Shown: positions 1 through 64,000 of the stretch, in pieces | Numbering within the stretch: position 1 is the first letter of the stretch | How the letters are laid out: the number at the start of each line of letters is the position of its first letter | Assembly: GCF_001677475.2 (NCBI RefSeq) | Contig: NZ_CP015229.1 | Strand: one strand, 5' to 3' | From: Escherichia coli | Lineage (GTDB): Bacteria > Pseudomonadota > Gammaproteobacteria > Enterobacterales > Enterobacteriaceae | DNA length: 64,000 nucleotides | Translations under genes and position numbers: made by a program | The notes under the pieces: generated by a model | Database searches by the model: none | What the model saw: the letters and a program-made list of their open reading frames with translations, nothing else | Told to the model about the DNA's origin: nothing

Positions 1-456
1 CCGGCGCTGGTAGCTCATGCGGGCGTGCTGTTATTTGCCGCCGGGATCGTGGTCTCCAGCGTCAGCCGTCAGGAGATCAGCCTGAATTTACAGCCGGGTC
101 AGCAGGTGACGCTGGCAGGATACACCTTCCGTTTTGAGCGCCTCGATCTACAAGCCAAAGGTAATTACACCAGCGAAAAAGCGATAGTGGCGTTATTTGA
201 CCATCAGCAACGCATTGGTGAACTGACACCGGAGCGGCGTTTTTACGAAGCACGTCGTCAGCAAATGATGGAGCCGTCAATTCGCTGGAACGGCATCCAT
301 GACTGGTATGCGGTCATGGGTGAAAAAACCGGAGCGGATCGTTACGCTTTTCGTTTGTATGTACAAAGCGGTGTGCGCTGGATCTGGGGGGGAGGATTGT
401 TGATGATTGCGGGCGCATTGTTAAGCGGATGGCGGGGGAGGAAGCGCGATGAATAA
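1..456 (+). CDS. nrfE: Cytochrome c-type biogenesis protein NrfE (CcmF-like), C-terminal part; 5' end lies upstream of the window
   Basis: Open frame runs from the window edge to a TAA at 454-456; hydrophobic C-terminus; position immediately upstream of nrfF/nrfG as in the E. coli nrf operon. Confidence 0.8.
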   Translation, partial: PALVAHAGVLLFAAGIVVSSVSRQEISLNLQPGQQVTLAGYTFRFERLDLQAKGNYTSEKAIVALFDHQQRIGELTPERRFYEARRQQMMEPSIRWNGIHDWYAVMGEKTGADRYAFRLYVQSGVRWIWGGGLLMIAGALLSGWRGRKRDE

Positions 457-832
457 AGGACTTCTCACGCTACTGCTGTTATTTACCTGTTTTGCGCGCG
501 CTCAGGTTGTAGACACCTGGCAATTCGCCAATCCGCAACAACAGCAACAGGCGTTAAATATTGCCAGCCAGTTACGTTGTCCGCAGTGCCAAAATCAGAA
601 CTTACTGGAATCCAACGCGCCGGTGGCAGTCAGTATGCGCCATCAGGTTTACAGCATGGTGGCGGAGGGGAAGAACGAAGTCGAAATCATTGGCTGGATG
701 ACCGAACGCTACGGAGATTTTGTTCGCTATAACCCACCGTTAACGGGTCAGACGCTGGTGTTGTGGGCGCTGCCTGTGGTGTTGTTACTGCTGATGGCAC
801 TGATCCTCTGGCGAGTGAGGGCGAAGCGATGA
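449..832 (+). CDS. nrfF: Formate-dependent nitrite reductase complex subunit NrfF (CcmH-like)
   Basis: 127-aa ORF with signal peptide and the CPQC motif (LRCPQCQNQ); ATG at 449 overlaps the nrfE stop. Confidence 0.9.
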
Positions 833-1425
833 AACAGCCCAAAATACCGGTGAAAAAGCTGACAATACTCACGATTTTGATGGTATTTCTCTGTGTCGGC
901 AGTTATCTGTTAAGCCCAAAATGGCAGGCGGTACGTGCGGAGTATCAGCGTCAGCGCGATCCGCTACATCAGTTTGCCAGCCAGCAAACCCCGGAAGCGC
1001 AGCTTCAGGTATTGCAGGATAAAATCCGCGCTAATCCACAAAACAGCGAACAATGGGCGTTACTGGGCGAGTACTATCTGTGGCAAAACGATTACAGCAA
1101 TTCGCTGCTGGCGTACCGTCAGGCGTTGCAACTACGTGGTGAGAACGCTGAACTGTATGCGGCGCTGGCGACGGTGCTTTATTACCAGGCCAGCCAGCAT
1201 ATGACCGCCCAGACTCGCGCAATGATCGACAAAGCCCTCGCGCTGGACTCTAACGAAATCACTGCTCTGATGCTGCTGGCTTCCGATGCGTTTATGCAGG
1301 CGAATTACGCGCAAGCCATCGAACTATGGCAAAAAGTGATGGATCTCAACTCACCCCGGATCAACCGGACACAGCTGGTCGAGTCGATTAATATGGCGAA
1401 ACTGTTGCAGCGGAGATCGGATTAA
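829..1425 (+). CDS. nrfG: Formate-dependent nitrite reductase complex subunit NrfG (TPR protein)
   Basis: ATG at 829 overlaps the nrfF stop (ATGA); translation [14 protein letters not shown]... matches NrfG. The ORF-track start at 763 is an upstream in-frame extension. Confidence 0.88.
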
Positions 1426-1769
1426 TCATCTGGTGATGAAGATTATGTTATTGAGCTGCATAAAAAATAATCGAATGAACATATGCCAAAAATAATCACC
1501 AATCAGTATTATTGCAGATTAAACAAATAAAAATCTTTCCATAACAAATGGTTATTCATTAATCCTGCCATAAACTCGCGTTATTATGCATTAATGCAGC
1601 GAAAAGCTCTGTTGTTAAAGGGTTGCGCAACATACCGCGCAAATGATACTGATCATAAGCGTTAAAAAAATCTACAAACCAACGCAACACAATTCATGCC
1701 CTGGCAGTAGTATGTCACGTTCTCGCGTTTCTGAACGGGGAACGGCGCTCCATTGAGGAAGTCATTCAT

Positions 1770-3083
1770 ATGAAAAATATAAAATTCAGCCTGGCCTGGC
1801 AGATTCTGTTTGCTATGGTGCTGGGCATTCTCCTGGGAAGCTACCTGCACTACCATAGCGACAGCCGCGACTGGCTGGTCGTCAATTTGCTCTCTCCGGC
1901 GGGTGATATCTTCATCCATCTGATCAAAATGATTGTTGTGCCGATTGTGATCTCCACGCTGGTGGTGGGTATCGCGGGTGTGGGTGATGCCAAACAGCTC
2001 GGGCGTATTGGCGCGAAAACCATTATCTACTTCGAGGTGATCACCACCGTCGCCATCATTTTGGGGATCACTCTGGCGAACGTCTTCCAGCCCGGTGCCG
2101 GGGTGGATATGTCGCAGCTGGCGACCGTCGATATCTCGAAATATCAGAGCACTACGGAAGCGGTACAAAGCAGTTCCCACGGCATTATGGGCACGATTTT
2201 GTCGCTGGTGCCGACGAACATTGTGGCGTCGATGGCGAAAGGCGAAATGCTGCCGATCATCTTCTTCTCGGTGCTGTTTGGCCTGGGGCTTTCCTCCCTG
2301 CCCGCGACGCATCGTGAACCGCTGGTGACCGTGTTCCGCTCCATTTCTGAAACCATGTTTAAAGTGACTCACATGGTGATGCGTTATGCACCGGTGGGTG
2401 TGTTTGCGCTGATTGCGGTGACGGTGGCTAACTTTGGTTTCTCTTCTCTGTGGCCACTGGCGAAACTGGTGCTGCTGGTGCATTTCGCCATTCTGTTCTT
2501 CGCGCTGGTAGTGCTGGGAATTGTGGCGCGCCTGTGCGGGTTAAGCGTCTGGATCCTGATTCGTATTCTGAAAGATGAGCTGATTCTGGCGTACTCCACT
2601 GCCAGCTCTGAAAGCGTGTTGCCGCGAATTATTGAGAAGATGGAAGCCTACGGAGCACCGGCGTCGATCACCAGTTTCGTGGTGCCGACCGGTTACTCTT
2701 TTAACCTTGATGGTTCGACGCTGTATCAAAGTATTGCCGCTATTTTCATCGCGCAGTTGTATGGCATTGACTTGTCCATCTGGCAGGAAATCATTCTGGT
2801 GCTGACGCTGATGGTGACCTCGAAAGGGATTGCTGGCGTGCCGGGCGTGTCGTTTGTGGTGTTGCTGGCAACGCTGGGCAGCGTAGGGATCCCGCTGGAA
2901 GGTCTGGCGTTTATTGCCGGTGTTGACCGTATCCTCGATATGGCGCGTACTGCGCTGAACGTGGTGGGTAATGCGCTGGCGGTGCTGGTGATTGCCAAGT
3001 GGGAACACAAATTTGACCGTAAGAAAGCGCTGGCTTATGAGCGCGAAGTGCTGGGCAAATTTGATAAAACTGCGGATCAATAA
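1770..3083 (+). CDS. gltP: Glutamate/aspartate:proton symporter
   Basis: 437-aa polytopic membrane protein, MKNIKFSLAWQILFAMVLG..., recognisable as GltP (DAACS family). Confidence 0.93.
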   Translation: MKNIKFSLAWQILFAMVLGILLGSYLHYHSDSRDWLVVNLLSPAGDIFIHLIKMIVVPIVISTLVVGIAGVGDAKQLGRIGAKTIIYFEVITTVAIILGITLANVFQPGAGVDMSQLATVDISKYQSTTEAVQSSSHGIMGTILSLVPTNIVASMAKGEMLPIIFFSVLFGLGLSSLPATHREPLVTVFRSISETMFKVTHMVMRYAPVGVFALIAVTVANFGFSSLWPLAKLVLLVHFAILFFALVVLGIVARLCGLSVWILIRILKDELILAYSTASSESVLPRIIEKMEAYGAPASITSFVVPTGYSFNLDGSTLYQSIAAIFIAQLYGIDLSIWQEIILVLTLMVTSKGIAGVPGVSFVVLLATLGSVGIPLEGLAFIAGVDRILDMARTALNVVGNALAVLVIAKWEHKFDRKKALAYEREVLGKFDKTADQ

Positions 3084-3123
3084 TTGAAGATTGCCGGGGA
3101 TATCCACCCGGCAATGTGTGGAT

Positions 3124-3160
3124 GCCTGATGCGACGCTTAACGCGTCTTATCAGGCCTAC
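3124..3160. repeat. REP (repetitive extragenic palindrome) unit
   Basis: gcctgatgcgacgcttaacgcgtcttatcaggcctac, a canonical E. coli REP palindrome between convergent gltP and yjcO. Confidence 0.8.
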
Positions 3161-3161
3161 C

Positions 3162-3851
3162 TTAACCGTTAGTTAATTTTTCAAACTCTTCACACCCGGT
3201 ATCAAACCCTTCCATACAGCTCAGATTTAACCAGTGCAGCGCCTTTTGTTTGTTCTTCTCGATAAAACCTTCTTCACCGTTTAAGAACATCATTCCCGCC
3301 CAGTACTCGGAATAACCGGTTCGGGAAATTGCAGAGCTGCGTTTGAAATACCAGGTTGCCTTGTCATCGTCGGCCTTAATGCCCACGCCGTTGGCGTAAA
3401 TCAAACCAAGCAGCATTTGGGCATCGACGGCAGAGTCGTTCTCCAGATCTTCCGAGGCGTTTTCTAACAGCGAAATCGCCTTTGGATAATCCGGTTTACC
3501 CGCTTGAGTATTTACCAGAATATGCGCCAGCGTTACTTCACCTTCTTTACTGCCCGCTTGCGCCGCTTTCTCTGCAAGAACTTTTGCTTGTGGATAGTCC
3601 AGACTGACCGGATTGGTGATTTTGATCTGCGCCAACAGCGCGCAGGCATCAGCATCACCGCTGTCGGCGGCTTTCTGTGCCCAATATTCGGCTTTGCTCA
3701 AATCGCCGGAGCTAAACCAGCTGTCGGCAAGAAAATATTGTGCGCGTCGGTCCCCGGCCTCTGCTGCCTTTAAATACTGGCTGCCAGGCTCGGAGTCGTT
3801 CGCGTGGGCAAAGAATGTCAAAAACAACATCAATGCGATAATTTTTTTCAT
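3162..3851 (-). CDS. yjcO: Sel1-repeat (TPR-like) exported protein YjcO
   Basis: 229-aa ORF with N-terminal signal peptide and repeated Sel1-like A-x-Y/W-x-x-A-A-x-x-G motifs. Confidence 0.85.
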   Translation of the reverse strand: MKKIIALMLFLTFFAHANDSEPGSQYLKAAEAGDRRAQYFLADSWFSSGDLSKAEYWAQKAADSGDADACALLAQIKITNPVSLDYPQAKVLAEKAAQAGSKEGEVTLAHILVNTQAGKPDYPKAISLLENASEDLENDSAVDAQMLLGLIYANGVGIKADDDKATWYFKRSSAISRTGYSEYWAGMMFLNGEEGFIEKNKQKALHWLNLSCMEGFDTGCEEFEKLTNG

Positions 3852-3902
3852 TTTGATAATACGATTGGGTAGGGAGTAACCAGTATAAAGAGTTCGAATG
3901 GA

Positions 3903-3930
3903 TAAAAAAACAGCCTCCGAAAGGAGGCTG
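3903..3930 (-). terminator. Rho-independent terminator downstream of fdhF
   Basis: Stem cagcctcc/ggaggctg with GAAA loop (3911-3930), followed on the minus strand by a 7-T run (plus-strand A-run 3904-3910). Confidence 0.8.
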
Positions 3931-3944
3931 TAGAAAGGACTGTA

Positions 3945-6092
3945 TTACGCCAGTGCCGCTTCGCGCAGGCGAGTTTTCAACTTGTTGTACTCGTCAATCA
4001 CGTACTGCTCGGCGGCGCGCTGATCGGCGATCGGCTCGACGCGCACGGCGCAGTATTTGTATTCCGGCGTTTTCGTAATCGGGCTTAAGTTTTCGGTAAC
4101 CAGCTCGTTACAGGCACCAATCCACCACTGGTAGGTCATATAAATCGCCCCTTTGTTCGGACGATCGCTGACCTGCGCACGGGTGATAATTTTGCCTTTA
4201 CGCGAGTGCACCCAAACCAATGCCTCATCTTCAATACCCAGACGTTTGGCGTCTTCGGTATTGATTTGTGCGTAGCCAGGTTCATCAGCCAGCGCCGCCA
4301 GTGCCGCACAGTTACCGGTCATCGAACGGCAAGAGTAGTGACCAACTTCACGCACCGTTGACAGTACCATCGGATACTCGTCGGTGAGTTTGTCGATTGG
4401 CGCTACCCAGTCGCAGGTGAAGAACTGCGCCAGACCGTTCGGGGTATCAAACTTCTCTTTAAACAGATAAGAAGTCCCCTGATCGGCATCTGAAGTATCG
4501 CGGCAAGGCCACTGAATGAAGCCCAGTTCGCCCATTTTCTCGTAAGTCGCACCGTAGAAATCCGGGCACAGATGACGCAACTCATCCCAGATCTCCTGGG
4601 TGTTGTTGTAGTGCATCGGATAACCCATACGGGTGGCGATTTCACTGATGATTTGCCAGTCCGTTTTCAGATCCCATTTCGGTTCAACCGCTTTGAAGAA
4701 ACGCTGGAAGCCACGGTCAGCCGCAGTAAACACGCCTTCATGCTCGCCCCACGACGTTGACGGTAAAATAACATCCGCCGCCGACGCGGTTTTGGTCATA
4801 AAGATGTCCTGAACGATGACCAGTTCCAGATCTTCAAAGGCTTTACGTACTGCCGACAGCTCCGCGTCAGTTTGAAGCGGATCTTCGCCCATAATGTACG
4901 CGGCACGCACTTCACCATGCGCTGCGCGGTGCGGCAGCTCGCTGATGCGATAACCGGTATGAGCAGGCAGGCTTTCCACGCCCCAGGCTTTGGCGAATTT
5001 CTCGCGGTTAGCCGGATCTTTCACGTACTGGTATCCCGGATACGTATCCGGCAGCGCGCCCATATCGCAGGCACCCTGCACGTTGTTCTGACCACGAACC
5101 GGGTTTACACCCGCATGCGGCTTACCGAGGTTACCGGTCAGCATCGCGAGGCTGGTCAGAGAACGCACGGTTTCCACGCCCTGGTAGAACTGGGTTACAC
5201 CCATGCCCCACAGGATGGCGGCGCTTTTCGCCTGGGCATACATCCGTGCCGCCTGACGAATCTCACTGGCGCTGACGCCGGTGATATCTTCAACCGACTC
5301 CGGCGTGTAGCCTTCAACGATTTTACGATACTCTTCAAAGCCTTCTGTACGGGAAGCGACGAAAGCTTTGTCGTACAGGTTTTCTTCAATAATGACATGA
5401 CCCATCGCATTCAACAGCGCGATGTTCGAGCCGTTTTTCAGTGCAATGTGCATGTCAGCAATGCGCGCGGTTTCAATTTTGCGCGGATCGCAGACGATAA
5501 TTTTCGCCCCGTTACGTTTAGCGTTAATTACGTGGTTCGCCACGATTGGGTGGGAATCCGCCGGGTTGTACCCGAAAACGAACACTAAATCGGTATTATC
5601 AATTTCGTTAATAGCATTGCTCATTGCGCCATTACCGACCGATTGGTGCAGACCTGCAACCGATGGGCCGTGTCAGACACGAGCGCAGCAGTCAACGTTA
5701 TTGGTACCAATAACGGCGCGCGCAAATTTTTGCATTACATAGTTGGTTTCGTTACCCGTACCACGCGAGGAGCCGGTCGTCTGGATGGCATCCGGACCGT
5801 ACTTCTCTTTGATGGCGCTCAGGCGCTCGGCAACGTAATTCAGTGCCTCATCCCAGGAAACAGGTTCGAGTTTGCCGCCACGCTGGCGACGGATCATGGG
5901 GGTTTTCAGGCGCGGGGTCAGGATCTGGGTATCGTTAATGAAGTCCCAGCCATAATAACCCTTCAGACACAGGGTACCCTGGTTGGTTTTCCCCTGCGCT
6001 GCCTCCGCCCGGACGATTTTGCCGTTATCGACGACCAGGTTGATTTTGCAACCTGATGCGCAATAGGGGCAAACCGTGACGACTTTTTTCAT
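3945..6092 (-). CDS. fdhF: Formate dehydrogenase H, selenocysteine-containing molybdoenzyme (715 aa); in-frame UGA at 5673-5675 decoded as Sec
   Basis: ORF-track pieces 5673..6092 and 3945..5624 are in the same frame, separated only by TGA; read-through gives ...CCARV-U-HGPSVAGLHQSVGNGAMSNAINEIDNTDLVFVFGYNPADSHP..., the known FdhF sequence around Sec140. Confidence 0.95.
5630..5675 (-). other. Selenocysteine recoding site: UGA plus downstream SECIS hairpin in fdhF mRNA
   Basis: mRNA reads UGA-CACGGCCCAUCGGUUGCAGGUCUGCACCAAUCGGUCGGUAAUGGCG immediately 3' of the UGA, the classic fdhF SelB-binding stem-loop. Confidence 0.85.
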
Positions 6093-6142
6093 CGGTCTCG
6101 CTCCAGTTAATCAAATCACGCATACGCGCTCTCGACTACAGT

Positions 6143-6160
6143 ATGCATCTTTTATGCCAC
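6143..6160 (-). promoter_or_regulatory. Sigma-54 (-24/-12) promoter of fdhF
   Basis: Minus-strand TGGCATAAAAGATGCA fits the GG-N10-GC spacing of the TGGCAC-N5-TTGCA consensus; about 50 bp upstream of the fdhF ATG. Confidence 0.7.
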
Positions 6161-6224
6161 ATTTTATTTGGGGTCATTCCCTGATATTACGGGCACTATT
6201 TATTCAAAACTCTGACGAAAAACA

Positions 6225-6265
6225 GGCTGTCGTCAGTTTTGACGTGACGAAACGAAATACCGCGT
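6225..6265 (-). promoter_or_regulatory. Candidate FhlA upstream activating sequence for fdhF
   Basis: Palindromic cgtcagttttgacgtgacga block about 80-110 bp upstream of the sigma-54 promoter, where the fdhF UAS is known to lie; exact site boundaries not verified. Confidence 0.4.
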
Positions 6266-6289
6266 GACAGCCATCACGCGGCAGACATT

Positions 6290-7756
6290 TTATTTTTTCT
6301 CGACGACGGGACTTGCCTGATACCCGCCGCCCAGCGATTTCATCAACTGAATGCTTTGGATCACCCGGCGGCTGTCCAGCATCAGTAATGACATCTCCTC
6401 GGCAAGCACTGGCAACCGGGCTTCGGTGGCCTGTAAGCGGCTGGTTAAGCCGCGTTGATAGGCGGCCTCGGCAGCGCGCTGGGTGAAGCGCGTTGCTTCC
6501 ACGCGTTCAGCCTGCATCTCTCGCTCGTCGTTGAGCGTTTGCAGACGCGTGCCGTTGACGGCAACGTCGCGCACCGCATTCAGCACTGACTGGTTGTAAC
6601 GTTCAATCATCATGTTGCTGGCGGCGCGAGTGCCTTCGAGATTGGCATTCAACCGTCCACCGTCAAACAGCGGCAATTTCAGACCTGGGATAAAGTTGAA
6701 CTGGCGACTGGTTTTTTTGAATAAGGTATCCAGGTGGATAGAATCCAGGCCGAAAAACGCTTTGATATCAAAGCTCGGATAGAACAGCGCCCGCGCGGAA
6801 TCCACCTGATCTAATGACGCCTGAACATACCAGCGCATAGCTTGCAGATCCGGGCGTCTGGCGAGCAACTCATAAGAGAGTGTCGCCGGAATACCGGTCT
6901 GGACTTGCGGTAATGCCACCGGTTTGATCTCCGGCATATCGCTGGCTCCCGCGCCAATCAATGCACGCAGAGATTCTCGCGTTTCGGTGATTTGCCCTTT
7001 AACGGCAGCAATTTGTTTATCGACCGCCAGAATCTGTGCCCGCGCGCCGTGGAAAGGCACTTGCGCTTCCAGACCGTGCGCCACTTTACTCTGGTGCGCT
7101 TTCACCGCGTAATCAATCACATCGCGTGTTTGTTCTAACAGATCGAGCATCTGATAGCTGGCCTGCATACTGTAATAAAGCTGCGCTACGCCCGTGGTCA
7201 GCGATAGTTCTACTGCTGCGGTTTCTGCCAGCGCTGCATTATGCGCGCCAATGGCGGCGGCAACCGCTGAGCGATGCACACCCCACAAATCAAGATCCAG
7301 TCCGGCAAACAAACCGACTGTGGCTTCCGTATAGTACGGCCCGTCCATCCCCAGTGCGGGCGCATCCATCGCATAAGGGCTTAAAAAGCCGTTCGCCGAG
7401 ACACGTTGGCGGTTGAGCATCCCTAACGCTGCGACCTGTAATTGTGAACCGGCATCTAACAAATCGGCCTGCGACTGCGCTTTTTCTTCCCGCAGTTTCG
7501 CTTCGGCGAGGGTGTGTGAACCACTTAGCGTCCGTTGGATCAGTGCATCCAACTGCGGGTCATTGAGTTGTTTCCACCACTGCGCCTGCGGCCAGCCGGA
7601 GCTGGCAAGATGAATATCATCGGCCAGTTTGATTTGTTCCGGTTTGAGCTGTTGATGAGGCGCAGAATCCTTACGTACCAGGGCACAGCCGGAAATCAGC
7701 GTCGTGCTGCCGAGAATGCTGCACAACAGCAGGCGTGAAAGTTGACGATTGATCAT
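6290..7756 (-). CDS. mdtP: Outer-membrane efflux channel (TolC-like lipoprotein) MdtP
   Basis: 488-aa ORF with lipoprotein signal (LISGC), OMF-family features; overlaps mdtO by 4 bp. Confidence 0.88.
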   Translation of the reverse strand: MINRQLSRLLLCSILGSTTLISGCALVRKDSAPHQQLKPEQIKLADDIHLASSGWPQAQWWKQLNDPQLDALIQRTLSGSHTLAEAKLREEKAQSQADLLDAGSQLQVAALGMLNRQRVSANGFLSPYAMDAPALGMDGPYYTEATVGLFAGLDLDLWGVHRSAVAAAIGAHNAALAETAAVELSLTTGVAQLYYSMQASYQMLDLLEQTRDVIDYAVKAHQSKVAHGLEAQVPFHGARAQILAVDKQIAAVKGQITETRESLRALIGAGASDMPEIKPVALPQVQTGIPATLSYELLARRPDLQAMRWYVQASLDQVDSARALFYPSFDIKAFFGLDSIHLDTLFKKTSRQFNFIPGLKLPLFDGGRLNANLEGTRAASNMMIERYNQSVLNAVRDVAVNGTRLQTLNDEREMQAERVEATRFTQRAAEAAYQRGLTSRLQATEARLPVLAEEMSLLMLDSRRVIQSIQLMKSLGGGYQASPVVEKK

Positions 7757-9804
7757 TGCGTGGCTCCTTGTACCTGTTCCGTGGCGGGCGTTAATACCGG
7801 GGCTGTCCAGTCTGGCAAGCGGGCGAAAAGCTGGCAGACGTGTTGCTCCTGTTTTAATAAGGTCGGCAGGATGGCCTGCGAGGCGGGTGTTTCTTCAAGC
7901 GTTATTTGAGGAGAACGGCTGAGTGCGGTTGCCAGACCGGCGGCGTATTTCTCCAGTGCGTCGGCAAACTGACCTGCTCTGTCCGGCTGGAGCGCGTTAT
8001 CCAGCGCCTGCGCCGAGTTCCAGGTTGCATCCCAGGCGTGAAGAATATCGCGGCCCTGACGAATAACCGTTTGCGAACGTTCAATCAGTAAAGCGCGTTC
8101 TTCGCTGTCCAGTTGACGCTCCAGCGCCACGCGTTGGCACATCTCTTCACAGGCATTAAACGCCGCATGCAGACCTATACGAATTTGCAGATAAGTGCGC
8201 AGAGCCGTGACTTCCTGTTGGCGCGGGATACGCATCAGTTTGCTTAACATACCCAGCGCGCCAGCCAGTTTTTGCGGCAGTGCACGCGCTTCGCTTTCAG
8301 GCCAGACAAAGGTGTAAATCACCGCCGATACTGCCGTACCGATAAGAATGCCGATGGCACGATCGCGTATTTCCACCAGGTCGTAAAACGGACCAAAGAC
8401 GTTTTCGAGCGTGGCGAGAGCAAAGGTCACCACCATCTGCGTGCCGATATAAGAAGAACGCTCAGAGCTGGTGGCGAACCACGCACCTGCCAGGAAAATC
8501 GGTGCCAGTACGAGCAGCAATTCGACAATGTTGTCCAGCCATGGCATGACCAGTAGCGTAAACAGCAACGCCAGAATTGCACCACAAAAAGCTCCGCCAA
8601 AACGTAGCGCCATCTTCTGGTACGAAGAACCGATATTAGGGTTAGCGACGATCACGCAGGTCAGCATACAGGTGTGAATGCCTTCCCAGTCCACGCCGCT
8701 GTAGAAGGTGTAACAGATCAAACAGGCCAGCAGCGTTTTTACTGCGTAACGCATATAGTCCGGATTAGTAAAGGCATCGGCGACCATTGACGGCGGTTTG
8801 GCGGCGGGCGTTGGCGGTGTGTGCGGATCCATCTGACCAAGCTGTAACAGTGTCTGGCAGATATTCTCCAGGTTACATTCCCGTGCCGCCATCGCTTCAT
8901 CTTCACTAAGCCGCCAGTCGCTTTGCCAGCACTGCCCTTTGGCAATAGCATGTTGCAGCTTGGTGATTTCAATGGCTAATTTTTGCCGAAACTCAATGAT
9001 TACCTGCGAATCAGCAAAAGAGGTGGGATCGTAGCGATTCAGCGTCGAGTAAATGTAGGTTACCGTTGCCACGCAGCTTTGCCACCATGCGCTCTGGGCT
9101 CGCCAGTTGGCATCATCCGCGAGGCAAAAGACATTGAGTTTTTGCAGCGCCAGCGTCTCTCTTTCAATCCGCGTTTCGGGTAGCGGTGCGAGGCTGTCCG
9201 TCAGGTGGCTAATGGCATCATCAAGCCGATCATTAATCGCCTGATGCATCTGCGTAATGGCACGACTGGGAAACCACAGCACGCCGATTAACGTCATCAG
9301 CAAGGTTGGATAGAGGCCAACAACGATACACCACAGGGTTAAGCGCACGACCACTTCCGGATAGTCGAGCATGGCGGGGAAGGTTTGCCCGTAAATAGCG
9401 ACAATGGCGACGGCGAAAAAGACCAGCCCCAACCGATGGGTGCGCATCAAAAACATACAGCCCATCAGGATAGGACCTGCGATGATCAATCGGATCAACG
9501 GTTCGCCATATGACCATTTGTAGATCAAAAACAGGCTGGCGATCTCCAGCACCGTGGCGACCACAAACAAGATCGCCACAAATTTGGTGTAAAACGCGTT
9601 CGACTGAATACCGTAAAACAGCACTGCCAGTGATAACGCCACAAAAGGGATCTCAAAAGTCATCGAGATCAGAATCACCAGTAGGCAGCCTACCCAGAGT
9701 TGCACGGTCTGCGGCACACGACCTGGCCGCCGCTCGCTTAACTCTTCATGAAAGAACGCCAGCAGCCTGACCACCGGTAATGGCAGGGAGTTGAGCGCGC
9801 TCAT
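7753..9804 (-). CDS. mdtO: Efflux pump inner-membrane component MdtO (aromatic acid exporter family)
   Basis: 683-aa polytopic membrane ORF; operon context mdtN-mdtO-mdtP. Confidence 0.85.
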   Translation of the reverse strand: MSALNSLPLPVVRLLAFFHEELSERRPGRVPQTVQLWVGCLLVILISMTFEIPFVALSLAVLFYGIQSNAFYTKFVAILFVVATVLEIASLFLIYKWSYGEPLIRLIIAGPILMGCMFLMRTHRLGLVFFAVAIVAIYGQTFPAMLDYPEVVVRLTLWCIVVGLYPTLLMTLIGVLWFPSRAITQMHQAINDRLDDAISHLTDSLAPLPETRIERETLALQKLNVFCLADDANWRAQSAWWQSCVATVTYIYSTLNRYDPTSFADSQVIIEFRQKLAIEITKLQHAIAKGQCWQSDWRLSEDEAMAARECNLENICQTLLQLGQMDPHTPPTPAAKPPSMVADAFTNPDYMRYAVKTLLACLICYTFYSGVDWEGIHTCMLTCVIVANPNIGSSYQKMALRFGGAFCGAILALLFTLLVMPWLDNIVELLLVLAPIFLAGAWFATSSERSSYIGTQMVVTFALATLENVFGPFYDLVEIRDRAIGILIGTAVSAVIYTFVWPESEARALPQKLAGALGMLSKLMRIPRQQEVTALRTYLQIRIGLHAAFNACEEMCQRVALERQLDSEERALLIERSQTVIRQGRDILHAWDATWNSAQALDNALQPDRAGQFADALEKYAAGLATALSRSPQITLEETPASQAILPTLLKQEQHVCQLFARLPDWTAPVLTPATEQVQGATQ

Positions 9805-10835
9805 TATTGCGGCTCAAGATTAGCGACTGCCGACGCGCCAATACGGAACATTTCCGGGTCAGGTTTATCGACCATGATTTTGACCGGAAAACGCTGGGCA
9901 ACGCGGACCCAGTTAATAGAACGAGAAACTTTCGGCAGGCCGCCCAGCACCAGGCCGCCGTCATCCGGTAGCACGCCGTAGCCAATCGAATCCACTTTAC
10001 CTTCGAAGGTTTTGCCGCTGTCGCTCATCAGGCGAATCGTTGCGGGTGTACCTGAGCGAATATTTTTCAGATCGGTTTCGCGGAAGTTGGCGATCACGTA
10101 CCAGTGACGAGTGTCGATTAGGGTAAAAATAGGGCGCATGGCAGAAGCAAATTGCCCGACGGAGGTTTTGAGAGAAATGACCCGGCCATCAAACGGCGCG
10201 CGAACGGTCGCCATTTCCAGATGCAGTTTGGTCAGGGCAATATCCGCTTCGACCGCCGCACGTTGCGCCACCAGCGCATCGACGCCGCTGACGGCGCTGG
10301 CGGCTGACTGCGCCTGTAACAATACGGCATTAAGATCCGCTTCTGCGGCGCGCTGCGCCGTTCTTGCACGGTCAACGTCTTCCGCTGAGACAAAACCTTC
10401 TTTCAATAATGGCTCGGTGCGGCGTAATGTATCTGTGGCCTGTTTCGCGGCGGCACGGGCTTTTTCTACCGTGGCATTAACCGAGTCGGCACCAAACTGT
10501 TGCGCGTCAACGCTACGCTGGGTGAGCATAATTTGCTTATCCAGCGCCGCGAGGGAGGCTTCGGCTTTCGCCAGATTGGCTTCGTACGGGCGCGGGTCGA
10601 TGCGGAACAGTAAATCGCCCTGTTTCACTGCCTGGTTGTCGGTGACCGCCAGTTCTACAATGCGACCGCTGACTTCCGGCACCACATCAATGGTATCTGC
10701 TGACGCGTAAGCGTCATTAGTTGATGGCGCACTGTCTACGCGCCAGATAACGAAAACAAGGGCAACCAGCGCCAACGCAACCACTAACAGAGCAGGGAAT
10801 TTACTGCGAGGAGCTTTTTTCGGCGTACTTTCCAT
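9804..10835 (-). CDS. mdtN: Membrane fusion protein (HlyD family) MdtN
   Basis: 343-aa ORF, single N-terminal TM segment followed by coiled-coil and beta-barrel MFP regions. Confidence 0.88.
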   Translation of the reverse strand: MESTPKKAPRSKFPALLVVALALVALVFVIWRVDSAPSTNDAYASADTIDVVPEVSGRIVELAVTDNQAVKQGDLLFRIDPRPYEANLAKAEASLAALDKQIMLTQRSVDAQQFGADSVNATVEKARAAAKQATDTLRRTEPLLKEGFVSAEDVDRARTAQRAAEADLNAVLLQAQSAASAVSGVDALVAQRAAVEADIALTKLHLEMATVRAPFDGRVISLKTSVGQFASAMRPIFTLIDTRHWYVIANFRETDLKNIRSGTPATIRLMSDSGKTFEGKVDSIGYGVLPDDGGLVLGGLPKVSRSINWVRVAQRFPVKIMVDKPDPEMFRIGASAVANLEPQ

Positions 10836-10853
10836 GAGCGCGTCTCAAATAGA

Positions 10854-11129
10854 TTAGAAAAATGCCAGCCAGAGCAGCATGGCGTAGAGAGCAAAAAGGG
10901 CGGTATAAATAATTCCGACAAATGCCAGATTGATATTTGCCCGCTGAATAATTCGCCTCGCGATGAGCGTCAAAATAAGGCTGGCAATAGCGCAGAAAAA
11001 CCAGCTGGGATAATAAGCGCCGATCACCGGGATTGCCGGAGATAATGAGCATCCCGAAACCATGAAGACGGGAATTATCCAGGCTGTTTTTTTGAGTTGC
11101 ATCGCCATGCGAGAGAGAACTGTTGGCAT
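10854..11129 (-). CDS. ytcA: Small lipoprotein/membrane protein YtcA (91 aa)
   Basis: ATG at 11129-11127 gives MPTVLSRMAMQLKKTAWIIPVFMVSGCSLSP... with lipobox; first gene of the ytcA-mdtNOP cluster. Confidence 0.75.
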   Translation of the reverse strand: MPTVLSRMAMQLKKTAWIIPVFMVSGCSLSPAIPVIGAYYPSWFFCAIASLILTLIARRIIQRANINLAFVGIIYTALFALYAMLLWLAFF

Positions 11130-11300
11130 ATTAAATACATCCTGTCTGCTGCGAACAATATCTGTAGTGAATATCAATATCCATTGAAGGCGTCAGTATG
11201 GCTATTTTCTTGATGAATAAAAATAGCTTTATTCAGCCACCGCATTCATAACTTATATATTTTATGTATTAATTGCCTGTATGTATTTTTATAATAAATA

Positions 11301-11328
11301 CTTTTGGGGGCTTAAGCGCCCCCAAAAG
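11301..11328 (-). terminator. Rho-independent terminator downstream of yjcS
   Basis: cttttgggggc-ttaa-gcgcccccaaaag hairpin followed on the minus strand by a T/A-rich tract. Confidence 0.65.
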
Positions 11329-11337
11329 TGAGTGGCA

Positions 11338-13323
11338 TTAATTTGGGGTTACGATATTCACCCACAAATCGAAATTATCCAGACAGGCAATAATTTCTTC
11401 CAGTTTCGCGCCATTGCCAATAATTTTGGCTTTCTTCGCTTTTACCAGATCCGCCATTTTGGCTTGTCCGGTCAGCACGGCGTGCAGATCTTCACGGCTA
11501 ATGTAGAAGGACGCATTGGCTTGCGGTTGCAGCGTTTTACGGTAGTTAAGCACGCTATCGTTCAGGGTCAGGTTGAGGTTATCGCCGTTACTCATATTGA
11601 AGTTCAGGCTGATGTTCTTCCCGGCGGCTTTTTCGCTATCGAGGCGAACAGCCATAAAGTCGAACAGCATTTCGACCGACATCCCGCGAATGGTATCCGG
11701 GGAACCGGTGGTGCCGTGGCTGAACTTATGTACCCCTTCGCGCAGCTCTTTCGCGCCAGTCAGGTAGAAACCGCGCCAGGTGGCTGACTCCGCCTGATAA
11801 CCAAGCTGTTCAAAGTTATTGGCTTGCAGATTCTTCGCCACCTGGTCGCCCGGATTGGCGGCAATCACCTGTTTCAGTAACTCTGCCGACCAGCGATAAT
11901 CTCCCTGCTTGTTTGCTTCTTGCGCCAGGCTGATGACGCGTGCGGAACCGCCCAACGCCTGTACATAACGTTTACCCATCTCCACCTGACCATACGGATG
12001 CAGGTTTGCCGGGTTACCGTCGTAATAGCCGAGGTAGAAGTTATATACCGCACGGGCGTTGTGGCTGACAGAACCGTAATAGCCACGGCTGGCCCAGTTA
12101 TTGGCAAGCGCAGGCGGCAGCTTAATCATGTCGCCGATTTCATTCATGGTGTAGCCCTGGTTTGCCAGGTGCAGGGTCTGGTCGTGAATGTACTTGATAG
12201 TATCGCGATATTTACCAATATAATCATTGATATGCTTATTGCCCCATACCGGCCAGGTGTGCGGCATAAACAGGACTTCCGCTTCGTTACCCCACATATC
12301 CAGCGTTTCGTTCAGGTACTCGGTCCACTTGTTGGTATCGCGGGTTTTCGCGCCGCGCAGAGTGTAGAAGTTGTGCAGGGTATGCGTGGCGTTCTCGGCG
12401 GTACACAGGGCTTTCAGGGCCGGAATATAGAAGTGCATTTCCGCTGGCGCTTCGCTGCCTGGGGTCATCAGGAAGTCAAACTCCAGGCCGTCGATAATCA
12501 TCTTCTCGCCAGTTCTGACGATCGTTTTGGTTGGCGCAATAATGCTTGGGTCACCGGTTGCCAGCGTCACGCCAAGGCCATTACCCACGTTACCCTGCGC
12601 GTTGTGCGGCAGTAACAGGCCGTAAGAGTAGAGCGCACGGCGGCTCATAATGTTACCCGCCAGTACGTTTTCACTGATGGCTTCGTCCATAAATCCAGCA
12701 GGGGCAATCACCTGCACTTTGCCCGATTTAACATCGGCTTCAGAGATAATACCTTTCACGCCACCATAGTGGTCAGTGTGGCTGTGGGTGTAGATAACCG
12801 CAACAATCGGTTTTTGCGGACGATGCTGGAAGTAAAGGTCAAGGGCGGCTTTTGCGGCAGGCGGCGTTACCAGCGGGTCGATAACAATAATGCCTTTCTC
12901 GCCTTCCACGAACGTAATGTTGGAGATGTCCTGACCACGCACCTGATACATTTTATCGGTGACTTTGAACAGGCCAGAAATACCGTTGATCTGTGACTGA
13001 CGCCACAGGCTGGGGTTTACGGTTTCCGGCGCAGCGGCATTAATATCAAATTTGTAATCGTCTGCGCGGTAGTAAACTTTACCGTTCGCATCACGCAGAA
13101 TACCTTCGTTCAGCAGCGGAGCGATAAATCCACGCTGGGCATCGTCAAAATCCTGACGATCGCTAAACGGTAATGATTTGGCGTAATTCTGATTAACCTG
13201 TTGCGTATATTGGGAGGCGGCTTTCGCTTCCTCTTTCGCGTAAGCGGTATTTACCATCATGCCGCTGGCGGCGGTTAACGCAATAACAATCCTGCTCAAA
13301 CGGAATAACCGAGAGTTATTCAT
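11338..13323 (-). CDS. yjcS: Alkyl/aryl-sulfatase YjcS (metallo-beta-lactamase fold with SCP2-like C-terminal domain)
   Basis: 661-aa reading from the ATG at 13323 (GGAG Shine-Dalgarno 8 nt upstream); signal peptide; HSHTDHYGG metallo-beta-lactamase motif. Confidence 0.88.
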
Positions 13324-13575
13324 ATAAATCTCCATTTATCATTTGTGTCGTAAATATGTAATCCATGCAAAATACGTCATTTAAAGCTGGCGATATCATA
13401 ATTGGGAAATTGCGACTTTAATAAGTAGAAGTGTGAGCTGAACGCGCCATTTTATTAGGCATTTGTGCTGAAGAGGGAAAAGTACGCAAATTTATTATCT
13501 CTGTAAATAATATGAGGTGTTTTATATATTTATTATATATATTGTACTTCGGCAAATACTGAGCACAATTAATCA

Positions 13576-13893
13576 ATGCAACCGGTGTTTTTTATTAAAA
13601 AACGTACCGGAGCAATGGGCGGTCATGTCGCTGGCACCGCAGGATTCTGTGTTGCTGTGCCAGCCTTTTATTCATGGTCAATGAGTGAGGGGATTGATAA
13701 AGAAACCAGGTCGTCAGAGCGCACTGATTATCCGCATTACGCCAGTGAAGTTGCACTGGCTTTTGGTTCACGAGTGGTTGGCCTCGAACTGGCAAAAATG
13801 ATTGTGGATGCGTGGCTGGGCGCGCAGTACGAAGGCGGTCGTCATCAACAACGCGTGGAGGCGATTACGGCAATAGAGCAGCGGAGAAATTGA
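13576..13893 (+). pseudogene. rpiB: Decayed remnant of ribose-5-phosphate isomerase B / allose-6-phosphate isomerase (rpiB)
   Basis: C-terminal ...SSERTDYPHYASEVALA-FGSRVVGLELAKMIVDAWLGAQYEGGRHQQRVEAITAIEQRRN matches RpiB, but the central catalytic segment (ICGTGVG region, about 50 residues) is missing and the N-terminus is unrelated. Confidence 0.6.
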
Positions 13894-13961
13894 GATTCAT
13901 CCACTACTTGCATGGATGAGTAATGACTAATGTGGATAGAGTTTCTTTTTGAGGTTGGCTA

Positions 13962-14291
13962 ATGAAACGCTTTCCGCTATTTCTTTTATTCACCCTGCTC
14001 ACGCTGTCCACCGTTCCGGCCCAGGCCGATATTATCGACGACACCATTGGCAATATTCAGCAGGCGATTAACGACGCTTATAACCCTGACCGTGGGCGAG
14101 ACTATGAAGATTCGCACGACGACGGCTGGCAGCGTGAAGTGAGCGACGATCGGCGCAGACAATATGACGACCGCCGCCGCCAGTTTGAAGATCGCCGCAG
14201 GCAGCTGGACGATCGCCAGCGCCAGCTTGATCAGGAGCGTCGGCAACTGGAGGATGAAGAGCGGAGAATGGAAGATGAGTATGGGCGATGA
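13962..14291 (+). CDS. yjdP: Secreted low-complexity protein YjdP
   Basis: 109-aa ORF, signal peptide MKRFPLFLLFTLLTLSTVPAQA, then repeated DDRRRQ-type charged repeats. Confidence 0.8.
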   Translation: MKRFPLFLLFTLLTLSTVPAQADIIDDTIGNIQQAINDAYNPDRGRDYEDSHDDGWQREVSDDRRRQYDDRRRQFEDRRRQLDDRQRQLDQERRQLEDEERRMEDEYGR

Positions 14292-14332
14292 GGTAGGCTC
14301 GGGTGAGGGGGCCAGCGAGCACATTCTCCCCA

Positions 14333-15091
14333 TCACGCCACCCCAATCTCCATCCCATCAAACCCCGCCTCAAACCCCGACGGCAGTGCGTTTTCCATCA
14401 GCCACGCATCAAACTGGTGGCTGATATGGGTCAGAATCACCCGTGGCGAGCGGATAACCTGATTCAGCGCAAGCACGGTATTTAAATCACAGTGATTACG
14501 CGGTGCATCCTCGCGCGGCGGGTGGCTGCAATCAATCACCATTACCTGCGGCTGATTATTGCGTAAAAATTTCAGCGTTTTTTCCGGCAAGCCAGCGGTG
14601 TCAGACAGCCACGCCACCCGGCTGTGTGCCGTTTCCAGCAGATAACCGAAGGTCAGTTTTGAGTGGTTGAGCGGCAGCGGCGTGACCTGTAATCCCTGCA
14701 AATCAAACATCACAAATGGCTCCACCGTGTGGCTGAAATCAAGCAGGCCCGGATGTTTAAACAGATCGTCGCAGCCCTGTTCATCCGGCGGGCCGTAGAT
14801 CGGGATCGAATCGCCCACGCCCCAGCGCAGCGGAAACAGCCCCTGCACGTGATCCATATGGTAGTGCGTCAGCAAAAACTGCTGGAACGATCCGGGCGAC
14901 CAGCGATCGGCGAGATCGTGCAGCCCGGCGTCGATCAGGGTGATCGCGTCGTTAAACTTCACGACGCCGCTGCATGGCTGGCGGCGATACTGCGGTGAGC
15001 GCCGCGCTCTGGCGCAGGCCGCGCACTCACAGCCCCATGCGGGAACGCCCTGTGCGCCGCCAGTGCCAGTAAGTGTGAGGGTCAGGCTCAT
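14333..15091 (-). CDS. phnP: Phosphoribosyl 1,2-cyclic phosphate phosphodiesterase PhnP (metallo-beta-lactamase fold)
   Basis: 252-aa ORF with HYHMDH motif; last gene of the phn operon. Confidence 0.9.
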
Positions 15092-15092
15092 G

Positions 15093-15527
15093 TTACAGCG
15101 CCTTGGTGAAGCGGAAGTGGCTCTGCTCGTAGCCTTCGCGCAGATAGAAACGGTGCGCGTCGTGGCGCTTGACGTTGGTGGAAAGCTCGGTCATTTCGGC
15201 CCCGGCCTGGCGGGCTTCTTCTTCTGCCCATGCCAGTAATTTACTGCCGACATTCAGACCGCGCGCCTGCGGCATCACCACCAGTTCCTGAATTTCGCCG
15301 ATCCAGTTGACATGATGCAGATGAAACTGCAAATGCAGGCCGATCATGCCGACAACTTCGCCATCCAGCAGCGCCAGATGGTAGCGCATGTTCGGGTCGC
15401 GCAGGTTGGCGTTAAAGCCCACGCGAAACGCGTGGTGGTCAAACTCCGCCTGTTTTAGCTCACAAATCAGCGCGTAAACTGCGTCGGTATCGTACTGCGT
15501 GGCCGGGCGAAGCTCACAAGCAGGCAT
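15093..15527 (-). CDS. phnO: Aminoalkylphosphonate N-acetyltransferase PhnO (GNAT)
   Basis: 144-aa GNAT-family ORF in phn operon order. Confidence 0.88.
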
Positions 15528-16071
15528 GGTGTTTCTCCTTCTGATGAATCAGCGTCAGCAGCGTGTCGACCGACTGGCGCAGGCTGCCGTCATTATTGAG
15601 CGTATGGCAATCCTGAGGAGTATAGCGGGCGGCGCGCGCCAGCCGGGCGTTAATTTCACTGGCGTTTTCACGGCCACGGTTTTCCAGGCGCTGGCGCAGG
15701 ATCTCCGGCGAAACCTGTAAGCAAATGGGCAGCAGCGCCGATTGATAGCGCGCCCGCGCCTGCGGCAAATGTGCGCGTGAGCCGTTGACCACCACGTCAA
15801 ATCCAGCGTGCAGCCAGAGGTCAATCTCGACGCCGATGCCATAATACAGGCCGTTGGCGTGCCAGCTTAAGGCCAGAAGGTTCTGCCCCGCGCGGGTAAA
15901 AAACTCCTGCTCGCTCAGGGCGATATGGTTTTCACTTCCGGCGCTGGCGGCGCGCGTGATGTAGCGATGCGCTACCAGTAGCTGAGTTTGTTCCCGCTGG
16001 CGAAGTTCCGTCAACAGACTGTCTTTTCCGGAGCCAGAGGCCCCCATTAACCAAATCAGTTTTCCCGTCAT
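15514..16071 (-). CDS. phnN: Ribose 1,5-bisphosphate phosphokinase PhnN
   Basis: 185-aa ORF with P-loop GASGSGKDS; overlaps phnO by 14 bp. Confidence 0.9.
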
Positions 16072-17207
16072 CAGAACACCCTTTTCCCCTGACGCCAGAC
16101 GTGGTCGATGTGAATGTGATTGCCCTTGCGATGCGCCAGCACCAGGTCGGCGCGTTTACCCTCGCCAATCACCCCGCGATCCTGAAGATTCAGCGCCTGG
16201 GCCGGGTTTTTGGTCACCAGCTTCACCGCCTGCGGCAGCGTAAAGCGGTTGCTCTGGTCATCGGCGACGCGGAACGCCGCATCCAGCAGGCTGGCGGGGT
16301 AGTAGTCGGAAGAGAGGATATCCAGCAGGCCAAGCTGTGCCAGCTCACTTGCCGCCACGTTACCGGAGTGCGAACCGCCGCGCACGATATTCGGCGCGCC
16401 CATCAGCACGTTCATACCATGCTTGCGTGAGGCTTCTGCGGCTTCGAACGTGGTAGGAAATTCGGCGATCACGCTACCAAGCTGGTGGGATTCGGCAACG
16501 TGGGCGTGCGTGGCGTCATCGTGGCTGGCGAGCGCAATGTGTCGCGCGCGGCACATTGCGGCGATGGTTTCGCGATTTGGCTGCGACCAGCGTGCGGCGA
16601 GCGCCAATTGCTCTTCTTCGTACTGCTGCATCTGCGCATCGGTGAGGGAATATTTGCCCTGATAATATTCGCGATACTTCTCGCGATTGGCGAACTGGCG
16701 CTGGCCTGGCGAGTGGTCCATCAGCGATACCAGCGTCACCGGTTCGCGCTGCACCAGTTTTTCAAACAGCGGCAGCGTGGTGTGATGCGGCAGTTCGCAG
16801 CGCAGGTGCAGGCGGTGCTCGGCGCGGTTGACGCCGCGTTTCTGCGTCTCTTCGATGGCGTTGATCATCTTCTCCAGATTCTCCAGCCGATCGCCGCCGT
16901 CGCGCACATCACCAATCGCCACGGCGTCCAGTACGGTGGTGATGCCGCTTGCCACCATCAGCGCGTCGTGGCTGCTCATCGCCGAATGGGCGGGCCAGTC
17001 GACTTTCGGGCGCGGGGTGAAGAATTTATCGAGGTTGTCGGTATGCAGCTCAATCAGGCCGGGTAGTAGCCAGCCACCTTCGCCGTCCATCGCTTCCGGC
17101 TGGCGGCTCTGGCTTTCGGCAAAGGCGCGAATTTCGCCATCCTGTACTTCCAGTGAACCGTGCACCACTTCGTTTTCCAGCACCAGTTTGACGTTATTGA
17201 TAATCAT
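16071..17207 (-). CDS. phnM: C-P lyase pathway triphosphate diphosphohydrolase PhnM (amidohydrolase fold)
   Basis: 378-aa ORF; operon position and metal-dependent hydrolase motifs. Confidence 0.9.
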
Positions 17208-17884
17208 GAAGAGGCTCCCATCGGGTGCAGGCGGTCGGCGACGTCATTGCGTACGGCTTCGTCATGGAAGATACCGACGATGGCTGCGCCACGGGCTTTA
17301 GCTTCGAGAATCAGTTCCACCACCGCGGCGCTGTTTTTGGCGTCCAGCGAGGCGGTAGGTTCGTCGAGCAGCAGAATGGGGTAGTCGACGATAAAGCCAC
17401 GGGCGATGTTGACGCGCTGCTGTTCGCCGCCGGAGAAGGTCGATGGTGCAAGGTGCCACAGGCGTTCAGGCACGTTCAGGCGCGTCAGTAATCGGGCGGC
17501 TTTAGCGGCGCAGGCTTCACGCGGTACGCCGGTATCGAGCAGAGGCTGCATCACCACTTCCAGTGCCGAAATACGCGGGATGACGCGCAGAAACTGGCTC
17601 ACCCAGCCGATGGTGGTTTTGCGGATCTCCACCACTTTGCGCGCTGGCGCGGTGACCAGGTCTACCCATTCCTCACCGTGTTTGATCTGGATTTGCCCTT
17701 CGTCGGGCAGATAGTTGGCGTACAGCGAGCGCAGCAGGGTTGATTTTCCGCTGCCGGAGTGGCCGTGAAGCACCACGCATTCGCCTGCGTTGACGGTGAG
17801 CGAGGCACGTTGTAAGACGTGCAGGCGCACGCCGTTTTGCTGGTGCAGGATGAAGGTTTTACTGACGTTTTGTACGTTAATCAT
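17204..17884 (-). CDS. phnL: C-P lyase system ATP-binding protein PhnL
   Basis: ATG at 17884-17882 gives [11 protein letters not shown]...; Walker [10 protein letters not shown]; ORF-track start at 17998 is an extension through the upstream REP. Confidence 0.9.
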
Positions 17885-17905
17885 TTTTCGCCTCGTGGTT
17901 CGGGT

Positions 17906-17990
17906 GTCGGATGTGACGCTGACGCGTCTTATCCGACCTACGGGGAGCGCATTTGTCGGCCGGATAAGGCGTTTACGCCGTATCCGGTAC
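17906..17990. repeat. BIME: two inverted REP units between phnK and phnL
   Basis: gtcggatgtgacgctgacgcgtcttatccgacctac and gtcggccggataaggcgtttacgccgtatccggtac, an inverted REP pair inside the operon. Confidence 0.8.
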
Positions 17991-17994
17991 TGGC

Positions 17995-18753
17995 TCAATT
18001 CTGCAAAACCGATGACACCAGCAACTGGGTGTACGGGTGGTGCGGGTCGTCGAGCACGCGGTCGGTTAACCCACTCTCCACCACTTGCCCCTGTTTCATC
18101 ACCAGCAAACGGTCCGCCAGCAGGCGGGCGACGCCCAGATCGTGGGTGACAATCACCACCGCCAGATTCAGCTCCACCACCAGACCGCGCAGCAGATCGA
18201 GCAGGCGCGCCTGTACCGATACATCCAGCCCGCCGGTCGGTTCATCCATAAACACCAGCTTCGGATGCGTCACCAGGTTACGGGCAATCTGCAAACGTTG
18301 CTGCATGCCGCCGGAAAAGGTGGTCGGCAGGTCGTCGATCCGGTTGGCGGGAATCTCCACCTCTTCCAGCCACTTCTGCGCGGTGGCGCGGATGTCGCCG
18401 TAATGACGCGCCCCGGTTGCCATCAAGCGTTCGCCGATGTTGCCGCCCGCCGATACCTGACGGCGCAGGCCGTCGAGCGGATGCTGATGCACCACGCCCC
18501 ATTCGGTGCGCAGCAGGCGACGGCGGTCGGCCTCGCTCATGCCATAGAGGGAACGGTTTTCATAGTGAATCTCCCCCTGCTGCGGCGTCAGGCGCGCGGA
18601 GATTGATTTCAGCAGCGTGGTCTTCCCGGAGCCGGATTCCCCGACAATGCCTAGCACTTCCCCCGGCCATAAATCAAAAGAGACATCGCTAAAGCCTTTG
18701 CCCGGCGCGTAAAGGTGGGTCAGGTTATTGATCGAAAGTAACGGTTGATTCAT
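17995..18753 (-). CDS. phnK: C-P lyase system ATP-binding protein PhnK
   Basis: ATG at 18753 gives [15 protein letters not shown]...; Walker [10 protein letters not shown]. Confidence 0.9.
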
Positions 18754-19595
18754 TGGTTTTTTGCCTCGCTCTGTTGGCGGCAATAATCGGTATCGGAGCA
18801 GACAAACATGCGGTTTCCGGCGTCATCCAGCACCACTTCATCAAGATAGCTGTGGGTCGATCCGCAGATGGCGCACGGCTCATCCCACTGCTGGACGGTG
18901 AACGGGTGATCGTCGAAATCGAGGCTTTCCACGCGGGTAAACGGCGGCACCGCATAGATGCGCTTCTCACGCCCTGCGCCGAACAGTTGCAGGGCGGGCA
19001 TCATGTCCATTTTCGGGTTATCGAATTTCGGGATCGGCGACGGGTCCATCACGTAGCGCCCGTTCACCTTCACCGGATAGGCGTAGGTGGTGGCGATATG
19101 ACCGAAGCGGGCGATATCTTCATACAGCTTCACCTGCATCACGCCATACTCCTCCAGCGCGTGCATGGTGCGGGTCTCCGTTTCTCGCGGCTCGATAAAG
19201 CGCAGCGGTTCCGGGATCGGCACCTGGAAGATAACTATCTGATCTTCGGTCAGCGGCGTTTCGGGGATACGGTGGCGCGTCTGGATAAGCGTCGCATCAT
19301 CCGTGCGTTCGGTGGTGTTCACCCCGGTCACGCGCTTAAAGAAGTTGCGAATCGACACGGCGTTGGTGGTGTCATCCGCGCCCTGGTCAATCACCTTCAA
19401 CACGTCGCTTTCGCCAATCACGCTGGCGGTGAGCTGTATGCCGCCGGTTCCCCAGCCGTACGGCATCGGCATCTCGCGCCCGCCAAACGGCACCTGATAA
19501 CCGGGGATCGCTACCGCTTTTAAGATGGCGCGGCGGATCATGCGTTTGGTCTGCTCGTCGAGGTACGCAAAGTTGTAGCCGCTCAGATTAGCCAT
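18750..19595 (-). CDS. phnJ: C-P lyase catalytic subunit PhnJ (alpha-D-ribose 1-methylphosphonate 5-phosphate C-P lyase)
   Basis: ATG at 19595 gives MANLSGYNFAYLDEQTKRMIRRAILKAVAIPGYQVPFGG...; C-terminal CxxCxxxxxC cluster. Confidence 0.92.
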   Translation of the reverse strand: MANLSGYNFAYLDEQTKRMIRRAILKAVAIPGYQVPFGGREMPMPYGWGTGGIQLTASVIGESDVLKVIDQGADDTTNAVSIRNFFKRVTGVNTTERTDDATLIQTRHRIPETPLTEDQIVIFQVPIPEPLRFIEPRETETRTMHALEEYGVMQVKLYEDIARFGHIATTYAYPVKVNGRYVMDPSPIPKFDNPKMDMMPALQLFGAGREKRIYAVPPFTRVESLDFDDHPFTVQQWDEPCAICGSTHSYLDEVVLDDAGNRMFVCSDTDYCRQQSEAKNQ

Positions 19596-20652
19596 GGTTC
19601 TGCTCCTGTTGCAGACGTTTGAGTAGCTCCAGTTCAGCCTGGAAATCGACGTAGTGCGGGAGTTTGAGGTGCGAGACAAAGCCTGCAGCTTCGACGTTGT
19701 CGGCATGCGCCAGCACGAACTCTTCATCCTGCGCCGGGCCTGTCGCGTGCTCGCCGTACTCCGGGGCTTGTAGAGCGCGGTCAACCAGCGCCATCGCCAT
19801 CGCTTTGCGCTCGCTCATGCCGAACACCAGCCCGTAGCCGCGCGTGAAGTGCGGCGGCTCATCCGGCGGGTCGATAAAACCGTTGACCATTTCACATTCG
19901 GTCATCAGCAGTTCGCCGACGTTCACCGCAAATCCCAGCTCTTCCGGCACAATCGACACGTCGATATAGCCGCTGCGGATTTCGCCTGCGAACGGATGAT
20001 TGCGTCCGTAACCACGCTGGGTGGAGTAGGCTAGCGCCAGCAAATAGCCTTCGTCGCCGCGCATTAATTGTTGCAGGCGGGAGGAGCGTGAGCAGGGGTA
20101 AACCGGCGGCGTGCGGGTGATGTCGTCCGGCTGTGCGCCGCTATCTTCTTCAAACTTCGCCAGCCCCTGACGCGCCAGCAGGCTGAAAACGTGCGGCGAC
20201 GGCTGTTGTTCGCTGTCGGCTGTGGTCAGCGTCGGCGCTTCGCCGTTTGCCAGCAGGGTGAAATCGAGCAGGCGATGGGTGTAGTCGTAGGTTGGGCCAA
20301 GCAGCTGGCCGCCGGGAATATCTTTATAAACCGCTGAAATACGCCGTTCGAGACGCATCTCCGTGGTGTCGAGCGGCTCGCTTACCGCGAGCTTCGCCAG
20401 CGTGGTGCGGTAGGCGCGTAGCAGGAAAATCGCTTCAACGTTATCGCCGCTGGCCTGTTTCAGCGCCAGCGCAGCCAGTTCGCGGTCGGCAATGCCGCCT
20501 TCGGTCATCACGCGATCTACCGCGAGGTTAAGCTGCTGTTCAATCTGGGCGACGCTCAGTTCAGGCAAATCGGTATCGCCCCGGCGTCGGCTCTCTTGCA
20601 GGGCGTGGGCGGCGTCGATCGCCTTCTCGCCCCCTTTCACGGCAACGTACAT
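19588..20652 (-). CDS. phnI: C-P lyase core component PhnI
   Basis: ATG at 20652 gives [16 protein letters not shown]... (354 aa); overlaps the phnH stop by 1 nt. Confidence 0.9.
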   Translation of the reverse strand: MYVAVKGGEKAIDAAHALQESRRRGDTDLPELSVAQIEQQLNLAVDRVMTEGGIADRELAALALKQASGDNVEAIFLLRAYRTTLAKLAVSEPLDTTEMRLERRISAVYKDIPGGQLLGPTYDYTHRLLDFTLLANGEAPTLTTADSEQQPSPHVFSLLARQGLAKFEEDSGAQPDDITRTPPVYPCSRSSRLQQLMRGDEGYLLALAYSTQRGYGRNHPFAGEIRSGYIDVSIVPEELGFAVNVGELLMTECEMVNGFIDPPDEPPHFTRGYGLVFGMSERKAMAMALVDRALQAPEYGEHATGPAQDEEFVLAHADNVEAAGFVSHLKLPHYVDFQAELELLKRLQQEQNHG

Positions 20653-21236
20653 CAGCACACCTCCACATGAGTGGTTCGCGGGATAGCCAGCAGGCGCTCG
20701 CCGCAGGTCAGGATCAGGTCGATGCCGAGCGGGAACGGGTGCGGGCGCTCGGTGAGTTCGTGCAGAATGCACTCTGGCAGCTGCGGAGCGATCATTCGTT
20801 CTTCGGCAATACCCGCGCCAGTAAGGCGCAGCATGCGCCCGCCGCTCAGGCTGACGACCTGTAAAATCAGCGTCGCGCCCGCTTCCGGCGCAACAGCGGT
20901 GCCGCTGGAAAGAGCGTTGAGCTGTTCGCTGGAAATCGCCTCATCCGTTACCGCGAAGGTCGCCAGTTCCGGTTGATTGACCAGAGGCGCGTTGGTATGA
21001 AAACGCAGGCTCTGGCTGACGATATCGTTACTTAATGGCGCGGAAAGCCACACCGGCGTGTCGTTATCGGCCAGCGTCAGCAGCACGCTGGTGGTGGCGA
21101 TATTCAGCGGCTGCCAGCCGCGTTTGAGCTGATGCAGGGCGACAATCACGCCCGGCTCGCTCATGGCCTTTAACAGGCGACGAAAACTGTGCTGGGCATC
21201 CTGCACGGGAAGCATAAAAGCGGTTTCCAGGGTCAT
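20652..21236 (-). CDS. phnH: C-P lyase core component PhnH
   Basis: 194-aa ORF in operon order, coupled to phnG and phnI. Confidence 0.9.
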
Positions 21237-21685
21237 GCGTTGTCTCCGCGAACCATCGTAAAGAAGTCGACCCGGCTGGCGTTCACTTCGGCCTGGCGTG
21301 CGGCAATGCGTGCCATACGGTCAGCATCCAGCGGGGCAATAAGGGTTTCTGATAAGTTTTGAAAGTGGCGAGATTGCTGCATCAGCGCGTCAATCAGCGC
21401 GCAGCGTTCGGCATGCTGTTTATCACGCCCCAGCACCCAGCTGTAGCCGAGCGTGCCGTCAGTCAGGCGCACGGCGGCGCGGGTCAGCGTGGCGTCGCCG
21501 GCAAAAAAGCGTTCGCCGGTGCCGCCCATCCGCGCCTGAATCTGCACCAGGCCAGTTTCGGCGGCGCGGATTACTTCATAGTCGGCGGTGATGTTCAGCG
21601 CGTTCAGGCGGGCTGCCAGTTCAGCCGGTTGGCTGTGCGCCAGTACGGACATCCAGTGCTGGCGGGTCGCGGTATCTGCGTGCAT
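21233..21685 (-). CDS. phnG: C-P lyase core component PhnG
   Basis: 150-aa ORF in operon order. Confidence 0.9.
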
Positions 21686-22411
21686 TCAGTGCTCCATAGT
21701 GAATTCAATCATGTCGGCGCGCGTCAGGCTGACGGAGTACTCCGCCGGGCTGCTTTCACCGTCACGGTGGTTAAGGGTGCGCACGCACAGCAGCGGCGAC
21801 ATATTCGGGATTTCAAGACGCTGGCACTCTTTGGCCTGGGCGCGGCGGGCGCTGATCCGCGTCTGGCTGCGGCGCAGCGCAATCCCCGTTTGCTCGCGCA
21901 GAAAATCGTGCAGCGAGCCGCTGTCGAAGCGTTGCAGCGTCGGCCAGAGAGTAAGGTCCGCGAAGTAGTGGTCGATTAAACAGAGCGCGACGCCGTTGAC
22001 CCGACGCAGGGTGCGCAGGTGGATGACGTTCTCGCCCTCGGTTATCCCCAGCGCGTCAGCGACGTGACCGGAGGCGGGGCGCAGCACCGACAGCAGTTTT
22101 TCGCTGGTGGGATGGCTGCCCTGGTCCAGCAGGTTCTGGCTAAAACGCGCCTGGGCGTTGAGCGGGTAATCGAACGGGCGCATCAGCACCAGCACGCCGA
22201 CGCCCTGACGGCGTTGTACCCAGCCTTTTTCCACCAGTTGGTCGATGGCGCGGCGCAGGGTGTGGCGATTCACCTCAAAGCGCGCCGCCAGTTGCTGCTC
22301 GGCGGGAAGATAGTCGCCGCAGCGATAGTGTTGACGAAGCTCCTGCTCAAGTTTTGCGGCTATCTCCTGATAGCGTGTTGGGTAGCTGGTCGGATGTGTA
22401 GACAAGTGCAT
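21686..22411 (-). CDS. phnF: GntR-family transcriptional repressor PhnF
   Basis: 241 aa from the ATG at 22411; N-terminal winged-helix HTH and UTRA-like C-terminal domain. Confidence 0.88.
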   Translation of the reverse strand: MHLSTHPTSYPTRYQEIAAKLEQELRQHYRCGDYLPAEQQLAARFEVNRHTLRRAIDQLVEKGWVQRRQGVGVLVLMRPFDYPLNAQARFSQNLLDQGSHPTSEKLLSVLRPASGHVADALGITEGENVIHLRTLRRVNGVALCLIDHYFADLTLWPTLQRFDSGSLHDFLREQTGIALRRSQTRISARRAQAKECQRLEIPNMSPLLCVRTLNHRDGESSPAEYSVSLTRADMIEFTMEH

Positions 22412-22431
22412 AGCTATCAATGCCTCGCTTA

Positions 22432-23211
22432 TCAGATAAAGTGCTTACGCAACCGTTGAGAGAGGAAATCCAGCAGGCTGACCGTGACGATAATCAGCAC
22501 CATCAGGGCGCAGGTTTGCTGGAACTGGAAACCGCGAATCGCTTCCCACAGCGTGACGCCAATTCCGCCTGCGCCGACCATGCCTACGACGGTCGCCGAA
22601 CGGACGTTGGATTCGAAGCGATAGAGAGAATAGGAAATCAGCAGCGGCATCACTTGCGGCAGCACGCCGTAGAGGATCTCTTCGAGCTTGTTGGCACCAG
22701 TGGCGCGAATACCTTCCACCGGGCCGGGTTCAATTGCTTCTACCGCTTCGGAAAGCAGCTTGGAGAGCACGCCGGTGGTGTGGATAAACAGCGCCAGCAC
22801 GCCAGCGAACGGGCCAAGGCCGACGGCGACCACGAACAGCATGGCGAAGACCATTTCGTTAATGGCGCGGCAGGCGTCCATCAGGCGGCGTACGGGCTGG
22901 TAAACCCACCACGGCACCAGGTTTTCGGCGCTCATCAGGCCAAAGGGGATGGAGAGAACCACCGCCAGCGCGGTGCCCCAGACGGCGATTTGCAGCGTGA
23001 CGGCCATTTCGGTGAGGTAATCCTGCCACTGGCTGAAATCGGGCGGGAAGAAGTCGGCGGCGAACGTCGCCATGTTGCCGCCGTCTTTAATCAGCGTGAG
23101 CGGGGCCATTTCCGCGCCCTGCCACGAGACGACCAGCACGGCGAGAACAATGGCCCAGCTCAGAAGCGAGAACCAGCTGCGCTTGGGTGGGGCGATGGTG
23201 ATGGTTTGCAT
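22432..23211 (-). CDS. phnE: Phosphonate ABC transporter permease PhnE; uninterrupted 259-aa frame
   Basis: Single continuous [22 protein letters not shown]... with no frameshift. Confidence 0.9.
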
Positions 23212-23235
23212 ATATTGCTCCGTTTAATGTTTTCT

Positions 23236-23321
23236 CCCTCTCCCTGTGGGAGAGGGCCGGGGTGAGGGCATCAGCGTGCGCATTTCCCCCTCACCCTAAC
23301 CCTCTCCCTCAAGGGAGAGGG
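23236..23321. repeat. GC-rich intergenic repeat: three tandem/nested palindromes (BoxC-like)
   Basis: ccctctccc-tgt-gggagaggg (23236-23256), gggtgaggg...ccctcaccc (23260-23296) and ccctctccc-tcaa-gggagaggg (23300-23321), between phnD and phnE. Confidence 0.6.
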
Positions 23322-23336
23322 GACCGATCGAGCACA

Positions 23337-24353
23337 TTACTGCACCGCTTTACTCACCGAACTCATCGCGCTTAACGCGTTGTTCAGGCGGTCCAGGTCA
23401 TCCAGTTGCGCCTGAATCTCGGTGGTTTTCGCCAGTTTGTCCTGCTCATTCAGCCCTTTATTGCCTTTCACACCCTGCATCTCTTTAAACAGCGCGAGCT
23501 GGCGAATCGGCACCAGTTGCAGGTCGCTGGAGGCGCGGAACGGGGCCCAGCCCAGGCGCTCCAGCACCGCTTTCTCTTCCGGCGTTTTGCCGTAGTTCAT
23601 AAAGAAGTCGTAGATCTTGTCTTTGGTGGTTTCGGAAAGATTTTTGCGCCAGACGATCGGATCGCCTGGGATCAGCGGCGATTTCCAGATCACCTTCAGT
23701 TCTTTGAGCTTCTCCGGTGCGGAGGTTTTCAGCTTGTCGAGGTTTTCGGTGTTGTTGGTCGCCACATCCACTTGTTTGTTGGCGACGGCCAGCGCGTTGG
23801 TTTCATGCCCGGCGTTGACGGTGCGCTTGAAGTCGCTGGCGGAAATATTGTTTTTGGCGAAGACGTAGTAGCCGGGGACGAGGAAGCCAGAGGTGGAGTT
23901 AGGATCGCCATTGCCAAAGGTGAGATCTTTACGCTTCGCCAGCAGATCGTTCAGGTTGTTGATCGGACTGTCTTTGTTGACGATCAACACGCTCCAGTAA
24001 CCCGGCGATCCATCCGCCGCGACCGTCTGGGCGAAGACCTGACCGTTGGCGCGATCCACCGCTTCCATCGCCGACAGATTGCCGTACCAGGCGATATCCA
24101 CTTTGTTGAAGCGCATTCCCTGGATAATGCCCGCGTAGTCCGGGGCAAAGAAGGCGTTGACCTTTACGCCCAGCTTCTTCTCCATATCCTGTAAGAACGG
24201 CGTCCATTGCGGTTTCAGGTTTTGCTGTGATTCCGTTGAAATAATGCCGAAATTCAGCGCCTTTTCCTGCTCTTCGGCGTGCGCCGGGCTTAACAGGGTG
24301 CTGAGGCTGAACATGCTGGTGAAGGCCAGCGAGGCAATTATCTTAGCGTTCAT
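23337..24353 (-). CDS. phnD: Phosphonate ABC transporter periplasmic binding protein PhnD
   Basis: 338-aa ORF with signal peptide ending AHA. Confidence 0.92.
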   Translation of the reverse strand: MNAKIIASLAFTSMFSLSTLLSPAHAEEQEKALNFGIISTESQQNLKPQWTPFLQDMEKKLGVKVNAFFAPDYAGIIQGMRFNKVDIAWYGNLSAMEAVDRANGQVFAQTVAADGSPGYWSVLIVNKDSPINNLNDLLAKRKDLTFGNGDPNSTSGFLVPGYYVFAKNNISASDFKRTVNAGHETNALAVANKQVDVATNNTENLDKLKTSAPEKLKELKVIWKSPLIPGDPIVWRKNLSETTKDKIYDFFMNYGKTPEEKAVLERLGWAPFRASSDLQLVPIRQLALFKEMQGVKGNKGLNEQDKLAKTTEIQAQLDDLDRLNNALSAMSSVSKAVQ

Positions 24354-24377
24354 TCGTTTTCCTCAATGATGGGGATG

Positions 24378-25166
24378 TCAGGCAGCTTTCGCGTTTTCTT
24401 CGACGCGGTTGATGCTGCGGTAGAGATGGTCAAAACGTTCGTTATCAAACTGTTGGCTGCTGCCGTCGTAGAAGACGTGCCCCTGGCGCAGGGCGACGAT
24501 GCGTTCGCAGTAGCGCAGGGCGTAATCCACCTGATGCAGCGTGACGACCACGGTAATGCCGTCGTTCTGGTTAATGTCGCGCAGGGTGTCCATCACGATG
24601 CGCGCCGATTCCGGGTCCAGCGAGGCGATGGGTTCATCGGCCAGAATTACCTTCGCCTGCTGCATCAGCGCGCGGGCAATCGCCACACGCTGCTGTTGCC
24701 CGCCGGAGAGGGTGGAAACGCGCTGATGGGCAAAATGCACCATGCCAACGCGGGTCAGCGCCTGTAACGCGCGCTGTTTCTGCTCGCGGGTGAACCAGCT
24801 AAAACAGGTGCGCCAGAATGGCGTGCTGCCGAGCGCGCCAATCAGCACGTTCTCCAGTACGCTCAGGCGATTCACCAGGTTGAATTGTTGGAAGATGTAG
24901 CCGGTGTTGGCGCGGCTTTTGCGGATATCGCGGGCCAGGCGGCCTTCGCGCTGGACTGTGCGGCCCAGCAGCTCGATATGGCTACCGGCAGATTTATCGC
25001 CGGTAATCAAACCGCTTAAGTGACGTAAAAGGGTGGATTTGCCGGAACCCGACGGCCCAAGCAGAGCCACCATTTCACCGTGATGAATGTTCAGATCAAC
25101 CGCGTGCAGCGCCTGATGCTGATTGAAGGTTTTGGCGAGCTTCTCGACACGGATAATCGTTTGCAT
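24378..25166 (-). CDS. phnC: Phosphonate ABC transporter ATP-binding protein PhnC
   Basis: 262-aa ORF, Walker [13 protein letters not shown] signature LSGGQQQR; good GGGAGG ribosome-binding site. Confidence 0.93.
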
Positions 25167-25210
25167 GATGCAGCCTCCCTAAAAAAGTGGCTCCATCGTG
25201 GCGGATTATT

Positions 25211-25245
25211 GTGACGATTTTGTTAACTAAAAGTGACTAACGGAT
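25211..25245 (-). promoter_or_regulatory. Pho box (PhoB-binding site) of the phnC promoter
   Basis: Minus-strand ccgTTAGTCACttttAGTTAACaaaaTCGTCAC: repeated TGTCAT-like 7-mers at about 11-bp phase, 45-80 bp upstream of the phnC ATG. Confidence 0.6.
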
Positions 25246-25298
25246 GAAGAGTTAACGAGATTTCGATGACAGTGCGGGAGGGCGGCCCTCCCGGCGGG

Positions 25299-25742
25299 TT
25301 AGTGCGTTGGTTGTTGTTTGACGACATTAATCATCCACGGTACGCCAAATTTATCGGTGACTTTGCCGAAGCCATGCGCCCAGAAAGTTTCCTGCCAGGC
25401 CATTTCGATTTTTCCGTTAGCGGCAAGGTTGTCAAACCAGCGTTTTCCTTCTTCGACCTGTTGCGAATCGAGCACCAGCGTAAAGCCGGAGTAGCTGGCT
25501 TTTCCTGACGGTATAGCATCGCTCATCATGATATCGCTTCCGGCAATGCGCACATTGGCGTGGGCGATGGCGGTATCGGGAAATTGCATTCCGGAAGGGC
25601 AGTTCTCGGCGCTGTCCTGCGCTGATTTTGGCATTTCGCCGAAGCTGATTTTATAGAGCAGTTCAGCGCCCAACGTACGTTGATAATAAGCAATTGCGTC
25701 GGCACAGTTACCGGCAAAAGAGAGGTAGGGACTTAACGGCAT
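25299..25742 (-). CDS. yjdN: Glyoxalase/bleomycin-resistance-fold protein YjdN (PhnB)
   Basis: 147-aa ORF MPLSPYLSFAGNCADAIAYYQ... Confidence 0.85.
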   Translation of the reverse strand: MPLSPYLSFAGNCADAIAYYQRTLGAELLYKISFGEMPKSAQDSAENCPSGMQFPDTAIAHANVRIAGSDIMMSDAIPSGKASYSGFTLVLDSQQVEEGKRWFDNLAANGKIEMAWQETFWAHGFGKVTDKFGVPWMINVVKQQPTH

Positions 25743-25807
25743 GATGGTGACCTCAGTTAAGAGAAGCCAGTTAAGTGTAGTTCGAAATTTATACAGATGA
25801 GAGGGAA

Positions 25808-25883
25808 GCCTGATAAGACGCGGTCAGCGTCGCATCAGGCTGTCGGCATCGTTGCCGGATGCGGCGCGAGCGCCTTATCCGGC
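25808..25883. repeat. BIME: two inverted REP units between yjdN and yjdM
   Basis: gcctgataagacgcggtcagcgtcgcatcaggc and gccggatgcggcgcgagcgccttatccggc. Confidence 0.8.
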
Positions 25884-25901
25884 TTACCGATCACAATACA
25901 A

Positions 25902-26237
25902 TCAGTTCTTTTTCACAAACTCAGATTTCAGTTTCATCGGACCAAAACCGTCGATTTTGCAATCGATGTTATGGTCGCCTTCAACCAGGCGGATGTTTTT
26001 CACTTTGGTGCCAATTTTCAGCATCGAAGAGCTACCTTTCACCTTCAGATCTTTAATGATGGTAACGCTGTCGCCGTCAGCCAGCAGATTGCCATTAGCA
26101 TCTTTAACGATCAGCTCGTCGCTTTCCTGTGCAGGTTCTGCGTCGTTCCATTCGTAGGCACATTCCGGGCAGATGTACATGCCGTTATCTTCGTAGGTGT
26201 ATTCGGAGTTGCATTTTGGGCAGTGTGGTAATGACAT
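25902..26237 (-). CDS. yjdM: Zinc-ribbon protein YjdM (PhnA)
   Basis: ATG at 26237 gives [30 protein letters not shown]... (111 aa, two CxxC pairs); ORF-track start at 26384 is an extension. Confidence 0.88.
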
Positions 26238-26636
26238 GTGGATTTCCTCAAAAGTCAGCAGGGCAAAAGCGCCAAAAAACGGCAGATTGCCGAAAAAGGC
26301 CGCAATTATACACAAAATCCCTGAGTTTGTCGGGGGTACTGCTGATTTTAGACGACGATCGTTTTCATTTGAAAGGAAACGCAAAAAGAAAATAATCTTT
26401 TTGCCTCCATTTATTATTTAAGATAAGGTTAATGCTCTACTTGTTCTTTTTTTAATTCAAATGATATTTTTATCTTTCTGACGTTTTAAACGTATCGGAA
26501 GATGTTATTTATTTTAATAAAAAAACACTCTAAATATAAAATTATTTCTTGCAGTAATTATAAAAGCCGAAAACAGAACTCAAAAACAATCTGGCTAAAT
26601 AAAAGTAACAAAATTTGCTTTAAGGAAGAATTTTCT

Positions 26637-28865
26637 ATGTACACACAGACCCTGTATGAGTTAAGTCAGGAGGCTGAACGGCTGTTACAGCTTTCTCGCC
26701 AACAGTTGCAGTTACTGGAAAAAATGCCTCTCTCTGTACCCGGAGACGATGCGCCACAACTGGCTTTACCCTGGAGTCAGCCTAATATCGCCGAACGTCA
26801 CGCGATGCTGAATAATGAGTTGCGTAAAATTTCCCGACTGGAAATGGTGCTGGCGATTGTCGGTACCATGAAAGCAGGGAAATCAACCACCATTAATGCC
26901 ATTGTTGGTACGGAGGTTCTGCCTAATCGTAATCGCCCAATGACTGCGCTGCCGACGCTTATTCGCCATACGCCCGGGCAAAAGGAACCGGTACTGCATT
27001 TTTCACATGTCGCGCCAATCGATTGTTTAATTCAAAAATTACAACAGCGCCTGCGTGATTGCGATATTAAGCATCTGACCGATGTGCTGGAAATAGATAA
27101 AGATATGCGTGCGCTTATGCAGCGGATCGAAAATGGCGTCGCTTTCGAAAAATATTATCTGGGTGCCCAGCCTATTTTTCATTGTCTGAAAAGTTTGAAT
27201 GATTTGGTGCGACTGGCGAAGGCGCTGGACGTCGATTTTCCTTTTTCTGCTTACGCCGCCATTGAGCATATTCCCGTGATTGAAGTGGAGTTTGTCCATC
27301 TGGCGGGGCTGGAGAGTTATCCCGGTCAGTTGACGTTACTGGATACCCCCGGGCCAAATGAAGCCGGGCAACCGCATCTGCAAAAAATGCTTAACCAGCA
27401 GCTGGCTCGCGCCTCGGCGGTATTGGCGGTGCTGGATTATACGCAACTGAAATCGATCTCCGATGAAGAGGTCCGTGAGGCGATTTTGGCGGTGGGGCAA
27501 TCGGTGCCGCTGTATGTGCTGGTCAATAAGTTCGATCAACAGGATCGTAACAGTGACGACGCCGACCAGGTGCGGGCACTGATTTCCGGGACGCTGATGA
27601 AAGGCTGTATTACGCCACAGCAGATATTTCCGGTGTCGTCGATGTGGGGCTACCTGGCGAATCGGGCGCGCCATGAGTTAGCCAACAACGGTAAGTTACC
27701 ACCGCCAGAGCAACAACGCTGGGTGGAAGATTTTGCCCATGCCGCGCTCGGCAGGCGCTGGCGTCATGCCGATCTGGCTGACCTCGAACATATTCGTCAT
27801 GCTGCCGATCAGTTGTGGGAAGATTCGCTGTTCGCCCAGCCAATTCAGGCGTTGCTTCATGCCGCTTACGCTAACGCCTCGTTGTATGCTCTGCGATCTG
27901 CCGCGCATAAACTGTTGAATTACGCGCAGCAGGCGCGGGAATACCTGGATTTCCGTGCGCACGGGTTAAACGTCGCTTGTGAACAATTGCGGCAAAATAT
28001 TCATCAGATCGAAGAAAGTTTGCAGCTATTGCAACTCAATCAGGCGCAGGTGAGCGGCGAGATTAAACATGAAATCGAGCTGGCCCTGACCTCCGCCAAC
28101 CACTTTCTGCGTCAACAGCAAGATGCGCTGAATGCGCAGTTTGCCGCCTTGTTTCAGGATGATTCGGAGCCGTTAAGCGAGATTCGTACCCGCTGTGAGA
28201 CACTGTTACAGACGGCGCAGAACACCATTAGTCGCGACTTTACGCTGCGTTTTGCCGAGCTGGAATCCACCCTTTGCCGGGTGTTAACCGATGTTATTCG
28301 CCCCATTGAGCAACAAATCAAAATGGAATTGAGCGAGTCAGGGTTTCGTCCTGGGTTTCATTTTCCTGTTTTTCACGGCGCAGTTCCCCACTTCAACACT
28401 CGCCAGCTGTTCAGTGAAGTCATTTCGCGCCAGGAAGCAACGGACGAGCAGAGCACGCGTTTAGGCGTTGTGCGTGAGACTTTTTCGCGCTGGTTGAATC
28501 AGCCCGACTGGGGACGGGGAAATGAGAAATCCCCGACAGAGACGGTTGATTACAGTGTGTTGCAACGAGCATTAAGCGCAGAAGTCGATCTTTATTGCCA
28601 ACAAATGGCTAAAGTTCTGGCAGAGCAGGTCGATGAATCTGTTACGGCAGGCATGAATACTTTTTTCGCTGAGTTCGCTTCATGTTTGACGGAATTACAG
28701 ACGCGTTTACGCGAAAGTCTGGCTCTGCGTGAACAAAATGAATCGGTGGTCAGGCTGATGCAGCAGCAATTGCAGCAGACTGTGATGACTCACGGCTGGA
28801 TTTACACCGACGCCCAGCTGTTACGCGATGATATTCAAACACTTTTCACGGCAGAACGATATTGA
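26637..28865 (+). CDS. crfC: Dynamin-like large GTPase CrfC (YjdA)
   Basis: ATG at 26637 gives MYTQTLYELSQEAERLL...; GTPase G1 motif GTMKAGKST; 742 aa. Confidence 0.88.
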   Translation: MYTQTLYELSQEAERLLQLSRQQLQLLEKMPLSVPGDDAPQLALPWSQPNIAERHAMLNNELRKISRLEMVLAIVGTMKAGKSTTINAIVGTEVLPNRNRPMTALPTLIRHTPGQKEPVLHFSHVAPIDCLIQKLQQRLRDCDIKHLTDVLEIDKDMRALMQRIENGVAFEKYYLGAQPIFHCLKSLNDLVRLAKALDVDFPFSAYAAIEHIPVIEVEFVHLAGLESYPGQLTLLDTPGPNEAGQPHLQKMLNQQLARASAVLAVLDYTQLKSISDEEVREAILAVGQSVPLYVLVNKFDQQDRNSDDADQVRALISGTLMKGCITPQQIFPVSSMWGYLANRARHELANNGKLPPPEQQRWVEDFAHAALGRRWRHADLADLEHIRHAADQLWEDSLFAQPIQALLHAAYANASLYALRSAAHKLLNYAQQAREYLDFRAHGLNVACEQLRQNIHQIEESLQLLQLNQAQVSGEIKHEIELALTSANHFLRQQQDALNAQFAALFQDDSEPLSEIRTRCETLLQTAQNTISRDFTLRFAELESTLCRVLTDVIRPIEQQIKMELSESGFRPGFHFPVFHGAVPHFNTRQLFSEVISRQEATDEQSTRLGVVRETFSRWLNQPDWGRGNEKSPTETVDYSVLQRALSAEVDLYCQQMAKVLAEQVDESVTAGMNTFFAEFASCLTELQTRLRESLALREQNESVVRLMQQQLQQTVMTHGWIYTDAQLLRDDIQTLFTAERY

Positions 28866-29740
28866 CCAAGACGTTACTTGACGGCCCCGGTCGCGTGCTG
28901 GAGTCGGTTTATCCCCGCTTTTTAGTGGATCTGGCGCAGGGCGATGATGCCCGCCTTCCACAAGCCCATCAGCAGCAGTTTCGTGAACGACTGATGCAGG
29001 AACTTCTTGCGCGCGTGCAGCTTCAGACATGGACGAACGGCGGCATGTTAAATGCGCCGCTTAGCCTGCGTCTGACATTGGTGGAAAAACTGGCGTCGAT
29101 GCTGGATCCCGGTCATCTGGCGCTGACGCAGATCGCGCAGCATCTGGCGCTGCTGCAAAAAATGGATCACCGCCAGCACTCTGCTTTCCCAGAGCTCCCC
29201 CAGCAAATTGCCGCCTTGTATGAGTGGTTTTCAGCCCGTTGTCGCTGGAAGGAAAAGGCGTTAACGCAACGAGGCCTCCTGGTGCAGGCAGGTGATCAGA
29301 GCGAGCAAATTTTTACCCGCTGGCGTGCTGGGGCGTATAACGCCTGGTCGTTGCCTGGGCGCTGTTTTATCGTTCTGGAGGAGTTGCGCTGGGGGGCATT
29401 TGGCGATGCCTGCCGTCTGGGAAGCCCGCAAGCGGTGGCGTTGTTGCTGGGTGATTTGCGCGAGAAAGCGACACAACATCTGGCAGAGAGTATCAATGCG
29501 GCACCGACCACGCGTCACTATTACCATCAGTGGTTTGCCTCTTCGACCGTTCCGACGGGAGGGGATCATGCTGATTTTTTAAGTTGGCTGGGAAAGTGGA
29601 CCACGGCAGATAAACAGCCCGTTTGCTGGTCAGTGACCCAACGCTGGCAAACAGTCGCGCTGGGGATGCCACGACTCTGTTCAGCGCAGCGTTTGGTGGG
29701 GGCAATGGTCGAGGAAATCTTCTCTGTAAATTTGGTGTAA
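28862..29740 (+). CDS. yjcZ: CrfC-partner protein YjcZ
   Basis: 292-aa ORF whose TTG start overlaps the crfC TGA stop (TTGA). Confidence 0.8.
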   Translation: MTKTLLDGPGRVLESVYPRFLVDLAQGDDARLPQAHQQQFRERLMQELLARVQLQTWTNGGMLNAPLSLRLTLVEKLASMLDPGHLALTQIAQHLALLQKMDHRQHSAFPELPQQIAALYEWFSARCRWKEKALTQRGLLVQAGDQSEQIFTRWRAGAYNAWSLPGRCFIVLEELRWGAFGDACRLGSPQAVALLLGDLREKATQHLAESINAAPTTRHYYHQWFASSTVPTGGDHADFLSWLGKWTTADKQPVCWSVTQRWQTVALGMPRLCSAQRLVGAMVEEIFSVNLV

Positions 29741-30003
29741 ATAATCAGTTACATCAATGAGTCTTAAACGAAATTCATGTGTGAAGTTGATCGCAAATTT
29801 AAACACTGGTAGGGTAAAAAGGTCATTAACTGCCCAATTCAGGCGTCAACTGGTTTGATTGTACATTCCTTAACCGGAGGGTGTAAGCAAACCCGCTACG
29901 CTTGTTACAGAGATTGCATCCTGCAATTCCCGCTCCCCTTTTGCGGCCGTCGCGCTGATTTTTCTGGCGTTTGCGGAAATGGGCCAACTCTGCGAGGAAA
30001 GCT

Positions 30004-31506
30004 ATGCTGAAAAGGAAAAAAGTAAAACCAATTACCCTTCGTGATGTCACCATTATTGATGACGGTAAACTGCGTAAAGCCATTACCGCAGCATCACTGG
30101 GTAATGCAATGGAATGGTTTGATTTTGGTGTTTATGGTTTTGTTGCTTACGCATTAGGTAAAGTTTTTTTCCCGGGGGCTGACCCCAGCGTGCAGATGGT
30201 TGCTGCACTTGCCACTTTCTCCGTTCCCTTTCTGATTCGACCGCTTGGCGGACTCTTCTTTGGTATGTTGGGCGATAAATATGGTCGCCAGAAGATCCTC
30301 GCTATCACTATTGTGATTATGTCGATCAGTACGTTCTGTATTGGCTTAATACCGTCCTACGACACGATTGGTATTTGGGCACCGATTCTGCTGTTGATCT
30401 GTAAGATGGCACAAGGTTTCTCGGTCGGCGGTGAATATACCGGGGCGTCGATATTTGTTGCGGAATACTCCCCTGACCGTAAACGTGGCTTTATGGGCAG
30501 CTGGCTGGACTTCGGTTCTATTGCCGGGTTTGTGCTGGGTGCGGGCGTGGTGGTGTTAATTTCGACCATTGTCGGCGAAGAGAACTTCCTCGACTGGGGT
30601 TGGCGTATTCCGTTCTTTATTGCTCTGCCGTTAGGGATTATCGGGCTTTACCTGCGCCATGCGCTGGAAGAGACTCCGGCGTTCCAGCAGCATGTCGATA
30701 AACTGGAACAGGGCGACCGCGAAGGTTTGCAGGATGGCCCGAAAGTCTCGTTTAAAGAGATTGCCACCAAACACTGGCGCAGCCTGTTGACATGTATTGG
30801 TCTGGTAATTGCCACCAACGTGACTTACTACATGTTGCTGACCTATATGCCGAGTTATTTGTCGCATAACCTGCATTACTCCGAAGACCACGGGGTGCTG
30901 ATTATTATCGCCATTATGATCGGTATGCTGTTTGTTCAACCGGTGATGGGCTTGCTGAGTGACCGTTTTGGTCGTCGTCCGTTTGTGCTACTTGGTAGTG
31001 TTGCCCTGTTTGTGTTGGCGATCCCGGCGTTTATTCTGATTAACAGTAACGTCATCGGCCTGATTTTTGCCGGGTTACTGATGCTGGCGGTGATCCTTAA
31101 CTGCTTTACGGGCGTTATGGCTTCTACCTTGCCAGCGATGTTCCCGACGCATATCCGTTACAGCGCGCTGGCGGCGGCATTTAATATTTCGGTGCTGGTT
31201 GCCGGTCTGACGCCAACGCTGGCGGCCTGGCTGGTCGAAAGCTCGCAGAATCTGATGATGCCTGCCTATTACCTGATGGTAGTGGCGGTGATTGGTTTAA
31301 TCACCGGCGTAACCATGAAAGAGACGGCGAATCGTCCGTTGAAAGGTGCGACACCGGCGGCGTCAGATATACAGGAAGCGAAGGAAATTCTCGTCGAGCA
31401 TTACGATAATATTGAGCAGAAAATCGATGATATTGACCACGAAATTGCCGATTTGCAGGCGAAACGTACCCGCCTGGTGCAGCAACATCCGCGAATTGAT
31501 GAATAA
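30004..31506 (+). CDS. proP: Proline/glycine betaine:proton symporter (osmosensing MFS transporter)
   Basis: ATG at 30004 gives MLKRKKVKPITLRDVTIIDDGKLRKAITAASLGNAMEWFDFGVYGF...; C-terminal coiled coil (...IDDIDHEIADLQAKRTRLVQQ). Confidence 0.93.
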   Translation: MLKRKKVKPITLRDVTIIDDGKLRKAITAASLGNAMEWFDFGVYGFVAYALGKVFFPGADPSVQMVAALATFSVPFLIRPLGGLFFGMLGDKYGRQKILAITIVIMSISTFCIGLIPSYDTIGIWAPILLLICKMAQGFSVGGEYTGASIFVAEYSPDRKRGFMGSWLDFGSIAGFVLGAGVVVLISTIVGEENFLDWGWRIPFFIALPLGIIGLYLRHALEETPAFQQHVDKLEQGDREGLQDGPKVSFKEIATKHWRSLLTCIGLVIATNVTYYMLLTYMPSYLSHNLHYSEDHGVLIIIAIMIGMLFVQPVMGLLSDRFGRRPFVLLGSVALFVLAIPAFILINSNVIGLIFAGLLMLAVILNCFTGVMASTLPAMFPTHIRYSALAAAFNISVLVAGLTPTLAAWLVESSQNLMMPAYYLMVVAVIGLITGVTMKETANRPLKGATPAASDIQEAKEILVEHYDNIEQKIDDIDHEIADLQAKRTRLVQQHPRIDE

Positions 31507-31518
31507 GCTGAAACGGAT

Positions 31519-31547
31519 GGCCTGATGTGACGCTGTCTTATCAGGCC
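31519..31547. repeat. REP-like palindrome / proP terminator
   Basis: ggcctgatgtgacgctgtcttatcaggcc immediately downstream of the proP stop. Confidence 0.7.
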
Positions 31548-31559
31548 AACAATTGAACT

Positions 31560-31576
31560 CTTAAGGTTCACTTAAT
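31560..31576 (+). promoter_or_regulatory. PmrA (BasR) box upstream of pmrR
   Basis: CTTAAG-gttca-CTTAAT, an exact YTTAAK-N5-YTTAAK direct repeat 45-60 bp upstream of the pmrR ATG. Confidence 0.65.
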
Positions 31577-31620
31577 CTCTGACGCGCATACTCTCCTCCA
31601 GGTTAACGGAGGAGAGTGCA

Positions 31621-31710
31621 ATGAAAAACCGTGTTTATGAAAGTTTAACTACCGTGTTCAGCGTGCTGGTGGTCAGCAGCTTTCTTTATATCTGGTTTGC
31701 CACGTTCTGA
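31621..31710 (+). CDS. pmrR: Small membrane protein PmrR (29 aa); below the ORF-track cutoff
   Basis: atg aaa aac cgt ... ttc tga translates to MKNRVYESLTTVFSVLVVSSFLYIWFATF, a single TM helix; GGAGG Shine-Dalgarno; 3' end overlaps the convergent basS by 25 bp. Confidence 0.75.
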   Translation: MKNRVYESLTTVFSVLVVSSFLYIWFATF

Positions 31711-32786
31711 TCTTTCTTCAGCCGTACCCAGGCCCGCGTGCCGGAAGTCTCTTGCCGGTTCTGCAGGAAAAACTGCCCGTGATGCAACTGTGTAATGCGG
31801 CTGACAATACTTAACCCCAGACCAATCCCGCCATAACGGCTGTCCATACGTACAAACGCTTTACTCAACTCCCCGCATTTACTCTCATCAATACCCGGTC
31901 CTTCATCTTCAACGGCCATTACCGCTCCGCCATCTTCTTGCAGCTTAATCATAATGTTGCTGCCTTGCGGGCTGTAACGATGGGCGTTTTCTACCAGGTT
32001 TCGCAATAACATCCGCAGCAGGGTTGCGTCACCCTGAACGGTGATGTCGGCGGCGCTCTCTGGCAATAGCAGGGTTTGCTGGCGCTGGTCGAGCATGGTA
32101 CTGAGTTCGTCATACGAGGGGAGAATGACCTCTTCCAGCAGTTTTACATGTTGATAATTACCGGAAGAAAATGACTGTCCGGCGCGCGCCAGTTGTAACA
32201 GCTGGGAGACGCTCTCCATCATCTGATCAAGCCGTGCCACTAACGGTGCTACATCAATGTGATGCGTTTTCGCCAGCAGTTCCAGATGCAAACGCACCCC
32301 CGCCAGTGGCGTTCGCAGTTCGTGCGCGACGTCAGCGGTAAACAACCTTTCGTTATCCAGCGTGTTGGTCAGGCGACTGACCAGATCGTTTAACGCCGAA
32401 ACCACCGCTTCGATTTCGAGGGTGGCGCTGTGAATGGCAATGGGCGTTAAGTTGTCGGCGGTGCGCGCTTCCAGCTCTTTTTGCAGCTCCGCCAGCGGGC
32501 GGGTGATGCGATGCACCGCCTGATAGCAGATAAATAGCGTCAGGCTGACCATAAAGACGCCGGGGACAATCAGGCTGGCGACCGCCTCGCGGATCTCGCG
32601 CATAATGTGGCGATCGTTGTTGCGATTGTCGCGTAGCGCCTGCTCAAACAGCTGAATCTGCTCGGTACTTTCATGCCATAGCCAGAAGACGCTGATCAAC
32701 TCAAACACCAACAAAATGGCCCCGATGGTCAATATCAGCCGTTGGCGCAGCGATATTGGTCGGCGCAGAAAACGCATCAAATTCAA
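31686..32786 (-). CDS. basS: Two-component sensor histidine kinase BasS (PmrB)
   Basis: 366-aa ORF with two TM segments, HAMP, H-box (ADVAHELRTPL) and ATPase domain; exact start codon uncertain. Confidence 0.88.
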   Translation of the reverse strand: MNLMRFLRRPISLRQRLILTIGAILLVFELISVFWLWHESTEQIQLFEQALRDNRNNDRHIMREIREAVASLIVPGVFMVSLTLFICYQAVHRITRPLAELQKELEARTADNLTPIAIHSATLEIEAVVSALNDLVSRLTNTLDNERLFTADVAHELRTPLAGVRLHLELLAKTHHIDVAPLVARLDQMMESVSQLLQLARAGQSFSSGNYQHVKLLEEVILPSYDELSTMLDQRQQTLLLPESAADITVQGDATLLRMLLRNLVENAHRYSPQGSNIMIKLQEDGGAVMAVEDEGPGIDESKCGELSKAFVRMDSRYGGIGLGLSIVSRITQLHHGQFFLQNRQETSGTRAWVRLKKDQNVANQI

Positions 32787-33455
32787 TTAGTTTTCCTCTT
32801 TTGCGACCAGCATATAGCCAAAGCCGCGCACGGTGCGGATACGGGCTTTGCCCACTTTGTCGCGCAGATTGTGGATATGCACTTCCAGGGTGTTAGTCGA
32901 GGGTTCATTGTCCCAGTTATAGATGTCGTTGTAGAGAATTTCCCGATGCACCGGACTGCCTGCTTTGAGCATTAACCGTGACAGCAGAGCATATTCTTTG
33001 GGCGTCAGAATCAACTCTTCACCGCCCATCCATACCTGACGGCGACCCATATTCAGCGTCAGATTGCCAACAATCAGCTCACTTTCGCCCTGATTATTAT
33101 GGCGTCGTAGCAGGGCGCGGATACGGGCGTGCAACTCTTCCAGCGCGAACGGTTTTACCAGATAGTCGTCAGCCCCGACATCCAGCCCGGCGATTTTGTC
33201 TGTAAGGGTATCGCGGGCGGTGAGAATTAACACCGGCAGAGTGTATTTTTTCTGCCGGATACGGGCAAGAAAATGCAGCCCATCTTCATCGGGTAAGCCT
33301 AAATCCAGTACCACCAGGCTGTAATGACCGGCCTCAAGGCTTTGTTCCGCCATCCGCGCGGTTGTCACGCCATCGCACGCGTAGCCTTCGGTTTGCGCCG
33401 CCAGAATCAATCCCTGCAATAACAGCGTATCGTCTTCAACAATCAGAATTTTCAT
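32787..33455 (-). CDS. basR: Two-component response regulator BasR (PmrA), OmpR family
   Basis: 222-aa [19 protein letters not shown]...; receiver plus winged-helix domains. Confidence 0.92.
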
Positions 33456-35095
33456 TCACTCACTCTCCTGCAAGTTTGCAGAATATCATCCGCAGCCTGG
33501 TAATACTTCGTCTCAACGCCAGTTAATCCCAATAGCGTGGAGAATAAATTGTCTTGTGAATAGTGTTGCGTTTGCGCCTGTTTTTGCAGGCAGTTCTGGT
33601 CAACCTGATACCGTTTTTGATAATCCTCCGACAGCCACAGCAGCATTGGCACCTGTTTTTGGCTATCCGGGGCGATGGCATAAGGCAGACCGTGCAGATA
33701 GATGCCATTTTCACCTAACGATTCACCGTGGTCAGAAAGATAAACCAGGCTGGTGGTAAATTTATCCTGATGTTCTTTCAGCAGATTAATCGCTTTATCA
33801 ACAATATAGTCGACGTAAACCAGCGTGTTGTCGTAAGTGTTCACCAGTTGCTCTTTGGTACAGGTCTGGATCTCATTGGTGTCGCAGGTTGGGGTAAATT
33901 TCCTGAACTGCGGCGGATAGCGGTTGTAATAGGTCGGACCGTGGCTGCCGATGGTGTGTAAGACAATCACGCCATCACCCTGCAGGTTATTGATGTACTC
34001 TTCCAGCCCGTGGAACAGCACTTCGTCATAGCATTCGCCGTTGATGCACTGACCAGGCAGATTCAGCGCGGTGACGTTCTGGTGAGGCACGCGGTCGCAG
34101 GCACCTTTACAGCCACCATCGTTGTCATTCCACAGCACGTTGATGCCCGCTCGCTGAATGATATCCAGCACGCCTTCCTGGTGCTGTGCCAGCTCTTCTT
34201 TGTAATGCTCACGCGGCATATCCGAGAACATACACGGTACTGAAACTGCCGTTGCCGTGCCGCAAGATGCGGTATTAGGGAAATAGACCACGTTATCTTT
34301 CGCCAATCGCGGGTTAGTTTCACGCGGGTAGCCGTTGAGGGAGAAGTTCTCCGCCCGCGAGGTTTCGCCGACAATCAGGATGGTCAAATTTTTACGTTTT
34401 TCGTTCTGCATTAACGGGTTGCGGTGCGCGTCTTCACCAATTCGCACCAGCGGCAGATTTGCCAGTCGCTGATGGGAGTACCATGACCAGCTGGCAACAA
34501 TGCTGTTAGAGGGGCTTAAGGACTTCACCAGCTCTTTGTTGTTGCGGAACAACGAGGCGTAGTCTTTATAAAACAGTGCGGCGACCAGCAAAATCAGCAG
34601 TACAGAAACCAGAATATTGGCTCCACGGAAAAGAACACTGCGCAGACGCGAGGTGGCAGGTTTGATTTTTATCCAGCAGGCAATCAGCGCAGCAAGCACG
34701 CCGCTGAATCCCAGCGTTAATAACATTTGCGGTGTCATCAGCGCATAACTTTCTGCCGGAGTGGTATCAATAATATTGGCAATCATCGAGCGGTCGATGA
34801 CGATGCCGTAAGTCATTATGAAATATTGTGCAGCCGCGCCAACCAGAATAAACAGGCAGGCCAGCGGTCGATTAAGCCATAAGAAAGAGCTTAGTGTCAG
34901 GACAATATTAATCACGCTGAAGGCGACGACCGGCATCGACAAGAAAACCAGTACGTTATGCAGCGAGTCCAGCGGCAGCGCCTGCAACACCTGTTTAAAA
35001 AAGGCAATATTCAGGCAGATAGAGATATAAAAAGCGGCCAACAATAGCCAGGCGAGTAAATTCAAAGAGGGTCTTTTTAGTAGGCGCTTCAACAT
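33452..35095 (-). CDS. eptA: Lipid A phosphoethanolamine transferase EptA (PmrC)
   Basis: 547 aa from the ATG at 35095 ([18 protein letters not shown]...); N-terminal TM helices plus sulfatase-like domain; overlaps basR by 4 bp. Confidence 0.9.
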
Positions 35096-35145
35096 CACGG
35101 TGTTTCCATCGAACAAAGTGCGCATATGCTCGCAAAGCAAAATTA

Positions 35146-35174
35146 AGCCAACCTTAAGTTCTTAAGGTTGGCTT
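35146..35174 (-). terminator. Palindromic terminator downstream of adiC
   Basis: aagccaaccttaag-ttc-ttaaggttggctt, a 13-bp perfect stem flanked by T-runs on both strands. Confidence 0.6.
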
Positions 35175-35198
35175 TTATGTGTGCTGGATTAAGGGGAA

Positions 35199-36536
35199 TT
35201 AATCTTTGCTTATTGGTGCATCTAAGGGATACGGGTTTTTATGCAGCCTGTTGTAATTCAGCGCATACATGGCGGTGATGACCATCAGGGTGACAAATGA
35301 CCACATAACCTCTTTCGCCCCGGACCCCACAACGGCCCAAATGCAGTAGAGGAAGGCAATGGTAGTAACAGCCAGATATGCCGGGCGTGCTTTACCAAAG
35401 TGACCGTGGCCGAGCAGCAGTAACGCCGCACAGGTGTAAAGATATGGCACCAGTGTAAAGATGACCGAGACGGAAGAAACCAGACCGAACTCTTTGGTCG
35501 CGTTTGGTGAAATGCTGCTGAGCTGGAAGATGGTCATCAAAATACCGACGATAATCAGCCCCGCCACTGGCGTACCCGCTTTATTTACACGGGCAAAAAT
35601 CGGTGGGAACAGTCCGTCATCGGCAGCGGCTTTCGCCGTTTGACCCGCCAGCAATGTCCAGCCGCCCAGTGAACCTAAGCAACCCGCAGCTGCGCAGAAG
35701 GAAACAATGGCCCCGGCGGTGTCACCCAACGCCATCCGTGCGGCATCACCGAATGGCGAGGCAGAAACGCGCAGTGCGGCATTAGGGATCATCCCCATAA
35801 TCGCGGTGGTGGAGAGTACATAGCAAACGGCGGCAATCAATACCCCACCAATGGTGGCGATAGGGACATTGCGTTTCGGGTTTTTCACCACACCTGCGGC
35901 AACGGAGGCACTTTCCACACCGATGAACGACCACAGCGTAACGTTAAGGGTACTTTGAATTGCACCGAAGGTGCCCAGGCCGCTGACGTTCCATGCCGCC
36001 ATATAGGTTTCACCACGGAACCAGAACCAGCCAAATACGGCAATCCCGACGATGGGGATCAGCGCCAGCACGGTGGCAACGGCCTGCACGCGGGTGATCA
36101 TTTTCGGACCGACAATGTTCAGCAGGACGAAGATCCACAGCACCACGACGCAGGTGATGGTTAATACCAGTGGATCTTTCAGAATCGGGAAGAAGTAACT
36201 TAAATATCCTACGCCAATGACCACCATGGCGATATTGCCGATCCAGCAGGCCAGCCAGTAGAGGACGTTGGTTTGATAACCGAGAAACGGGCCAAAGCAG
36301 CGGCGGGCGTAAGCGTAAGAACCACCAGGACTTGGGTCGAGGAACGACATTTTGGCGTATACCATCGAGAGCCCCAGCGCACCGATAATCGTCACCAACC
36401 ATCCATAAATGGCAATCCCGCCAGTGGAGGCCAGGTTTGCAGGTAACAGAAAAACACCTGACCCCATAATATTCCCCGACACCATCAGGGTGACGGGGAT
36501 TAAGCCCACTTTGTGAGCATCAGCATCCGAAGACAT
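35199..36536 (-). CDS. adiC: Arginine:agmatine antiporter (APC family)
   Basis: 445-aa 12-[34 protein letters not shown]... Confidence 0.93.
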
Positions 36537-36672
36537 AATTAAACTCCTGCGAAGGCGAGCTTCGTGACAATAAATTACGTCATATCATACGCCTGCATTC
36601 GATAGTTGAATTATTATCGACCGGGTTATCGCTGATGCCGTTATTAATATAGCTCTTCGTTAAGGTTAAAAA

Positions 36673-37434
36673 TCAGGCGACAGTGCGTTCTCTGTGCTGA
36701 CTAACATAATGCAGCGGCGTCATACCGTAGAAGTCTTTAAAGACAGAAATAAAGTACGACGTACTGTTGTAGCCGCAGGACTGTGATACCTGAGAGATAT
36801 TTTTACCGTCCATCATTAATTCATTTACGGCATAACGCATGCGGCAGGTGGTGATTATTTGGCTATAACTGGTGTTTTCGCTTTTCAGCTTTTTCTTTAA
36901 CAGACTCGGGCTAAGACATAAACAACTGGCTACCATACTAAGATTCCAGTCTTTGTGGATATCGCTTTCAATAATTTGATAAACGCTGTCACTTACACAA
37001 TTACGTAACATATACATCATTAATGAAAGGAATTTTTTACTGTCGAGAAAACGGGATAGCACAGTGAATAATAATGCGCGTGTTCGTTCCTTTTCTGACT
37101 CAGTTTCAGCGGGCATCATGCTGTGTTGCGCGGCAACGCGAAAGACGTCTGGCGTCAGGCATGGCAGGGTGAGGATGGGCGTAGCACTACGTTGCCATAC
37201 TGGTATTTGCGAGAGATCTTTATTCAGAAACCGGAGGTAATCTTTGATGATGTCGTGACTAATATGAGCAACCAAAGTGTTATTAAGAGAGGAGACGTCG
37301 ATAATATTATTTTCACAATTTAATAACGCCATATGGTTAGCTTTAAGGCTAATAGGTTCTTTCCCATTCACCCTTATCCAGACATCTTTTTCAGTCAATA
37401 AAACAATACAAGGTTGGTCGCTGCAAATCCTCAT
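36673..37434 (-). CDS. adiY: AraC-family transcriptional activator AdiY
   Basis: 253-aa ORF with C-terminal AraC-type HTH. Confidence 0.88.
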   Translation of the reverse strand: MRICSDQPCIVLLTEKDVWIRVNGKEPISLKANHMALLNCENNIIDVSSLNNTLVAHISHDIIKDYLRFLNKDLSQIPVWQRSATPILTLPCLTPDVFRVAAQHSMMPAETESEKERTRALLFTVLSRFLDSKKFLSLMMYMLRNCVSDSVYQIIESDIHKDWNLSMVASCLCLSPSLLKKKLKSENTSYSQIITTCRMRYAVNELMMDGKNISQVSQSCGYNSTSYFISVFKDFYGMTPLHYVSQHRERTVA

Positions 37435-37758
37435 ACATGTACTCCTGAGTGCGAATAAAAGACCAGTTCTCGCTAAAGCAAAGCGATACCGGGAAATGGT
37501 TATATAATTGTATGATGAATATAAACATGCATAAAAATAACGAGTTTTACTAATATTACAAATTTTTATAGTAATTTCTCATGTACATATTTTTTTACAG
37601 GGTAAATAACAGGCAAAAAAAAGCGCGGGGTGGGGCCGCGCAAAAAGTATGACATTTTTGTTTGCAGCAATTTTTATGAAAACGTTGCCATACTCAAAAG
37701 GCCTAAGGCCAGGCGGCGTAATGTTATTTAAACAATTACGCCTTCAGCGGAATAGTGG

Positions 37759-40026
37759 TTACGCTTTCACACACATAACGTGGTAAATACCGTCAATAAT
37801 TTCAGTCCCTTCAGTTTCGTGTTCAAATCCAGGGAAATGATGATCCCAGGATTGCAGCGAGCGTAAATAACTTACTTGCGGACTGTTTTTATCGCCGAAG
37901 TTTTCACCAGACAGCAGCATCGGGATTCCTGGCGGATACGGGATAACTGAGTTTGCCGCAATGCGTCCTGGCAGATTTTCAATGGATACCAGTTCGACAT
38001 TGTTGTCGACAATTGCGTTGTACGCTTCTCGCGGGGTGATTTCCGCCACCGGCAGGCCGGAATAGGCTTCGTTCAACCGTGCGCCAGGGTTGTTTTCTTT
38101 CAGCCAGGCAAACATGGTGTCACCCAGATCGTGAATCCCCATGTTCGCGTAAGTGTCAGGATATTGTTCAACAAGTTCCGGCATCACCTGCGCCAGCGGT
38201 GTGTTGGCGTCATAGTGGCGTTTGAAGGAGCAAAGGGTGTTAACCAGAGTCCCCCATTTCCCACGGGTTACGCCCATAGAGAACAGGAACATAATTTGGA
38301 AGTCAGTGGTGCGGGTAGGCACAATGCCGTGGCGACCAAGCCAGGCAGTGACCAGCGCCGCCGGAACACCGGTTTCTTCCAGTTCACCATCTTCACCCAT
38401 TCCCGGAGCAAGGATGCTGACTTTAATTGGGTCGAGCATACTCCAGTTATCCGGAATATCTTTGAAGCCGTGCCAGCTTTCGCCCGGATGCATTACCCAG
38501 CAGTCCTGAACGGTGGTCAGCAGTTTGGTTGGTGCGTCAGCAAAGTCATAGGTTTTGCCGGTTTGTGGGTCGGTGACGACTTCTTTGTTCCACGGTTTGA
38601 AGAACCAGCTACCGTCAGCGGTGAACTCTTTATACAGCCGCGCCATCGCCTGACGGAAATCAACCGCTTCGTCGATCACTTCCTGCGTCAGTGACAGGCC
38701 GCTGTTGCCGTCCATCATCGACACCGCCACGTCGTTGGATGCGCAGATGGCATACAGCGGGGAGGTGGTGGCATGCATCATGTAGGCCTGGTTGAAGCGG
38801 GAGAAGTTAATCGCCCCACGACCTTCACGTACATGAATATAAGAAGCCTGTGAAAGCGCATTCAGCAGTTTGTGGGTGGAATGGGTGGCGAAAACAGTAG
38901 GACCGTTGTGATCGCCAGGTTCGCCGCGCATGGCATAGTGATCGGCATAGATCGGGTTGAAACGTGCATAGCCGTACCAGGCTTCGTCAAAGTGCAGACG
39001 ATCGGAGGTTTTTTCCAGCAGATCCTGCGCTTCTTTAGCGTTATAACACACGCCGTCATAGGTGCAGTTGGTCACCACGCAGTAAGACGGTTTTTGCCCG
39101 GCTTTGTCTTTGGTCAGCGGGCTTTCACTGATTTTCTTCTGCAAGGTTTCAGGTTGCATTTCTTGCGGATAGATTGGCCCGATAATGCCGTAGCGGTTGC
39201 GGCTTGGCACCATGTAGACCGGTTTCGCGCCTGTCAGCATCAAGCCTTGTTCGATGGATTTATGGCAGTTACGGTCAACGACCACGACATCGTTATCGGT
39301 CATGCAAGCCTGCATGATGGTGCGGTTAGAGCCGGAAGTACCGACGACTACCGACCAGGAGCGATCGGCACCAAATACGCGTGCGGCATATTTTTCGCTT
39401 TCGCCAAATGCGCCAGTATGGTCAAGCAAAGAACCGAGGGAAGTTCGTTCGATGCCCATGTCGGTGCGGAACAGGTTTTCACCATAGTAGTCATGGTAGA
39501 AACGTCCGGCGGGTGTTTTGGTAAAACCAACGCCACCCTGGTGGCCTGGCGCTGCCCAGGAATATTCATGGATGTCGCTATATTTCATCAGCGCGCTGAA
39601 CAGTGGCGGCAACAGTTGCTGGCGGTAGCGGGTCATCGCGGCAACGGCGCGTCCGGCGATAAAGTCGGCGGTATCTTCCAGAATCCAGGCGAATTCATCG
39701 ACAAGCTCCAGCAGATCCCGGTCCATTGCGGCGAGGGCTTTTTCCCGATCGCCCAACAGGAAGACCGGCACGTTTTGTTGGCGCTCATGAAGCTTACCGA
39801 TCAATTGTCTGACGTTTTGATGTTCGTCCGGATGTTCCATTTGATAGCTGAACATCAGGCAGTCAATGGCTTCGTTTGAAGAGAGAATGGCAAAACCATC
39901 ATCAAAGGAGGTGGATTTAATCACGGTAACATTTTGCTGGCTTAAAGCATCTGCCAGACGCTCAACGGCGTTACCGACCCAGGTGTCTTGATGGAGAAAC
40001 TCGCTTTCAACAATTAATACTTTCAT
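37759..40026 (-). CDS. adiA: Biodegradative (acid-inducible) arginine decarboxylase
   Basis: 755 aa from the ATG at 40026 (MKVLIVESEFLHQDTW...); PLP-lysine motif FATHSTHKLL. Confidence 0.93.
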   Translation of the reverse strand: MKVLIVESEFLHQDTWVGNAVERLADALSQQNVTVIKSTSFDDGFAILSSNEAIDCLMFSYQMEHPDEHQNVRQLIGKLHERQQNVPVFLLGDREKALAAMDRDLLELVDEFAWILEDTADFIAGRAVAAMTRYRQQLLPPLFSALMKYSDIHEYSWAAPGHQGGVGFTKTPAGRFYHDYYGENLFRTDMGIERTSLGSLLDHTGAFGESEKYAARVFGADRSWSVVVGTSGSNRTIMQACMTDNDVVVVDRNCHKSIEQGLMLTGAKPVYMVPSRNRYGIIGPIYPQEMQPETLQKKISESPLTKDKAGQKPSYCVVTNCTYDGVCYNAKEAQDLLEKTSDRLHFDEAWYGYARFNPIYADHYAMRGEPGDHNGPTVFATHSTHKLLNALSQASYIHVREGRGAINFSRFNQAYMMHATTSPLYAICASNDVAVSMMDGNSGLSLTQEVIDEAVDFRQAMARLYKEFTADGSWFFKPWNKEVVTDPQTGKTYDFADAPTKLLTTVQDCWVMHPGESWHGFKDIPDNWSMLDPIKVSILAPGMGEDGELEETGVPAALVTAWLGRHGIVPTRTTDFQIMFLFSMGVTRGKWGTLVNTLCSFKRHYDANTPLAQVMPELVEQYPDTYANMGIHDLGDTMFAWLKENNPGARLNEAYSGLPVAEITPREAYNAIVDNNVELVSIENLPGRIAANSVIPYPPGIPMLLSGENFGDKNSPQVSYLRSLQSWDHHFPGFEHETEGTEIIDGIYHVMCVKA

Positions 40027-40224
40027 CATTGCTTACCCGGTTATGAAGGAATCTTCGTTGCGGGCAAGTATCTTCCGGCCTTTTCGGGCTGTAAAGCGCG
40101 TGAAAAATAAACATTTTTGAAATATTTGTTTTTATAAACAATATGTTATGTGATTATTTTAAATTATTTTCACTGCTTATTATCGACGGCTAAACTATTT
40201 TTTTGGCTGATACTGATATCGTCT

Positions 40225-41133
40225 TTAGCCGGGAAACGTCTGGCGGCGCTGTTGGCTAAGTTTGCGGTATTGTTGCGGTGACATGCCGACATATTTGCCG
40301 AACGTGCTGTAAAAACGGCTACTCGAACGAAAGCCTGCCGTCAGGGCAATATCGAGAATACTTTTATCGGTATCGCTCAGTAACGCGCGAACGTGGTTGA
40401 TGCGCATCGCGGTTATGTACTGTTTCATCGTCAATTGCATGACCCGCTGGAATATCCCCATTGCATAGTTGGCGTTAAGTTTGACGTGCTCAGCCACATC
40501 GTTGATGGTCAGCGCCTGATCATAGTTTTCGGCAATAAAGCCCAGCATCTGGCTAACATAAAATTGCGCATGGCGCGAGACGCTGTTTTTATGTGTGCGC
40601 GAGGTTTTATTGACCAGAATCGGTTCCCAGCCAGAGAGGCTAAATCGCTTGAGCATCAGGCCAATTTCATCAATGGCGAGCTGGCGAATTTGCTCGTTCG
40701 GACTGTTCAATTCCTGCTGCCAGCGGCGCACTTCAAACGGACTAAGTTGCTGTGTCGCCAGTGATTTGATCACCATACCGTGAGTGACGTGGTTAATCAG
40801 GTCTTTATCCAGCGGCCAGGAGAGAAACAGATGCATCGGCAGATTAAAAATCGCCATGCTCTGACAGGTTCCGGTATCTGTTAGTTGGTGCGGTGTACAG
40901 GCCCAGAACAGCGTGATATGACCCTGATTGATATTCACTTTTTCATTGTTGATCAGATATTCCACATCGCCATCGAAAGGCACATTCACTTCGACCTGAC
41001 CATGCCAGTGGCTGGTGGGCATGATATGCGGTGCGCGAAACTCAATCTCCATCCGCTGGTATTCCGAATACAGCGACAGCGGGCTGCGGGTCTGTTTTTC
41101 GTCACTGCTGCACATAAACGTATCTGTATTCAT
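40225..41133 (-). CDS. melR: AraC-family melibiose operon activator MelR
   Basis: 302-aa ORF; divergent from melA. Confidence 0.9.
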   Translation of the reverse strand: MNTDTFMCSSDEKQTRSPLSLYSEYQRMEIEFRAPHIMPTSHWHGQVEVNVPFDGDVEYLINNEKVNINQGHITLFWACTPHQLTDTGTCQSMAIFNLPMHLFLSWPLDKDLINHVTHGMVIKSLATQQLSPFEVRRWQQELNSPNEQIRQLAIDEIGLMLKRFSLSGWEPILVNKTSRTHKNSVSRHAQFYVSQMLGFIAENYDQALTINDVAEHVKLNANYAMGIFQRVMQLTMKQYITAMRINHVRALLSDTDKSILDIALTAGFRSSSRFYSTFGKYVGMSPQQYRKLSQQRRQTFPG

Positions 41134-41415
41134 GGAGGACTCTCTTTCCTAGAATATCAGAATTATGGCAGGAGTGAGGGAGGATGACTGCGAGTGGGAG
41201 CACGGTTTTCACCCTCTTTTCAGAGAGGCGAGGGGACTGTCCGAGCATCATGAGGCCGAAAACTCTGCTTTTCAGGTAATTTATTCCCATAAACTCAGAT
41301 TTACTGCTGCTTCACGCAGGATCTGAGTTTATGGGAATGCTCAACCTGGAAGCCGGAGGTTTTCTGCAGATTCGCCTGCCATGATGAAGTTATTCAAGCA
41401 AGCCAGGAGATCTGC
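41134..41415. promoter_or_regulatory. melR/melAB divergent promoter region
   Basis: 282-bp spacer between divergent melR and melA; known to carry MelR and CRP sites. Individual sites not resolved here. Confidence 0.5.
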
Positions 41416-42771
41416 ATGATGTCTGCACCCAAAATTACATTTATCGGCGCTGGTTCGACGATTTTCGTTAAAAATATTCTTGGTGATGTGTTCCATCGCG
41501 AGGCGCTGAAAACGGCGCATATTGCCCTGATGGACATTGACCCCACCCGCCTGGAAGAGTCGCATATTGTGGTGCGTAAGCTGATGGATTCAGCAGGGGC
41601 CAGCGGCAAAATCACCTGCCACACCCAACAGAAAGAAGCCTTACAGGATGCCGATTTTGTCGTGGTGGCATTTCAGATTGGCGGTTATGAACCTTGCACG
41701 GTGACTGATTTCGAGGTCTGTAAGCGGCATGGTCTGGAACAAACCATTGCCGATACGTTGGGGCCGGGCGGTATTATGCGCGCGCTACGTACCATTCCGC
41801 ATCTGTGGCAAATTTGCGAGGACATGACGGAAGTCTGCCCCGATGCCACCATGCTCAACTACGTTAACCCAATGGCGATGAATACCTGGGCGATGTATGC
41901 CCGCTATCCGCATATCAAACAGGTCGGGCTGTGCCATTCGGTGCAGGGAACGGCGGAAGAGCTGGCGCGTGATCTCAATATCGACCCGGCTACGCTGCGT
42001 TACCGTTGCGCAGGTATCAACCATATGGCGTTTTACCTGGAACTGGAGCGTAAAACCGCCGACGGCAGTTACGTGAATCTCTACCCGGAACTGCTGGCGG
42101 CTTATGAAGCAGGGCAGGCACCGAAGCCGAATATTCATGGCAATACTCGCTGCCAGAATATTGTGCGCTACGAAATGTTCAAAAAGCTGGGCTACTTCGT
42201 CACGGAATCGTCAGAACATTTTGCTGAGTACACGCCGTGGTTTATTAAGCCAGGTCGTGAGGATTTGATTGAGCGTTATAAAGTACCGCTGGATGAGTAC
42301 CCGAAACGCTGCGTCGAGCAGCTGGCGAACTGGCATAAAGAGCTGGAGGAGTATAAGAACGCCTCCCGGATTGATATTAAACCGTCACGGGAATATGCCA
42401 GCACAATCATGAACGCTATCTGGACTGGCGAGCCGAGTGTGATTTACGGCAACGTCCGTAACGATGGTTTGATTGATAACCTGCCACAAGGATGTTGCGT
42501 GGAAGTAGCCTGTCTGGTTGATGCTAATGGCATTCAGCCGACCAAAGTCGGTACGCTACCTTCGCATCTGGCCGCTCTGATGCAAACCAACATCAACGTA
42601 CAGACGCTGCTGACCGAAGCCATTCTTACGGAAAATCGCGACCGTGTTTACCACGCCGCAATGATGGACCCGCATACTGCCGCCGTGCTGGGCATTGACG
42701 AAATATATGCTCTTGTTGACGACCTGATTGCCGCCCACGGCGACTGGCTGCCAGGCTGGTTGCACCGTTAA
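41416..42771 (+). CDS. melA: Alpha-galactosidase (NAD/Mn-dependent, GH4)
   Basis: 451-aa ORF MMSAPKITFIGAGSTIF... with Rossmann GxGS motif. Confidence 0.93.
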   Translation: MMSAPKITFIGAGSTIFVKNILGDVFHREALKTAHIALMDIDPTRLEESHIVVRKLMDSAGASGKITCHTQQKEALQDADFVVVAFQIGGYEPCTVTDFEVCKRHGLEQTIADTLGPGGIMRALRTIPHLWQICEDMTEVCPDATMLNYVNPMAMNTWAMYARYPHIKQVGLCHSVQGTAEELARDLNIDPATLRYRCAGINHMAFYLELERKTADGSYVNLYPELLAAYEAGQAPKPNIHGNTRCQNIVRYEMFKKLGYFVTESSEHFAEYTPWFIKPGREDLIERYKVPLDEYPKRCVEQLANWHKELEEYKNASRIDIKPSREYASTIMNAIWTGEPSVIYGNVRNDGLIDNLPQGCCVEVACLVDANGIQPTKVGTLPSHLAALMQTNINVQTLLTEAILTENRDRVYHAAMMDPHTAAVLGIDEIYALVDDLIAAHGDWLPGWLHR

Positions 42772-42873
42772 AACGCGACTAAACGCTACTGCGCCGGGGG
42801 ATTTATTCCGGCGCACACCTCTGACGATACCAATAACAGAAGGCGGGCGTTGGTAACAACGACCCGATACCCT

Positions 42874-44295
42874 ATGAGCATTTCAATGACTACAAAACTC
42901 AGTTATGGATTTGGAGCGTTCGGGAAGGATTTTGCGATCGGCATTGTGTATATGTACCTCATGTATTACTACACCGATGTCGTCGGGCTGTCTGTGGGTT
43001 TGGTCGGTACTTTGTTTCTGGTGGCGAGGATCTGGGATGCTATTAACGATCCGATTATGGGATGGATTGTAAATGCTACGCGATCGCGATGGGGCAAGTT
43101 CAAACCCTGGATCCTGATCGGTACGTTGGCAAACTCTGTAATCTTATTTCTCCTCTTTAGTGCGCATCTGTTTGAAGGTACTACTCAGATTGTCTTTGTT
43201 TGCGTGACCTACATCCTCTGGGGCATGACTTACACCATTATGGATATTCCCTTCTGGTCGCTGGTTCCAACCATAACGCTCGATAAACGTGAGCGCGAAC
43301 AACTGGTTCCTTATCCGCGTTTTTTTGCCAGTCTGGCAGGCTTTGTTACGGCAGGTGTGACGCTACCATTTGTTAATTATGTCGGCGGTGGCGATCGGGG
43401 ATTTGGCTTTCAGATGTTCACTCTGGTACTGATCGCCTTTTTTATTGTTTCAACCATCATCACTCTGCGCAATGTGCATGAAGTCTTTTCGTCAGACAAT
43501 CAACCGTCTGCTGAAGGAAGCCATCTGACACTTAAAGCCATCGTTGCGCTTATTTATAAAAACGATCAGCTTTCATGCCTCTTGGGTATGGCTCTTGCTT
43601 ATAATGTAGCCAGCAATATTATTACCGGCTTTGCTATCTATTATTTCTCATATGTTATCGGTGATGCGGATTTGTTCCCCTATTATCTGTCGTATGCGGG
43701 AGCTGCTAACCTGGTGACGTTAGTATTCTTCCCACGCTTAGTTAAATCATTATCCCGACGCATTTTATGGGCCGGAGCATCTATTCTTCCGGTGTTAAGC
43801 TGTGGTGTTCTCCTGTTAATGGCATTAATGAGCTATCACAACGTCGTCCTCATTGTGATTGCGGGTATCTTGCTGAATGTGGGAACGGCGCTTTTCTGGG
43901 TATTACAGGTCATCATGGTGGCAGATACCGTTGATTACGGTGAATATAAACTGCACGTACGCTGTGAAAGCATCGCTTACTCCGTGCAGACTATGGTGGT
44001 GAAGGGCGGTTCAGCCTTTGCGGCTTTTTTCATTGCGGTTGTGTTAGGGATGATTGGCTATGTACCGAATGTTGAACAGTCTACGCAAGCCCTATTAGGT
44101 ATGCAGTTTATTATGATTGCTCTACCGACTCTGTTTTTCATGATAACGCTGATTCTCTACTTCCGTTTCTATCGCCTCAATGGTGACACGCTGCGCAGGA
44201 TCCAGATCCATCTGCTGGATAAATATCGCAAAGTACCGCCCGAGCCTGTTCATGCTGATATTCCGGTCGGTGCAGTGAGTGATGTGAAAGCCTGA
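42874..44295 (+). CDS. melB: Melibiose:cation symporter
   Basis: ATG at 42874 gives [38 protein letters not shown]...; 12-TM GPH-family transporter. Confidence 0.92.
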
Positions 44296-44318
44296 CGTGG
44301 ACAATAGCTAACGAAAAT

Positions 44319-44416
44319 GGCCTGATGCGATATGTTTATCAGGCCACGTTTTAATACAATGCTTTGGATTTGCAAATTTTGTAGACCGGATAAGGAATTC
44401 ACGCCGCATCCGGCAT
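44319..44416. repeat. BIME: two REP units downstream of melB
   Basis: ggcctgatgcgatatgtttatcaggcc and gaccggataaggaattcacgccgcatccggc. Confidence 0.75.
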
Positions 44417-44433
44417 CAACAAAACGCACGTTG

Positions 44434-45063
44434 TTATCCGGTTATCAAGCCAAAGCGCCGTAGCTGGCGGCAATGAAAGCGAGCGAGGAATATCACCGTC
44501 GTTAATGCGCCAAGCAGCGCGCAGAACATATCGGATTGCGTGTCCCACTGGTCGCCCTGGGTGCCGAGAAAATCATCCGCTCCCTGGCCCATTGCCAGCG
44601 CCGCCCACCACTCGATTAATTCATACATCGCGCTTATCGCCAGCGCCACGCAGCAGACCAGAAACGCCACCATCTTATGTCCGCGAACGTACATCCCGCG
44701 CACAAGGATCTCTCGTGCCACCAGTGCAGGCACCAGCCCCTGGAAAAAATGCCCCAGTTTGTCATACGGATTACGGCTCAACCCCAGCCATTCCTGCACC
44801 TCAAAACCAACGGGGACTTTCGCGTAGGTGTATTGTCCGCCGACCATCAGGATGATGGCGTGAAAGAAAATGAGCGTATAGAGCAGCGGCGTTAACGGAT
44901 AACGTCTGGCGGTGGCAAGCAGTAGCGGCACGACAATAATCACCGGTGTCACTTCCATCAGCCAGGTGAGTTTGTCATGGGCCGAAATGCCGGTATAAAT
45001 CAGGATTAACGTTAGCGTCAGTGCGCCGGTGTTAAGAATTAACGGCTTGAGTGTGCGGGTCAT
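44434..45063 (-). CDS. yjdF: Inner-membrane protein YjdF
   Basis: 209-aa multi-TM ORF. Confidence 0.8.
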   Translation of the reverse strand: MTRTLKPLILNTGALTLTLILIYTGISAHDKLTWLMEVTPVIIVVPLLLATARRYPLTPLLYTLIFFHAIILMVGGQYTYAKVPVGFEVQEWLGLSRNPYDKLGHFFQGLVPALVAREILVRGMYVRGHKMVAFLVCCVALAISAMYELIEWWAALAMGQGADDFLGTQGDQWDTQSDMFCALLGALTTVIFLARFHCRQLRRFGLITG

Positions 45064-45185
45064 GGTGAGTTCGCAAGTCAGGGAAAATACTGACTATTCA
45101 CCAGCAAGCGTGAAATTACAATCGCAAAAGAGGTGGCCCAGGGGGATCACCTGGCAGCATGCTGCCAGGCGCTGGGCCGAAGAGG

Positions 45186-46832
45186 TTACTTAGTGCAGTT
45201 CGCGCACTGTTTGTTGACGATTTGCTGGAAGAAGTCGTTACCTTTGTCATCGACCAGGATAAACGCCGGGAAATCTTCTACTTCGATTTTCCAGATAGCT
45301 TCCATACCCAGCTCCGGATAAGCGACGCATTCAAGATGCTTGATGCTCTGCTGCGCCAGTACCGCCGCCGGACCGCCGATACTACCGAGGTAGAAGCCGC
45401 CGTGTTTATGACACGCGTCGGTAACCTGCTGACTGCGGTTACCTTTCGCCAGCATGATCATGCTGCCGCCGTGGGATTGCAGCAGATCCACGTAGGAGTC
45501 CATACGACCTGCGGTGGTTGGGCCAAGTGAACCTGATGGATAACCGGCAGGGGTTTTCGCCGGACCCGCGTAGTAGATCGGGTGATCTTTGATGTACTGC
45601 GGCAGTTCTTTACCGGCGTCAATCAGCTCTTTCAGCTTGGCGTGTGCAATATCTCGACCCACGATAATGGTGCCGGTGAGCGACAAGCGGGTGGATACCG
45701 GGTATTGCGAAAGCTGGGCGAGGATCTCTTTCATCGGGCGGTTAAGGTCGACTTTCACCGCTTCGCCTTCACCGGCCTGACGCAGTTCTTGTGGAATGTA
45801 CTGGCCTGGATTGTGTTCCAGTTTTTCGATCCAGATACCTTCGCGGTTGATTTTCGCTTTAATGTTACGGTCAGCGGAGCAGGAGACGCCCATGCCTACC
45901 GGGCAGGATGCACCGTGACGCGGCAGACGGATAACGCGAATGTCGTGCGCGAAGTATTTACCACCAAACTGCGCGCCAAGACCGAGTTTCTGGGCCTCTT
46001 CCAGCAGTTCCTGTTCCAGCTGGACATCGCGGAACGCCTGACCATGTTCGTTCCCTTCCGTCGGCAGTTCATCATAATAGTGAGTGCTTGCTAACTTGAC
46101 GGTTTTCAGGTTGGTTTCCGCAGACGTACCGCCAATCACAAACGCGATATGGTACGGCGGGCAGGCTGCAGTACCGAGGGTACGCATTTTCTCGACGAGG
46201 AAGTTTTTCAGTTTGCCGGGCGTCAGCAGGGCTTTGGTTTCCTGGTAGAGATACGTTTTGTTGGCAGAGCCGCCGCCTTTAGCGACACAGAGGAATTTGT
46301 ACTCATCGCCATCTACCGCGTACAGGTCGATTTGCGCAGGCAGGTTCGTGCCGGTGTTGACCTCTTTATACATGTCCAGCGGCGCGTTCTGTGAATAGCG
46401 CAGGTTATCTTCGATATAGGTGTTATAGACGCCTTTCGACAGCGCTTCTTCATCACCGCCACCGGTCCACACGCGCTGACCTTTTTTACCGACGATGATT
46501 GCGGTGCCGGTATCCTGGCAGGTCGGCAGCACGCCTTTGGCGGCGATTTCGGAGTTTCTTAAGAATTGCAGCGCCACGTACTTGTCGTTTTCGCTGGCTT
46601 CTGGATCGTGAAGAATAGCCGCGACCTGTTTCTGGTGGGCCGGGCGGAGCATGAAAGAAGCGTCGTGAAAGGCTTGCTGCGCCAGCAGGGTCAGGGCTTC
46701 TGGTTCCACTTTCAGAATGGTTTCGCCGTCGAAGTCGGCAACGCTAACGTAATCGGAAGTGAGTAGATAGTATTCGGTATTGTCTTTCCCCATCGGGAAA
46801 GGTGCCTGGTAGATAAAGGGTTTGTTTGACAT
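45186..46832 (-). CDS. fumB: Class I (Fe-S) fumarate hydratase, anaerobic isozyme
   Basis: 548-aa [40 protein letters not shown]... Confidence 0.93.
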
Positions 46833-46872
46833 AGCTTCCAGCCTGTAACTCTGTATTTGTTATTCGAAAATG

Positions 46873-46900
46873 GCGTGCCGCGTAGTCACGGGCGGCACGC
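46873..46900 (-). terminator. Terminator hairpin downstream of dcuB
   Basis: gcgtgccgc-(10 nt loop)-gcggcacgc stem followed on the minus strand by cattttcg. Confidence 0.55.
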
Positions 46901-46909
46901 AAAGTGCAT

Positions 46910-48250
46910 TTATAAGAACCCGTACATCGCGGCGAAGATCCAGCCGAAGACGCACGATACGCTCACACCAATCAACCCCGGCAGAATAAAGCTGTGGTTG
47001 ATGACGAAGCGACCGATGTGGGTGGTGCCGGAACGGTCAAACTGAATCGCTGCCAGATCGCTCGGATAAGTCGGCAGGATGTAATAACCGTAGCAAGCCG
47101 GTGCTGAAGCCACGATGTATGCCGGATCAACGCCGATAGCCAGCGCGACCGGAACAATCGCCGCCAGCGCCGCAGCCTGAGAGTTTACAAACTTGGAAAC
47201 CAGCAGCAGAACAATGGCATAGGCCCACGGATACTCTTTCACCATTTCACCCAGTACGCCCTGAATTTCAGACATATGGGCACCGAACATGGTTTCTGCC
47301 ATCCATGCGATACCGTACACCGCCACGATGGCGATCATACCGGAACGGAAGACTTCGTTTTTTGAGATAGACGCGGGATTGGTTTTGGTCAGGATAATAA
47401 TCAGCGCCCCGGTCAGCAGCATAAACATCTGAATAACCAGTACCATCGACAGCGGTTTGCCGCCGAAGGATGGACGCAGGTCCGAATCAGCACCAAGAAG
47501 TGCGACTACAGCGATTGCCCCGAGGAAGATCCACATTGCAAGCCAGTTGCTTTTCGGCAGTTTTTTATCCAGCAGCGTCGCGGTATCACCGTAAACATAC
47601 TCACGGTTTTCCGGTACGGAGATGAATTTCTGGAACTCTTCGTCTTTATCCAGATCTTTACCGCGGAACCAGCTGAAGATACCGATCGCCAGGATACCGA
47701 TTAACGTCGATGGAATGGTGATTGCCAGCAGGTCGAGGAACTCAAGATGGCGACCATCAAAGGTGACATTACCCAGCATTGCAACCAGAGACACGACCGC
47801 AACCGACACCGGACTGGCGATAATCCCCATCTGTGCACCGATAGAACTTGCCGCCATCGGGCGTTCCGGACGGATGTTGTTCTTAATGGCGACGTCGTAG
47901 ATGATCGGCAAAATGGTGTAAACCACATGACCCGTACCGCAAAGAATGGTCAGCGTACAGGTCACAAACGGCGCGACAATTGAGACATATTTCGGGTTGC
48001 GGCGCAGCAGCTTCTCGGCAATTTGCAGCATGACATCAAGACCGCCCGAAGCTTGCAAGGTCGCCGATGCCGCCACCACCGCAATGATAACCAGCATGAC
48101 ATCAACCGGTGGTTTACCTGGCTGAAGGTGGAAGACGAAGACCAGAATGACCAGACCGATACCGCCTAATAAACCCAGCGCGATACCACCCTTTCTGGCA
48201 CCATAAAACAGACATATCAGTATTATGATAAGTTGGATAGTAAATAACAT
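46910..48250 (-). CDS. dcuB: Anaerobic C4-dicarboxylate antiporter
   Basis: 446-aa polytopic [25 protein letters not shown]... Confidence 0.92.
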
Positions 48251-48819
48251 GTGTGAACCCTCGCGATAATCCTATTTAAATTTTTGCTGAATAGATCACA
48301 GTCACGTTCTGTTTTGTATGAACTGTTTTCAGAGCCTGACTAAATATCCGTTTGGTCGTTACCGGCTTTAGCAAATACCTCACAGTGAATATTGGCTGAT
48401 TAAAGCAGCGGCAAATTTATGCACTGTGATAAGCGGCTTTTTCAGAGAGAATGACTCTCTGGCGATGGGTTTATAGTTTGTACTGCGCAGATGTTAATGT
48501 TTTGTTTGCTTCTATCTTATTGATATTTATTGGTCTATTTTTTTTCTCAGGGCAGATGTCATTAGGTTTATAGATTAATCTGATCTACCCATTTGTGGGT
48601 AAAAATACACATAATGCGGGTGACATAATAGTTAATTAACTTTTGTTAGCGTTTTGAAATTAAAAACACCGTTCATCTGAAGAGATATTAATTTTTAACG
48701 ATGATAGAGGGATAATTATATTTGATCTGGCACAAGTTTTATTGATTAACGATGTAACTTGTGCCAGGGGTATTTTGCATTACGGTAATAATTATTACTT
48801 ACAGATAACCAGCGATCCG
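48251..48819 (-). promoter_or_regulatory. Long AT-rich dcuB upstream regulatory region
   Basis: 569-bp AT-rich untranslated spacer upstream of dcuB; known in E. coli to integrate DcuR, FNR, NarL and CRP control. Individual sites not resolved. Confidence 0.45.
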
Positions 48820-49539
48820 TTATTGGCAATATTGTTTCAGTAGTGAGTAGTGTTCTGCCTGAATACGGTAACGGTAAACCGGACGCCCCGTGACGCCATA
48901 ATGGATACTGGTGAACAAGATGTGGCAGTTGACCAGCCAGATAAGGTATTTACGGCAGGAAACACGCGAGATGTTAACCTCGTTAGCCAGCTCGTCGGTT
49001 GAAAACTCATAGTCCTGATGCGCGTCAATCCACTGGCACAGCGTGCGTAACGTCTGCGGCGTTAAGCCTTTTGGCAAGCGACGAGGATCCTGCTCGTTGG
49101 AGCTGCTGCCGTGGATTAGCTGATCAAGCTCGGCCTGGTCATAATACTGATGTTTTTCCAGCGCCATTTTCTTTTGCCGCCAGCCGGTGAGCGCCTCTTC
49201 AAAGCGGGAAGCCTGGAAGGGTTTGATCAGGTAATCCACGACACCGTAATGCAGCGAATCTTTAATGGTTGCCGCATCGGCTGCGGAGGAGATGACAATC
49301 ACATCACTTTTGCAACGCGCGTTATGCAGGACAGGCAGTAAATCGAGCCCGTTCTCTTTTTGCATATAGATATCGAGCAATATCAGGTCGATAGGCGTAT
49401 CGCTATTGAAGATAATCTCTTTGGCTTTCTCCAGCGTCGAGGCTGTTCCACAGCATTGAAAGCCTGGGATTTGTGCTACGTATCGGCGATTCAGCTCCGC
49501 GACCATTGCGTCGTCATCGATAATTAATACATTGATCAT
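48820..49539 (-). CDS. dcuR: Two-component response regulator DcuR (CitB family)
   Basis: 239-aa ORF MINVLIIDDDAMVAELNRRY...; overlaps dcuS by 4 bp. Confidence 0.92.
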   Translation of the reverse strand: MINVLIIDDDAMVAELNRRYVAQIPGFQCCGTASTLEKAKEIIFNSDTPIDLILLDIYMQKENGLDLLPVLHNARCKSDVIVISSAADAATIKDSLHYGVVDYLIKPFQASRFEEALTGWRQKKMALEKHQYYDQAELDQLIHGSSSNEQDPRRLPKGLTPQTLRTLCQWIDAHQDYEFSTDELANEVNISRVSCRKYLIWLVNCHILFTSIHYGVTGRPVYRYRIQAEHYSLLKQYCQ

Positions 49540-51167
49540 CTGTTCGACCTCTCCCCGTCCCAGGGTATCTGGACAAAAAATTGTGTGAAAATCCCGGGTT
49601 CCGATTCCACGGCGATGCTGCCGCCGAGATTTTCTACCTGTTGTTTGACAAGTGCTAAACCGACGCCTCGCTCGCTTCCTTTTGTCGAGACACCTTTGTC
49701 AAAAATGTGATCGATTTTGTCGGGTGCGATCCCCGGTCCATCATCGTTAACTTCACAGTGCAGCCAGCCGTGACGGTAGTGCAATGTTACGCTAATTTCG
49801 CCACCGGGTTCCGGCCCTAATGCTTCCAGCGCGTTTTCTATCAGATTTCCCAACGTGGTAATCAGCGTCGCGACCTGGTCCTCACTGCCGCTGTCTGGCA
49901 ACTGGCTTTCACTGTTTAAAATCAGCGTATGGCCTAAATCGGTCGCGCGGTTAATCTTGCTGATTAAAAAACCAGCGATAACCGGAGATTTGATCTTACC
50001 CAGCAGAGAGCCAATCTCTTCCTGATAGTTATTGGCTGTTTTGAGAATGTAATCTTCCAACTGCTTATAACTCTTCAGATGCAATAATCCGAGAATCACG
50101 TGCAATTTATTCATAAATTCGTGGGATCGTTCACGAAGTGCGTCAGCATAGTTGACCAGACCGTCGAGTCGCTGCATCAGTTTACGTACTTCAGTTTTGT
50201 CCCTGAAGGTTGAAATGGCACCGATGATAACGCCATTACTGCGCACCGGAACGGTGTTGATCAGTAATAGCCGGTCTTTAATCGTAATCTCTTCGTCGCG
50301 GCGCGGCGTACCGTCGCGTAACACTTCCGAGACATCTACTACCTGTGACCACGAGTGGCTTAGCGTCGACAGTTTCTCATCGTCCTGCGACTTACGGTAA
50401 TTCAGCAATTCTTGTGCGGCATCGTTGATCAGCGTGACTTCACCGCGATCGTCCACGGCAACGACGCCTTCTTTGATAGACTGCAACATGGCCTGGCGCT
50501 GCTCAAACAGCGTGGAGATTTCGTAGGGTTCCAGGCCAAAAAGAATTTTTTTCAGTACTTTAACCAGAATGCAGGTGCCAATCAGTCCGACCAGCATGCC
50601 AAATAATACCGACCAGATAATGCTCCAGCGACTGTCATTGATCTGTTGGGTCACGCGGCTTAACTCAAGGCCGATCGCCACCACGCCAATTTGTTTATGA
50701 TTTTCATCGTAGATGGGGGTAAATACGCGTAAAGCCTGCGCCAGAAAACCGCGATTGATAGCGACATTTTCTTCGCCATTCAGCGCTTTAAGGATGTCAT
50801 CACCTTTAAATGGCTGACCAATACGCTGGGCTTCAGGATGCGAGTAGCGAAGACTTTGCATATCGGTAACGACAATAAATAGCAGATCGTTGCGTTTGCG
50901 CACGGCTTCCGCGATGGCCTGGATGCCGCTCTCCTGCGGTTTTTTCTGCAAGCCCTGACGGATTTCCGGCGAGTCGGCGAGGGTTCGCGCCACTGCCAGT
51001 GCCTTGTTGGCTAGCCCGTCTCGCGTCATATCACTGATTTGCGAGAAGTAAATCAGATGCACCACCAATAGTACCGAGAACAGTACCGCGCTGACCATTA
51101 AGATCACAGTGGTACTCAATTTCATCGGACGTTTGCGTAACATGCGGTAGGGCAATGAATGTCTCAT
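49536..51167 (-). CDS. dcuS: C4-dicarboxylate sensor histidine kinase DcuS
   Basis: 543-aa ORF with two TM segments, periplasmic and cytoplasmic PAS domains, kinase core. Confidence 0.92.
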   Translation of the reverse strand: MRHSLPYRMLRKRPMKLSTTVILMVSAVLFSVLLVVHLIYFSQISDMTRDGLANKALAVARTLADSPEIRQGLQKKPQESGIQAIAEAVRKRNDLLFIVVTDMQSLRYSHPEAQRIGQPFKGDDILKALNGEENVAINRGFLAQALRVFTPIYDENHKQIGVVAIGLELSRVTQQINDSRWSIIWSVLFGMLVGLIGTCILVKVLKKILFGLEPYEISTLFEQRQAMLQSIKEGVVAVDDRGEVTLINDAAQELLNYRKSQDDEKLSTLSHSWSQVVDVSEVLRDGTPRRDEEITIKDRLLLINTVPVRSNGVIIGAISTFRDKTEVRKLMQRLDGLVNYADALRERSHEFMNKLHVILGLLHLKSYKQLEDYILKTANNYQEEIGSLLGKIKSPVIAGFLISKINRATDLGHTLILNSESQLPDSGSEDQVATLITTLGNLIENALEALGPEPGGEISVTLHYRHGWLHCEVNDDGPGIAPDKIDHIFDKGVSTKGSERGVGLALVKQQVENLGGSIAVESEPGIFTQFFVQIPWDGERSNR

Positions 51168-51347
51168 CAGCTTCCTTGTGTGACAAATTTCTTAAGCATT
51201 ATCTCTGATGAGGCGGGTAATTCAAAGGGAGTAAGAATGATTGGCTATATAGGGGAAGAGATTCTGGCAACGGAAACTGCCAGTGCTGAATGAAGGTTCC
51301 GGGGCTATGCTTATAGCGATAATCATACTGATGAGAGAGGGAAGGTC

Positions 51348-51578
51348 ATGGATCGGGCGCTACTGGACGGGGGTTATCGCTGTTATACCGGCGAAAAGAT
51401 CGATGTCTATTTCAATACTGCGATATGTCAGCATTCTGGCAATTGCGTACGTGGCAACGGCAAGTTATTTAATCTCAAACGAAAGCCGTGGATCATGCCG
51501 GATGAAGTCGACGTTGCCACTGTGGTTCAAGTGATTGATACGTGCCCGAGCGGCGCGCTGAAATACCGTCATAAATAA
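51348..51578 (+). CDS. yjdI: Small CDGSH-like Fe-binding protein YjdI
   Basis: 76-aa [40 protein letters not shown]... Confidence 0.8.
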
Positions 51579-51589
51579 GCGAGGGTAAA

Positions 51590-51862
51590 ATGGAAATACG
51601 CGAAGGCCACAATAAATTTTACATAAATGACGAACAAGGCAAGCAAATCGCTGAAATTGTCTTTGTGCCGACCGGAGAGAATTTAGCGATTATCGAACAT
51701 ACCGATGTCGATGAAAGCCTGAAAGGGCAAGGGATTGGTAAACAGCTGGTTGCGAAAGTCGTGGAAAAAATGCGTCGGGAAAAACGAAAAATTATCCCAC
51801 TATGCCCATTTGCGAAACACGAATTTGATAAAACGCGGGAGTATGATGATATTCGCAGTTGA
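51590..51862 (+). CDS. yjdJ: GNAT-family acetyltransferase YjdJ
   Basis: 90-aa ORF with GNAT core motif QGIGKQLV. Confidence 0.8.
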
Positions 51863-52088
51863 TGGGAGAGTACAGATTCACGATATTTTTCATGCTCTCC
51901 GCGGTGTGATGCAGGAGAGCATCTGAAGGGTAGGGGGATGCACAAAGAATGGGCAGAGAGCGCGTTTTTTTGTCCCAAGTCATCCCCTTTACTGAGCAAA
52001 AAAAAGAATATCTCCTATATGAGAATCATCAATCGGGGTTAATAAGTTTTGCGTCCCCAGAGCGTTTAAAATTGATAGGAGTCATATT

Positions 52089-52385
52089 ATGGAAGGTAAA
52101 AACAAGTTCAATACTTATGTTGTTTCTTTTGATTATCCATCATCTTATTCCTCAGTGTTCTTAAGGTTAAGATCATTGATGTATGATATGAATTTCTCCT
52201 CTATCGTGGCTGATGAATATGGGATACCACGACAATTGAATGAAAATTCCTTCGCAATAACGACATCGTTAGCCGCAAGTGAAATCGAAGATTTAATCAG
52301 GCTTAAATGCTTAGACTTACCGGATATTGATTTTGACCTCAACATTATGACAGTTGATGACTATTTCCGTCAGTTTTACAAGTAG
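52089..52385 (+). CDS. ghoS: Type V antitoxin GhoS (sequence-specific endoribonuclease)
   Basis: 98-aa ORF MEGKNKFNTYVVSFDYPSSYSSVFLRLRSL..., directly upstream of ghoT. Confidence 0.85.
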   Translation: MEGKNKFNTYVVSFDYPSSYSSVFLRLRSLMYDMNFSSIVADEYGIPRQLNENSFAITTSLAASEIEDLIRLKCLDLPDIDFDLNIMTVDDYFRQFYK

Positions 52386-52412
52386 CCAGGAAGGATAAGA
52401 AGAACATAAAAA

Positions 52413-52586
52413 ATGGCACTATTCTCTAAAATATTAATTTTTTATGTGATTGGTGTGAACATATCCTTTGTCATTATCTGGTTTATCTCACATGAGAAAA
52501 CACATATTCGTTTACTTAGTGCATTCCTGGTCGGAATAACCTGGCCAATGAGTCTGCCTGTGGCATTACTTTTTTCTCTCTTTTAG
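52413..52586 (+). CDS. ghoT: Type V toxin GhoT (57-aa membrane-lytic peptide); absent from the ORF track
   Basis: Hand translation of atg gca cta ttc ... ttt tag gives MALFSKILIFYVIGVNISFVIIWFISHEKTHIRLLSAFLVGITWPMSLPVALLFSLF (two TM helices), 27 bp downstream of ghoS. Confidence 0.85.
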   Translation: MALFSKILIFYVIGVNISFVIIWFISHEKTHIRLLSAFLVGITWPMSLPVALLFSLF

Positions 52587-52704
52587 GAGCTGTAGTTGAG
52601 TGGACCCGCTGGTTATCTTGAAACGAAGCGTCTCTCCTCAAAACTGGATTTGCGGAACGACGAACGAAGCAGTCGCCTGACTGCTTCGTTCATTAAAGTG
52701 AAAT

Positions 52705-54222
52705 TTATTTCTGTGGGCGCATCGCCGGGAAGAGAATAACGTCGCGAATAGTATGACTGTTTGTAAACAGCATAATCATTCGGTCGATACCAATACCCAG
52801 ACCAGCGGTTGGCGGCAGACCATATTCCAGCGCAGTCACGTAATCTTCGTCATAGAACATGGCTTCGTCGTCACCTGCAGCTTTAGCGTTAACCTGTTCC
52901 TGGAAACGTTCAGCCTGATCTTCTGCATCGTTTAATTCGCTAAAACCATTACCGATTTCACGACCACCGATGAAGAATTCAAAACGGTCGGTGATTTCCG
53001 GGTTAACATCATTACGGCGCGCCAGCGGGGACACTTCTGCCGGATATTCCGTAATAAAGGTTGGCTGAATCAGATGTGCTTCTGCCACTTCATCAAAGAT
53101 CTCCGTAACAATACGTCCCAGACCCCAGCTTTTCTCTACCGTAATTCCGATAGATTCAGCTAATGCTTTAGCGGCATCAAAATTATCCAGGTCGGCCATA
53201 TCGGTTTCTGGACGATATTTTTTGATTGCTTCGCGCATGGTGAGTTTTTCAAACGGTTTGCCGAAATCAAACACATGCTCGCCATAAGTGACTTTAGTGG
53301 TACCCAGAACCTCTTGTGCCAGGGTGCGGAACAGTGACTCTGTCAGTTCAATCAAATCGTGGTAATCCGCATACGCCATGTAGAGTTCCATCATTGTGAA
53401 CTCAGGATTATGGCGAACAGAAATGCCTTCATTACGGAAGTTACGGTTGATTTCGAATACCCGTTCAAAACCGCCTACAACCAGACGTTTCAGATACAGC
53501 TCCGGCGCAATACGCAGGTACATATCTAAATCCAGAGCGTTATGATGGGTAATAAACGGGCGAGCAGATGCCCCACCTGGAATTACCTGCATCATCGGGG
53601 TTTCTACTTCCATAAAGCCGCGCGCGACCATGAACTGGCGGATAGCGGCCAGAATTTTTGAACGGACAACAAACGTTTGACGGGATTTATCGTTAGCGAT
53701 GAGGTCCAGATAACGTTGACGATAACGGACTTCCTGATCCTGCAGACCATGGAATTTATCTGGTAAAGGACGTAGTGCTTTTGTCAGCAGGCGCAACTCA
53801 GTACAGTGAATGGAAAGCTCACCCGTTTGCGTCTTAAACAGCGTACCGCGGGCACCGATAATGTCACCCAGATCCCATTTTTTAAACTGATCGTTATAAA
53901 CACCTTCTGGCAGGCTATCTCGTGCGACGTACAGTTGAATACGGCCACCGACATCCTGCAACGTTACAAAGGAGGCTTTCCCCATGATACGACGGGTCAT
54001 CATTCGGCCAGCAACCGAGACTTCAATGTTTAAGGATTCCAGTTCCTGGTTATCCTTCGCATCAAACTCTTCGTGCAACTGGTCAGAGGTATGGTCGCGG
54101 CGAAAATCATTGGGAAACGCCACACCTTGCTGACGTAGTGCCGCCAGCTTTTCGCGGCGATTTCTCAGTTCATCGTTAAAATCAATAGCCTCATTGGCTC
54201 CCCGTGTTTCTCGTTCAGACAT
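52705..54222 (-). CDS. lysU: Lysyl-tRNA synthetase, inducible isozyme
   Basis: ATG at 54222 gives MSE(R/Q)[30 protein letters not shown]... (505 aa); class II aaRS motifs. Confidence 0.92.
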
Positions 54223-54458
54223 TTTGGTTCCTCTAAATCCAGCTTTCAATTTAGCGTAGATAAAGAGACAGATCGGTACACTGTATTATCTGCCTCGACT
54301 ATTAATAACTCAGTTTATCTTATCGAAACTAACGCTTACCTCAAGTTGATATCACTAATAAATAACCATCAAAATGGTTTAAATGACTTATTAATCTCGA
54401 TTTATTAGTGTGATAAACTAAAAGTTAGTTTATTCATAACCAATTGTTTTTACGACAG

Positions 54459-55916
54459 TTAATCGTTGCTCTCCTGTATCATATTTGTCGGCGTGCTAAA
54501 CAGATAACGGGCAGCAAAGGCCAATACCACGATGATCGCGACACAAGCCAACGTCCACTCTCCCATCTGAGAAAAGAATCGCTGGTAAGCTGCAATTGCC
54601 ATTCCGCTAATTTGCGACTCTGTCGTCTGCTGTGCCACGACGCCTGCCAGCCAGTTGGCGACCGCGCCTGTTGCCAGCATATAAATACCGGTTAATACGC
54701 CAGACATTTTCAGACGCGTGATTTGCGCAATCGCCACCGGGTCAATAAAGAGTTCGGCAAAGCCCATTAGCGCCAGCCCGGATATCATCACGCCCATTGA
54801 CGCTTGACCGTCAGCCGCTGCATGTCGGGCATCAAATGCCAGCAACATAAAGCCACAAGCCATCAGCAATAAGCCAAAGGCAAACCTCAGCCAGACGCGC
54901 AATGTTGAGTTGCCGTGGCTTTCTGGCGACGCCAGCCAGGCCAGAACAACCCCAGCGAGCATCACCGCAATTGCGTTCACTGACTGGAATAGTGCAGTAG
55001 GTACTTCAATATTGAATGCCTGACGATTCACAAAGCGATCGATAAACAAACTGATGGTACTGCCGCCCTGTTGTGCCAGTACCCAGAACAACGTCCCGAC
55101 AAACATCAACAATACAATTTGCCAAAGAGCACGGCGGTGTTCGGGGAATTTGATCATCATGCGGGCAATGATTTGTGCGGCAATGAGGCAAACGATCGCC
55201 AGCAAATATCCCGACCAGTCGTTCTCCAGCAGCAGGGTAAAAAATACTGGGGCTAAACAGAGCATCACCACTAACCAGCTCCATACTGGTAAGGCAAATT
55301 TCACGCTAGTGAGCGCTTTCTTATCCATACTACGCGTGGACTGGAAATGACGATGACCGCTTAAGAAAATCAACAAACCGATAAACATGCCGCCACCCGC
55401 AAGGGCAAAGCCAACATGCCATCCATACCACTGAGCAGCCAGGCCGCAGGCGATGGGGGCGGCGATAGAACCGATATTGCCCGCAGCATACAGCAGCGAA
55501 AAACCGCCATCACGTCGATGATCGTTCTCGTCGTAGAGCTCGCCAAGCAAACAGCTGATGTTTGATTTGAATAAACCGTAGCCACAAATAATGATTGCCA
55601 GCGCCAGATACAGGCTAAAGGTTGAATTTGTATCAATGCCCAGCACTACATGGCCAAGGGTCATTAACAGCGCGCCGGCAATTACCGCAGTACGATTGCC
55701 GAGCAGGCGGTCGGCAAGCCAGCCGCCGAGAATAGGGGTAACGTAAACCAGAGATGCATATGCGCTGAACAGGCTGATGGCATGGTTATCATCAAAACCA
55801 AGCTGATGGGTGAGATAGAGAATGAGCAAGGCACGCATGCCGTAAAAACTGAAGTACTCCCAGATTTGGATCGCCACGATATAGTATATCGCGCGCGGCT
55901 GTGAGGGTGTTTTCAT
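54459..55916 (-). CDS. dtpC: Dipeptide/tripeptide:proton symporter DtpC (YjdL), POT family
   Basis: 485-aa 14-[41 protein letters not shown]... Confidence 0.92.
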
Positions 55917-55931
55917 GTGTTCTCCTTATGA

Positions 55932-55963
55932 GCAAAAAAGGGAAGTGGCAAGCCACTTCCCTT
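55932..55963 (-). terminator. Rho-independent terminator of the cadBA operon
   Basis: aagggaagtgg-caag-ccacttccctt stem followed on the minus strand by TTTTTTGC. Confidence 0.8.
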
Positions 55964-55974
55964 GTACGAGCTAA

Positions 55975-58122
55975 TTATTTTTTGCTTTCTTCTTTCAATA
56001 CTTTAACGGTATAGCGGCCATCAGCCTGACGGTATGCACCGTGAATATCGGTTTCAAAGCCCGGATAGTGAGCGCCGATTTCACACAGCATCTGCAGGAA
56101 CTCCAGAACCGGACGGCTTTCTTCGGTGATCATTTCTCCCGGCATTACCAGAGGAACTCCCGGCGGATACGGAAGGATCATATTGGCGTTAATACGACCG
56201 ACCATTTCGTCGAGGTAAACTTCTTCGGTCATACCGTGCAGCTCTTTCTGGAACGCAGCATACGGAGTCATTACCATCGTCGGCAGCACTTCAAATGCGC
56301 GATACATCAGATCCGGCAGATTGTGGTGAACAATCAGTTTGTGGATATTCTGAGCCAGTTCCTGAATACGCATGTTTTCATAGAATTCAGGATCTTCACG
56401 ATACAGAGACGGCAGCATGTTTTTCACACGCAGGTTCAGGTCGAACGCACGTTTGAAGTCAGTCAGAGCACGCAGCAGGCTCAGTGCTTTGGTCTTATCG
56501 ATACCGATGCTGAACAGGAACAGCAGGTTATACGGACCGGTTTTCTCAACAACGATGCCATGTTCGTCGAGGTATTTCGCCACGATGCTGGCCGGAATAC
56601 CAAAGTCGCTCATGGTGCCGTCTTTTTCCATCCCCGGAGTCAGCAGGGTGACTTTGATCGGGTCAAGATACATGTGCTCGTTATCGATGTTTTTGAAGCC
56701 GTGCCAGGTGCTGTCAGAACGCAGCGGCCAGCATTCAGTCGTATCGATATGATCCGGCTGCCAAACATCAAAGAACCAGCCATCAGATTCCGTTCTCAGA
56801 CGTTTGATCTCTTTACGGAATTTGATCGCACGTTCAATGGAACCGTTGATCAGACGCTTACCAGCATTACCTTTCATCATCGCCGCTGCGGTTTCAGTGG
56901 ACGCCACGATACCGTAGTGCGGAGAAGTGGTGGTGTGCATCATGTAGGCTTCGTTAAAGGTTTCTTCGTTTACGTCACCTTTAACGTGGATCATGGAAGC
57001 CTGAGAGAACGCCGCCAGCAGTTTGTGAGTAGACTGGGTTTCGTAAATCACTTTCCCTTCTACACGGCCACCGCTCATACCGCATTTACCTTCGTAAATC
57101 GGTGAGAAGTTGGTGTAAGGCACCCACGCGGAGTCAAAGTGGATGGATTTCACATCCAGTGTTTTCTTGATGAAGTCGGTGTTGTACAGCAGACCATCAT
57201 AGGTAGAGTTGGTAATTACAGCATGTACCGGCCAGGTTGCGTTTGGTGTTTCTTTCACGCGCTTAGCAATGGTAGCGTGCTGGAATTCACTCTGTGGGAT
57301 ACCACCAAGAATACCGTAAGCGTTACGGGTCGGGCGGAAATAGATTGGCGTAACATCGCTCATCATCATCAGGTGGGTCAGCGATTTGTGGCAGTTACGG
57401 TCAATCAGAATGGTGCTGCCTGCCGGAGCAGAGTACATACCAACAATTTTGTTCGCAGTGGAAGTACCGTTGGTCACCATGTAGCTGCGGTCTGCGTTAA
57501 AGACGCGAGCGATATACTGTTCTGCTTCTTTGTGTGGACCACTGTGATCCAGCAGAGAACCCAGTTCAGATACTGAAATGGAAATATCAGATTTCATGGT
57601 GTTCGGACCAAAGAAATCATAGAACAGGCTACCTACCGGGCTTTTCTGGAATGCAGTACCGCCCATGTGACCAGGAGTACAGAAAGTATATTTACCTTCA
57701 CGAACATATTTAAACAGTGCTTTGGTCAGCGGAGGCAGAATAGTGTTGATATATTCGTCAGTGGTCTGCTTGATCTTGTTAGCAATATCTTCAGCAGCAC
57801 CCAGCGCATATTCAAAGAAGCTAATCTGTAAACGCAGGTCATTCAGGCTTACATCGAGAGTGGAATACGTATTAGCGAACGCGTACAACGGCAGGTTCTC
57901 GTTCATTTTGCTAATTTCTTCGCACAGCTCGAGATTATATTTATCCCAGTCAAAAATAACGCCGCACAGACGCGCATTGTTTTCGATCAGTTTTAATAAG
58001 TCGTCACGGTCGTTCGGGTAAACAATCTGGAAGTTCAGACGTTCAAGCGCGCGATGAAGTTCACGGATGGGTTCTTCTTTAAAATAAACCCCCATGTGAT
58101 TCAATATTGCAATAACGTTCAT
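55975..58122 (-). CDS. cadA: Inducible lysine decarboxylase
   Basis: 715 aa from the ATG at 58122 (MNVIAILNHMGVYFKEEPIRELH...); PLP-lysine motif YETQSTHKLL; ORF-track start at 58161 is an extension. Confidence 0.95.
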   Translation of the reverse strand: MNVIAILNHMGVYFKEEPIRELHRALERLNFQIVYPNDRDDLLKLIENNARLCGVIFDWDKYNLELCEEISKMNENLPLYAFANTYSTLDVSLNDLRLQISFFEYALGAAEDIANKIKQTTDEYINTILPPLTKALFKYVREGKYTFCTPGHMGGTAFQKSPVGSLFYDFFGPNTMKSDISISVSELGSLLDHSGPHKEAEQYIARVFNADRSYMVTNGTSTANKIVGMYSAPAGSTILIDRNCHKSLTHLMMMSDVTPIYFRPTRNAYGILGGIPQSEFQHATIAKRVKETPNATWPVHAVITNSTYDGLLYNTDFIKKTLDVKSIHFDSAWVPYTNFSPIYEGKCGMSGGRVEGKVIYETQSTHKLLAAFSQASMIHVKGDVNEETFNEAYMMHTTTSPHYGIVASTETAAAMMKGNAGKRLINGSIERAIKFRKEIKRLRTESDGWFFDVWQPDHIDTTECWPLRSDSTWHGFKNIDNEHMYLDPIKVTLLTPGMEKDGTMSDFGIPASIVAKYLDEHGIVVEKTGPYNLLFLFSIGIDKTKALSLLRALTDFKRAFDLNLRVKNMLPSLYREDPEFYENMRIQELAQNIHKLIVHHNLPDLMYRAFEVLPTMVMTPYAAFQKELHGMTEEVYLDEMVGRINANMILPYPPGVPLVMPGEMITEESRPVLEFLQMLCEIGAHYPGFETDIHGAYRQADGRYTVKVLKEESKK

Positions 58123-58201
58123 AGTCATATCTCCAGGTAAAAAAGGCCCCTCCCAACACATGGGACAAAATGAAAGGAGGAGCCTCGGAAAATACTTTTA
58201 A

Positions 58202-59536
58202 TTAATGTGCGTTAGACGCTGTGTGGTTATCCATTGAGTGACTCTGGCGCTCGTGCATTTTGCGAGCGTAGAACATCAGGATAATCAGGCTGACGATGAA
58301 GGTACCTGCCAGCTCGAAGGAGCTTGCGCCCATTAGCGCGATGAAGCAGAACACGCAACCCAGTACAGAGCAGATCAGGCTGACAAAGTTGCGGATGTTA
58401 ACGCCTTCAAAACGAATCAGGTCAACGCAAGAGTAGAAGTACGGCAGCATAGTCAGCAGTACTGCGATACCGGTCAGTTCACCGAACAGGTCAGATGCTT
58501 TACCACCGGCAGAGTTCATCAGAGTGATGAGGATCATCAGGGCAGTCATTTTCACTGCAGCCAGCAGCAGACCTTTTTTCGGAATACCGTTGCTGTCGAC
58601 TTCACCATAAACTTTCGGGAAGTTACCGTCGTTAGCGGCACGTACACCTGCCTGGCCTACCAACATCATCCAGGAGCCCAGAGAAGTCAGGCACGCAAAG
58701 GCGGTGAATGCAGAAACCAGCGGCGCAGCCCAGTTACCGAGGATAGTTGAAGCACTGATTGCAAACGGAGCACCGGAAGCCGCCATTACAGAAGACGGAT
58801 ACATACCGGAAAGCACCTGAGTCGCAGCGATGTAAACAATACCTGCTAAACCAGTACCCAGCATGGTTGCCAGCGGAACGGTACGTTTCGGGTTTTTAAC
58901 CATACCAGTACTTACAGCTGCGGATTCAACACCCACGAAGGCCCACAGGCAGAGCAGAATACTTTTAATGATCGCATGACCATCGGTGGTATCCGCAGTA
59001 TTCCAGTTAGCAGCATAAGTCGCAGCATCAAACCAATGCCAGCCAACAATAGCTGTCATAACCACAGGAATAAGAACCAGCACCAGACCAATAGTGGTTA
59101 AACGGCTTACCCAGGTACCGCCGAGCATATTTACAAAGGTAAATACCCAGACGATAGCAATACAGGCGATACCCGCCGGAACAGGATCATTTAATACTGG
59201 GAAGAAGGTGGAAAGATAAGATACAGCGGTAATACCAATCGCCAGGTTACCAATCCAGTTAGCATGGTAATAAAGAACACCTGTCTGAAAACCAAATGCA
59301 GGAGAAATTTCTCCGGCATAAGCAATTGGGCCACCTTGTTGCGGGTTTTTTGTTGCCAGTCGGGCATATACATACGCCAGCGACATTGCACCAATAATAG
59401 AGATAATCCAACCCCAGATAGCAATACCACCGATACTTGCTAGGTTCGCAGGTAATAATGCAATACCGCTCCCCATCATATTACCGGCAACAACACCGGT
59501 ACAGGCAAATAGCCCGATCTTCTTGGCAGAACTCAT
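58202..59536 (-). CDS. cadB: Lysine:cadaverine antiporter (APC family)
   Basis: 444-aa ORF MSSAKKIGLFACTGVVAGNMMGSGIALLPANLA... Confidence 0.95.
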   Translation of the reverse strand: MSSAKKIGLFACTGVVAGNMMGSGIALLPANLASIGGIAIWGWIISIIGAMSLAYVYARLATKNPQQGGPIAYAGEISPAFGFQTGVLYYHANWIGNLAIGITAVSYLSTFFPVLNDPVPAGIACIAIVWVFTFVNMLGGTWVSRLTTIGLVLVLIPVVMTAIVGWHWFDAATYAANWNTADTTDGHAIIKSILLCLWAFVGVESAAVSTGMVKNPKRTVPLATMLGTGLAGIVYIAATQVLSGMYPSSVMAASGAPFAISASTILGNWAAPLVSAFTAFACLTSLGSWMMLVGQAGVRAANDGNFPKVYGEVDSNGIPKKGLLLAAVKMTALMILITLMNSAGGKASDLFGELTGIAVLLTMLPYFYSCVDLIRFEGVNIRNFVSLICSVLGCVFCFIALMGASSFELAGTFIVSLIILMFYARKMHERQSHSMDNHTASNAH

Positions 59537-59901
59537 GCTCTTCTCCTAATTTCATTTTTGAATTTGGAGTCCGGGTCATGATGTATAACTATTTCCTGAC
59601 CAGACCAAACTGGCGCTAAGATTACTCACGAAAAAAGGATTAATCCTAAAGATTAGGTGAAATAACACAAAAGTTTCTGTAAGTGAGAACTTGAGGTTTT
59701 TTATTAACACATCAGGATCGCAAGTTGATATCATGAAAAGATAAACATTCAATGTTTACAATAGATTGCGTGACGTCTTCTGGTTAAATTTATGTAATAA
59801 AAATTATGCGGCAAATAAATTGCCGCAACATATTATACCAATAAAAACATACAAAAACTCAACAACAAATATTCCCGGGCATGAATCAACCCGGGATTTG
59901 C
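59537..59901 (-). promoter_or_regulatory. Pcad promoter/operator region
   Basis: 365-bp AT-rich spacer between the cadC stop and cadB start; known to hold the CadC binding sites and H-NS-bound DNA. Site boundaries not resolved. Confidence 0.55.
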
Positions 59902-61440
59902 TTATTCTGAAGCGAGAAATTTGTCGAGATAAGGTACAACATAAGGAACAGAAGTCTGGAATATACCATTTTCAATCCAGTAAAGGGTGTTTGCCCCTGG
60001 GCGTAAATTAAAGGCGGTGAGATATGCATCAGCTGCTTCCCGGTTCATCCCCTTCATTTCATAAACCTTGCCAAGCAACACATAATTTAGCCAGGACATT
60101 TCAAGATCAATGCCAGTATTTATCGCCTGGTAAGACTCATCTGTTTTACCTTTTACCAGAGCACTGACCGCTTTTATTTGATATATAATGGACAGGTTAT
60201 TCAATTCCGGTAGTGTAACAATGTTATTTATTTCTGTGTTCAGTGCTGCTAATTGTTTTTCATCCAAAGGATGTTGAGAATGGCGCACGATATCAACTAA
60301 TGCTTTTTCTGCTCTCGCGTAGGTAAATTCTGGGGATGATTGAACAATCTCACCTAATAATTCACTGGCACGATTCAATGATTTATCATCGCCATGCAGT
60401 AAATAATCATGTGCCTGATAAAAATTAGTTAATAACGCACCACGATGAGGCAAAATTTGCTGGAGCATCTCCTGCATTCGTTGTGGCCACGGTTGGTTTA
60501 ACGCTTTTGATAAACTCTCCAGTAAATCATTTTGAATCGCCAGCTGATTACCGTTAGTGATGACATAACGTTTATCCAGCATGGTTGAACCATCTGCATT
60601 GTCTACCAATTTTACCGACATAAAGCATTGTTGAGCACGGTATTGGCGCTGATTAACAAACGCAATAGATAATGTTTTACCGGAACTGCTCGGTTCATCA
60701 ATGTTGTAGTTGATTTTGTCATGCACCATAAAGGTGGAGAAGGTGTTAAGTGATGTCGCCACCAAATCACCCACACCTATCGCGTAAGAGAGCTGATATG
60801 GGGAACTCCAGCTGTTACAACTCTTATTCACCATATTAATGTCAATATCGCGTGGATTGAGCAAAATACGCGATTTGCTCATCGGAAGACGTGTATCAAG
60901 ACTTGAAAACGCTACCAGTGCTACACAGATACCTAACGACAACAGGAAAAAAAACCATACCCAAAAGGTAGTGAATCGTTTGCTTTTAACTGGGGATTGT
61001 TCAGGTGGCGTTGCGGTGTTTTGAATGTTAAGACTGTGGGAGGGAGAATCTGTGGCAGGAACCGCCTCTGGTATAGGGGGAGGCGAAGATAGCATTATTT
61101 CCTCTCCCTCTTCTTCGCTGTACCAGATAACCGGCACCATTAATTTATAGCCGCGCTTTGGTACAGTAGCGATATAGACAGGACTATCTTCATCATTATC
61201 TTTTAATGACTTACGTAGTTCTGAGATACTCTGCGTCACAACGTGATTGGTGACAATACTTCTCTTCCAGACATTATCGATAAGTTCATCCCTGCTAAGT
61301 ACTTCGCCACTGTGTTGAGCAAAGAAAACCAGAAGATCGATTAATCTCGGCTCAAGGGTAAGTTGACGCCCATTGCGGCTAATTTGGTTTATGGACGGAG
61401 TAACAAGCCATTCGCCAACGCGAACTACAGGTTGTTGCAT
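59902..61440 (-). CDS. cadC: Membrane-integrated ToxR-like transcriptional activator CadC
   Basis: 512-aa ORF MQQPVVRVGEWLVTPSINQISRNGRQLTLEPRLIDLL...; winged-helix N-terminus, one TM helix, periplasmic sensor. Confidence 0.95.
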   Translation of the reverse strand: MQQPVVRVGEWLVTPSINQISRNGRQLTLEPRLIDLLVFFAQHSGEVLSRDELIDNVWKRSIVTNHVVTQSISELRKSLKDNDEDSPVYIATVPKRGYKLMVPVIWYSEEEGEEIMLSSPPPIPEAVPATDSPSHSLNIQNTATPPEQSPVKSKRFTTFWVWFFFLLSLGICVALVAFSSLDTRLPMSKSRILLNPRDIDINMVNKSCNSWSSPYQLSYAIGVGDLVATSLNTFSTFMVHDKINYNIDEPSSSGKTLSIAFVNQRQYRAQQCFMSVKLVDNADGSTMLDKRYVITNGNQLAIQNDLLESLSKALNQPWPQRMQEMLQQILPHRGALLTNFYQAHDYLLHGDDKSLNRASELLGEIVQSSPEFTYARAEKALVDIVRHSQHPLDEKQLAALNTEINNIVTLPELNNLSIIYQIKAVSALVKGKTDESYQAINTGIDLEMSWLNYVLLGKVYEMKGMNREAADAYLTAFNLRPGANTLYWIENGIFQTSVPYVVPYLDKFLASE

Positions 61441-62020
61441 AATAGAAACTCATTCGAAAAGGGAATGATGCAATGATAATTGCCACAACCTATTTTTACC
61501 ATCTATAGATGGGTTTATTTACATATTATTGGTGAATGCAAGACGTTATTTTTACCAGCGATAAACTTCTTGATTACATAGTATTACGAAAGGATTTTAC
61601 TGAGAACCAGAAGTAATATTCCTTACCATCAAAATTCATCATCTTTGCCAAAGAAAAATGTTCAGAAAATAATCCATGGAAAATTGTCCGGAGCGCTTAC
61701 TATTTTAATGGATTGTTAGTCTTTGCATGAGCAAGCGGACTGATAAATTTCTCTTTGTTCTCATTCAGAAAATCTCATCAGTCGCCGTTCAGACCGGTGT
61801 TGTGCTTTATGGATGCGTTACGCTCCTGATGACGTCATTTGACGTTCAACAGCATCACGGGGCCGCACGACATTTCACGTCAGTCAGTGCTATCGCTCAG
61901 GAACACATTTCCCCGAATTGGGATCTACCCGCAAAATGCTGGTGATGTGGGGAGAATCTGGTTGAGTTCGGTAGAATTGATTTGTAGGCAGAACGCTTAA
62001 ATCGTGGCGTCCTGAAACGA

Positions 62021-62048
62021 AAAACGGACCTCCGTGGAGGTCCGTTTA
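62021..62048 (-). terminator. Rho-independent terminator of pheU
   Basis: cggacctcc-gtgg-aggtccg hairpin directly 3' of the tRNA, followed by a T-run on the minus strand. Confidence 0.8.
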
Positions 62049-62056
62049 TATGAATT

Positions 62057-62132
62057 TGGTGCCCGGACTCGGAATCGAACCAAGGACACGGGGATTTTCA
62101 ATCCCCTGCTCTACCGACTGAGCTATCCGGGC
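62057..62132 (-). tRNA. pheU: tRNA-Phe (anticodon GAA)
   Basis: Reverse complement GCCCGGATAGCTCAGTCGGTAGAGCAGGGGATTGAAAATCCCCGTGTCCTTGGTTCGATTCCGAGTCCGGGCACCA: 76 nt, anticodon loop ATTGAAAAT, TPsiC GGTTCGATTCC, encoded CCA. Confidence 0.97.
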
Positions 62133-62238
62133 AACGGGGCGCATTAAACCGTAATCTGCACATCTCGTCAACCTAATTTCAGTAAAAGCGATTCAACTGC
62201 TTAAGATTGCGGCAAATCGCTACTTTTCTGTGTTTCTG

Positions 62239-62814
62239 TCAGGTCAGTGCGCCACCCTGGCGGCAGCGAGCGAAGCGCAGGATATCTTCTGCCAGCCGAT
62301 GTGCGGTGTCGACATCCGCCTGGCTACGATTCACCAGCATTCGGCTTAAACAGCCTTCCAGCACCAGTTCCATCTGCTTTGCTACCATCGCCGGATCGTC
62401 AACTTCCAGCGTGGTTAACAGTTCGTGGGTGAAATCGTAGGCCGCGCTTTTTTGCTGATCGGCCAGTTGATGAATAGGGTGGCCAGGATCGGGATAAAAC
62501 GTACAGGCAGCGATAAATAGACAGCCCGGATAGCGGTTGTTTTTAACGCACTCCGATAACGCCTGATAACGTGCCAGCAGCTTTTGTTCGGCGGTTTGCG
62601 TTTCGTCCAGCATCAGCTGACGACGCCAGACATCTATCTGTTGGCTAAGATAACGCAGCGCATCGTAGAGGATTGCCTCTTTGTCTGGCCAGAAGCGGCG
62701 CAGCTCGTCCAGTGGATAATCCACACGTTCAGCAACCATCTCCAGCGTGGTGTTGGCAATCCCTTGTAATTCTAATAATTTCAGGGCTTCTCCCAGTACA
62801 TCTTCACGTTGCAC
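62239..62814 (-). CDS. yjdC: TetR-family transcriptional regulator YjdC
   Basis: ORF 62239..62838 with N-terminal TetR HTH; likely GTG start giving 191 aa; start uncertain by 8 codons. Confidence 0.8.
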
Positions 62815-62850
62815 GCTATTTTCCTCCGTCTTTCCCACTGCAAGTGTCGT

Positions 62851-64000
62851 TCACGGTTGGCGATCGCGCAAATGTGCGCTGAAGGTTTCAGCATCCATAA
62901 AGCCCGTGACGCGTGCTTGTGGATGCTCCTGGCTTTGTCCGTCAAAAAAGAGAATTGTCGGTAGGCCAAGGACATTAAGATGCTTTAACAGCGCCACATC
63001 TTGTGCGTCGTTAGCAGTGACGTTGGCCTGAAGTAAGACCGTGTCTGCTAACGCTTTTTGCACCTGCGGGTCGCTGAAGGTGTATTTCTCAAACTCTTTA
63101 CAGGCGACGCACCAGTCGGCATAAAGATCTAACATCACCGGTTTGCCTTTGGCTTCAACGAGCGCCTGATTTAACTCATCTACCGTTTTGATTTGTGTAA
63201 AGTTGAGATGCGTCTGAGTTTGCGCGGTATGCGTCGCACCAAATGCCCAATCCTGAAGTGGGCGCACGCTAACCAATGCCGCTGCAAGCAGGATTATTTG
63301 CACCACGCGCATCCAGCCGCGTTTGGCCTGTAGGCTGGTGATAAAGGCCCAGCCAAAGAATGCGACACCCAGCGCCGACCACAAGCGTAATCCCCATATA
63401 TCACCAATCACTCGCTCCAGCAGGAAGACCGGCAGTGCGAGGATCACAAAACCAAACGCGGTTTTGACTTGTTCCATCCACGGGCCGCTTTTCGGCAGCA
63501 GGCGGTTACCAAAGACGGTTATTAGCATCAGCGGCAGGCCCATGCCCAACGCATAGAGATAAAGCGTGCCGCCCCCCAGCCACATGTTCCCGCTTTGGGC
63601 GATATACAACAGAATCGCGCTAAGCGGTGCGGTGGTGCATGGTGAACAGATCAGTCCGGCAATCGCTCCCATAACAAACACACCGCCAGGTGAGCCGCCC
63701 TGTTGGCGATTGCTCATCAGCGTGAGACGGGTTTGCAGCGAAGAGGGGAGTTGCAGAGTAAACAAGCCAAACATTGACATCGCCAGCAAGGTAAAGACGA
63801 TAGCGAGGCCAATGAGCACGTATGGGTGCTGTAGCGCCGCCTGGAACTGTAACCCTGCGGCGGCAACCACCAGACCCAGCGCCGTGTAAGTCAGCGCCAT
63901 CCCCTGCACATAAATAAAGGTCAGCAACAATGCTCTGGCAGTGGAAAGCCGCTGTTTACCGCCCAGCACGATGCCAGAAATCAGTGGGTACATTGGCAGC
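62851..64000 (-). CDS. dsbD: Thiol:disulfide interchange protein DsbD (DipZ), C-terminal part; 5' end beyond the window
   Basis: Frame open to the window edge; TM core and C-terminal thioredoxin-like domain with WCVAC motif. Confidence 0.9.

Follow-up and report, generated by a model that had tools for sequence, protein, structure and literature searches.

The fdhF gene of Escherichia coli encodes formate dehydrogenase H, the molybdopterin- and [4Fe-4S]-containing selenoenzyme of the formate-hydrogenlyase complex, and is the founding example both of bacterial selenocysteine (Sec) insertion and of the Rfam family SECIS_2 (RF01988). The fdnG and fdoG genes likewise encode Sec, and part of the fdhF SECIS element has been suggested to act independently of selenium. 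The features of this element reportedly include an 11-nt spacing, the nucleotides G23 and U24 in the loop and a bulged U17 (U17/18), in work ascribed to Heider and colleagues (1992) and to Liu and colleagues (1998). The minimal fdhF SECIS sequence, ATCGGTTGCAGGTCTGCACC, and the placement of Sec at residue 140 are stated in PMC10945757; a passage in the same paper conflicts with the common knowledge of fdnG and fdoG as Sec-encoding genes. The pathway of SelA, SelB, SelC and SelD is reviewed in PMC8659212 and its kinetics are treated in PMC4513850.

The fdhF locus described here lies within a 64-kb window (the whole stretch of DNA that was analyzed, positions 1-64000), and the closest described system is the fdhF gene of E. 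coli K-12 (b4079). The two loci share the gene order gltP-yjcO-fdhF-mdtP and encode an identical protein of 715 amino acids. The K-12 SECIS element is identical over its 55 nt, with the same position of the UGA, the same 11-nt spacer, the same GGUC loop and the same bulged U, and the 200 nt upstream of the gene differ at one base. The two coding sequences are separated only by 18 nucleotide substitutions, all of them synonymous and all located downstream of the UGA. SelB binding and Sec insertion are established for this identical K-12 SECIS sequence (e.g., PMC10945757, PMC4513850).

The elements of the fdnG/fdoG type share with fdhF a UGA that is followed by His-Gly-Pro, an apical loop formed by Ala-Gly-Leu codons with an invariant GGU, and, by established knowledge, the SelB-dependent mechanism. 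They differ in the protein motif (NQARVUHGPTVAGLAPTFGRGAMTN), in the protein family model (TIGR01553), in a loop of five nucleotides (GGUCU) and in the lower helix. The FdhF and FdhA homologs that use cysteine have the same fold and belong to the same TIGR01591 family as FdhF, but carry UGC or UGU in place of UGA, so that there is no in-frame stop and no SECIS element is needed. With both a UGA and a SECIS element, the gene in the window is therefore the selenocysteine form and not the cysteine form. Overall, the locus is read as E. coli fdhF, in which UGA140 is decoded as selenocysteine via the SECIS element to give a single formate dehydrogenase H of 715 residues, with a probability of about 0.98. 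The selenocysteine UGA and the SECIS element of fdhF are already known, textbook biology, and the reference annotation is correct.

One reading frame through the UGA codon

Translation of the locus on the minus strand gave one frame of 716 codons in which a TGA at codon 140 is the sole internal stop and which ends with TAA at positions 3945-3947 (table 1). The list of open reading frames divides the same locus into an ORF of 139 amino acids (5673..6092, minus strand) and an ORF of 559 amino acids (3945..5624, minus strand). Since the locus is a single frame with one internal TGA, both listed ORFs share that frame, and the 716-codon translation thus bears out the initial annotation, which had described two pieces in one frame that are split only by the TGA at 5673-5675. 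The second ORF begins at the ATG at 5624 (Met157) because the ORF tool requires a start codon; the stretch of 16 codons from the TGA to this ATG (5672..5625) is open and is part of one FdhF protein.

The read-through product, with residue 140 masked, is identical at 715 of 715 positions to the formate dehydrogenase H chains in the PDB entries 1AA6, 1FDI, 1FDO, 2IV2, and 7Z0T, and the non-standard residue X in these chains is found at exactly position 140, as in the read-through product. Scoring against the NCBIfam models was conducted with Sec140 entered as Cys: FdhF reaches 1095.7 bits against a cut-off of 666.25 for TIGR01591 (formate dehydrogenase subunit alpha), aligned over residues 6-685, and falls below the threshold of the FdnG model TIGR01553 (249 bits; cut-off, 814). 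The alignment to 1AA6 and the TIGR01591 score support the earlier claim that the locus is a single FdhF gene. Around the molybdenum-ligand position 140 the protein carries the motif CCARV-U-HGPSVAGL, which is common to 34 orthologs, and the genomic context (yjcO-fdhF-mdtP) is the conserved order in E. coli. The RefSeq/PGAP records, including b4079 of K-12 MG1655, contain a single fdhF CDS of 2148 nt that is flanked by yjcO and mdtP.

A comparison with strain AMSHJX01 revealed 11 differences within the CDS, all synonymous, that are located on both sides of the UGA (10 downstream). Over the 575 codons downstream of the UGA, the number of amino acid changes relative to K-12 and AMSHJX01 is zero.

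Table 1. Positions of the fdhF gene, its recoding elements and its flanking elements within the 64-kb window.
Feature	Position	Strand	Description
fdhF CDS, formate dehydrogenase H	3945..6092	-	715 aa + TAA; one gene through UGA codon 140
UGA codon 140, selenocysteine codon	5675..5673	-	Next base C (UGAC context); aligns with X140 of PDB 1AA6
Full SECIS element (Rfam SECIS_2)	5626..5680	-	Outer 5-bp helix across the UGA and main hairpin
40-nt MFE hairpin	5634..5673	-	From A of the UGA to U5634; -14.9 kcal/mol
Minimal SelB-binding SECIS, ATCGGTTGCAGGTCTGCACC	5664..5645	-	Exact match to the published fdhF sequence
Sigma-54-type -24/-12 promoter-like element, TGGCATAAAAGATGCA	6144..6159	-	TGGCAT-N5-ATGCA; pattern match, 1 mismatch; ~50 nt upstream of the fdhF ATG
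Intrinsic-terminator-like hairpin with T-run	3910..3931	-	9 pairs, 6 G-C; tail TTTTTTTATCC; 14 nt past the fdhF stop

The SECIS element and its conservation

The Rfam family SECIS_2 (RF01988) matches the segment across and downstream of the UGA over the full length of the model (1-55 of 55) with 87.1 bits (gathering score, 70; E = 1.4e-18), and is the sole cis-regulatory Rfam family above threshold in the whole 64-kb window. The related family SECIS_3 (RF01989) was rejected as an assignment (35.8 bits against a gathering score of 63); the elements of the FdnG type fit SECIS_3 better. A minimum free energy (MFE) fold of positions 5678..5630 on the minus strand produced a hairpin that lies directly 3' of the in-frame UGA, within the continuous reading frame. 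At its apex, a GGUC tetraloop sits on a 3-bp stem of G-C, C-G and A-U pairs with a bulged U just below. The minimal sequence ATCGGTTGCAGGTCTGCACC occurs exactly once in the window, with zero occurrences expected by chance, and contains a 17-nt minihelix (5645..5661) that consists of the apical stem GCA/UGC, the GGUC loop and the bulged U and is located 11 nt past the UGA. The initial annotation had placed a stem-loop in the roughly 40 nt 3' of the UGA and had predicted a GGUC loop and a bulged U; the loop and the bulge are present in the fold, the stem-loop agrees with the fold from A5673 to U5634 and with the SECIS_2 match, and the range it gave for the recoding site (5630-5675) is essentially right, falling inside the SECIS_2 element (5680..5626).

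The stability of the hairpin is no better than that of dinucleotide shuffles (z = -1.01; 34 out of 200 shuffles fold as well), and stability was therefore not used as evidence for the SECIS element. Support for the element is provided by the model match and by conservation, not by free energy.

Within the species, the 2.5-kb fdhF locus has a match in 5419 of the 5426 complete E. coli genomes. The 71-nt segment that surrounds the UGA shows 100% identity in 5405 out of 5420 E. coli records, whereas the whole 2.5-kb locus is at least 99% identical in only 4329 of the 5420. In strain 14EC007, four synonymous differences from the window are found, two of which fall within the 55-nt element: a CGT to CGC change at Arg138 replaces a U-G pair by a C-G pair in the outer helix, and an AAT to AAC change at Asn154 affects an unpaired position. 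A minority variant of the SECIS element that combines CGC at Arg138 with AAC at Asn154 was also seen in NZ_JAATUR010000012.1, a record labeled Escherichia coli in the set with one genome per species, and is common to E. albertii and Citrobacter werkmanii; the form shared by the window and K-12 is the one found in the 5405 out of 5420 complete-genome records.

Orthologs in other species were collected by a scan of one genome per species with the codon-degenerate pattern GTN TGA CAY GGN CCN NNN GTN GCN GGN YT, in which the wobble positions are free. A total of 120 loci were found that fall into two protein classes: 35 loci of the FdhF type (CCARV-U-HGPSVAGL, including the window) within the Enterobacterales and Pasteurellaceae, and 85 loci of the FdnG type (NQARV-U-HGPTVAGL), mostly within the Burkholderiales and other Proteobacteria. 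The FdnG-type UGA/SECIS loci represent the homologous class of fdnG and fdoG in other species. The TGA is invariant in 34 FdhF-type and 79 FdnG-type loci, by construction, as the search pattern required it.

Mean codon entropy at conserved residues was calculated for the 34 FdhF-type loci (enterobacterial and Pasteurellaceae) with enough flanking sequence. The entropy is 0.33 bits over codons +1 to +13 after the UGA, compared with 1.05 bits over the 50 codons upstream and 1.05 bits over codons +16 to +79. The apical stem-loop codons GCA-GGT-CTG are invariant across these 34 loci, and the loop glycine codon is GGT in 113 out of 113 loci of both types, including the GC-rich Burkholderiales, with the wobble position free in the search pattern. 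In the 79 FdnG-type loci the codons that form the closing pair total 73 GCA and 6 GCC on one side and 73 CTT and 6 CTG on the other; as read off the sequence listing, GCA is paired with CTT and GCC with CTG, a compensatory change. This conservation points to selection at the RNA level beyond the requirements of the protein. The threefold drop in synonymous variation over the 13 codons of the SECIS element, together with the GGU that is invariant in 113 loci, makes the segment a case of overlapping protein and RNA constraints.

Among the 22 distinct FdhF-type sequences of 55 nt, 93% of the cells are paired when the Rfam structure is imposed, compared with 21-50% when the pairing partners are slid, and neither the apical stem nor the loop varies in any of the 22. 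Fifteen of the 22 lack the middle pair A17-U39, and the lower and middle helices are therefore loosely constrained, in agreement with existing knowledge, by which the apical minihelix and its spacing from the UGA are the only critical features. Classical covariation among the 22 sequences is weak (one double change; 22 out of 500 shuffles reach the observed score). The FdhF-type sequences are too conserved for covariation, and suppressed synonymous variation was therefore used instead.

Alternative readings and the proposed decoding of UGA140

If fdhF were a pseudogene, the TGA would represent a nonsense mutation, with the N-terminal fragment of 139 residues as the sole product. A mechanical ORF call does split the locus at the TGA, and the free energy of the hairpin is by itself not exceptional; against this, the TGA is conserved along with its surrounding 71 nt in nearly every E. 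coli record (5405 out of 5420), the solved protein contains a non-standard residue at exactly position 140, and the differences downstream of the TGA are synonymous without exception (18 out of 18 relative to K-12, 10 out of 10 relative to AMSHJX01), which is the opposite of decay. As only synonymous differences separate the gene from its K-12 and AMSHJX01 counterparts, a decaying pseudogene is ruled out, and this highly improbable reading was rejected as effectively refuted already. A division into two genes, an N-terminal Fe-S protein of 139 amino acids (6092..5673) and a protein of 559 amino acids from the ATG at 5624, takes its support from the listing of both parts as independent ORFs with ATG starts. 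The 16 open codons between the TGA and that ATG, however, correspond exactly to residues 141-156 of the solved single-chain enzyme, the TIGR01591 alignment is continuous across residues 6-685, and RefSeq annotates one CDS; the additional constraint on synonymous sites immediately after the TGA is furthermore consistent with an RNA element that lies within a single translated frame. The two-gene reading was rejected based on the continuous alignment, the open codons and the single RefSeq CDS, and its probability is vanishingly small. The initial annotation had warned that treating the locus as two genes or as a pseudogene would be wrong, which holds given that the differences are synonymous only, but the warning is largely moot because RefSeq/PGAP already treats fdhF as one CDS.

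The UGA could also be read by near-cognate suppression (e.g., as Trp or Cys) without SelB or a SECIS element, in which case the hairpin would be incidental coding sequence. The C that follows the UGA creates what is generally known as a leaky termination context, and the hairpin is not significantly more stable than shuffled sequences. Suppression of this kind nevertheless leaves unaccounted for a full-length Rfam SECIS_2 match above the gathering score, a threefold drop in codon entropy that coincides exactly with the 13 codons of the hairpin, a loop glycine codon that is GGT in 113 out of 113 loci even in the GC-rich Burkholderiales, and the exact presence of the published minimal SelB-binding sequence. 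It was rejected on the SECIS_2 match, the entropy drop, the GGT invariance and the exact minimal SECIS, and hardly any probability is assigned to it. There is no serious evidence against an fdhF gene decoded with Sec.

Under the preferred reading, the fdhF mRNA would present the UGA at codon 140 with the next ~40 nt of coding sequence folded into a bacterial SECIS hairpin. What follows, from the binding of SelB and its competition with RF2 to the catalytic role of Sec140, is taken from established knowledge: the apical 17-nt minihelix would be bound by the C-terminal winged-helix domains of the elongation factor SelB, and SelB-GTP carrying Sec-tRNA(Sec) would thereby be held at the approaching ribosome and would deliver selenocysteine to the UGA in the A-site in competition with RF2. 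Translation would then continue to the TAA and yield one protein of 715 residues in which Sec140 is expected to ligate the molybdenum of the Mo-bis-MGD center. As a minor possibility, the SECIS hairpin may also modulate translation or mRNA stability independently of selenium.

A search of the 64-kb window with the K-12 genes (tblastn and blastn) gave no match to selA, selB, selC, or selD. In K-12 these genes are located far from fdhF (selAB at 3.76 Mb, selC at 3.84 Mb and selD at 1.85 Mb), and selA, selB, selC, and selD are found in 5424-5425 of the 5426 complete E. coli genomes, which at the level of the species makes it very likely that selABCD are carried elsewhere in the source genome.

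Selenoprotein genes are cut at the UGA by naive ORF callers, and a pipeline that did this would misreport fdhF as a pseudogene or as a pair of genes. The initial annotation recognized the recoding site from the raw sequence.

Flanking elements and the wider window

The promoter-like element upstream of fdhF (table 1) belongs to a pattern that is not significant at the level of the window, where six occurrences were found and 6.9 were expected. The element was designated a putative fdhF promoter because of its position and the known regulation of fdhF by FhlA and sigma-54. Further upstream, positions 6190-6260 on the minus strand contain repeated TCGTCA/TGACGA motifs (TTTCGTCACGTCAAAACTGACGACAG, TTTTCGTCAGAG) that look like FhlA upstream activating sites. 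A terminator-like hairpin with 11 pairs is located just upstream of these putative sites, in the mdtP-fdhF intergenic region (6258-6283, minus strand), and is presumably the terminator of the mdtNOP operon.

Along its length the window is collinear with the chromosome of E. coli, running from nrfE via gltP-yjcO-fdhF-mdtPON-yjcS-phn to the region of adiA, melB, fumB, dcuS, cadA, and lysS. Among 5,426 complete E. coli genomes, the highest identity reached is only 97.3% for positions 1-25000, 98.8% for positions 25001-45000 and 98.9% for positions 45001-64000. Relative to the best-matching genome, blocks of 1 kb with low identity are found at 8000-8999 (mdtO, 90.5%) and 11000-12999 (yjcS, ~94.5%), and fdhF shows 99.2-99.4% identity. 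The DNA appears to derive from a lineage of E. coli, or from a mosaic, with poor representation among complete genomes. As the best identity over stretches of 19-25 kb is 97.3-98.9%, the window might come from a lineage that is absent among the 5,426 complete genomes and in which selenoprotein usage or fdhF regulation could differ; this is very unlikely, and stands against an FdhF protein and a SECIS element that are identical to those of K-12 and an upstream region of 200 nt with one base different.

In the best-matching genome (NZ_CP095529.1), the yjcS-phnP interval (window positions 13000-14600) contains only a short gene for an isomerase of the RpiB/LacA/LacB family and yjdP; the same interval in K-12 presumably holds the als (D-allose) operon. 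Two matches to the Rfam family naRNA4 (RF02564) correspond to REP/BIME-type repeats, one at 25807-25884 with a score above gathering (85.5 bits) and one between gltP and yjcO (3092-3157) that is sub-threshold (44.8 bits). Positions 31552-31717 on the plus strand strongly match the enterobacterial small RNA family STnc630 (RF02052), with 178.5 bits (gathering score, 55). A single tRNA gene is found in the window, a tRNA-Phe (GAA) at 62057-62132 on the minus strand, which from its neighborhood of cadA and lysS is probably pheU, a common integration site of genomic islands in E. coli.

Follow-up and report, generated by a model that had tools for sequence, protein, structure and literature searches.

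A probable deletion scar of the D-allose and rpiB locus between yjcS and yjdP in Escherichia coli

The 626 bp that separate yjcS from yjdP in the window, the 64-kb stretch of Escherichia coli DNA analysed here, are very probably an old deletion scar, inherited as one allele from an ancestor with the K-12-type arrangement yjcS-alsKECAB-alsR-rpiB-yjdP. In the proposed course of events, a loss of ~6.56 kb would have taken the als operon with its regulator alsR, the 5' end of rpiB and the promoter region between the divergent alsR and rpiB, and a 159-bp in-frame loss within rpiB (codons 54-106) would have occurred between copies of the sequence CTGGCT(G/T)TTG. The remainder reads through as a chimeric open reading frame (ORF) of 105 residues without the RpiB active site, and the scar would have spread by descent and recombination. 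We infer the order and mechanism of both deletions, as well as the non-expression of the ORF.

Locus layout and composition of the junction

The left flank of the scar is yjcS, an alkyl sulfatase gene (11338-13335, minus strand), and the right flank is yjdP, which encodes a DDRRRQL repeat protein (13962-14291, plus strand) and is followed by phnP, phnO, phnN and phnM on the minus strand. The gap between them is exactly 626 bp (13336-13961), which confirms the spacing given in the original prediction, or 638 bp by the RefSeq annotation, in which the yjcS start lies 12 nt further in. In the K-12 derivative C600 the gene order is yjcS-alsK-alsE-alsC-alsA-alsB-alsR-rpiB-yjdP, and 7,270 bp lie between the same yjcS and yjdP start codons. 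The K-12 gene order and the als/rpiB insert of ~7 kb given in the original prediction were thus right, and als genes do stand at this junction in C600, as the prediction presupposed. Tblastn searches of the 64-kb window with the seven K-12 proteins found no als genes, only generic ABC-ATPase likeness to phn genes and the rpiB remnant, and no member of the D-allose regulon (alsR, alsB, alsA, alsC, alsE or alsK) occurs within those 64 kb.

Four collinear pieces of the scar were defined by blastn and pairwise alignment against K-12. On the left, window positions 13201-13547 match the K-12 yjcS 5' end and the yjcS-alsK intergenic region at 93.4% identity by blastn. The part upstream of yjcS (13336-13547), which is homologous to the K-12 intergenic region, differs by 7-9% from als+ haplotypes and by 2-5% among scar alleles. 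It is followed by a scar-specific stretch of 78 bp (13548-13625), in which lie both the start codon (ATG) of the chimeric ORF and an A/T-rich hairpin. Every scar allele examined has this stretch, and the als+ loci inspected, those of K-12, ST131, E. whittamii and SCPM-O-B-8794, are without it; neither the 64-kb window nor any locus compared contains a second copy. The stability of the hairpin in this stretch (CCGGT..TTTTTT/AAAAAA..ACCGG) does not significantly exceed that of shuffled sequence (z = -1.37), and 13200-14100 returned no Rfam match. The presence of these extra 78 bp implies that the event was no simple clean deletion.

The 78 bp adjoin a remnant of the alsK 3' flank (13626-13677), which consists of 46 bp downstream of alsK, the stop codon and the last sense codon, and which is collinear with K-12 and ungapped, with 40/52 matches (77%). 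The junction of the ~6.56-kb deletion, which relative to K-12 reaches from the alsK stop codon through alsK to about rpiB codon 28, lies at 13678-13685; its exact base is not placeable because the surrounding sequence has decayed. Next come two pieces of rpiB in the plus orientation. The middle remnant (13686-13761) covers approximately codons 28-53 (nt 84-159), and the blastn match to K-12 in this part runs from 13686 to 13765 (rpiB nt 84-163) at 88.75% identity. The 3' remnant (13762-13893) covers codons 107-149 and the stop codon and is 99-100% identical to K-12. Between these pieces, 159 bp (codons 54-106 of K-12 rpiB) are gone in frame, and the junction (13756-13765, plus strand) coincides with direct repeats of the form CTGGCT(G/T)TTG (CTGGCTGTTG vs CTGGCTTTTG in K-12). 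A loss between direct repeats is what slippage or microhomology-mediated deletion typically leaves. The blastn match to K-12 that begins here (13756-14100) spans rpiB nt 313-450, the spacer and yjdP at 99.1% identity; the 68-bp rpiB-yjdP spacer (13894-13961) is kept in both the als+ and the scar states.

With the K-12 D-allose regulon alsRBACEK-rpiB (Kim et al. 1997 and Poulsen et al. 1999, as cited in PMC2808357), the window therefore shares the site, the alsK 3' flank, rpiB codons ~28-53 and 107-149 and the rpiB-yjdP spacer. It has lost ~6.56 kb and 159 bp, and with them every als gene, alsR, the promoters and 81 RpiB codons out of 149, and it has 78 bp that are not found in K-12. The earlier suggestion that the junction is a deletion scar is well supported by this anatomy, in which the alsK 3' flank and two rpiB pieces remain collinear with K-12.

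Two further structures were observed within the scar. A hairpin just downstream of alsK (13630-13641/13653-13664) is kept, with a compensatory pair relative to K-12 (K-12 GTTGGCAC...GTGCCAAC, window GCTGGCAC...GTGCCAGC); this hairpin (13630-13664) may be the als operon terminator, now located within the chimeric ORF. At 13741-13770, the deletion junction puts a T-run right after a pre-existing rpiB stem (GCCAGTGAAGTTGCACTGGC TTTTGGTT), and positions 13741-13755 and 13756-13765 together form a terminator-like hairpin followed by a T-run on the plus strand upstream of yjdP, possibly by coincidence.

The source strain comes from an E. coli lineage that is thinly covered by sequencing: none of 5,426 complete E. 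coli genomes exceeds 96.9% identity to window 9000-19000 (yjcS-phn, around the scar) or 99.1% to window 36000-48000 (adiA-melAB-fumB-dcuB), and no near relative stands among them. Allelic lineages of yjcS are unusually deep for an E. coli chromosomal gene: the window allele is ~94% identical to any other E. coli allele examined, and in the O104:H4 scar haplogroup the 5' half of yjcS differs by 10-11% from all others. A YjcS scan of GTDB species led to cryptic-clade Escherichia at 92-93% DNA identity. The phn genes to the right of the scar are just 93-98% identical. The scar allele closest to that of the window is in ECONIH4, whose mdtO has an internal stop and is labelled a pseudogene; its counterpart in the window, the ORF at 7753-9804, is open.

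The chimeric reading frame and its relation to RpiB

The chimeric ORF (13576-13893, plus strand; 318 nt, 105 residues) is RefSeq protein WP_001183282.1, which is annotated as an 'RpiB/LacA/LacB family sugar-phosphate isomerase'. It starts inside the 78-bp stretch, reads the alsK 3' flank on the opposite strand and then continues in the rpiB frame; residues 1-37, which the first two of these parts and the short junction encode, are non-RpiB. A phmmer search against the PDB matched the ORF to E. coli RpiB (1NN4/2VVR; E = 3e-33) in two blocks only: residues 38-62 correspond to RpiB 29-53 (21/25 identical) and residues 63-105 to RpiB 107-149 (43/43 identical). RpiB residues 1-28 and 54-106 are absent, and the ORF passes directly from Ala53 to Phe107. 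It keeps 68 of the 149 RpiB residues and has lost 81, which means that over half of the fold is gone. The original prediction had described RpiB-like termini, an absent catalytic core and an unrelated N-terminus. The lost core, the kept C-terminus and the unrelated N-terminus hold; the likeness to RpiB at both termini does not, as the surviving parts are an internal piece and the C-terminus. The ORF N-terminus was also considered as a decayed RpiB N-terminus ('GGHVAG' resembling RpiB 'CDHVGF', with the shared DNA TCATGTCG); this was rejected because 13626-13677 aligns ungapped to the alsK flank (40/52) and is collinear with the left flank, whereas the likeness to rpiB amounts to one 8-mer.

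The N-terminal strand with Asp9-His10, which we take to be the N-terminal active-site residues of E. coli RpiB, is gone from the ORF together with the rest of residues 1-28. The trypanosomatid equivalents of this pair are Asp10/His11 (PMC4783025). In E. coli numbering, Cys66 is the catalytic base of RpiB and the exchange H99N lowers kcat 26-fold (PMC4783025). Both Cys66 and His99 fall within the deleted block 54-106, which places the ORF outside functional RpiB. Measured against the curated NCBIfam cut-offs, the ORF scores 77 bits with TIGR01120 (cut-off 138.65; K-12 RpiB 255.7) and 61.7 bits with TIGR00689 (cut-off 88.3; K-12 RpiB 211.1), and its match to Pfam PF02502 is limited to the last 37 positions of the model (102-138 of 138). 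The expected loss of RpiB is thus supported by an ORF that is without residues 1-28 and 54-106 and falls below both NCBIfam cut-offs.

As to whether the ORF aligns over its full length with an intact family member, full-length matches to hundreds of database proteins exist, yet those listed are all E. coli copies of the scar ORF; the other listed matches are partial RpiB entries, with no intact family member among them. At least 1,000 contigs encode the exact 105-residue protein, its cluster holds 912 sequences, and the database names are 'RpiB/LacA/LacB family sugar-phosphate isomerase' or 'ribose 5-phosphate isomerase B'. With syntenic homology to part of rpiB and to the alsK flank, and with 81 of 149 codons lost, the ORF has the properties of a pseudogene or deletion remnant, and judged from its sequence it is best read as a pseudogene remnant without the RpiB active site and not as an enzyme.

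Distribution, variation and origin of the scar

The same junction, counted where at least 80% of its length was present, occurs in 1,569 of the 5,426 complete E. coli genomes (~29%) at 96.8-99.2% identity. The als genes occur in 3,401 of these genomes and full-length rpiB in 3,402; partial rpiB occurs in 1,577 and corresponds to nt 313-450 in every record sampled. About 447 genomes, for example O157:H7, are without any rpiB DNA. These counts fit three mutually exclusive states (als+, scar and no rpiB), and no allele with just one of the two deletions was seen among the records sampled (30-40 of ~5,000).

The O157:H7 state (strain Z892) is an island at the same yjcS-yjdP site, in which a ~9.4-kb cassette takes the place of als-rpiB. 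The cassette encodes a response regulator, a carbohydrate (sugar) kinase, a ketose-1,6-bisphosphate aldolase, a D-lyxose/D-mannose isomerase, an ABC transporter and a hybrid sensor kinase. Like the scar, it has a 68-bp gap before yjdP, in which no match to the window spacer was found at the search thresholds used; unlike the scar, it is without rpiB-derived DNA. The presence of this island at the als site marks yjcS-yjdP as a replacement hot spot for sugar-utilisation cassettes. The intergenic haplotype that adjoins the O157:H7 cassette is shared, at 1% difference, by Escherichia sp. E1V33.

Nine RefSeq genomes with the scar, including O104:H4 2011C-3493 and EAEC 042, all have 626 bp without any indel and an intact ORF. 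Their alleles form two main haplogroups, 2.4-3.2% apart, with EAEC 042 as a further variant. Both deletions and the 78 bp are common to all nine, and the lack of indels among them speaks for a single, ancient origin. Against all functional rpiB alleles examined, the middle rpiB fragment shows 9-12% difference, compared to just 1.3-2.7% among functional alleles (K-12, ST131 and E. whittamii) in the same region, and the scar alone has three fixed substitutions. The distance of the 3' rpiB piece from K-12 is 0-0.8% for the window, ECONIH4 and O104:H4 and 2.3% for EAEC 042. The middle piece, with 8/70 sites different, stands apart from the conserved 3' piece (Fisher p = 0.001); it has three variants in common with the divergent SCPM-O-B-8794, and the 3' piece is K-12-like. 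A 3' piece that is 99-100% identical alongside a middle piece that is ~11% diverged is unlike the outcome of uniform neutral decay; to explain it, either the right flank must have recombined with als+ strains or some constraint must act on the 3' piece. The simplest reading of these alignments is that the right flank up to the 159-bp junction may undergo free homologous recombination with als+ E. coli, and that the 80-bp island between the junctions, with the DNA leftward of it, would stay tied to the scar haplotype. Selective constraint on the 3' rpiB piece is conceivable as well.

A rival reading, which we consider highly improbable, is that the ORF is a real expressed gene with a new N-terminus, the RpiB C-terminal helices and a non-catalytic role, as the RefSeq annotation implies. 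The ORF is indeed intact and indel-free in nine RefSeq genomes up to 3.2% apart, the NCBI pipeline calls it protein-coding and not a pseudogene, and the number of contigs that carry the exact protein points the same way. It is also less polymorphic (9/318 sites) than the upstream intergenic DNA (15/240), and its C-terminal 43 codons are fully conserved; however, the conservation of the 3' piece is matched by that of yjdP and intergenic DNA, which fits recombination with als+ strains. Polymorphism within the ORF, although in small numbers, is neutral-like, with 5 nonsynonymous to 4 synonymous differences among scar alleles and 4 to 2 in the non-RpiB and middle part. The native alsR/rpiB promoter region is deleted in the scar, no sigma-70-like promoter is predicted across 13250-14050, and no Shine-Dalgarno sequence is seen ahead of the ORF ATG. 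The N-terminal part is broken by frameshifts in independent NCBI assemblies, namely by a T added to the T6 run (13583-13588), which two independent samples show, and by deletion of an A at 13580, and the loss of over half of the RpiB fold also stands against a working gene product. Shorter ORF forms (70 and 92 residues) were considered as evidence of decay; the four Logan contigs of the 70-residue form look like sequencing errors because their homopolymer indels differ and phnP is broken, and were discounted. The decay argument from frameshifts uses the NCBI-assembly variants, one of which is also present in a Logan contig.

Two further possibilities are, taken together, very unlikely: either the chimeric ORF is translated and kept as a small protein built on the RpiB C-terminal helices, or balancing selection has kept the locus polymorphic for its three states (als+, scar and O157 island) since ancient times. 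If balancing selection were true, the left part of the scar (the yjcS upstream region, the 78 bp and middle rpiB) would descend from a divergent Escherichia lineage.

The direction of change can be read from relatives. In Salmonella enterica subsp. arizonae and two Kluyvera species, yjcS adjoins yjdP/phn with ~300 bp between and no als, and in Escherichia sp. MOD1-EC7003, a cryptic Escherichia, the junction is empty. The absence of als from distant relatives suggests that the als cluster was probably inserted at this site at a deeper time. The same genomes would accord with a short junction that is ancestral, with als-rpiB gained by K-12-like strains through insertion, but this is extremely improbable and is refuted for the window by rpiB pieces in the right order, orientation and frame, together with the alsK flank. 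It also conflicts with the spread of als+ loci at the same site, which occur in K-12 (phylogroup A), ST131 (B2), E. whittamii and the divergent SCPM-O-B-8794; this spread indicates that the als+ state predates the scar within Escherichia. Since the rpiB and alsK-flank remnants derive only from a complete locus, the state of the window is a secondary loss. In E. whittamii, SCPM-O-B-8794 and MOD1-EC7003 the whole phn operon is absent, and after yjdP (directly after yjcS in MOD1-EC7003) these three Escherichia resume at the equivalent of window ~25270-25310. That faulty assembly or sequencing produced the junction (for example, through a contig collapsed or joined wrongly) has a negligible chance; no supporting point was found, and the identical structure in 1,569 independently completed genomes and many drafts refutes it.

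Phenotype, precedents and implications

The deletion scar has a phenotyped counterpart in EAEC 042, which has the same yjcS / 318-nt ORF / yjdP arrangement of 626 bp, 97.1% identical to the window without any indel; the differences amount to 18 substitutions, and the ORF products differ at four residues. In 2010, EAEC 042 was reported to be without the als operon and not to use D-allose in Biolog plates (PMC2808357). That paper describes a 'complete absence' of the locus, rpiB included, and its account makes no mention of an rpiB remnant (PMC2808357). The prediction that the source strain does not use D-allose is thereby supported, as the phenotype was shown experimentally in a strain with the same scar. 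E. coli W was reported as unable to catabolise allose, with als absent (PMC3032704), and PCN033 was reported without the als regulon (PMC4578781). The als-loss polymorphism is already known in the literature, and the feature is an ordinary one. For the source strain, we infer that als is absent beyond the 64-kb window too and that the cell has neither D-allose transport and catabolism nor RpiB; as a consequence of the proposed loss, ribose-5-phosphate isomerisation would depend on RpiA.

The practical value of these findings is small. The strain is predicted to be D-allose-negative and RpiB-negative, which is relevant to metabolic models and to designs that use RpiB as a back-up for RpiA. The one point that deserves attention is a widespread and misleading annotation, in which the remnant (on at least 1,000 contigs) is entered as an intact enzyme; under the name of an RpiB-type isomerase, it could lead automated metabolic reconstructions to score strains wrongly as RpiB-positive. 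More broadly, the yjcS-yjdP junction illustrates a hot spot of alternating sugar cassettes.

Follow-up and report, generated by a model that had tools for sequence, protein, structure and literature searches.

SAH (ER-K) domains, such as those of myosin VI and myosin X, are long charged helices of Glu, Lys and Arg that act as a lever or spacer inside larger proteins. Hydrophilins and LEA-like proteins are recognised by a Gly content above 6% together with high hydrophilicity. YjdP has a curated family of its own (NF041443 in NCBIfam, PF28054 in Pfam), of which the protein studied here is a member with no structural difference. Curated databases already list the gene, its protein and the repeat under that family name, so sighting them is no discovery. 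A signal peptide followed by DDRRRQL heptads is also the plan of the members from Citrobacter, Buttiauxella, Cronobacter, Entomohabitans and a Klebsiella MAG. For RcsB, the consensus binding site is TN(G/A)GAN4TC(T/C)NA (PMC7913699), and sites for its homodimer usually lie just 5' of the -35 element (PMC5651002).

Here we describe yjdP within an Escherichia coli window, the whole stretch of 64,000 nucleotides that was analysed. We consider it probable (roughly 0.6) that this known gene encodes an exported three-part protein with a long SAH-like helix and is expressed from an Rcs-type, activator-dependent promoter. The features of the locus are as follows.

13576..13893, + strand: chimeric rpiB remnant ORF, the scar of an als/rpiB deletion; it lies outside yjdP and carries DNA 5' of its promoter (Pfam, BLASTP, DNA alignment)
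13891..13904, + strand: RcsB-box-like motif TGAGATTCATCCAC (phylogenetic footprinting, fit to the consensus)
13928..13933, + strand: predicted -10 hexamer TAATGT (invariant T1, A2 and T6)
13951..13954, + strand: Shine-Dalgarno sequence GAGG, 7 nt 5' of the yjdP ATG (sequence)
13962..14291, + strand: yjdP coding sequence, 109 codons plus stop (ORF listing, NF041443 match)
13962..14027, + strand: Sec-type signal peptide, residues 1-22, predicted cleavage between AQA and D (n-, h- and c-regions, -3/-1 Ala rule)
14028..14081, + strand: N-terminal amphipathic helix of the mature protein, DIIDDTIGNIQQAINDAY, residues 23-40 (dN/dS, AF2)
14082..14141, + strand: acidic variable linker, residues 41-60 (AF2 pLDDT, family alignment)
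14142..14288, + strand: seven heptads DDRRRQ[Y/F/L/M], residues 61-109, forming with residues 55-60 a predicted helix of about 53 residues and 8 nm (shuffle tests, AF2)

yjdP is a conserved gene beside an als/rpiB deletion scar

The ORF at 13962..14291 (+) starts with ATG and encodes a product of 109 aa. The original prediction had named it YjdP, and the name is correct. The NF041443 profile ('DDRRRQL repeat protein YjdP') scored 148.2 bits against a cutoff of 90, with profile positions 1-101 of 101 aligned to residues 1-103. PF28054, which postdates the Pfam release used in our profile scan, is the precomputed domain on all homologue matches, and the identical protein occurs on at least 1000 contigs of the sequence collection, under the name 'MULTISPECIES: DDRRRQL repeat protein YjdP'. 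A single residue change, R52H, separates it from K-12 YjdP. Sub-threshold Pfam matches (DUF7900, DUF4140 and others) reflected low complexity only. NCBIfam matches to the FlbB collar protein, RNase Y, MutS2 and HmpF were far under their cutoffs and compositional, sharing only a charged helix.

yjdP was found in 5,404 of 5,426 complete E. coli genomes. Disruption of the frame in most relatives finds no support: at least 80% of the gene is covered in 5,398 of the 5,426, and a yjdP CDS is annotated in every listed record (the frame itself was read in the translated loci). Overall dN/dS against Citrobacter farmeri is 0.10, and synonymous sites are near saturation in the yjdP comparisons (pS 0.56-0.88). 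In the upstream alignments, the GAGG motif is shared by E. coli, E. fergusonii and C. farmeri. yjdP is a real gene, near-universal in E. coli and under purifying selection.

The position of yjdP at a junction left by als/rpiB loss, also proposed originally, was confirmed by the adjoining ORF (13576..13893). BLASTP against K-12 RpiB shows residues 29-53 joined to residues 107-149 across a 53-residue gap, and the Pfam LacAB_rpiB profile is matched only at positions 102-138 of 138. K-12 DNA could be aligned to the remnant region; the K-12 gene order is yjcS-alsKECABR-rpiB-yjdP-phnP. The als-less layout (at least 80% of the query covered) occurs in 1,569 of 5,408 genomes, about 29% of E. coli.

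Long ORFs can arise from repetitive DNA, and an antisense ORF of 116 aa (13986..14336) overlaps yjdP. The probability that the yjdP frame arose by chance in GC-rich repetitive DNA, or that the antisense ORF is the real gene, is nevertheless negligible, and judged from the conservation pattern this reading is already refuted. The dN/dS of about 0.1 with saturated synonymous sites argues for the + frame, as do the conserved signal peptide, promoter and Shine-Dalgarno sequence, the matches to curated HMMs and an RNA-seq signal that is that of the sense gene. A function linked to the neighbouring genes, in allose/ribose-5-phosphate (rpiB, als) or phosphonate (phn) use, would fit the location of rpiB 68 nt upstream of yjdP in K-12, E. 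fergusonii and the Klebsiella MAG, and the convergent arrangement of yjdP with phnP in most genera. We regard such a link as very unlikely and already largely refuted, and rejected it on the variable synteny. The gene 5' of yjdP differs between lineages, and yjdP is retained despite the als/rpiB deletion in that 29% of E. coli and the loss of phn in E. fergusonii. Moreover, yjdP and phn are convergent rather than co-oriented, and with imipenem the RNAs of rpiB and yjdP change in opposite directions.

YjdP is predicted to be exported and has a three-part plan

The signal peptide was called by rule, from its n-, h- and c-regions and the Ala residues at -3 and -1. It consists of MKRF, the 12-residue hydrophobic core PLFLLFTLLTLS and TVPAQA, cleaved before D; its n-region is basic, and the mature N-terminus is predicted to be DIIDD. 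All family members have an A-x-A site followed by D or N, whilst the signal sequence itself is divergent (dN/dS 0.27-0.75). YjdP contains no Cys and hence no lipobox with Cys at +1. The predicted product is a Sec-exported, non-lipidated protein.

The mature chain comprises 87 aa (about 11 kDa, pI 4.6, GRAVY -2.27, Gly 4.6%). Its net charge is -9, with -8 in residues 23-60 and -1 in the repeat, and its charged-residue fraction is 0.54, rising to 0.67 in the repeat. The export signal and polyampholyte character assigned to the protein at the outset were correct. Its description as almost entirely D/E/R/Q holds for residues 60-108 (80%) but not for the whole mature chain (66%), in which residues 23-60 differ, being an Ile-rich helix and an acidic linker.

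The conserved family plan runs from an amphipathic helix rich in Ile through an acidic, flexible linker to 6 or 7 DDRRRQ[L/F/Y] heptads. The N-terminal helix carries an a/d-type seam (I25, I29, I32, I36, A39) and is the most constrained segment, with a dN/dS of 0.02 against both E. fergusonii and C. farmeri; both AF2 models make it helical, with a modest pLDDT of about 59. The linker is the most variable stretch of the family alignment, and AF2 pLDDT falls below 50 at mature residues 22-30 (precursor 44-52). The heptad region has a dN/dS of 0.045 with synonymous sites near saturation. Alleles with 6, 7 and 9 heptads exist, of which the 7-heptad form is dominant and the 6-heptad allele is present in 18 of 5,404 complete genomes. 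The exact length of the helix is thus not absolutely fixed, and the idea of a strict length ruler was rejected.

The heptads are predicted to form one long charged helix

Residues 61-109 are in-register repeats: SDDRRRQ, YDDRRRQ, FEDRRRQ, LDDRQRQ, LDQERRQ, LEDEERR and MEDEYGR. Identity autocorrelation over residues 56-108 is 0.57 at lag 7, 0.46 at lag 14 and 0.44 at lag 21. Restricted to residues 61-109, the lag-7 autocorrelation is 0.62; in 20,000 shuffles that preserved composition, no lag between 2 and 14 ever gave a value as high. The near-periodic repeats described originally are thus upheld by the periodicity check. At the DNA level, Tandem Repeats Finder places a period of 21 nt at 14145-14227, with a match level of only some 75%.

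The repeat is also patterned in charge. Across 53 residues, 35 i/i+3 and i/i+4 pairs are favourable versus 4 unfavourable. Shuffles gave a mean pair difference of 1.1 (sd 6.3), and the observed margin was reached by 0 of 20,000. AF2 run on the single sequence predicts a helix over residues 55-107 with pLDDT up to 97-98, and the alignment-based model predicts one over residues 33-86 of the mature chain at pLDDT 80-94; pTM is low in these models (0.37-0.40). AF2 tends toward over-confidence on charged helices, and Asp favours a helix less than Glu does. A PDB sequence search with YjdP gave a best match at E = 2.4 and Foldseek of the model against the PDB gave 0 matches; there is no solved structural analogue.

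Most likely, then, the heptads form one long rigid helix with a predicted length of about 8 nm. Dense intrahelical salt bridges between Asp/Glu and Arg would stabilise it as in SAH domains, a point that we consider strongly inferred. With similar strength, the long helix appears to keep a narrow, conserved hydrophobic stripe at heptad position a, flanked by Arg at d and e, unlike a typical SAH. In six heptads position a, the only hydrophobic one, reads Y, F, L, L, L and M, whilst position d is R/E throughout (RRREEE). Y46, L67 and L74 (mature numbering) are invariant across the family. Because of the salt-bridge charge pattern, the AF2 helix and a hydrophobic residue at a only, the repeat is probably neither disordered nor a canonical coiled coil, the two states suggested by the original prediction. 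Flexibility is apparent only in the linker (residues 41-54).

A monomeric SAH would not typically carry such a conserved hydrophobic stripe, and YjdP may self-associate. It could be a dimeric or trimeric coiled coil in which assembly starts at the Ile-rich N-terminal helix and the long helices are joined along the Leu/Phe/Tyr stripe, giving a periplasmic strut or fibre of Lpp-like length. Consistent with this, the heptad phase is strict, an invariant hydrophobic residue recurring at intervals of 7 through six heptads, and the N-terminal seam has true 3-4 spacing. With Leu set at d, the first three heptads have Arg at g and Asp/Glu at the next e, a register that, as read from the sequence, would allow interhelical salt bridges. 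However, none of the six heptads has a hydrophobic residue at the second core position, which is always Arg or Glu, charge pairing in the last heptads is repulsive (Glu-Glu), and intrahelical i/i+4 bridges give a better account of the charge pattern. We therefore treat self-association of this kind as a minority possibility. The proposal that YjdP is a disordered periplasmic polyampholyte, serving to buffer or bind cations (Mg2+, Ca2+, polyamines) or as a protectant of the hydrophilin type, is quite unlikely. It would fit the charge content, GRAVY, pI and net charges of the mature chain and of residues 23-60, together with the co-induction of yjdP with osmotic and desiccation genes. Against it, a buffer would need neither a strict period of 7 nor optimised salt bridges, AF2 predicts the helix at very high confidence, and the repeat is almost electroneutral. 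The Gly content is also below that of hydrophilins, although the hydrophilicity is high. A long helix stabilised by salt bridges along its own length remains the preferred reading of the repeat.

A conserved upstream module suggests control by the Rcs system

The candidate RcsB box overlaps the rpiB remnant's stop codon at its start, and the centre of the box lies about 42 nt 5' of the transcription start, which is predicted at about 13939-13941. The letters at 13891-13902 are TGAGATTCATCC, with TAnnnT 25 nt further on. The block TTGRGAnTnnTCY is invariant in O157:H7 and in at least nine lineages with unrelated genes upstream of it (rpiB, a hybrid kinase, a nitroreductase and others). Of the 9 positions that the RcsB consensus specifies, TGAGATTCATCCAC agrees at 8, with C in place of the last A; it also shares 10 of 14 bases with TAAGATTAGTCCTG, a consensus-matching site in the bdm-osmC intergenic region. 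The box pattern occurs once in the 64-kb window against 0.34 expected per 64 kb, so the short pattern alone is not rare. Each of the 14 yjdP loci compared contains a single copy of the composite of box and -10 pattern, always 5' of yjdP, and the spacing between the two parts is fixed and gap-free across lineages in two upstream alignments.

The promoter was found solely by phylogenetic footprinting. There is no good -35 element (TACTTG at 13905-13910, +), and a generic sigma-70 scan of 13340-14400 found no consensus promoter, as one would predict if transcription depends on an activator. In a terminator check downstream, the fold of 14286-14350 did not outperform shuffled sequences (z = 0.11), and an Rfam search gave no real match.

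Published RNA data show that yjdP is expressed. Under LolCDE inhibition its level rose from 10.6 to 100-112 expression units (9.5- to 10.6-fold), together with osmB, bdm, wca, rcsA, ivy and spy (PMC5105897). RpoS and Cpx genes also rise under this inhibitor, so another regulator could drive yjdP. With imipenem, yjdP increased from 478 to 672 reads while upstream rpiB fell, and yjdP reads were about 5-fold above those of rpiB (PMC6286996, Table S2). Searches of the literature and supplements found no proteomic evidence or mutant phenotype for yjdP, and yjdP has no entry in the supplements of the colicin M, DapB/Dxr, early-antibiotic and extracytoplasmic-stress studies. Our literature search on yjdP likewise found no paper linking it to RcsB and no mention of an Rcs-type promoter module or an SAH-like reading. 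Taken together, the upstream alignments and consensus fit suggest that yjdP is switched on by the Rcs envelope-stress system.

Proposed role of YjdP

From the comparative and published data we infer that yjdP is transcribed from its own activator-dependent promoter. Its sole conserved upstream elements would be the RcsB-box-like site abutting a poor -35 and the TAnnnT -10. Activation of the Rcs phosphorelay, for instance by lipoprotein mislocalisation or peptidoglycan damage, would then lead to production of YjdP. Speculatively, periplasmic YjdP may be a non-enzymatic, stress-induced binding or spacer protein, with the conserved N-terminal helix and an Arg-Leu-Arg face on the long helix as its contact surfaces and an anionic envelope polymer or a protein as its partner.

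A bolder version of this role, which we consider rather improbable, is that YjdP is the first stand-alone SAH-type periplasmic protein in bacteria. It would be an RcsB-induced, rigid charged rod of about 8 nm with a conserved Ile-zipper head. Its Arg-Leu-Arg face would dock on an anionic component of the envelope: peptidoglycan stem peptides, LPS phosphates, colanic acid or periplasmic glucans. Alternatively, its acidic head would sequester cationic antimicrobial peptides or lysozyme. If true, such a rod would be a new class of envelope-stress effector beside Ivy, MliC and Spy.

YjdP is a nearly universal E. coli envelope protein of unusual design. The conserved module of box and -10 makes yjdP as a direct RcsB target a cheap, testable hypothesis, and the three-part plan marks the N-terminal Ile seam, the Leu stripe and the heptad number as targets for mutation. 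Confirmation would add a small periplasmic effector to the Rcs regulon and provide an example of a bacterial SAH-like helix. This would appeal to envelope-stress specialists without changing the field.

Comparison with known systems

Charged 7-residue repeats outside the cytoplasm are also found in the 'QLEDGRR' heptad stalks of FtsX-type ABC permeases (P0161, P0166), which have a similar composition and match YjdP weakly in HMMER (E = 4e-5 to 2e-4). Those stalks, however, are inserts in membrane proteins of 1,200 aa, and the likeness is one of composition and periodicity rather than common descent.

The LTXXQ proteins Spy, CpxP and ZraP resemble YjdP in being small, helical, exported and co-induced by the LolCDE inhibitor (spy 31-fold, cpxP 12.6-fold and yjdP 9.5-fold; PMC5105897). 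Their repeat architecture is unlike that of YjdP, which has no match to the LTXXQ or Metal_resist Pfam models at E values up to 1.

Braun's lipoprotein Lpp and domain II of TolA share with YjdP a periplasmic location and a similar helix length (about 50 residues, about 8 nm). By contrast, YjdP has neither a lipobox nor a membrane anchor, has one hydrophobic core position per heptad and shows no sequence relationship to them (best PDB E at least 2.4, none by Foldseek). One YjdP homologue carries the automatic JGI name of a TolA-type 'membrane protein involved in colicin uptake'.

SAH domains offer a further likeness. More than 60% of the residues in the YjdP helix are charged, the charges are well mixed (kappa 0.08), and AF2 models an isolated helix. 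Opposite-charge pairs at i/i+3 and i/i+4 are dense, as is characteristic of an SAH over about 30 residues or more, and here span 53 residues (35 versus 4). The YjdP helix nevertheless departs from typical SAH domains in using Asp, Arg and Gln with zero Lys, where they use Glu, Lys and Arg, and in keeping a conserved hydrophobic residue in each heptad, where an SAH has no seam. Finally, YjdP is a stand-alone exported bacterial protein rather than a lever or spacer within a larger one.

yjdP is a conserved gene of a small enterobacterial family

By every test applied, the protein encoded in the window belongs to the YjdP family, which is already known and named. NCBIfam's equivalog model NF041443 ('DDRRRQL repeat protein YjdP', cutoff 90) matched it at 148 bits, and at least 1000 contigs carry the identical sequence, named 'MULTISPECIES: DDRRRQL repeat protein YjdP [Enterobacteriaceae]'. 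A single residue change, R52H, separates it from K-12 YjdP. The Pfam domain PF28054 'YjdP' is precomputed on all homologues; our local Pfam scan, run on a copy older than PF28054, gave only sub-threshold noise. The family is small, with 50 clusters (50% identity) among 1.84 billion representatives at E ≤0.001, confined to Enterobacteriaceae (Escherichia, Shigella, Citrobacter, Buttiauxella, Cronobacter dublinensis, Entomohabitans and a Klebsiella MAG).

13962..14291, + strand: yjdP open reading frame, ATG start, 109 aa

The widespread frame disruption that the original prediction had raised as a risk did not appear in the loci translated. yjdP DNA was found in 5,404 of 5,426 complete E. coli genomes, with at least 80% coverage in 5,398, and the CDS was annotated in every record listed. 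For the whole gene compared with Citrobacter farmeri, dN/dS was 0.10; by segment it was lowest in the N-terminal helix (0.02) and the repeat (0.045), followed by the linker (0.11), and highest in the signal peptide (0.54), and synonymous differences between genera were near saturation (pS 0.56-0.88). This pattern rules out a chance ORF, and a spurious reading frame is vanishingly improbable. The gene is genuine and conserved, and its product is a small acidic protein with a three-part architecture and a Sec-type signal peptide. A minus-strand ORF of 116 aa (13986..14336) overlaps nearly the whole gene. The same pattern excludes it as a real gene; selection supports the plus frame only, and the antisense frame appears to be a by-product of GC-rich repetitive codons.

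Both flanks of yjdP are insertion-prone

The gene order in K-12 is yjcS-alsK-alsE-alsC-alsA-alsB-alsR-rpiB-yjdP, convergent with phnP. The als operon is missing from the window, and the ORF directly upstream of yjdP (13576..13893) matches the LacAB_rpiB model over its last 37 positions only, joining residues 29-53 of K-12 RpiB to residues 107-149. Ahead of it lies a fragment similar to the yjcS-alsK spacer. In als-less strains the RefSeq annotation gives this ORF as an intact 105-aa 'RpiB/LacA/LacB family sugar-phosphate isomerase'; judged by its sequence, it is a chimeric scar to be treated as a pseudogene. yjdP does therefore lie at the junction left by als/rpiB loss, as had been proposed. 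The als-less layout was present at ≥80% coverage in 1,569 of 5,408 E. coli genomes. The upstream slot is a known variable site, occupied in EHEC by the OI167 island (PMC10128022; also comparison locus L014). In O157:H7 the OI167 hybrid histidine kinase gene lies upstream of yjdP, its end 68 nt away (L014 2913-3314), and the island boundary extends into the first yjdP codons, the signal peptide beginning MKRHSTLFLF... rather than MKRFPLFLLF.

Downstream, the yjdP-phnP spacer measures 41 nt in the window (14292-14332), 91 nt in TUM14771 (L001 3953-4043) and 146 nt in K-12 (L002 11537-11682), where a REP-type G-quadruplex/hairpin element is listed (PMC5100583). No convincing terminator hairpin was found downstream of yjdP in the window (fold z = 0.11). 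The yjdP-phn gap holds a ParE/Phd toxin-antitoxin pair in C. farmeri (L005 5327-5862) and two CBRB-domain genes in the Klebsiella MAG (L010 4315-5189). This differing cargo, together with the variable upstream slot, indicates that both flanks are insertion-prone. A role tied to als or phn is most improbable, since synteny is variable and yjdP survives the loss of either neighbour.

YjdP carries a predicted long salt-bridged helix

Residues 1-22: signal peptide, MKRF-PLFLLFTLLTLS-TVPAQA, three Sec regions, Ala at -3 and -1
DIIDDTIGNIQQAINDAY: N-terminal helix, hydrophobic residues at 25, 29, 32, 36 and 39 (3-4 spacing)
Linker: variable and acidic; net charge of residues 23-60, -8

The clear signal peptide originally described was confirmed by these Sec features, and YjdP contains no cysteine anywhere in its sequence and is therefore not a lipoprotein. 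An alignment of 14 mature sequences revealed a shared plan of N-terminal helix, acidic linker and heptads. The spaced hydrophobics of the first helix read as a true a/d seam. The description of the mature protein as almost entirely D/E/R/Q held for residues 60-108 (80%) but not for the whole mature chain (66%), residues 23-60 being of a sequence type unlike the heptad region.

Seven heptads run from residue 61 (SDDRRRQ YDDRRRQ FEDRRRQ LDDRQRQ LDQERRQ LEDEERR MEDEYGR), and the near-periodicity described was borne out. For residues 56-108 the identity autocorrelation was 0.57 at lag 7, 0.46 at lag 14 and 0.44 at lag 21, against 0.04-0.29 for the remaining lags up to 20. Over residues 61-109 the lag-7 value was 0.62; not one of 20,000 composition-preserving shuffles got that high at its best lag between 2 and 14. 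Tandem Repeats Finder reported a 21-nt period at 14145-14227 with matches of only ~75%, and the repeat is thus old and maintained at the protein level. Along the heptads, position a is Y/F/L/L/L/M and position d R/R/R/E/E/E; acidic residues occupy b and c, Arg predominates at e and f, and Gln stands at g. Across the 14 sequences there are six or seven heptads, ending EDEERR[M/L], and Y46, L67 and L74 (mature chain) are invariant.

Heptad copy number is polymorphic, at 6, 7 or 9 units (P0039, P0026, P0038, P0048, P0022; L016). The dominant form has seven heptads and 109 aa. A six-heptad, 102-aa allele (P0039) occurred in 18 of the 5,404 complete genomes (≥95% DNA identity) and on >1000 contigs in a large collection; other 102-aa alleles lose a different 21-nt unit. 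E. albertii YjdP has nine heptads (123 aa), and rare alleles of 100, 104 and 108 aa are out of heptad phase. The signal-peptide core (13980-14010) contains a 9-nt tandem repeat encoding F-T-L, whose expansion in some E. coli strains (LFTLLTLSTV to LFTLFTLFTLFTLFTV) gives 112-, 115- and 118-aa alleles (L011, L012 and L013 at 301-657/648/639). Several evenly sampled rows of the genome search carry such alleles, so they are not rare.

Within segment 55-107, 35 opposite-charge i/i+3 or i/i+4 pairs were counted against 4 like-charge pairs, a difference reached by 0 of 20,000 shuffles (mean 1.1, sd 6.3). The repeat is near-electroneutral (net -1; fraction charged 0.67; kappa 0.08). AlphaFold2 predicted from the single precursor sequence one helix at 55-107 (core pLDDT 97-98), its 53 residues spanning ~8 nm. 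For the mature chain with the 14-sequence alignment, helices were predicted at 2-18 (pLDDT ~59) and 33-86 (pLDDT 80-94), with a low-confidence gap at 22-30 (<50) and a pTM of 0.37. Neither sequence searches nor Foldseek of the model found a related solved structure.

The charge pairing and the single confident helix argue against the disordered repeat first suggested, and disorder is not expected. A disordered cation buffer or hydrophilin is an unlikely identity for YjdP, whose glycine content (4.6%) fails the hydrophilin criterion. A canonical coiled coil has hydrophobic residues at both a and d; YjdP has them at a, but d is Arg or Glu, and in the canonical sense this part of the earlier interpretation is not supported either. 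On the helical wheel, Arg residues from d and e border the hydrophobic stripe. A weak self-associating coiled coil is a possible but doubtful alternative. We infer with fair confidence that the heptads form a long salt-bridged helix, and they are best read, on the model, as a rod like that of a single alpha-helix (SAH) domain.

A conserved RcsB-box-like module precedes yjdP

13890-13902: TTGRGAnTnnTCY block, conserved in nine lineages
13928-13933: TAnnnT (predicted -10), at an invariant gap-free distance downstream of the box

The ~130-200 nt preceding yjdP were aligned across nine lineages with unrelated upstream genes: rpiB lies there in E. coli, E. fergusonii and the Klebsiella MAG, Entomohabitans has a hybrid kinase, and C. 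farmeri, Buttiauxella, Cronobacter and two SRA contigs have other genes. Only three blocks were conserved, namely these two and the Shine-Dalgarno with start codon. As synonymous sites are saturated between genera, the invariance of the box and -10 bases implies selection. Despite the OI167 kinase upstream, O157:H7 retains TGAGAATCCTCC at an unchanged -71 relative to the ATG, and both the box and the predicted -10 keep their distance from the start codon. The composite pattern occurred exactly once in each of 14 yjdP loci, always just upstream of yjdP, and was absent from the one examined locus without the gene; the 13-mer box pattern alone occurred once in the 64-kb window (0.34 expected).

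Apart from its last base, the 14-mer TGAGATTCATCCAC fits TN(G/A)GAN4TC(T/C)NA, the RcsB homodimer box established from structural and EMSA work (PMC7913699). TAAGATTAGTCCTG, a match to the same consensus in the K-12 bdm-osmC intergenic region, agrees with the 14-mer at 10 of 14 bases. The box adjoins a poor -35 (TACTTG), 17 nt from the -10, and is centred near -42, the usual location of RcsB homodimer sites (PMC5651002).

Induction of yjdP RNA under envelope stress is documented, answering the concern that expression might be lacking. A LolCDE inhibitor raised it from 10.6 to 100.6 and 112.3 expression units (9.5- and 10.6-fold; PMC5105897 Table 1 and supplements), together with osmB, bdm, wca, rcsA, ivy and spy; the inhibitor also induces RpoS- and Cpx-dependent genes. 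Under imipenem, yjdP reads rose from 478 to 672 (PMC6286996 Table S2) while rpiB fell, and yjdP had ~5-fold more reads than rpiB, supporting a separate yjdP promoter. The conserved module and the co-induction under the LolCDE inhibitor favour direct activation through the predicted RcsB site as the most economical hypothesis, though not a proven one, and we hold with fair confidence that the promoter is RcsB-activated. No rcsB-mutant data for yjdP were found in the literature, and the literature and supplementary tables searched held no proteomic evidence or mutant phenotype. In a study of acid-resistance regulators, yjdP is listed with a 'genic' binding peak (K-12 4311501) and stands among the most strongly repressed genes (0.28-fold; PMC5217608).

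Possible function and comparison with known systems

The original prediction is thus upheld in its signal peptide, repeats and junction, and not in disorder or a canonical coiled coil. Constraint is strongest in the N-terminal amphipathic helix and the Leu stripe, which, speculatively, may mark these parts as contact surfaces and speak against a bulk physicochemical role. The Arg-Leu-Arg face of the long helix might suit an anionic ligand, and the acidic head and linker cationic ones; both suggestions are speculative. What is added to the known gene, a putative conserved RcsB-type promoter module and a modelled SAH-like helix, is modest and testable.

Relatives carry automatic JGI names ('RNase H-like nuclease', 'Skp family chaperone', 'membrane protein involved in colicin uptake') that are most likely charged-repeat artefacts, and the same holds for the weak hits on FlbB, RNase Y and MutS2. 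YjdP is not an LTXXQ chaperone, the Pfam scan showing no match to that family at E ≤1. FtsX-type permeases bearing extracytoplasmic QLEDGRR heptad stalks also gave weak matches, a compositional analogy. With SAH domains YjdP shares the charge design, but whereas textbook examples lack a hydrophobic seam, YjdP retains one narrow hydrophobic stripe.

Follow-up and report, generated by a model that had tools for sequence, protein, structure and literature searches.

A tail-to-tail REP doublet in the phnK–phnL spacer of the Escherichia coli phn operon

The spacer between phnK and phnL in the Escherichia coli phn operon contains a real, ordinary E. coli REP doublet, in which a Z2 unit and a Y-variant unit lie tail to tail, 13 nt apart. 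We analyzed it in a stretch of 64,000 nt of E. coli DNA (hereafter the window), in which the operon runs on the minus strand. The element is already known in the sense that the same doublet is present in K-12, whose 355 REP loci have been catalogued (10.64898/2026.03.23.713779) and include its neighbors REP324 and REP325; only from these two neighbors do we infer that its own catalogue number is REP323. The MG1655 RefSeq record has no repeat features annotated in the phnK–phnL region. By analogy with better-studied REPs, we regard it as somewhat probable that the doublet is a mobile repeat that settled in a permissive gap and has a real but modest effect favoring the upstream genes.

An initial annotation of this DNA had described a 110-bp separation of phnK and phnL that carries two inverted REP units, and both statements are borne out by the gene ends and by the two oppositely oriented units that we mapped (Table 1), with which its coordinates, 17906–17990, agree. 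The spacer is also 110 nt long in K-12 MG1655 and differs from that of the window at five bases; the window's phnK–phnL region as a whole shares 94.2% identity with K-12 and 99.2% with the soil isolate VCSW7. The accompanying statement that most phn genes overlap by 1–14 bp is accurate for 7 of the 13 K-12 junctions but incomplete, as two further junctions abut (0–1 nt) and four are gapped. Likewise, phnK–phnL is indeed the largest annotated gap among the K-12 phn junctions, but its portrayal as the exceptional one overlooked phnD–phnE, a second repeat-bearing spacer of ~105 nt in K-12 and 125 nt in the window when the homologous phnE start codon is used.

Table 1. Positions of the phnK–phnL doublet, its flanking genes and other features of the window.
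Feature	Position	Strand	Remarks
phnK CDS, 252 aa	17995..18753	−	Translation and RefSeq annotation of matching sequence; K-12 homologue b4097; stop codon TGA at 17995–17997
phnL CDS, 226 aa	17204..17884	−	Translation and annotation; ATG at 17882–17884
phnK–phnL intercistronic spacer, 110 nt	17885..17994	−	From gene ends
phnL Shine–Dalgarno sequence, GAGG	17891..17894	−	6 nt 5′ of the ATG; unpaired in the predicted fold
REP unit 1, Z2 type, GTCGGCCGGATAAGGCGTTTACGCCGTATCCGG	17955..17987	+ (strand of the GTAG form)	Tail degenerate, GTCG, in the window strain
REP unit 2, Y variant, GTAGGTCGGATAAGACGCGTCAGCGTCACATCCGAC	17906..17941	− (strand of the GTAG form, which is the mRNA strand)	GTAG tail
Tail-to-tail linker, 13 nt, mRNA AAATGCGCTCCCC	17942..17954	.	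Without IHF consensus
Predicted antisense RNA, window equivalent	~17549..18029	+	481 nt in K-12 (U00096.2 4315582–4316062)
phnE	22432..23211		Intact 259-aa frame; annotated as a pseudogene in K-12
phnD–phnE spacer	23212..23336	−	GC-rich palindromic repeat CCCCTCTCCCTTGAGGGAGAGGGTTAGGGTGAGGGG...CCCTCACCCCGGCCCTCTCCCACAGGGAGAGGG
REP325 locus	25804..25887		Two units (one Y-S-Z2 pair)
SECIS_2	5626..5680	−	Rfam, above gathering score
sRNA STnc630	31552..31717	+	Rfam, above gathering score; adjoins a REP at 31537–31550
tRNA	62060..62132	−	Rfam, above gathering score

On the phn mRNA, the 5′ part of the spacer runs from the phnK TGA through GCCAGTA, the hairpin CCGGATACGGCG-TAAA-CGCCTTATCCGG and CCGAC into the linker AAATGCGCTCCCC, and the 3′ part consists of GTAG, the hairpin GTCGGATAAGACGC-GTCA-GCGTCACATCCGAC, ACCCGAACCAC, GAGG, CGAAAA and the phnL ATG. 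The first of these hairpins is unit 1 read as an iREP, and it begins 7 nt past the phnK stop codon. The two units are inverted with respect to each other, so that their GTAG and CTAC tails face across the linker, which is loosely like the 17-nt tail-to-tail linker of the REP325 array but has the opposite polarity. Both are imperfect palindromes within the 30–40-nt size range of REPs, with stems of 11 and 12 bp that are interrupted at the canonical place by an internal mismatch or bulge. In K-12, unit 1 reads GTAGGCCGGATAAGGCGTTTACGCCGCATCCGGCA and shares a 35-nt identity with the Z2 units of the REP325 array. Unit 2 has the inner stem and loop of the Y type (AAGACGCG...CGTCGCAT), combined with an outer stem, GTCGGAT/ATCCGAC, that replaces GCCTGAT/ATCAGGC, a subtype also seen in K-12 REP324, in phnD–phnE.

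The tail of unit 2 is GTAG, and that of unit 1 is GTAG in K-12 and most alleles and GTCG in the window and in VCSW7-like strains. The tail motif occurs seven times in the 64-kb window, against 0.54 occurrences expected from shuffled sequence. Both units are extragenic, lying between the stop codon and the Shine–Dalgarno sequence, and have near-identical or identical counterparts in K-12 REP324 and REP325. Their REP sequence, tail motif, internal mismatches, inverted arrangement and extragenic position together exclude the possibility that they are unrelated to the REP family. Because the transposase no longer cleaves in vitro once any one base of GTAG is changed (PMC3479197), the GTCG tail suggests that the window copy is probably no longer a substrate for the REP-associated transposase on the unit 1 side.

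The term BIME, which the initial annotation had used, fits the doublet only loosely: two inverted REPs flank a linker and the components are BIME-2-like, but the element is neither a BIME-1 nor a canonical BIME-2. In a BIME-1, a z1 and a y unit flank the long, conserved L linker, in which an IHF site is usually found, and a BIME-2 consists of tandem copies in which z2 and y units (REP and iREP) are connected by a short S linker (PMC3333891). The phnK–phnL element shares with BIME-1, RIB and RIP elements two inverted REPs whose CTAC and GTAG tails face a central linker. It departs from them in having a Z2 instead of a z1 unit and a linker of 13 nt instead of the long L, and the IHF consensus WATCAANNNNTTR is absent from positions 17885–17994 even when one mismatch is allowed; the IHF binding that had been suggested for this site is therefore unsupported. 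With a Z2 unit and a Y variant, the element has the components of a BIME-2 but not its arrangement, as it is a single tail-to-tail pair without an S-linked head-to-head junction or a tandem array. In structure, the doublet is REPIN-like, a tail-to-tail arrangement of BIME-2 components. It resembles REPINs (Bertels and Rainey 2011, PMC3116915) in its two inverted REPs, its short spacer and its potential to form a long hairpin, which is the minimum-energy fold of the K-12 allele, and differs from them in that one GTAG tail is mutated to GTCG in the window strain.

We found no sigma-70-like promoter at the element and no intrinsic terminator (hairpin plus U-tract) at either REP on the mRNA strand, where the sequences 3′ of the two hairpins are CCGACAAAUG and ACACCCGAAC. 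The Rfam family naRNA4, which is derived from REP325 and models a Y-S-Z2 pair, scores 85.5 bits on the REP325 locus of the window and 39–41 bits on the phnK–phnL spacer, which is below its gathering score of 59.5. Rfam matches above the gathering score elsewhere in the window (SECIS_2, STnc630 and a tRNA; Table 1) are unrelated to the element.

The spacer RNA is predicted to be strongly structured. Its fold of −44.2 kcal/mol compares with −28.9 ± 3.1 kcal/mol for shuffled sequences (z = −5.0), none of 200 of which folded as well. In the window allele, this fold consists of two strong hairpins, worth −17.2 kcal/mol (unit 1) and −18.9 kcal/mol (unit 2) when taken separately, and it is preferred over the long form at −39.8 kcal/mol. 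In the K-12-type allele, the minimum-energy fold is instead a single long hairpin of −61 kcal/mol, formed by pairing between the two units. We collected ten distinct doublet alleles, drawn from 50 metagenome contigs as well as from the window, K-12 and strain VCSW7, and these alleles vary at ten sites. Eight of the sites are located in loops, the tail, the flanks or the internal mismatch, and the two in stems exchange C–G for U–G and G–U for A–U, so that all 230 pair cells across the ten alleles are still compatible with standard or wobble pairing. The chance that ten randomly placed substitutions would spare every pair is ~4%. Because no compensatory double change occurs among the ten alleles, these data represent retention of pairing rather than covariation and prove nothing about function; the absence of pair-breaking polymorphism may reflect low divergence or repeat homogenization instead of selection for a role in the mRNA.

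Within E. coli, the phnK–phnL junction could be found in about 5,387 of 5,426 complete genomes, and we saw no E. coli junction that was free of repeats. The REP doublet is present in 4,838 of the 5,426 genomes (about 89%). Another 543 (~10%), including E. coli NT1N25 (contig L002, 486–661), carry a different, 176-nt spacer made of a GC-rich palindromic repeat of the type CCCTCTCCC...GGGAGAGGGTTAGGGTGAGGGG, with a fold of −95.1 kcal/mol (z = −6.5), and thus provide strains without the REP pair for comparison. This alternative element may be the repeat called boxC. When we looked for a tie to the original boxC locus beside fabI, the partial copy examined lay between bacA and cca. We also considered REP-mediated rearrangement for two metagenome contigs (L097 and L120), in which REP unit 2 and phnL directly follow the 3′ end of an unrelated gene. 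Because this junction occurs in none of the 5,426 complete E. coli genomes, we interpret both as chimeric assemblies, in which the REPs at phnK–phnL caused the false joins.

The neighboring repeats of the operon are variable as well. At the place where K-12 has the head-to-head pair REP324, the phnD–phnE spacer of the window has a GC-rich palindromic repeat of the same family as the 176-nt alternative element. The window type of this spacer is found in 348 and the K-12 type in 3,744 of the 5,426 complete genomes, numbers that imply at least one third state. The REP325 locus of the window holds only two units, compared with 12 in K-12, and phnE, a pseudogene in the K-12 annotation, has an intact frame in the window (Table 1).

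We then compared three junctions across the phnK neighborhoods of 80 species. The phnJ–phnK and phnL–phnM junctions are overlaps, each with a median gap of −4 nt, and palindromic repeats were found at phnJ–phnK in 0 of 79 species. The phnK–phnL junction has a median gap of 22 nt (≤30 nt in 50 of the 80 species) and bears palindromic repeats in at least 15 of 80; ten of these repeat-bearing spacers reach z ≤ −5. Apparent large phnJ–phnK gaps in distant species proved to be N-terminal extensions or unstructured sequence and not repeats. The repeats at phnK–phnL are diverse. Enterobacter cloacae has one repeat unit and E. asburiae three, Pluralibacter and Citrobacter werkmanii have tail-to-tail palindromic pairs, and Kluyvera, Cedecea sulfonylureivorans and another enterobacterium have palindromic repeats of their own, as do Mesorhizobium and Pelagibacterium; four Pseudomonas have four different REP types. 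Pseudocitrobacter faecalis carries three tandem copies of the GC-rich element that forms the alternative E. coli spacer (contig L004, 2260–2557). Its PhnK and PhnL are 98% identical to those of E. coli, compared with about 92–95% and 84–86% in other genera, which suggests a recent transfer of the phn operon.

Occupancy of the junction also changes within genera: the gap is 9 or 107 nt in Citrobacter, 9 or 81 nt in Cedecea and 7, 56 or 160 nt in Enterobacter. The ancestral-type spacer without a repeat is 7–9 nt long, and repeat-free junctions such as TAAGAGGCCAACATG (Citrobacter sp. FP75 and Leclercia) have the GAGGC Shine–Dalgarno sequence in common with E. coli. The E. coli doublet has a linker of opposite polarity to those in the pairs of Citrobacter, Pluralibacter and Enterobacter, which argues for separate insertions. 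The simplest reading of these comparisons is that phnK–phnL is the junction in this part of the operon that offers non-coding bases, so that small mobile palindromes can land and turn over there. As a separate observation, the phnK stop codon is TGA in all nine repeat-bearing enterobacterial junctions and TAA or TAG in five of the six repeat-free ones (7–9 nt) within the set L001–L030, a contrast that may reflect the way in which an ancestral TGAGG sequence was split.

Intercistronic REPs are said to have been described by Higgins in 1982, Newbury in 1987 and Stern in 1988 in malE–malF of E. coli and hisJ–hisQ of Salmonella, and stabilization of the upstream mRNA and differential expression were reportedly measured for these mal and his REPs. 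The phnK–phnL doublet is like them in lying between co-transcribed cistrons of an ABC-transporter operon and in forming mRNA hairpins without a U-tract terminator. It is unlike them in that its effect is proposed only by analogy and in that both of its flanking genes encode subunits of a single 2:2 complex. A second comparison is offered by REP325, ~8 kb upstream between the tandem genes yjdM and yjdN, which combines the same Z2 and Y unit types. In K-12, however, REP325 comprises 12 units, reported to alternate between Z2 and Y (10.64898/2026.03.23.713779), whose S-linked head-to-head pairs make it a canonical BIME-2 array, in contrast to the single tail-to-tail pair at phnK–phnL. REP325 is a proven stabilizer and partly Rho-dependent attenuator, which stabilizes the upstream mRNA and attenuates the downstream mRNA ~8–10-fold, partly via Rho (10.64898/2026.03.23.713779). 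More generally, tandem gene pairs with a REP have a raised ratio of upstream to downstream expression (median log-transformed value of 0.96 versus −0.09), with effects that are strongly context-dependent and many REPs that have none (10.64898/2026.03.23.713779). A literature search on phnK and REPs, with the classic phn and BIME papers outside its reach, found no published effect of the phnK–phnL element.

Published transcript data bear directly on the junction. Directional RNA-seq of K-12 recovered one phnC–phnP transcript at 2 h and 4 h of phosphate starvation, with coverage that, according to the authors, varies or tends to drop along the operon (PMC3734233). The REP doublet is thus co-transcribed within the phnC–P mRNA, and because a single transcript is made under phosphate starvation, it is not a strong terminator. 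A phnG–K unit ending at the phnK–phnL junction appeared among the assembled units of only one sample, uninduced and heat-shocked (15 min), and a phnL–P unit was also assembled in uninduced samples (PMC3734233). In uninduced K-12 grown in LB, DESeq2 baseMean values are 16 for phnJ, 32 for phnK, 118 for phnL, 43 for phnM, 15 for phnN, 66 for phnO and 136 for phnP, very low counts for which the strandedness setting is unstated (10.64898/2026.03.23.713779, supplement). The higher value of phnL than of phnK is the opposite of an upstream bias, in a state in which the operon is off and the counts are tiny and to which an antisense RNA may contribute. Such an RNA, 481 nt long and predicted on the forward strand of K-12, is listed in the supplement of PMC3734233; from a start within phnL it runs across the REP doublet and stops ~35 nt into phnK (Table 1). 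We found no promoter-like site for this phnL–phnK antisense RNA. If it is real, the doublet may also mark its 3′ end.

Taken with the known systems, these observations are consistent with the following scheme. The doublet would be a small non-autonomous repeat of the kind spread by a REP-associated tyrosine transposase, and it would have inserted at the one non-overlapping junction in the catalytic part of the phn operon. A repeat landing there, past the phnK stop codon and ahead of the phnL ribosome-binding site, would therefore have been harmless. On the phnC–P mRNA, it would form two stable hairpins or, in the K-12 allele, one long hairpin. By analogy with malE–malF, hisJ–hisQ and REP325, such hairpins may slow 3′-to-5′ exonucleases and so favor the phnC–K part of the message, and there may be a modest, partly Rho-dependent loss of transcription into phnL–P. 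The differential decay and partial termination proposed in the initial annotation are plausible on these grounds. On the same analogy, phnL would be translated from its own preserved Shine–Dalgarno sequence, without coupling to phnK.

The main alternative to a modest upstream-favoring effect is that the doublet is a pure passenger, a selfish or neutral repeat in a tolerated gap that leaves phn expression measurably unaffected. We consider this doubtful, though it accounts for much of what was seen: occupancy is labile between close relatives, repeat-free junctions work in other genera, a quite different element sits at the site in 10% of E. coli genomes, the phnD–phnE spacer undergoes the same turnover and a full-length transcript is made on induction. 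In addition, PhnK and PhnL are both required in a 2:2 ratio, as they form a double dimer on the core in Phn(GHIJKL)2 (PMC9947105), and this stoichiometry leaves no obvious need for unequal dosage across the junction. On the other hand, hairpins of −44 to −61 kcal/mol that begin 6–7 nt past a stop codon are unlikely to be inert given the published effects of REPs, pair-breaking polymorphism is absent from the ten alleles, and some strongly structured element is found in every E. coli junction examined (4,838 plus 543 of about 5,387). The proximity to the stop codon raises a further alternative. Liang, Rudd and Deutscher reportedly found (Mol Cell, 2015) that REPs within ~15 nt of a stop codon lead to ribosome stalling and tmRNA tagging. 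By analogy, ribosomes might stall at the phnK stop codon, with cleavage of the mRNA, tmRNA tagging of PhnK and a lowered PhnK output. The distances from stop codon to stem (7 nt in the window, 6 nt in K-12 and 4–12 nt in other enterobacteria with REPs at this junction) all fall within the reported range, but they may simply mirror the tiny ancestral spacer of 7–9 nt, and PhnK is needed stoichiometrically in the complex, so that we judge such translational tuning unlikely.

Two other roles seem still less probable. The doublet could act at the DNA level, as a gyrase binding or cleavage site, as a topological insulator in a long induced operon or as an IHF site, an idea to which we give very little credence. 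A subset of BIME-2 elements is enriched in gyrase cleavage sites, most of them within y-type REPs (PMC6379681), and the Y-variant unit makes gyrase binding at the doublet possible by analogy. Yet the same restriction to a subset counts against it, as do the lack of an IHF consensus and of a long linker and the lack of an S-linked head-to-head junction or tandem array; moreover, the available part of the Topo-Seq supplement text of PMC6379681 contains no entry for phnK or phnL. The remaining idea is that a strong hairpin, in RNA or DNA, is advantageous at the phnK/phnL boundary, so that unrelated repeats have been recruited there convergently. Unrelated palindromic families do occupy the same junction in Enterobacteriaceae, Pseudomonas (four types), Mesorhizobium and Pelagibacterium, strong structure is predicted for both E. 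coli alleles (−44 to −61 and −95 kcal/mol) and such repeats are absent from phnJ–phnK. However, the gap is ≤30 nt and unstructured in 50 of the 80 species, phnK–phnL is simply the junction with non-coding bases available for insertion, the PhnK:PhnL ratio is 2:2 and occupancy is labile inside genera, which together make selection for a junction element improbable. The translational, gyrase and selected-hairpin ideas receive smaller, partly overlapping shares beside a mobile repeat with a modest effect favoring the upstream genes.

If a hairpin at the boundary were selected after all, it could, for example, uncouple or meter the expression of phnG–K relative to phnL–P or stop the crossing antisense transcript, and the position would have recruited elements as different as the E. 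coli REP doublets, the GC-rich CCCTCTCCC/GGGAGAGGG element, the rhizobial repeats and the REPs of Enterobacter, Citrobacter and Pseudomonas. The phnK–phnL locus itself is of little importance, being a standard REP doublet that is also present in K-12, in a well-studied operon. Its practical value is that of a clean natural test bed for intra-operon REPs, in a tightly inducible operon of ~12 kb and between genes whose products are 2:2 partners. Natural alleles for such comparisons are at hand, with the REP doublet in 89% and the other palindromic repeat in 10% of E. coli, and with repeat-free junctions in related genera.

Follow-up and report, generated by a model that had tools for sequence, protein, structure and literature searches.

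The strain analysed here carries an ordinary and predictably functional phnE gene inside a complete 14-gene phnCDEFGHIJKLMNOP operon, in an Escherichia coli background other than K-12. We predict that the strain is Phn+ without any need for reversion, and we assign this reading a probability of about 0.9. The window, which is the whole stretch of DNA that was analysed, comprises 64,000 nucleotides of contig NZ_CP015229.1 (assembly GCF_001677475.2). The phnE gene lies on its minus strand at positions 22432 to 23211 and encodes the membrane permease of PhnCDE, an ABC importer of phosphonate and phosphate. An intact phnE with two copies of an 8-bp repeat is the already known and well-documented majority state of the gene; the literature likewise describes a functional phnE in most E. 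coli.

The 14 genes from phnC to phnP occupy positions 14333 to 25166 on the minus strand. All of them are full length, start with ATG, have no internal stop codons and follow the K-12 order, and their products align ungapped with their K-12 counterparts at 95.7-100% amino acid identity. The first gene, phnC (24378 to 25166, minus strand, ATG to TGA), encodes the ATP-binding subunit of 262 residues, which is 98.9% identical to K-12 PhnC over its full length. It is followed by phnD (23337 to 24353, minus strand, uninterrupted from ATG to TAA), encoding the periplasmic phosphonate-binding protein of 338 residues (99.7% identity to K-12, full length), and, after phnE, by phnF (21686 to 22411, minus strand, ATG to TGA), whose product, a GntR-type regulator of 241 residues, is 100% identical to that of K-12. 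The ten genes phnGHIJKLMNOP (14333 to 21685, minus strand) encode the C-P lyase pathway and are intact, their products being 95.7-100% identical to those of K-12, again without gaps. Several products differ from those of K-12, among them PhnN (95.7% identity), PhnH (96.4%) and PhnL (97.3%). As none of the 14 phn genes is interrupted or truncated, phosphonate use without prior reversion can reasonably be expected.

At the DNA level, the operon is 95.4% identical to K-12, and only 91-93% identical in phnL and phnM. The region from 14300 to 25200 is mosaic and unusually polymorphic, with the closest reference changing between successive 500-bp chunks; the best complete E. coli match reaches 97.5-97.8% over the operon and 99.0% over window positions 36000 to 60000. 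An exact 43-mer taken from the window phnE had no hit among the species-representative genomes of GTDB. High DNA divergence combined with few amino acid changes indicates that the operon has remained under purifying selection. For phnE itself, ten public loci encode an identical protein (259 aa) from DNA that has diverged from the window by 2.2-4.6%, and the conservation of the protein despite this divergence points to strong purifying selection on the gene.

A strain with an intact phnE could still be unable to use phosphonates if its promoter were weakened or if a deleterious missense change were present elsewhere in the operon. The differences from K-12 in PhnN, PhnH and PhnL would allow for the latter. 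As regards the former, the 134 nucleotides upstream of phnC (25167 to 25300, minus strand) carry six SNPs relative to K-12 (95.5% identity). The Pho-regulated promoter of K-12 is located in the equivalent of this region, and some of the six SNPs may fall in the PhoB-binding region. However, the final 56 nucleotides before the phnC start, including the ribosome-binding region, are identical to K-12, and the upstream haplotype occurs at at least 99% identity in 332 complete E. coli records, which marks it as a natural variant. The full-length state of all 14 genes and the purifying selection suggested by the operon-wide pattern also argue against a loss of function, which we consider quite improbable. 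We thus favour a functional operon: the 14 intact genes and the phnC upstream region provide the genetic prerequisites for phosphonate uptake and for degradation by C-P lyase. Expression of the operon and growth on phosphonates are what we infer from them, as a prediction of phenotype.

The spacer between phnD and phnE (23212 to 23336, minus strand) consists of a 125-nucleotide, near-perfect palindromic dispersed repeat, whose predicted RNA fold has an energy of -72.8 kcal/mol (z-score -7.3). In appearance this palindrome is a putative element of the boxC type. The spacer differs in length across strains (60, 64, 105 and 125 nucleotides). That of K-12 is 105 nucleotides long and has a different sequence, which we take to be of the REP type; the repeat element of the window is thus unlike that of K-12 at this site, and a copy related to it lies between yjdP and phnP in K-12. 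An Rfam scan of positions 22300 to 25400 returned no family at threshold. The only hits were sub-threshold eukaryotic miRNA models, far below their gathering scores, which we read as noise from the long hairpin. The hairpin might influence how stable the mRNA is, or how strongly phnD is expressed in relation to phnE.

The initial annotation had described phnE as a continuous frame of 259 codons, and both the ORF listing and the translation confirmed this: the 780-bp gene runs from ATG to a terminal TGA with zero internal stops. With TIGR01097, an equivalog model of NCBIfam ('phosphonate ABC transporter, permease protein PhnE'), the product scored 311.3 bits, well over the membership cutoff of 216.7, and covered profile positions 8-251 of 252. 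Residues 88-258 matched the Pfam domain BPD_transp_1 (PF00528) with 91.8 bits (cutoff 26.4), and an EAA-loop sequence, a mark of ABC importer membrane domains, starts at residue 155, 3' of the repeat tract. The gene stands where phnE is expected, after the ATPase gene phnC and the binding-protein gene phnD and before phnF and phnG-P. Of the 5426 complete E. coli genomes, about 5400 have the matching region annotated as phnE, and alignment with 780-bp phnE genes from other strains of the species was colinear with zero gaps. A hidden frameshift or a misread frame was rejected, given this gap-free alignment and the end-to-end match to the model. The frame could in principle be open by chance, with the true gene being the 281-codon ORF that the opposite strand does carry (22420 to 23265, plus strand), but the 281-residue product of that ORF has no Pfam match, the minus-strand ORF reaches 311 bits against the PhnE model and, of its 26 substitutions relative to K-12, 24 lie at third positions of its codons, so this explanation is vanishingly improbable and the antisense ORF was rejected as a real gene. 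The family matches, the gap-free colinearity, the third-position differences and an antisense ORF that lacks a family match together confirm, at the level of sequence, that positions 22432 to 23211 are a genuine phnE and not a chance frame.

The identical 259-residue PhnE is present on at least 1000 public contigs, and the public-collection entry for this exact protein comprises 32,613 index blocks. The 90%-identity protein cluster that contains the window PhnE also lists several members of 241 residues named 'PhnF'. As PhnF and PhnE are unrelated proteins, these names probably reflect an error of naming or clustering in the collection and have no biological meaning.

We compared the window phnE with that of K-12 MG1655, which RefSeq lists as a 788-bp pseudogene with the label 'frameshifted'. 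The sole indel between the two is one 8-bp GCTGGCGT unit at phnE nucleotides 406-413. In the window, the unit forms a tandem repeat of two copies (GCTGGCGT GCTGGCGc) at positions 22791 to 22806 on the minus strand, corresponding to phnE nucleotides 406-421 and residues 136-141 (AGVLAL). The window and strain AF40 thus carry two copies (GCTGGCGT GCTGGCGC), while K-12 carries three (GCTGGCGT GCTGGCGT GCTGGCGC); the cryptic allele, with three copies in 788 bp, is found at both K-12 loci examined (L001 and L003) and not in the window. The 8-bp frameshift that the initial annotation described for K-12 is therefore real and consists of this extra unit, and the pairwise alignment that it had proposed located the repeat and found no hidden frameshift. 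The lesion in K-12 thus enlarged a tandem repeat that already had two copies; it did not duplicate a unique sequence.

Read without repair, K-12 phnE loses its native frame after residue 141 and reaches a stop at codon 190. When one unit is removed, the K-12 protein differs from that of the window at a single residue, I21V. The two genes are 95.7% identical, with 26 of 780 bases differing, 24 of them at third codon positions and one residue changed. The window protein is thus the repaired K-12 PhnE save for I21V, encoded by DNA that differs at 26 mostly synonymous positions. The cryptic K-12 allele, phn(EcoK0), shares with the window its locus, its operon order, the repeat unit and the position of that unit; it differs in having three copies in 788 bp and a frame lost after residue 141, whereas the frame of the window, with two copies, stays open.

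The 8-bp element is known from the literature, as is its loss from Phn+ revertants (PMC3463581, PMC6469041, PMC7566553); PMC6469041 places GCTGGCGT at 407-414, and PMC7566553 states that K-12 carries 'three, not two, copies'. The window resembles the allele of E. coli B, phn(EcoB), and that of the K-12 revertant, phn(EcoK+), in that GCTGGCGT is present in two copies, the 780-bp frame is open and the phnC-P operon is complete; for E. coli B the likeness is drawn from the published description. Both alleles go back to Makino et al. 1991 and Iqbal et al. 2004, as cited in PMC3463581 and PMC6469041. E. coli B is reported to be proficient in growth on phosphonates (PMC3463581), and transport of both phosphonate and Pi was reported for the K-12 revertant PhnE, which is one residue off the window protein (PMC6469041).

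The AGVLAL tract lies within the most hydrophobic segment of PhnE, just upstream of the EAA loop. The EAA loop of type I ABC importers makes up the coupling helix, through which the ATPase is docked. A search by sequence for a structure of PhnE found none, and residues 125-254 align with residues 80-210 of the MetI permease (PDB 3dhw, 6cvl), a distant match with E of about 6e-6. MetI and other permeases of type I ABC importers (3dhw, 6cvl, 4yms) share with PhnE the BPD_transp_1 fold region and the EAA coupling loop; PhnE differs from MetI in serving a different substrate system and in having additional N-terminal membrane segments.

Two repeat copies keep the phnE frame open, and full-length PhnE would be expected. 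With a third copy added by strand slippage, as in K-12, translation goes out of frame beyond residue 141 and would yield a product with neither the cytoplasmic EAA loop (residues ~155-186) nor the C-terminal membrane helix. A frameshift of the K-12 type would consequently strip PhnE of the part that contacts PhnC. Because it would remove the EAA loop and the C-terminal membrane helix, the frameshift would account for the cryptic state of the transporter and of phosphonate use in K-12. The cell from which the window derives is predicted to import phosphonates (and, per the literature, orthophosphate too) when the operon is expressed. The imported phosphonates would then be cleaved via C-P lyase, without prior reversion.

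The initial annotation had also proposed that the strain is not a standard K-12 derivative, and this holds: phnE is 95.7% and the operon 95.4% identical to K-12, and the als operon is absent. The two-copy state would also be expected if the window came from a K-12 lineage in which the loss of one 8-bp unit had restored Phn+, as the 780-bp frame of such a revertant would be open and hold two copies (PMC6469041, PMC4759930). However, the 26 differences among 780 phnE positions, the 95.4% identity of the operon, the different repeat element in the phnD-phnE spacer, the missing als operon with a truncated rpiB and the ceiling of ~97.8% on operon identity among complete E. coli genomes leave this origin with a negligible probability. 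The divergence in sequence and the lack of the als operon already rule out a K-12 Phn+ revertant, and we retain a non-K-12 E. coli as the source of the window. Beyond ruling out an unreverted K-12, an intact phnE carries no information on lineage, because it is the majority state.

Within 11338 to 14332, the D-allose (als) operon, located between yjcS and rpiB in K-12, is absent and rpiB is truncated. The alkyl sulfatase gene yjcS (11338 to 13335) adjoins the rpiB remnant and yjdP (13686 to 14297). Window positions 1 to 14400 are covered to at least 80% in one place by 4129 of 5426 complete E. coli genomes (about three quarters), which suggests, as far as coverage counts can tell, that the als-less arrangement is common in E. 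coli.

The frequency of the three-copy allele was counted in complete E. coli genomes using a 68-nucleotide query carrying the three-copy tract, with at least 80% coverage. The query matched 3121 records. The 2121 records matching at 80-90% identity aligned across an 8-bp gap, leaving approximately 1000 with three copies. Independently, the 788-bp K-12 gene was matched at at least 99% identity in 999 records. The three-copy allele is thus present in approximately 1000 of 5426 complete E. coli genomes (~18%). In a length survey of 60 evenly spaced records, phnE measured 780 bp in 46, 788 bp in 11, 796 bp in one and 775 bp in one, and one record gave a truncated match. All 11 sampled 788-bp alleles were at least 99.7% identical to K-12 phnE. 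The 775-bp phnE of strain BS-01 was set aside as a biological allele, since phnD, phnE and phnF are all labelled 'frameshifted' in that record and assembly errors are suspected.

Carriers of three copies include pig, dog and human isolates. A pig isolate from Quebec, for example, has a 788-bp phnE with three units that is annotated 'frameshifted', and the wastewater isolate SW07163 from the Galapagos has a 796-bp phnE with four units and the same annotation, the one four-copy genome seen. Since about 1000 complete genomes, animal and human isolates included, carry the three-copy allele, it is not a laboratory oddity. Judging from these genomes, the cryptic three-copy allele is a trait of a natural clade and not specific to laboratory K-12. 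The two-copy state is that of the majority of complete genomes and is probably ancestral.

This distribution bears on a further hypothesis, that of a natural contingency switch in which the two-copy tract of the window would stand for ON and the three-copy tract for OFF. The tract at 22791 to 22806 has features of a slipped-strand contingency repeat, as it is a perfect tandem repeat inside a gene with a unit that is not a multiple of three. Its copy number varies, with alleles of two, three and four copies in complete E. coli genomes, and the three- and four-copy alleles are annotated as frameshifted. According to PMC4759930, slippage between the direct repeats deletes the 8 bp at high frequency, and reversible ON/OFF switching in K-12 is reported by Iqbal et al. 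2004, as cited in PMC3463581. In some E. coli lineages (loci L004, L008 and L010), a synonymous GTG to GTA change interrupts the repeat (GCTGGCGT ACTGGCGC, phnE nucleotides 406-421). With the repeat interrupted, slippage should become rarer and phnE should stay locked ON; the repeat of the window is uninterrupted. We hold the switch hypothesis tentatively, at somewhat less than even odds. If it is correct, the window strain could likewise switch OFF, and the loss of PhnCDE uptake would be maintained in a large natural clade and not be a laboratory accident.

For the strain itself, the predicted Phn+ phenotype would mean that methylphosphonate, aminoalkylphosphonates and similar compounds can serve as phosphorus source, and that the cell has an extra route of Pi uptake. 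This may be relevant to work on phosphate starvation, glyphosate/AMPA or fosfomycin, in which, according to PMC4759930 and PMC7566553, the cryptic phnE of K-12 is a known confounder. Beyond a correct annotation, the intact phnE of the window matters little. For the species, the K-12 frameshift turns up in about a fifth of complete E. coli genomes, which corrects the idea of a laboratory-only lesion.

Follow-up and report, generated by a model that had tools for sequence, protein, structure and literature searches.

What is the GC-rich palindromic sequence that separates phnD from phnE in this stretch of Escherichia coli DNA, and does it serve the operon that carries it? The window (the whole 64-kb stretch that was analyzed) is collinear gene for gene with E. 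coli strain 7/2 at about 98% identity (6.1-kb stretch). The genes of interest lie on the minus strand, where phnF to phnP follow phnE in the phn operon, a 14-gene phnC-phnP locus according to the portion of PMC3734233 that cites Metcalf & Wanner 1993. Along this operon in K-12, phn mRNA coverage varies and falls (PMC3734233). A preliminary description of the window put the gap between phnE and phnD at 125 bp and its palindromes inside a polycistronic operon; the gap is exactly 23212-23336, in agreement with the RefSeq annotation of strain 7/2, and the element is indeed contained within phnC-P.

24378-25166, minus strand: phnC
23337-24353, minus strand: phnD, the gene for the periplasmic phosphonate-binding protein and the upstream cistron (stop codon 23337-23339)
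23212-23336: phnD-phnE spacer, 125 bp
23212-23228, minus strand: non-repeat remainder of the spacer, 17 nt, the phnE ribosome-binding region (GGAG at 23218-23221)
22432-23211, minus strand: phnE, the permease gene and the downstream cistron, intact, 259 aa (ATG 23209-23211)

A CGGAGC motif near the phnE ribosome-binding site is kept in the spacers of all species compared.

Identity and extent of the repeat

Six 9-nt blocks, consisting of CCCTCTCCC, GGGAGAGGG and GGGTGAGGG and their complements, account for the three tandem or nested palindromes previously noticed at 23236-23321. The corresponding motif GGGWGAGGG occurs seven times in the 64-kb window against an expectation of 0.45, and six of the seven occurrences are within the phnD-phnE spacer. 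The components are arranged as follows:

23229-23336, 108 bp: complete BoxC composite (gttttct, type B, central loop, inverted type A, gaccgatcgagcaca)
23236-23269, plus strand: BoxC/TM_ECO type B motif, CCCTCTCCC-TGT-GGGAGAGGG-CCG-GGGTGAGGG-C, equal to TM_ECO no. 1
23270-23286: central loop between the inverted motifs, atcagcgtgcgcatttc
23287-23321, minus strand: BoxC/TM_ECO type A motif, CCCTCTCCC-TTGA-GGGAGAGGG-TTA-GGGTGAGGG-G, equal to TM_ECO no. 2 save for the last base
23236-44: 9-nt block CCCTCTCCC
23248-56: 9-nt block GGGAGAGGG
23260-68: 9-nt block GGGTGAGGG
23288-96: 9-nt block CCCTCACCC
23300-08: 9-nt block CCCTCTCCC
23313-21: 9-nt block GGGAGAGGG

Judged by its sequence, the phnD-phnE element is almost certainly an inverted pair of BoxC repeats (also called PIT, TM_ECO, or HPG1/HPG2), one of type B and one of type A. 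The family is said to have been published by Bergler in 1992 and by Hoyne et al. in 2000. According to Holder et al. 2015 (PMC4666352), TM_ECO is the element that received the name BoxC in the 1990s and was later found again by Hoyne and Maher, who called it PIT. HPG1 and HPG2, described by Kaplan et al. 2016 (PMC5100583) as G-quadruplex/hairpin motifs, are the two cores of the repeat. The stretch at 23236-23269 reproduces TM_ECO no. 1 exactly (type B, CCCTCTCCCTGTGGGAGAGGGCCGGGGTGAGGGC; Table 1, PMC4666352), and the type A motif matches HPG1 (GGGAGAGGGTTAGGGTGAGGG, PMC5100583) on the mRNA strand. Both motifs have the three-block layout of the family (C-G-G), that is, CCCTC(T/G)CCC(C), a loop, GGG(G)AGAGGG, a TTA loop in type A or a CCG loop in type B, and GGGTGAGGG. 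They lie 17 nt apart on opposite strands (plus for type B, minus for type A); in palindromic TM_ECO sites, the partner of a type A motif is always an inverted type B (PMC4666352). BoxC in this palindromic arrangement is an already known repeat and no new kind of feature.

The MG1655 genome contains 23 TM_ECO motifs, of which nos. 1 and 2 together form the K-12 copy between hrpB and mrcB (PMC4666352). Compared with this copy in the K-12 lineage (L003 1492-1604), the window element has identical arms and identical flanks on both sides, and only the central loop differs; the comparison also gives 94.7% identity over 94 nt. Because the identity spans from gttttct to gaccgatcgagcaca, the unit is taken to be 108 bp (23229-23336), with conserved flanks that extend it beyond the usually quoted 34-37-nt motif. 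Its right end adjoins the phnD stop codon, and between its left end and phnE remain 17 nt, which include the phnE ribosome-binding site. The interval 23236-23321 in the preliminary description delimits the blocks correctly and is too short for the repeat.

Like other members of the family, the element is intergenic, dispersed, and chromosomal, and in other strains its pair is reduced to a single hairpin. A genome search, as had been proposed, finds copies elsewhere: of 5,426 complete E. coli genomes, 5,268 contain BoxC by blastn, with 48,030 places in total (median about 10 per genome), 47,991 of them chromosomal versus 39 on plasmids. The phnD-phnE copy is absent from BoxC lists compiled from K-12, in which the spacer (MG1655) instead holds a REP pair and no BoxC. 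The words "phnD" and "phnE" do not occur in the main text of PMC4666352, a study that covers 62 TM_ECO loci, or in the accessible part of its supplement text. The gathering-threshold Rfam scan of the whole window has no match at the spacer, and an E-value scan of 22000-25000 returns sub-threshold eukaryotic miRNA hairpin models only (≤28 bits versus thresholds of 55-168). These miRNA-precursor models are discarded as a generic long-hairpin artifact.

REP-type units are found elsewhere in the window (about 3124-3156, 17959, 25808-25883, 31520-31546, and 44320-44415), and the unit at 25808-25883 is also a match to Rfam naRNA4, which is REP-derived. No REP words occur in 23212-23336, and the imperfect palindrome of the REP core (GCC[G/T]GATG...CTTATCCGGCCTAC type) is absent there. 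The element differs from the REP/BIME units of the window, as first described, and the sequences are unrelated. Both kinds of repeat are dispersed GC-rich palindromes that lie after binding-protein genes in ABC-transporter operons (for REP, the malE-malF and hisJ-hisQ intercistronic copies), and the mode of action proposed below for the spacer BoxC, a barrier to 3' exonucleases, is the same as for REP. In contrast to REP, BoxC lacks the GCCGGATG/CTTATCCGGCCTAC core, and stabilizing activity is demonstrated for REP and not for BoxC. To our knowledge, BoxC has no RAYT-type mobilizing enzyme.

Folding of the transcript and alleles in E. coli

The spacer folds far more stably on the mRNA (minus) strand than its composition predicts (minimum free energy [MFE] -72.8 kcal/mol versus a shuffle mean of -44.2, z -7.3), and none of 200 dinucleotide shuffles matches its MFE. 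When the base-pair span is limited, three tandem hairpins form with a combined energy of -57.6 kcal/mol; without this limit, the prediction is one long nested hairpin of -72.8 kcal/mol. The tandem and the nested form suggested initially both hold. An RNA G-quadruplex is assigned -12.6 kcal/mol by ViennaRNA versus -72.8 for the hairpin. The local hairpins of the mRNA are the following:

23300-23322, minus strand: hairpin 1, nearest phnD, CCCCUCUCCCUUGAGGGAGAGGG, -17.9 kcal/mol
23259-23296, minus strand: hairpin 2, GGGUGAGGG...CCCUCACCC with a 19-nt loop, -20.7 kcal/mol
23236-23256, minus strand: hairpin 3, nearest phnE, CCCUCUCCCACAGGGAGAGGG, -16.8 kcal/mol

The main stem starts 13 nt past the phnD UAA. 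In the MFE fold, a weak outer 5-bp helix, UGCUC/GAGCA, pairs with the GAGCA of the phnE ribosome-binding region.

The distribution of spacer alleles in 5,426 complete E. coli genomes was obtained with junction-anchored queries. The bare 125-nt spacer as query gives 3,420 genomes, an inflated count, since over 80% of that query is also matched by the hrpB-mrcB paralog. The anchored counts are:

REP pair (K-12 type, including a truncated 89-bp form): 3,744 genomes, 69%
BoxC in the window orientation, any allele: 1,338 genomes
BoxC full pair: about 348 genomes, about 6%
BoxC collapsed to a single hairpin: about 990 genomes
64-bp spacer with a single "A mm"-type BoxC hairpin, inverted together with its flanks: 284 genomes

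The window carries a minority allele, present in about 6% of genomes. Including the 89-bp truncated REP, the junction has at least seven spacer alleles in E. coli, and a hairpin is kept in each allele class sampled. Three of the alleles are related to the full BoxC pair by deletion:

60 bp: between direct GGGAGAGGG repeats at 23248 and 23313
61 bp: between CCCTCTCCC repeats at 23236 and 23300
67 bp: between CCCT at 23236 and 23294

The breakpoints fall exactly at internal direct repeats, and the locus is variable in the manner known for BoxC; each of the three deletion alleles retains one perfect hairpin (representative sequences). A "palindrome effect" is described for TM_ECO pairs (PMC4666352), as in these slippage deletions. 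Read from the allele sequences, the palindrome appears unstable as DNA: deletions between the 9-nt direct repeats that it contains collapse it, and what remains is in every case a single hairpin. In about 1,270 E. coli genomes and in several species, the third block, with its triplex and G-quadruplex potential, is lost and the two-block hairpin is retained. Sequenced E. coli strains form a ready-made series of alleles at the locus: the full BoxC pair, its three collapsed forms, the inverted single hairpin, and the REP pair with its truncated version. Related species add a state that lacks a hairpin. Such a series is suited to testing whether BoxC is equivalent to REP as a barrier to mRNA decay, and whether selection or the mechanics of palindrome decay accounts for the upkeep of the hairpin.

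The junction in other species

A scan for PhnD in species-representative genomes yields 80 loci, mostly from Enterobacteriaceae, and 77 of their phnD-phnE spacers were classified and folded. A strong palindrome is present in 75 of the 77 (41 BoxC, 25 REP, and 9 other), all at ≤ -19 kcal/mol. The BoxC spacers contain single, paired, or tandemly duplicated repeats or internal tandem arrays, in both orientations relative to the genes, and the REP-type spacers are mostly from Citrobacter and Salmonella arizonae. Nine of the 11 "other" spacers have a strong hairpin; in five of the nine this is a simple non-repeat hairpin (three Atlantibacter loci, Enterobacillus, and Enterobacteriaceae bacterium B14), and the rest are REP-like. 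The remaining two spacers, from two species (L082 and L083), are 22-23 nt long and have no hairpin; the hairpin-less spacer of 22 nt is that of Enterobacteriaceae bacterium LSJC7. Outside the 77, the raw spacers of two Vibrio loci contain simple hairpins. The first paired base of the hairpins in other species has a median index of 2-5 from the stop codon. The two adjacent junctions of the same operon serve as controls:

phnC-phnD: median 24 nt, median MFE -2.0, 6 of 78 at ≤ -15 kcal/mol
phnE-phnF: median 20 nt, median MFE -2.5, 4 of 73 at ≤ -15 kcal/mol

Hairpin occupancy is 97% at phnD-phnE versus 5-8% at these two junctions. A strong stem-loop after the binding-protein gene is near-universal and junction-specific, whereas the sequence family that supplies it, the number of copies, and the orientation vary.

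Inverted with respect to the window element, the copy in Lelliottia matches it at 97% identity over 99 nt, in the midst of genes that are 81% identical. This disparity argues for recent spread or homogenization of BoxC rather than vertical inheritance, and identity of 97% between E. coli and Lelliottia in opposite orientations would imply a mechanism that moves or homogenizes BoxC between loci and genera. At the Pseudocitrobacter faecalis locus, nucleotide identity to the window is 91-95% and the spacer is 251 bp long. BoxC resembles MITE- or REPIN-like mobile palindromes in being a composite of about 100 bp made of two inverted units, with copies that stay near-identical across unrelated loci and across genera and that occur in either orientation at one site. 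It differs from them in having no recognizable target-site duplication (none that is convincing was found at the element ends), and its mobility is something that we only infer. We know of no cognate transposase for BoxC.

Candidate roles of the hairpin

Stabilization of the upstream phnCD message, one of the effects that had been proposed for the spacer, is plausible and has comparative support. The element would be transcribed within the Pho-regulated phnC-P message, where it would fold, as three hairpins or a single long one, into a stem-loop of great stability directly 3' of the binding-protein cistron. After an endonucleolytic cut downstream, this structure would stop 3'-to-5' exonucleases, so that the phnC-phnD segment would outlast phnE and the later genes and the binding protein would be made in excess of the permease, like the effect of the REP hairpins between malE and malF. 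BoxC, REP, and unique hairpins would be interchangeable at the junction, with the hairpin kept rather than the sequence, the orientation, or the triplex and G-quadruplex potential. As in malE-malF, a stable stem-loop lies 3' of a binding-protein cistron within an operon and is conserved at the same junction in relatives. The substrate-binding-protein cistrons of ABC operons are typically the ones stabilized by 3' structures, and where such operons undergo differential decay the stabilized cistron invariably encodes the substrate-binding subunit; for malE, the protection comes from an intergenic 3' structure that 3'-5' exonucleases are unable to pass (PMC5927463). Conservation of structure without conservation of sequence favors a protective 3' hairpin of the malE-malF kind. 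Since the third block is often lost and both orientations occur, the hairpin is favored over a triplex or G-quadruplex as the relevant property.

The proposed arrangement resembles the cases of Dar & Sorek 2018 (PMC5927463) in that a stable structure lies 3' of the cistron whose product is required in larger amount (in phn, the substrate-binding subunit) and is conserved across Enterobacteriaceae. Unlike those structures, which are mostly located in the downstream coding sequence and conserved in sequence, the phn structure is intergenic and derived from interchangeable repeats; the phn operon is not among the cases of that study (PMC5927463). That the BoxC hairpin shields the phnC-phnD segment from decay, in the role of the K-12 REP pair, has by comparison with these systems a probability slightly short of even. 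The joint statement that the element is BoxC and that it works by mRNA protection may equally be right or wrong. The part of PMC4666352 that reports Hoyne & Maher 2002 does not list protection from mRNA decay among the activities of PIT/BoxC.

Several observations are counterpoints to protection. The species L082 and L083 manage with their hairpin-free spacers. Persistence of the hairpin may partly be a ratchet, in which slippage within a palindrome leaves a hairpin by construction, and phnD-phnE may simply be the junction that tolerates insertions. Elsewhere in the genome, BoxC copies show no preference for particular positions with respect to genes (PMC4666352).

If these repeats have no effect on expression, BoxC could be a neutral or selfish passenger that, like REP, accumulates at the one tolerant phn junction and persists there because palindromes are not cleanly excised. 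This is a serious reading, held to be improbable by a fair measure, and it would account for the high turnover of spacer alleles, the two orientations, the Lelliottia element that is more similar than its flanks, the deletion breakpoints at internal repeats, the short empty spacer of two species, and a literature without functional bias for the family (PMC4666352). It sits poorly with the unique non-repeat hairpins of Atlantibacter, Enterobacillus, Enterobacteriaceae bacterium B14, and Vibrio, with the occupancy contrast between this junction and its two neighbors, and with the stems of the collapsed alleles, which are still perfect. A role confined to DNA, in which a non-B-DNA site (triplex, G-quadruplex, or cruciform) stalls replication and makes the locus unstable with no part for RNA, is unlikely. 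The purine-motif triplex (PMC4666352) and the G-quadruplex (PMC5100583) are seen in vitro with consensus oligonucleotides; an isolated TM_ECO strand forms a stable triplex and TM_ECO loci vary more than intergenic control sites do, but the triplex signal is absent in duplex DNA and in in vivo DMS footprinting (PMC4666352). The three slippage deletions described here are instances of the palindrome effect, and the yjdP-phnP copy of K-12 is mostly deleted in the window. Instability, however, is a property that does not account for near-universal retention of the hairpin, and alleles without the third block are common. An effect at the DNA level is compatible with, and not exclusive of, protection of the mRNA.

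Translational control, in which the stem would stall ribosomes terminating at phnD and lower PhnD synthesis, or the UGCUC/GAGCA helix would mask part of the phnE Shine-Dalgarno sequence, is decidedly improbable. The distance of 13 nt from the UAA and the pairing of the outer helix with GAGCA of the ribosome-binding region are in its favor, as are the hairpins of other species, which likewise start no more than a few nucleotides from the stop codon; REPs less than 15 nt from a stop codon are reported by Liang, Rudd & Deutscher in 2015 to lower translation of the upstream gene via trans-translation. Yet less binding protein contradicts the usual stoichiometry of ABC importers, and the outer helix, which is unconserved in other species, is built from the family's own flank TGTGCTCG. 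Because this flank is shared with the hrpB-mrcB copy, the pairing with the ribosome-binding region is probably coincidental. Least probable is an attenuator, in which the RNA structure, or a G-quadruplex or triplex in the template, would pause or end RNA polymerase and reduce phnE-P transcripts. Some BIMEs reportedly attenuate transcription (Espeli et al. in 2001 are said to have found this), and the GC-rich stem-loop of the transcript is a feature in common with Rho-independent terminators and attenuators. A terminator role has also been suggested for HPG motifs inside operons (Kaplan et al., PMC5100583). BoxC differs from such terminators in having neither a 3' U-tract nor a reported terminator activity: the hairpin is followed by AGAAAACAUUAAACGGAG with no U-run (3' tail AGAAAACAUUAAAC), and a promoter and terminator scan of the spacer finds no terminator-like site. 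According to the portion of PMC4666352 that summarizes Hoyne & Maher 2002, PIT/BoxC has no promoter or terminator activity and leaves RNA polymerase unaffected. Twelve genes, phnE to phnP, lie downstream of the element, and phosphate-starved K-12 transcribes phnC-P at full length (PMC3734233). Attenuation is unsupported on the grounds of the missing U-tract and the published tests; of the earlier interpretation, the view of a non-REP element inside an operon and belonging to a dispersed repeat family stands, and attenuation does not.

Returning to protection of the phnCD message, the comparative data tentatively suggest, at somewhat less than an even probability, that the phnD/phnE junction is under selection to keep a strong RNA hairpin (among the sampled Enterobacteriaceae and at the two Vibrio loci), and that BoxC copies of either orientation have been recruited, interchangeably with REP and unique hairpins, as a decay barrier that sets the PhnD:PhnE ratio. 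We know of no function found for BoxC in 30 years, and selection for the hairpin, if true, would give this family, an orphan since 1992, its first physiological role.

The BoxC copy located between yjdP and phnP in K-12 has left a recognizable remnant in the window. An occurrence of GGGTGAGGG at 14301, considered as a second copy of the repeat, is merely the last block and flank of that mostly deleted copy.

Allelic forms of BoxC in the phn region of E. coli

The phnD-phnE spacer exists in several forms within E. coli. In K-12 MG1655 (locus L001, 2733-2836), a REP pair stands in place of the BoxC pair carried by the window. The K-12 phnE1 pseudogene, which is 839 nt long in the RefSeq annotation, has its start within this REP-containing spacer; the phnE of the window is an intact open reading frame of 259 aa. 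In another allele, found in 284 genomes and represented by E. coli ampC_0069 (L006, 121-184), the spacer has just one BoxC hairpin, which belongs to the “A mm” subtype (CCCTCGCCCC/GGGGAGAGGG) and lies in the opposite orientation. The flanks of this hairpin (TGTGCTCGATCGGT, AGAAAAC) are likewise inverted. The joint inversion of hairpin and flanks indicates that the allele arose by inversion of the whole element, or else by a separate insertion at the same site.

Strain variation also affects a second BoxC locus, the yjdP-phnP intergenic region (window 14290-14325, compared with L010 120-235 of K-12). The K-12 region includes a complete BoxC type A motif and the remnant of a second hairpin (TM_ECO no. 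22). In the window, just the final block (GGGTGAGGGG) and flank (GCCAGCGAGCACA) of the element are left. The difference is a further strain-specific deletion within a BoxC element, located in the same 64 kb as the phnD-phnE copy.

Orientation and tandem growth of BoxC in other genera

A BoxC composite in a Lelliottia species (L033, 2217-2315) is 97% identical to window positions 23226-23324, and the genes flanking it have 81% identity to the window. Compared with the E. coli copy, this composite is inverted relative to phnD and phnE. To our knowledge, no mobilising enzyme has been described for the BoxC family.

Other spacers are longer. In “Pseudocitrobacter faecalis” DSM 27453 (L011, 2215-2465), the phnD-phnE spacer measures 251 bp and includes the entire BoxC pair twice, in tandem. 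This locus has 91-95% DNA identity to the window, which is unexpectedly close for a different genus; none of the 80 loci from the genome scan is from an Escherichia genome. Spacers of 200-280 bp, beginning after position 2214, are found in Pseudenterobacter timonensis (L034), Leclercia adecarboxylata (L049), Buttiauxella izardii (L079), and locus L086. Here three to four tandem repeats, either of a ~45-nt unit or of the hairpin unit, separate the two BoxC arms or extend them. BoxC composites can thus enlarge through internal tandem duplication.

Related repeats and other elements

Another Pho-regulon ABC-transporter operon, pstSCAB-phoU, also has BoxC inside the operon: published tables place a BoxC motif in the pstA-pstB intergenic region of K-12 MG1655 (3908495-3908530; PMC4666352, PMC5100583). 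The pst motif lies at the permease-ATPase junction, whereas the phn element directly follows the binding-protein gene.

Among the intergenic regions of the window with REP sequences are:
17885-17994, phnK-phnL spacer (110 nt), a second sizeable intercistronic gap of the phn operon, with the REP word GCCGGATAAG at 17959
25807-25884, yjdN-yjdM intergenic region, with two REP pairs that match Rfam naRNA4 (CssrE; 85.5 bits, threshold 59.5)

Further Rfam matches in the window are routine:
5626-5680, SECIS element of fdhF
31552-31717, sRNA STnc630, overlapping pmrR downstream of proP
62060-62132, tRNA
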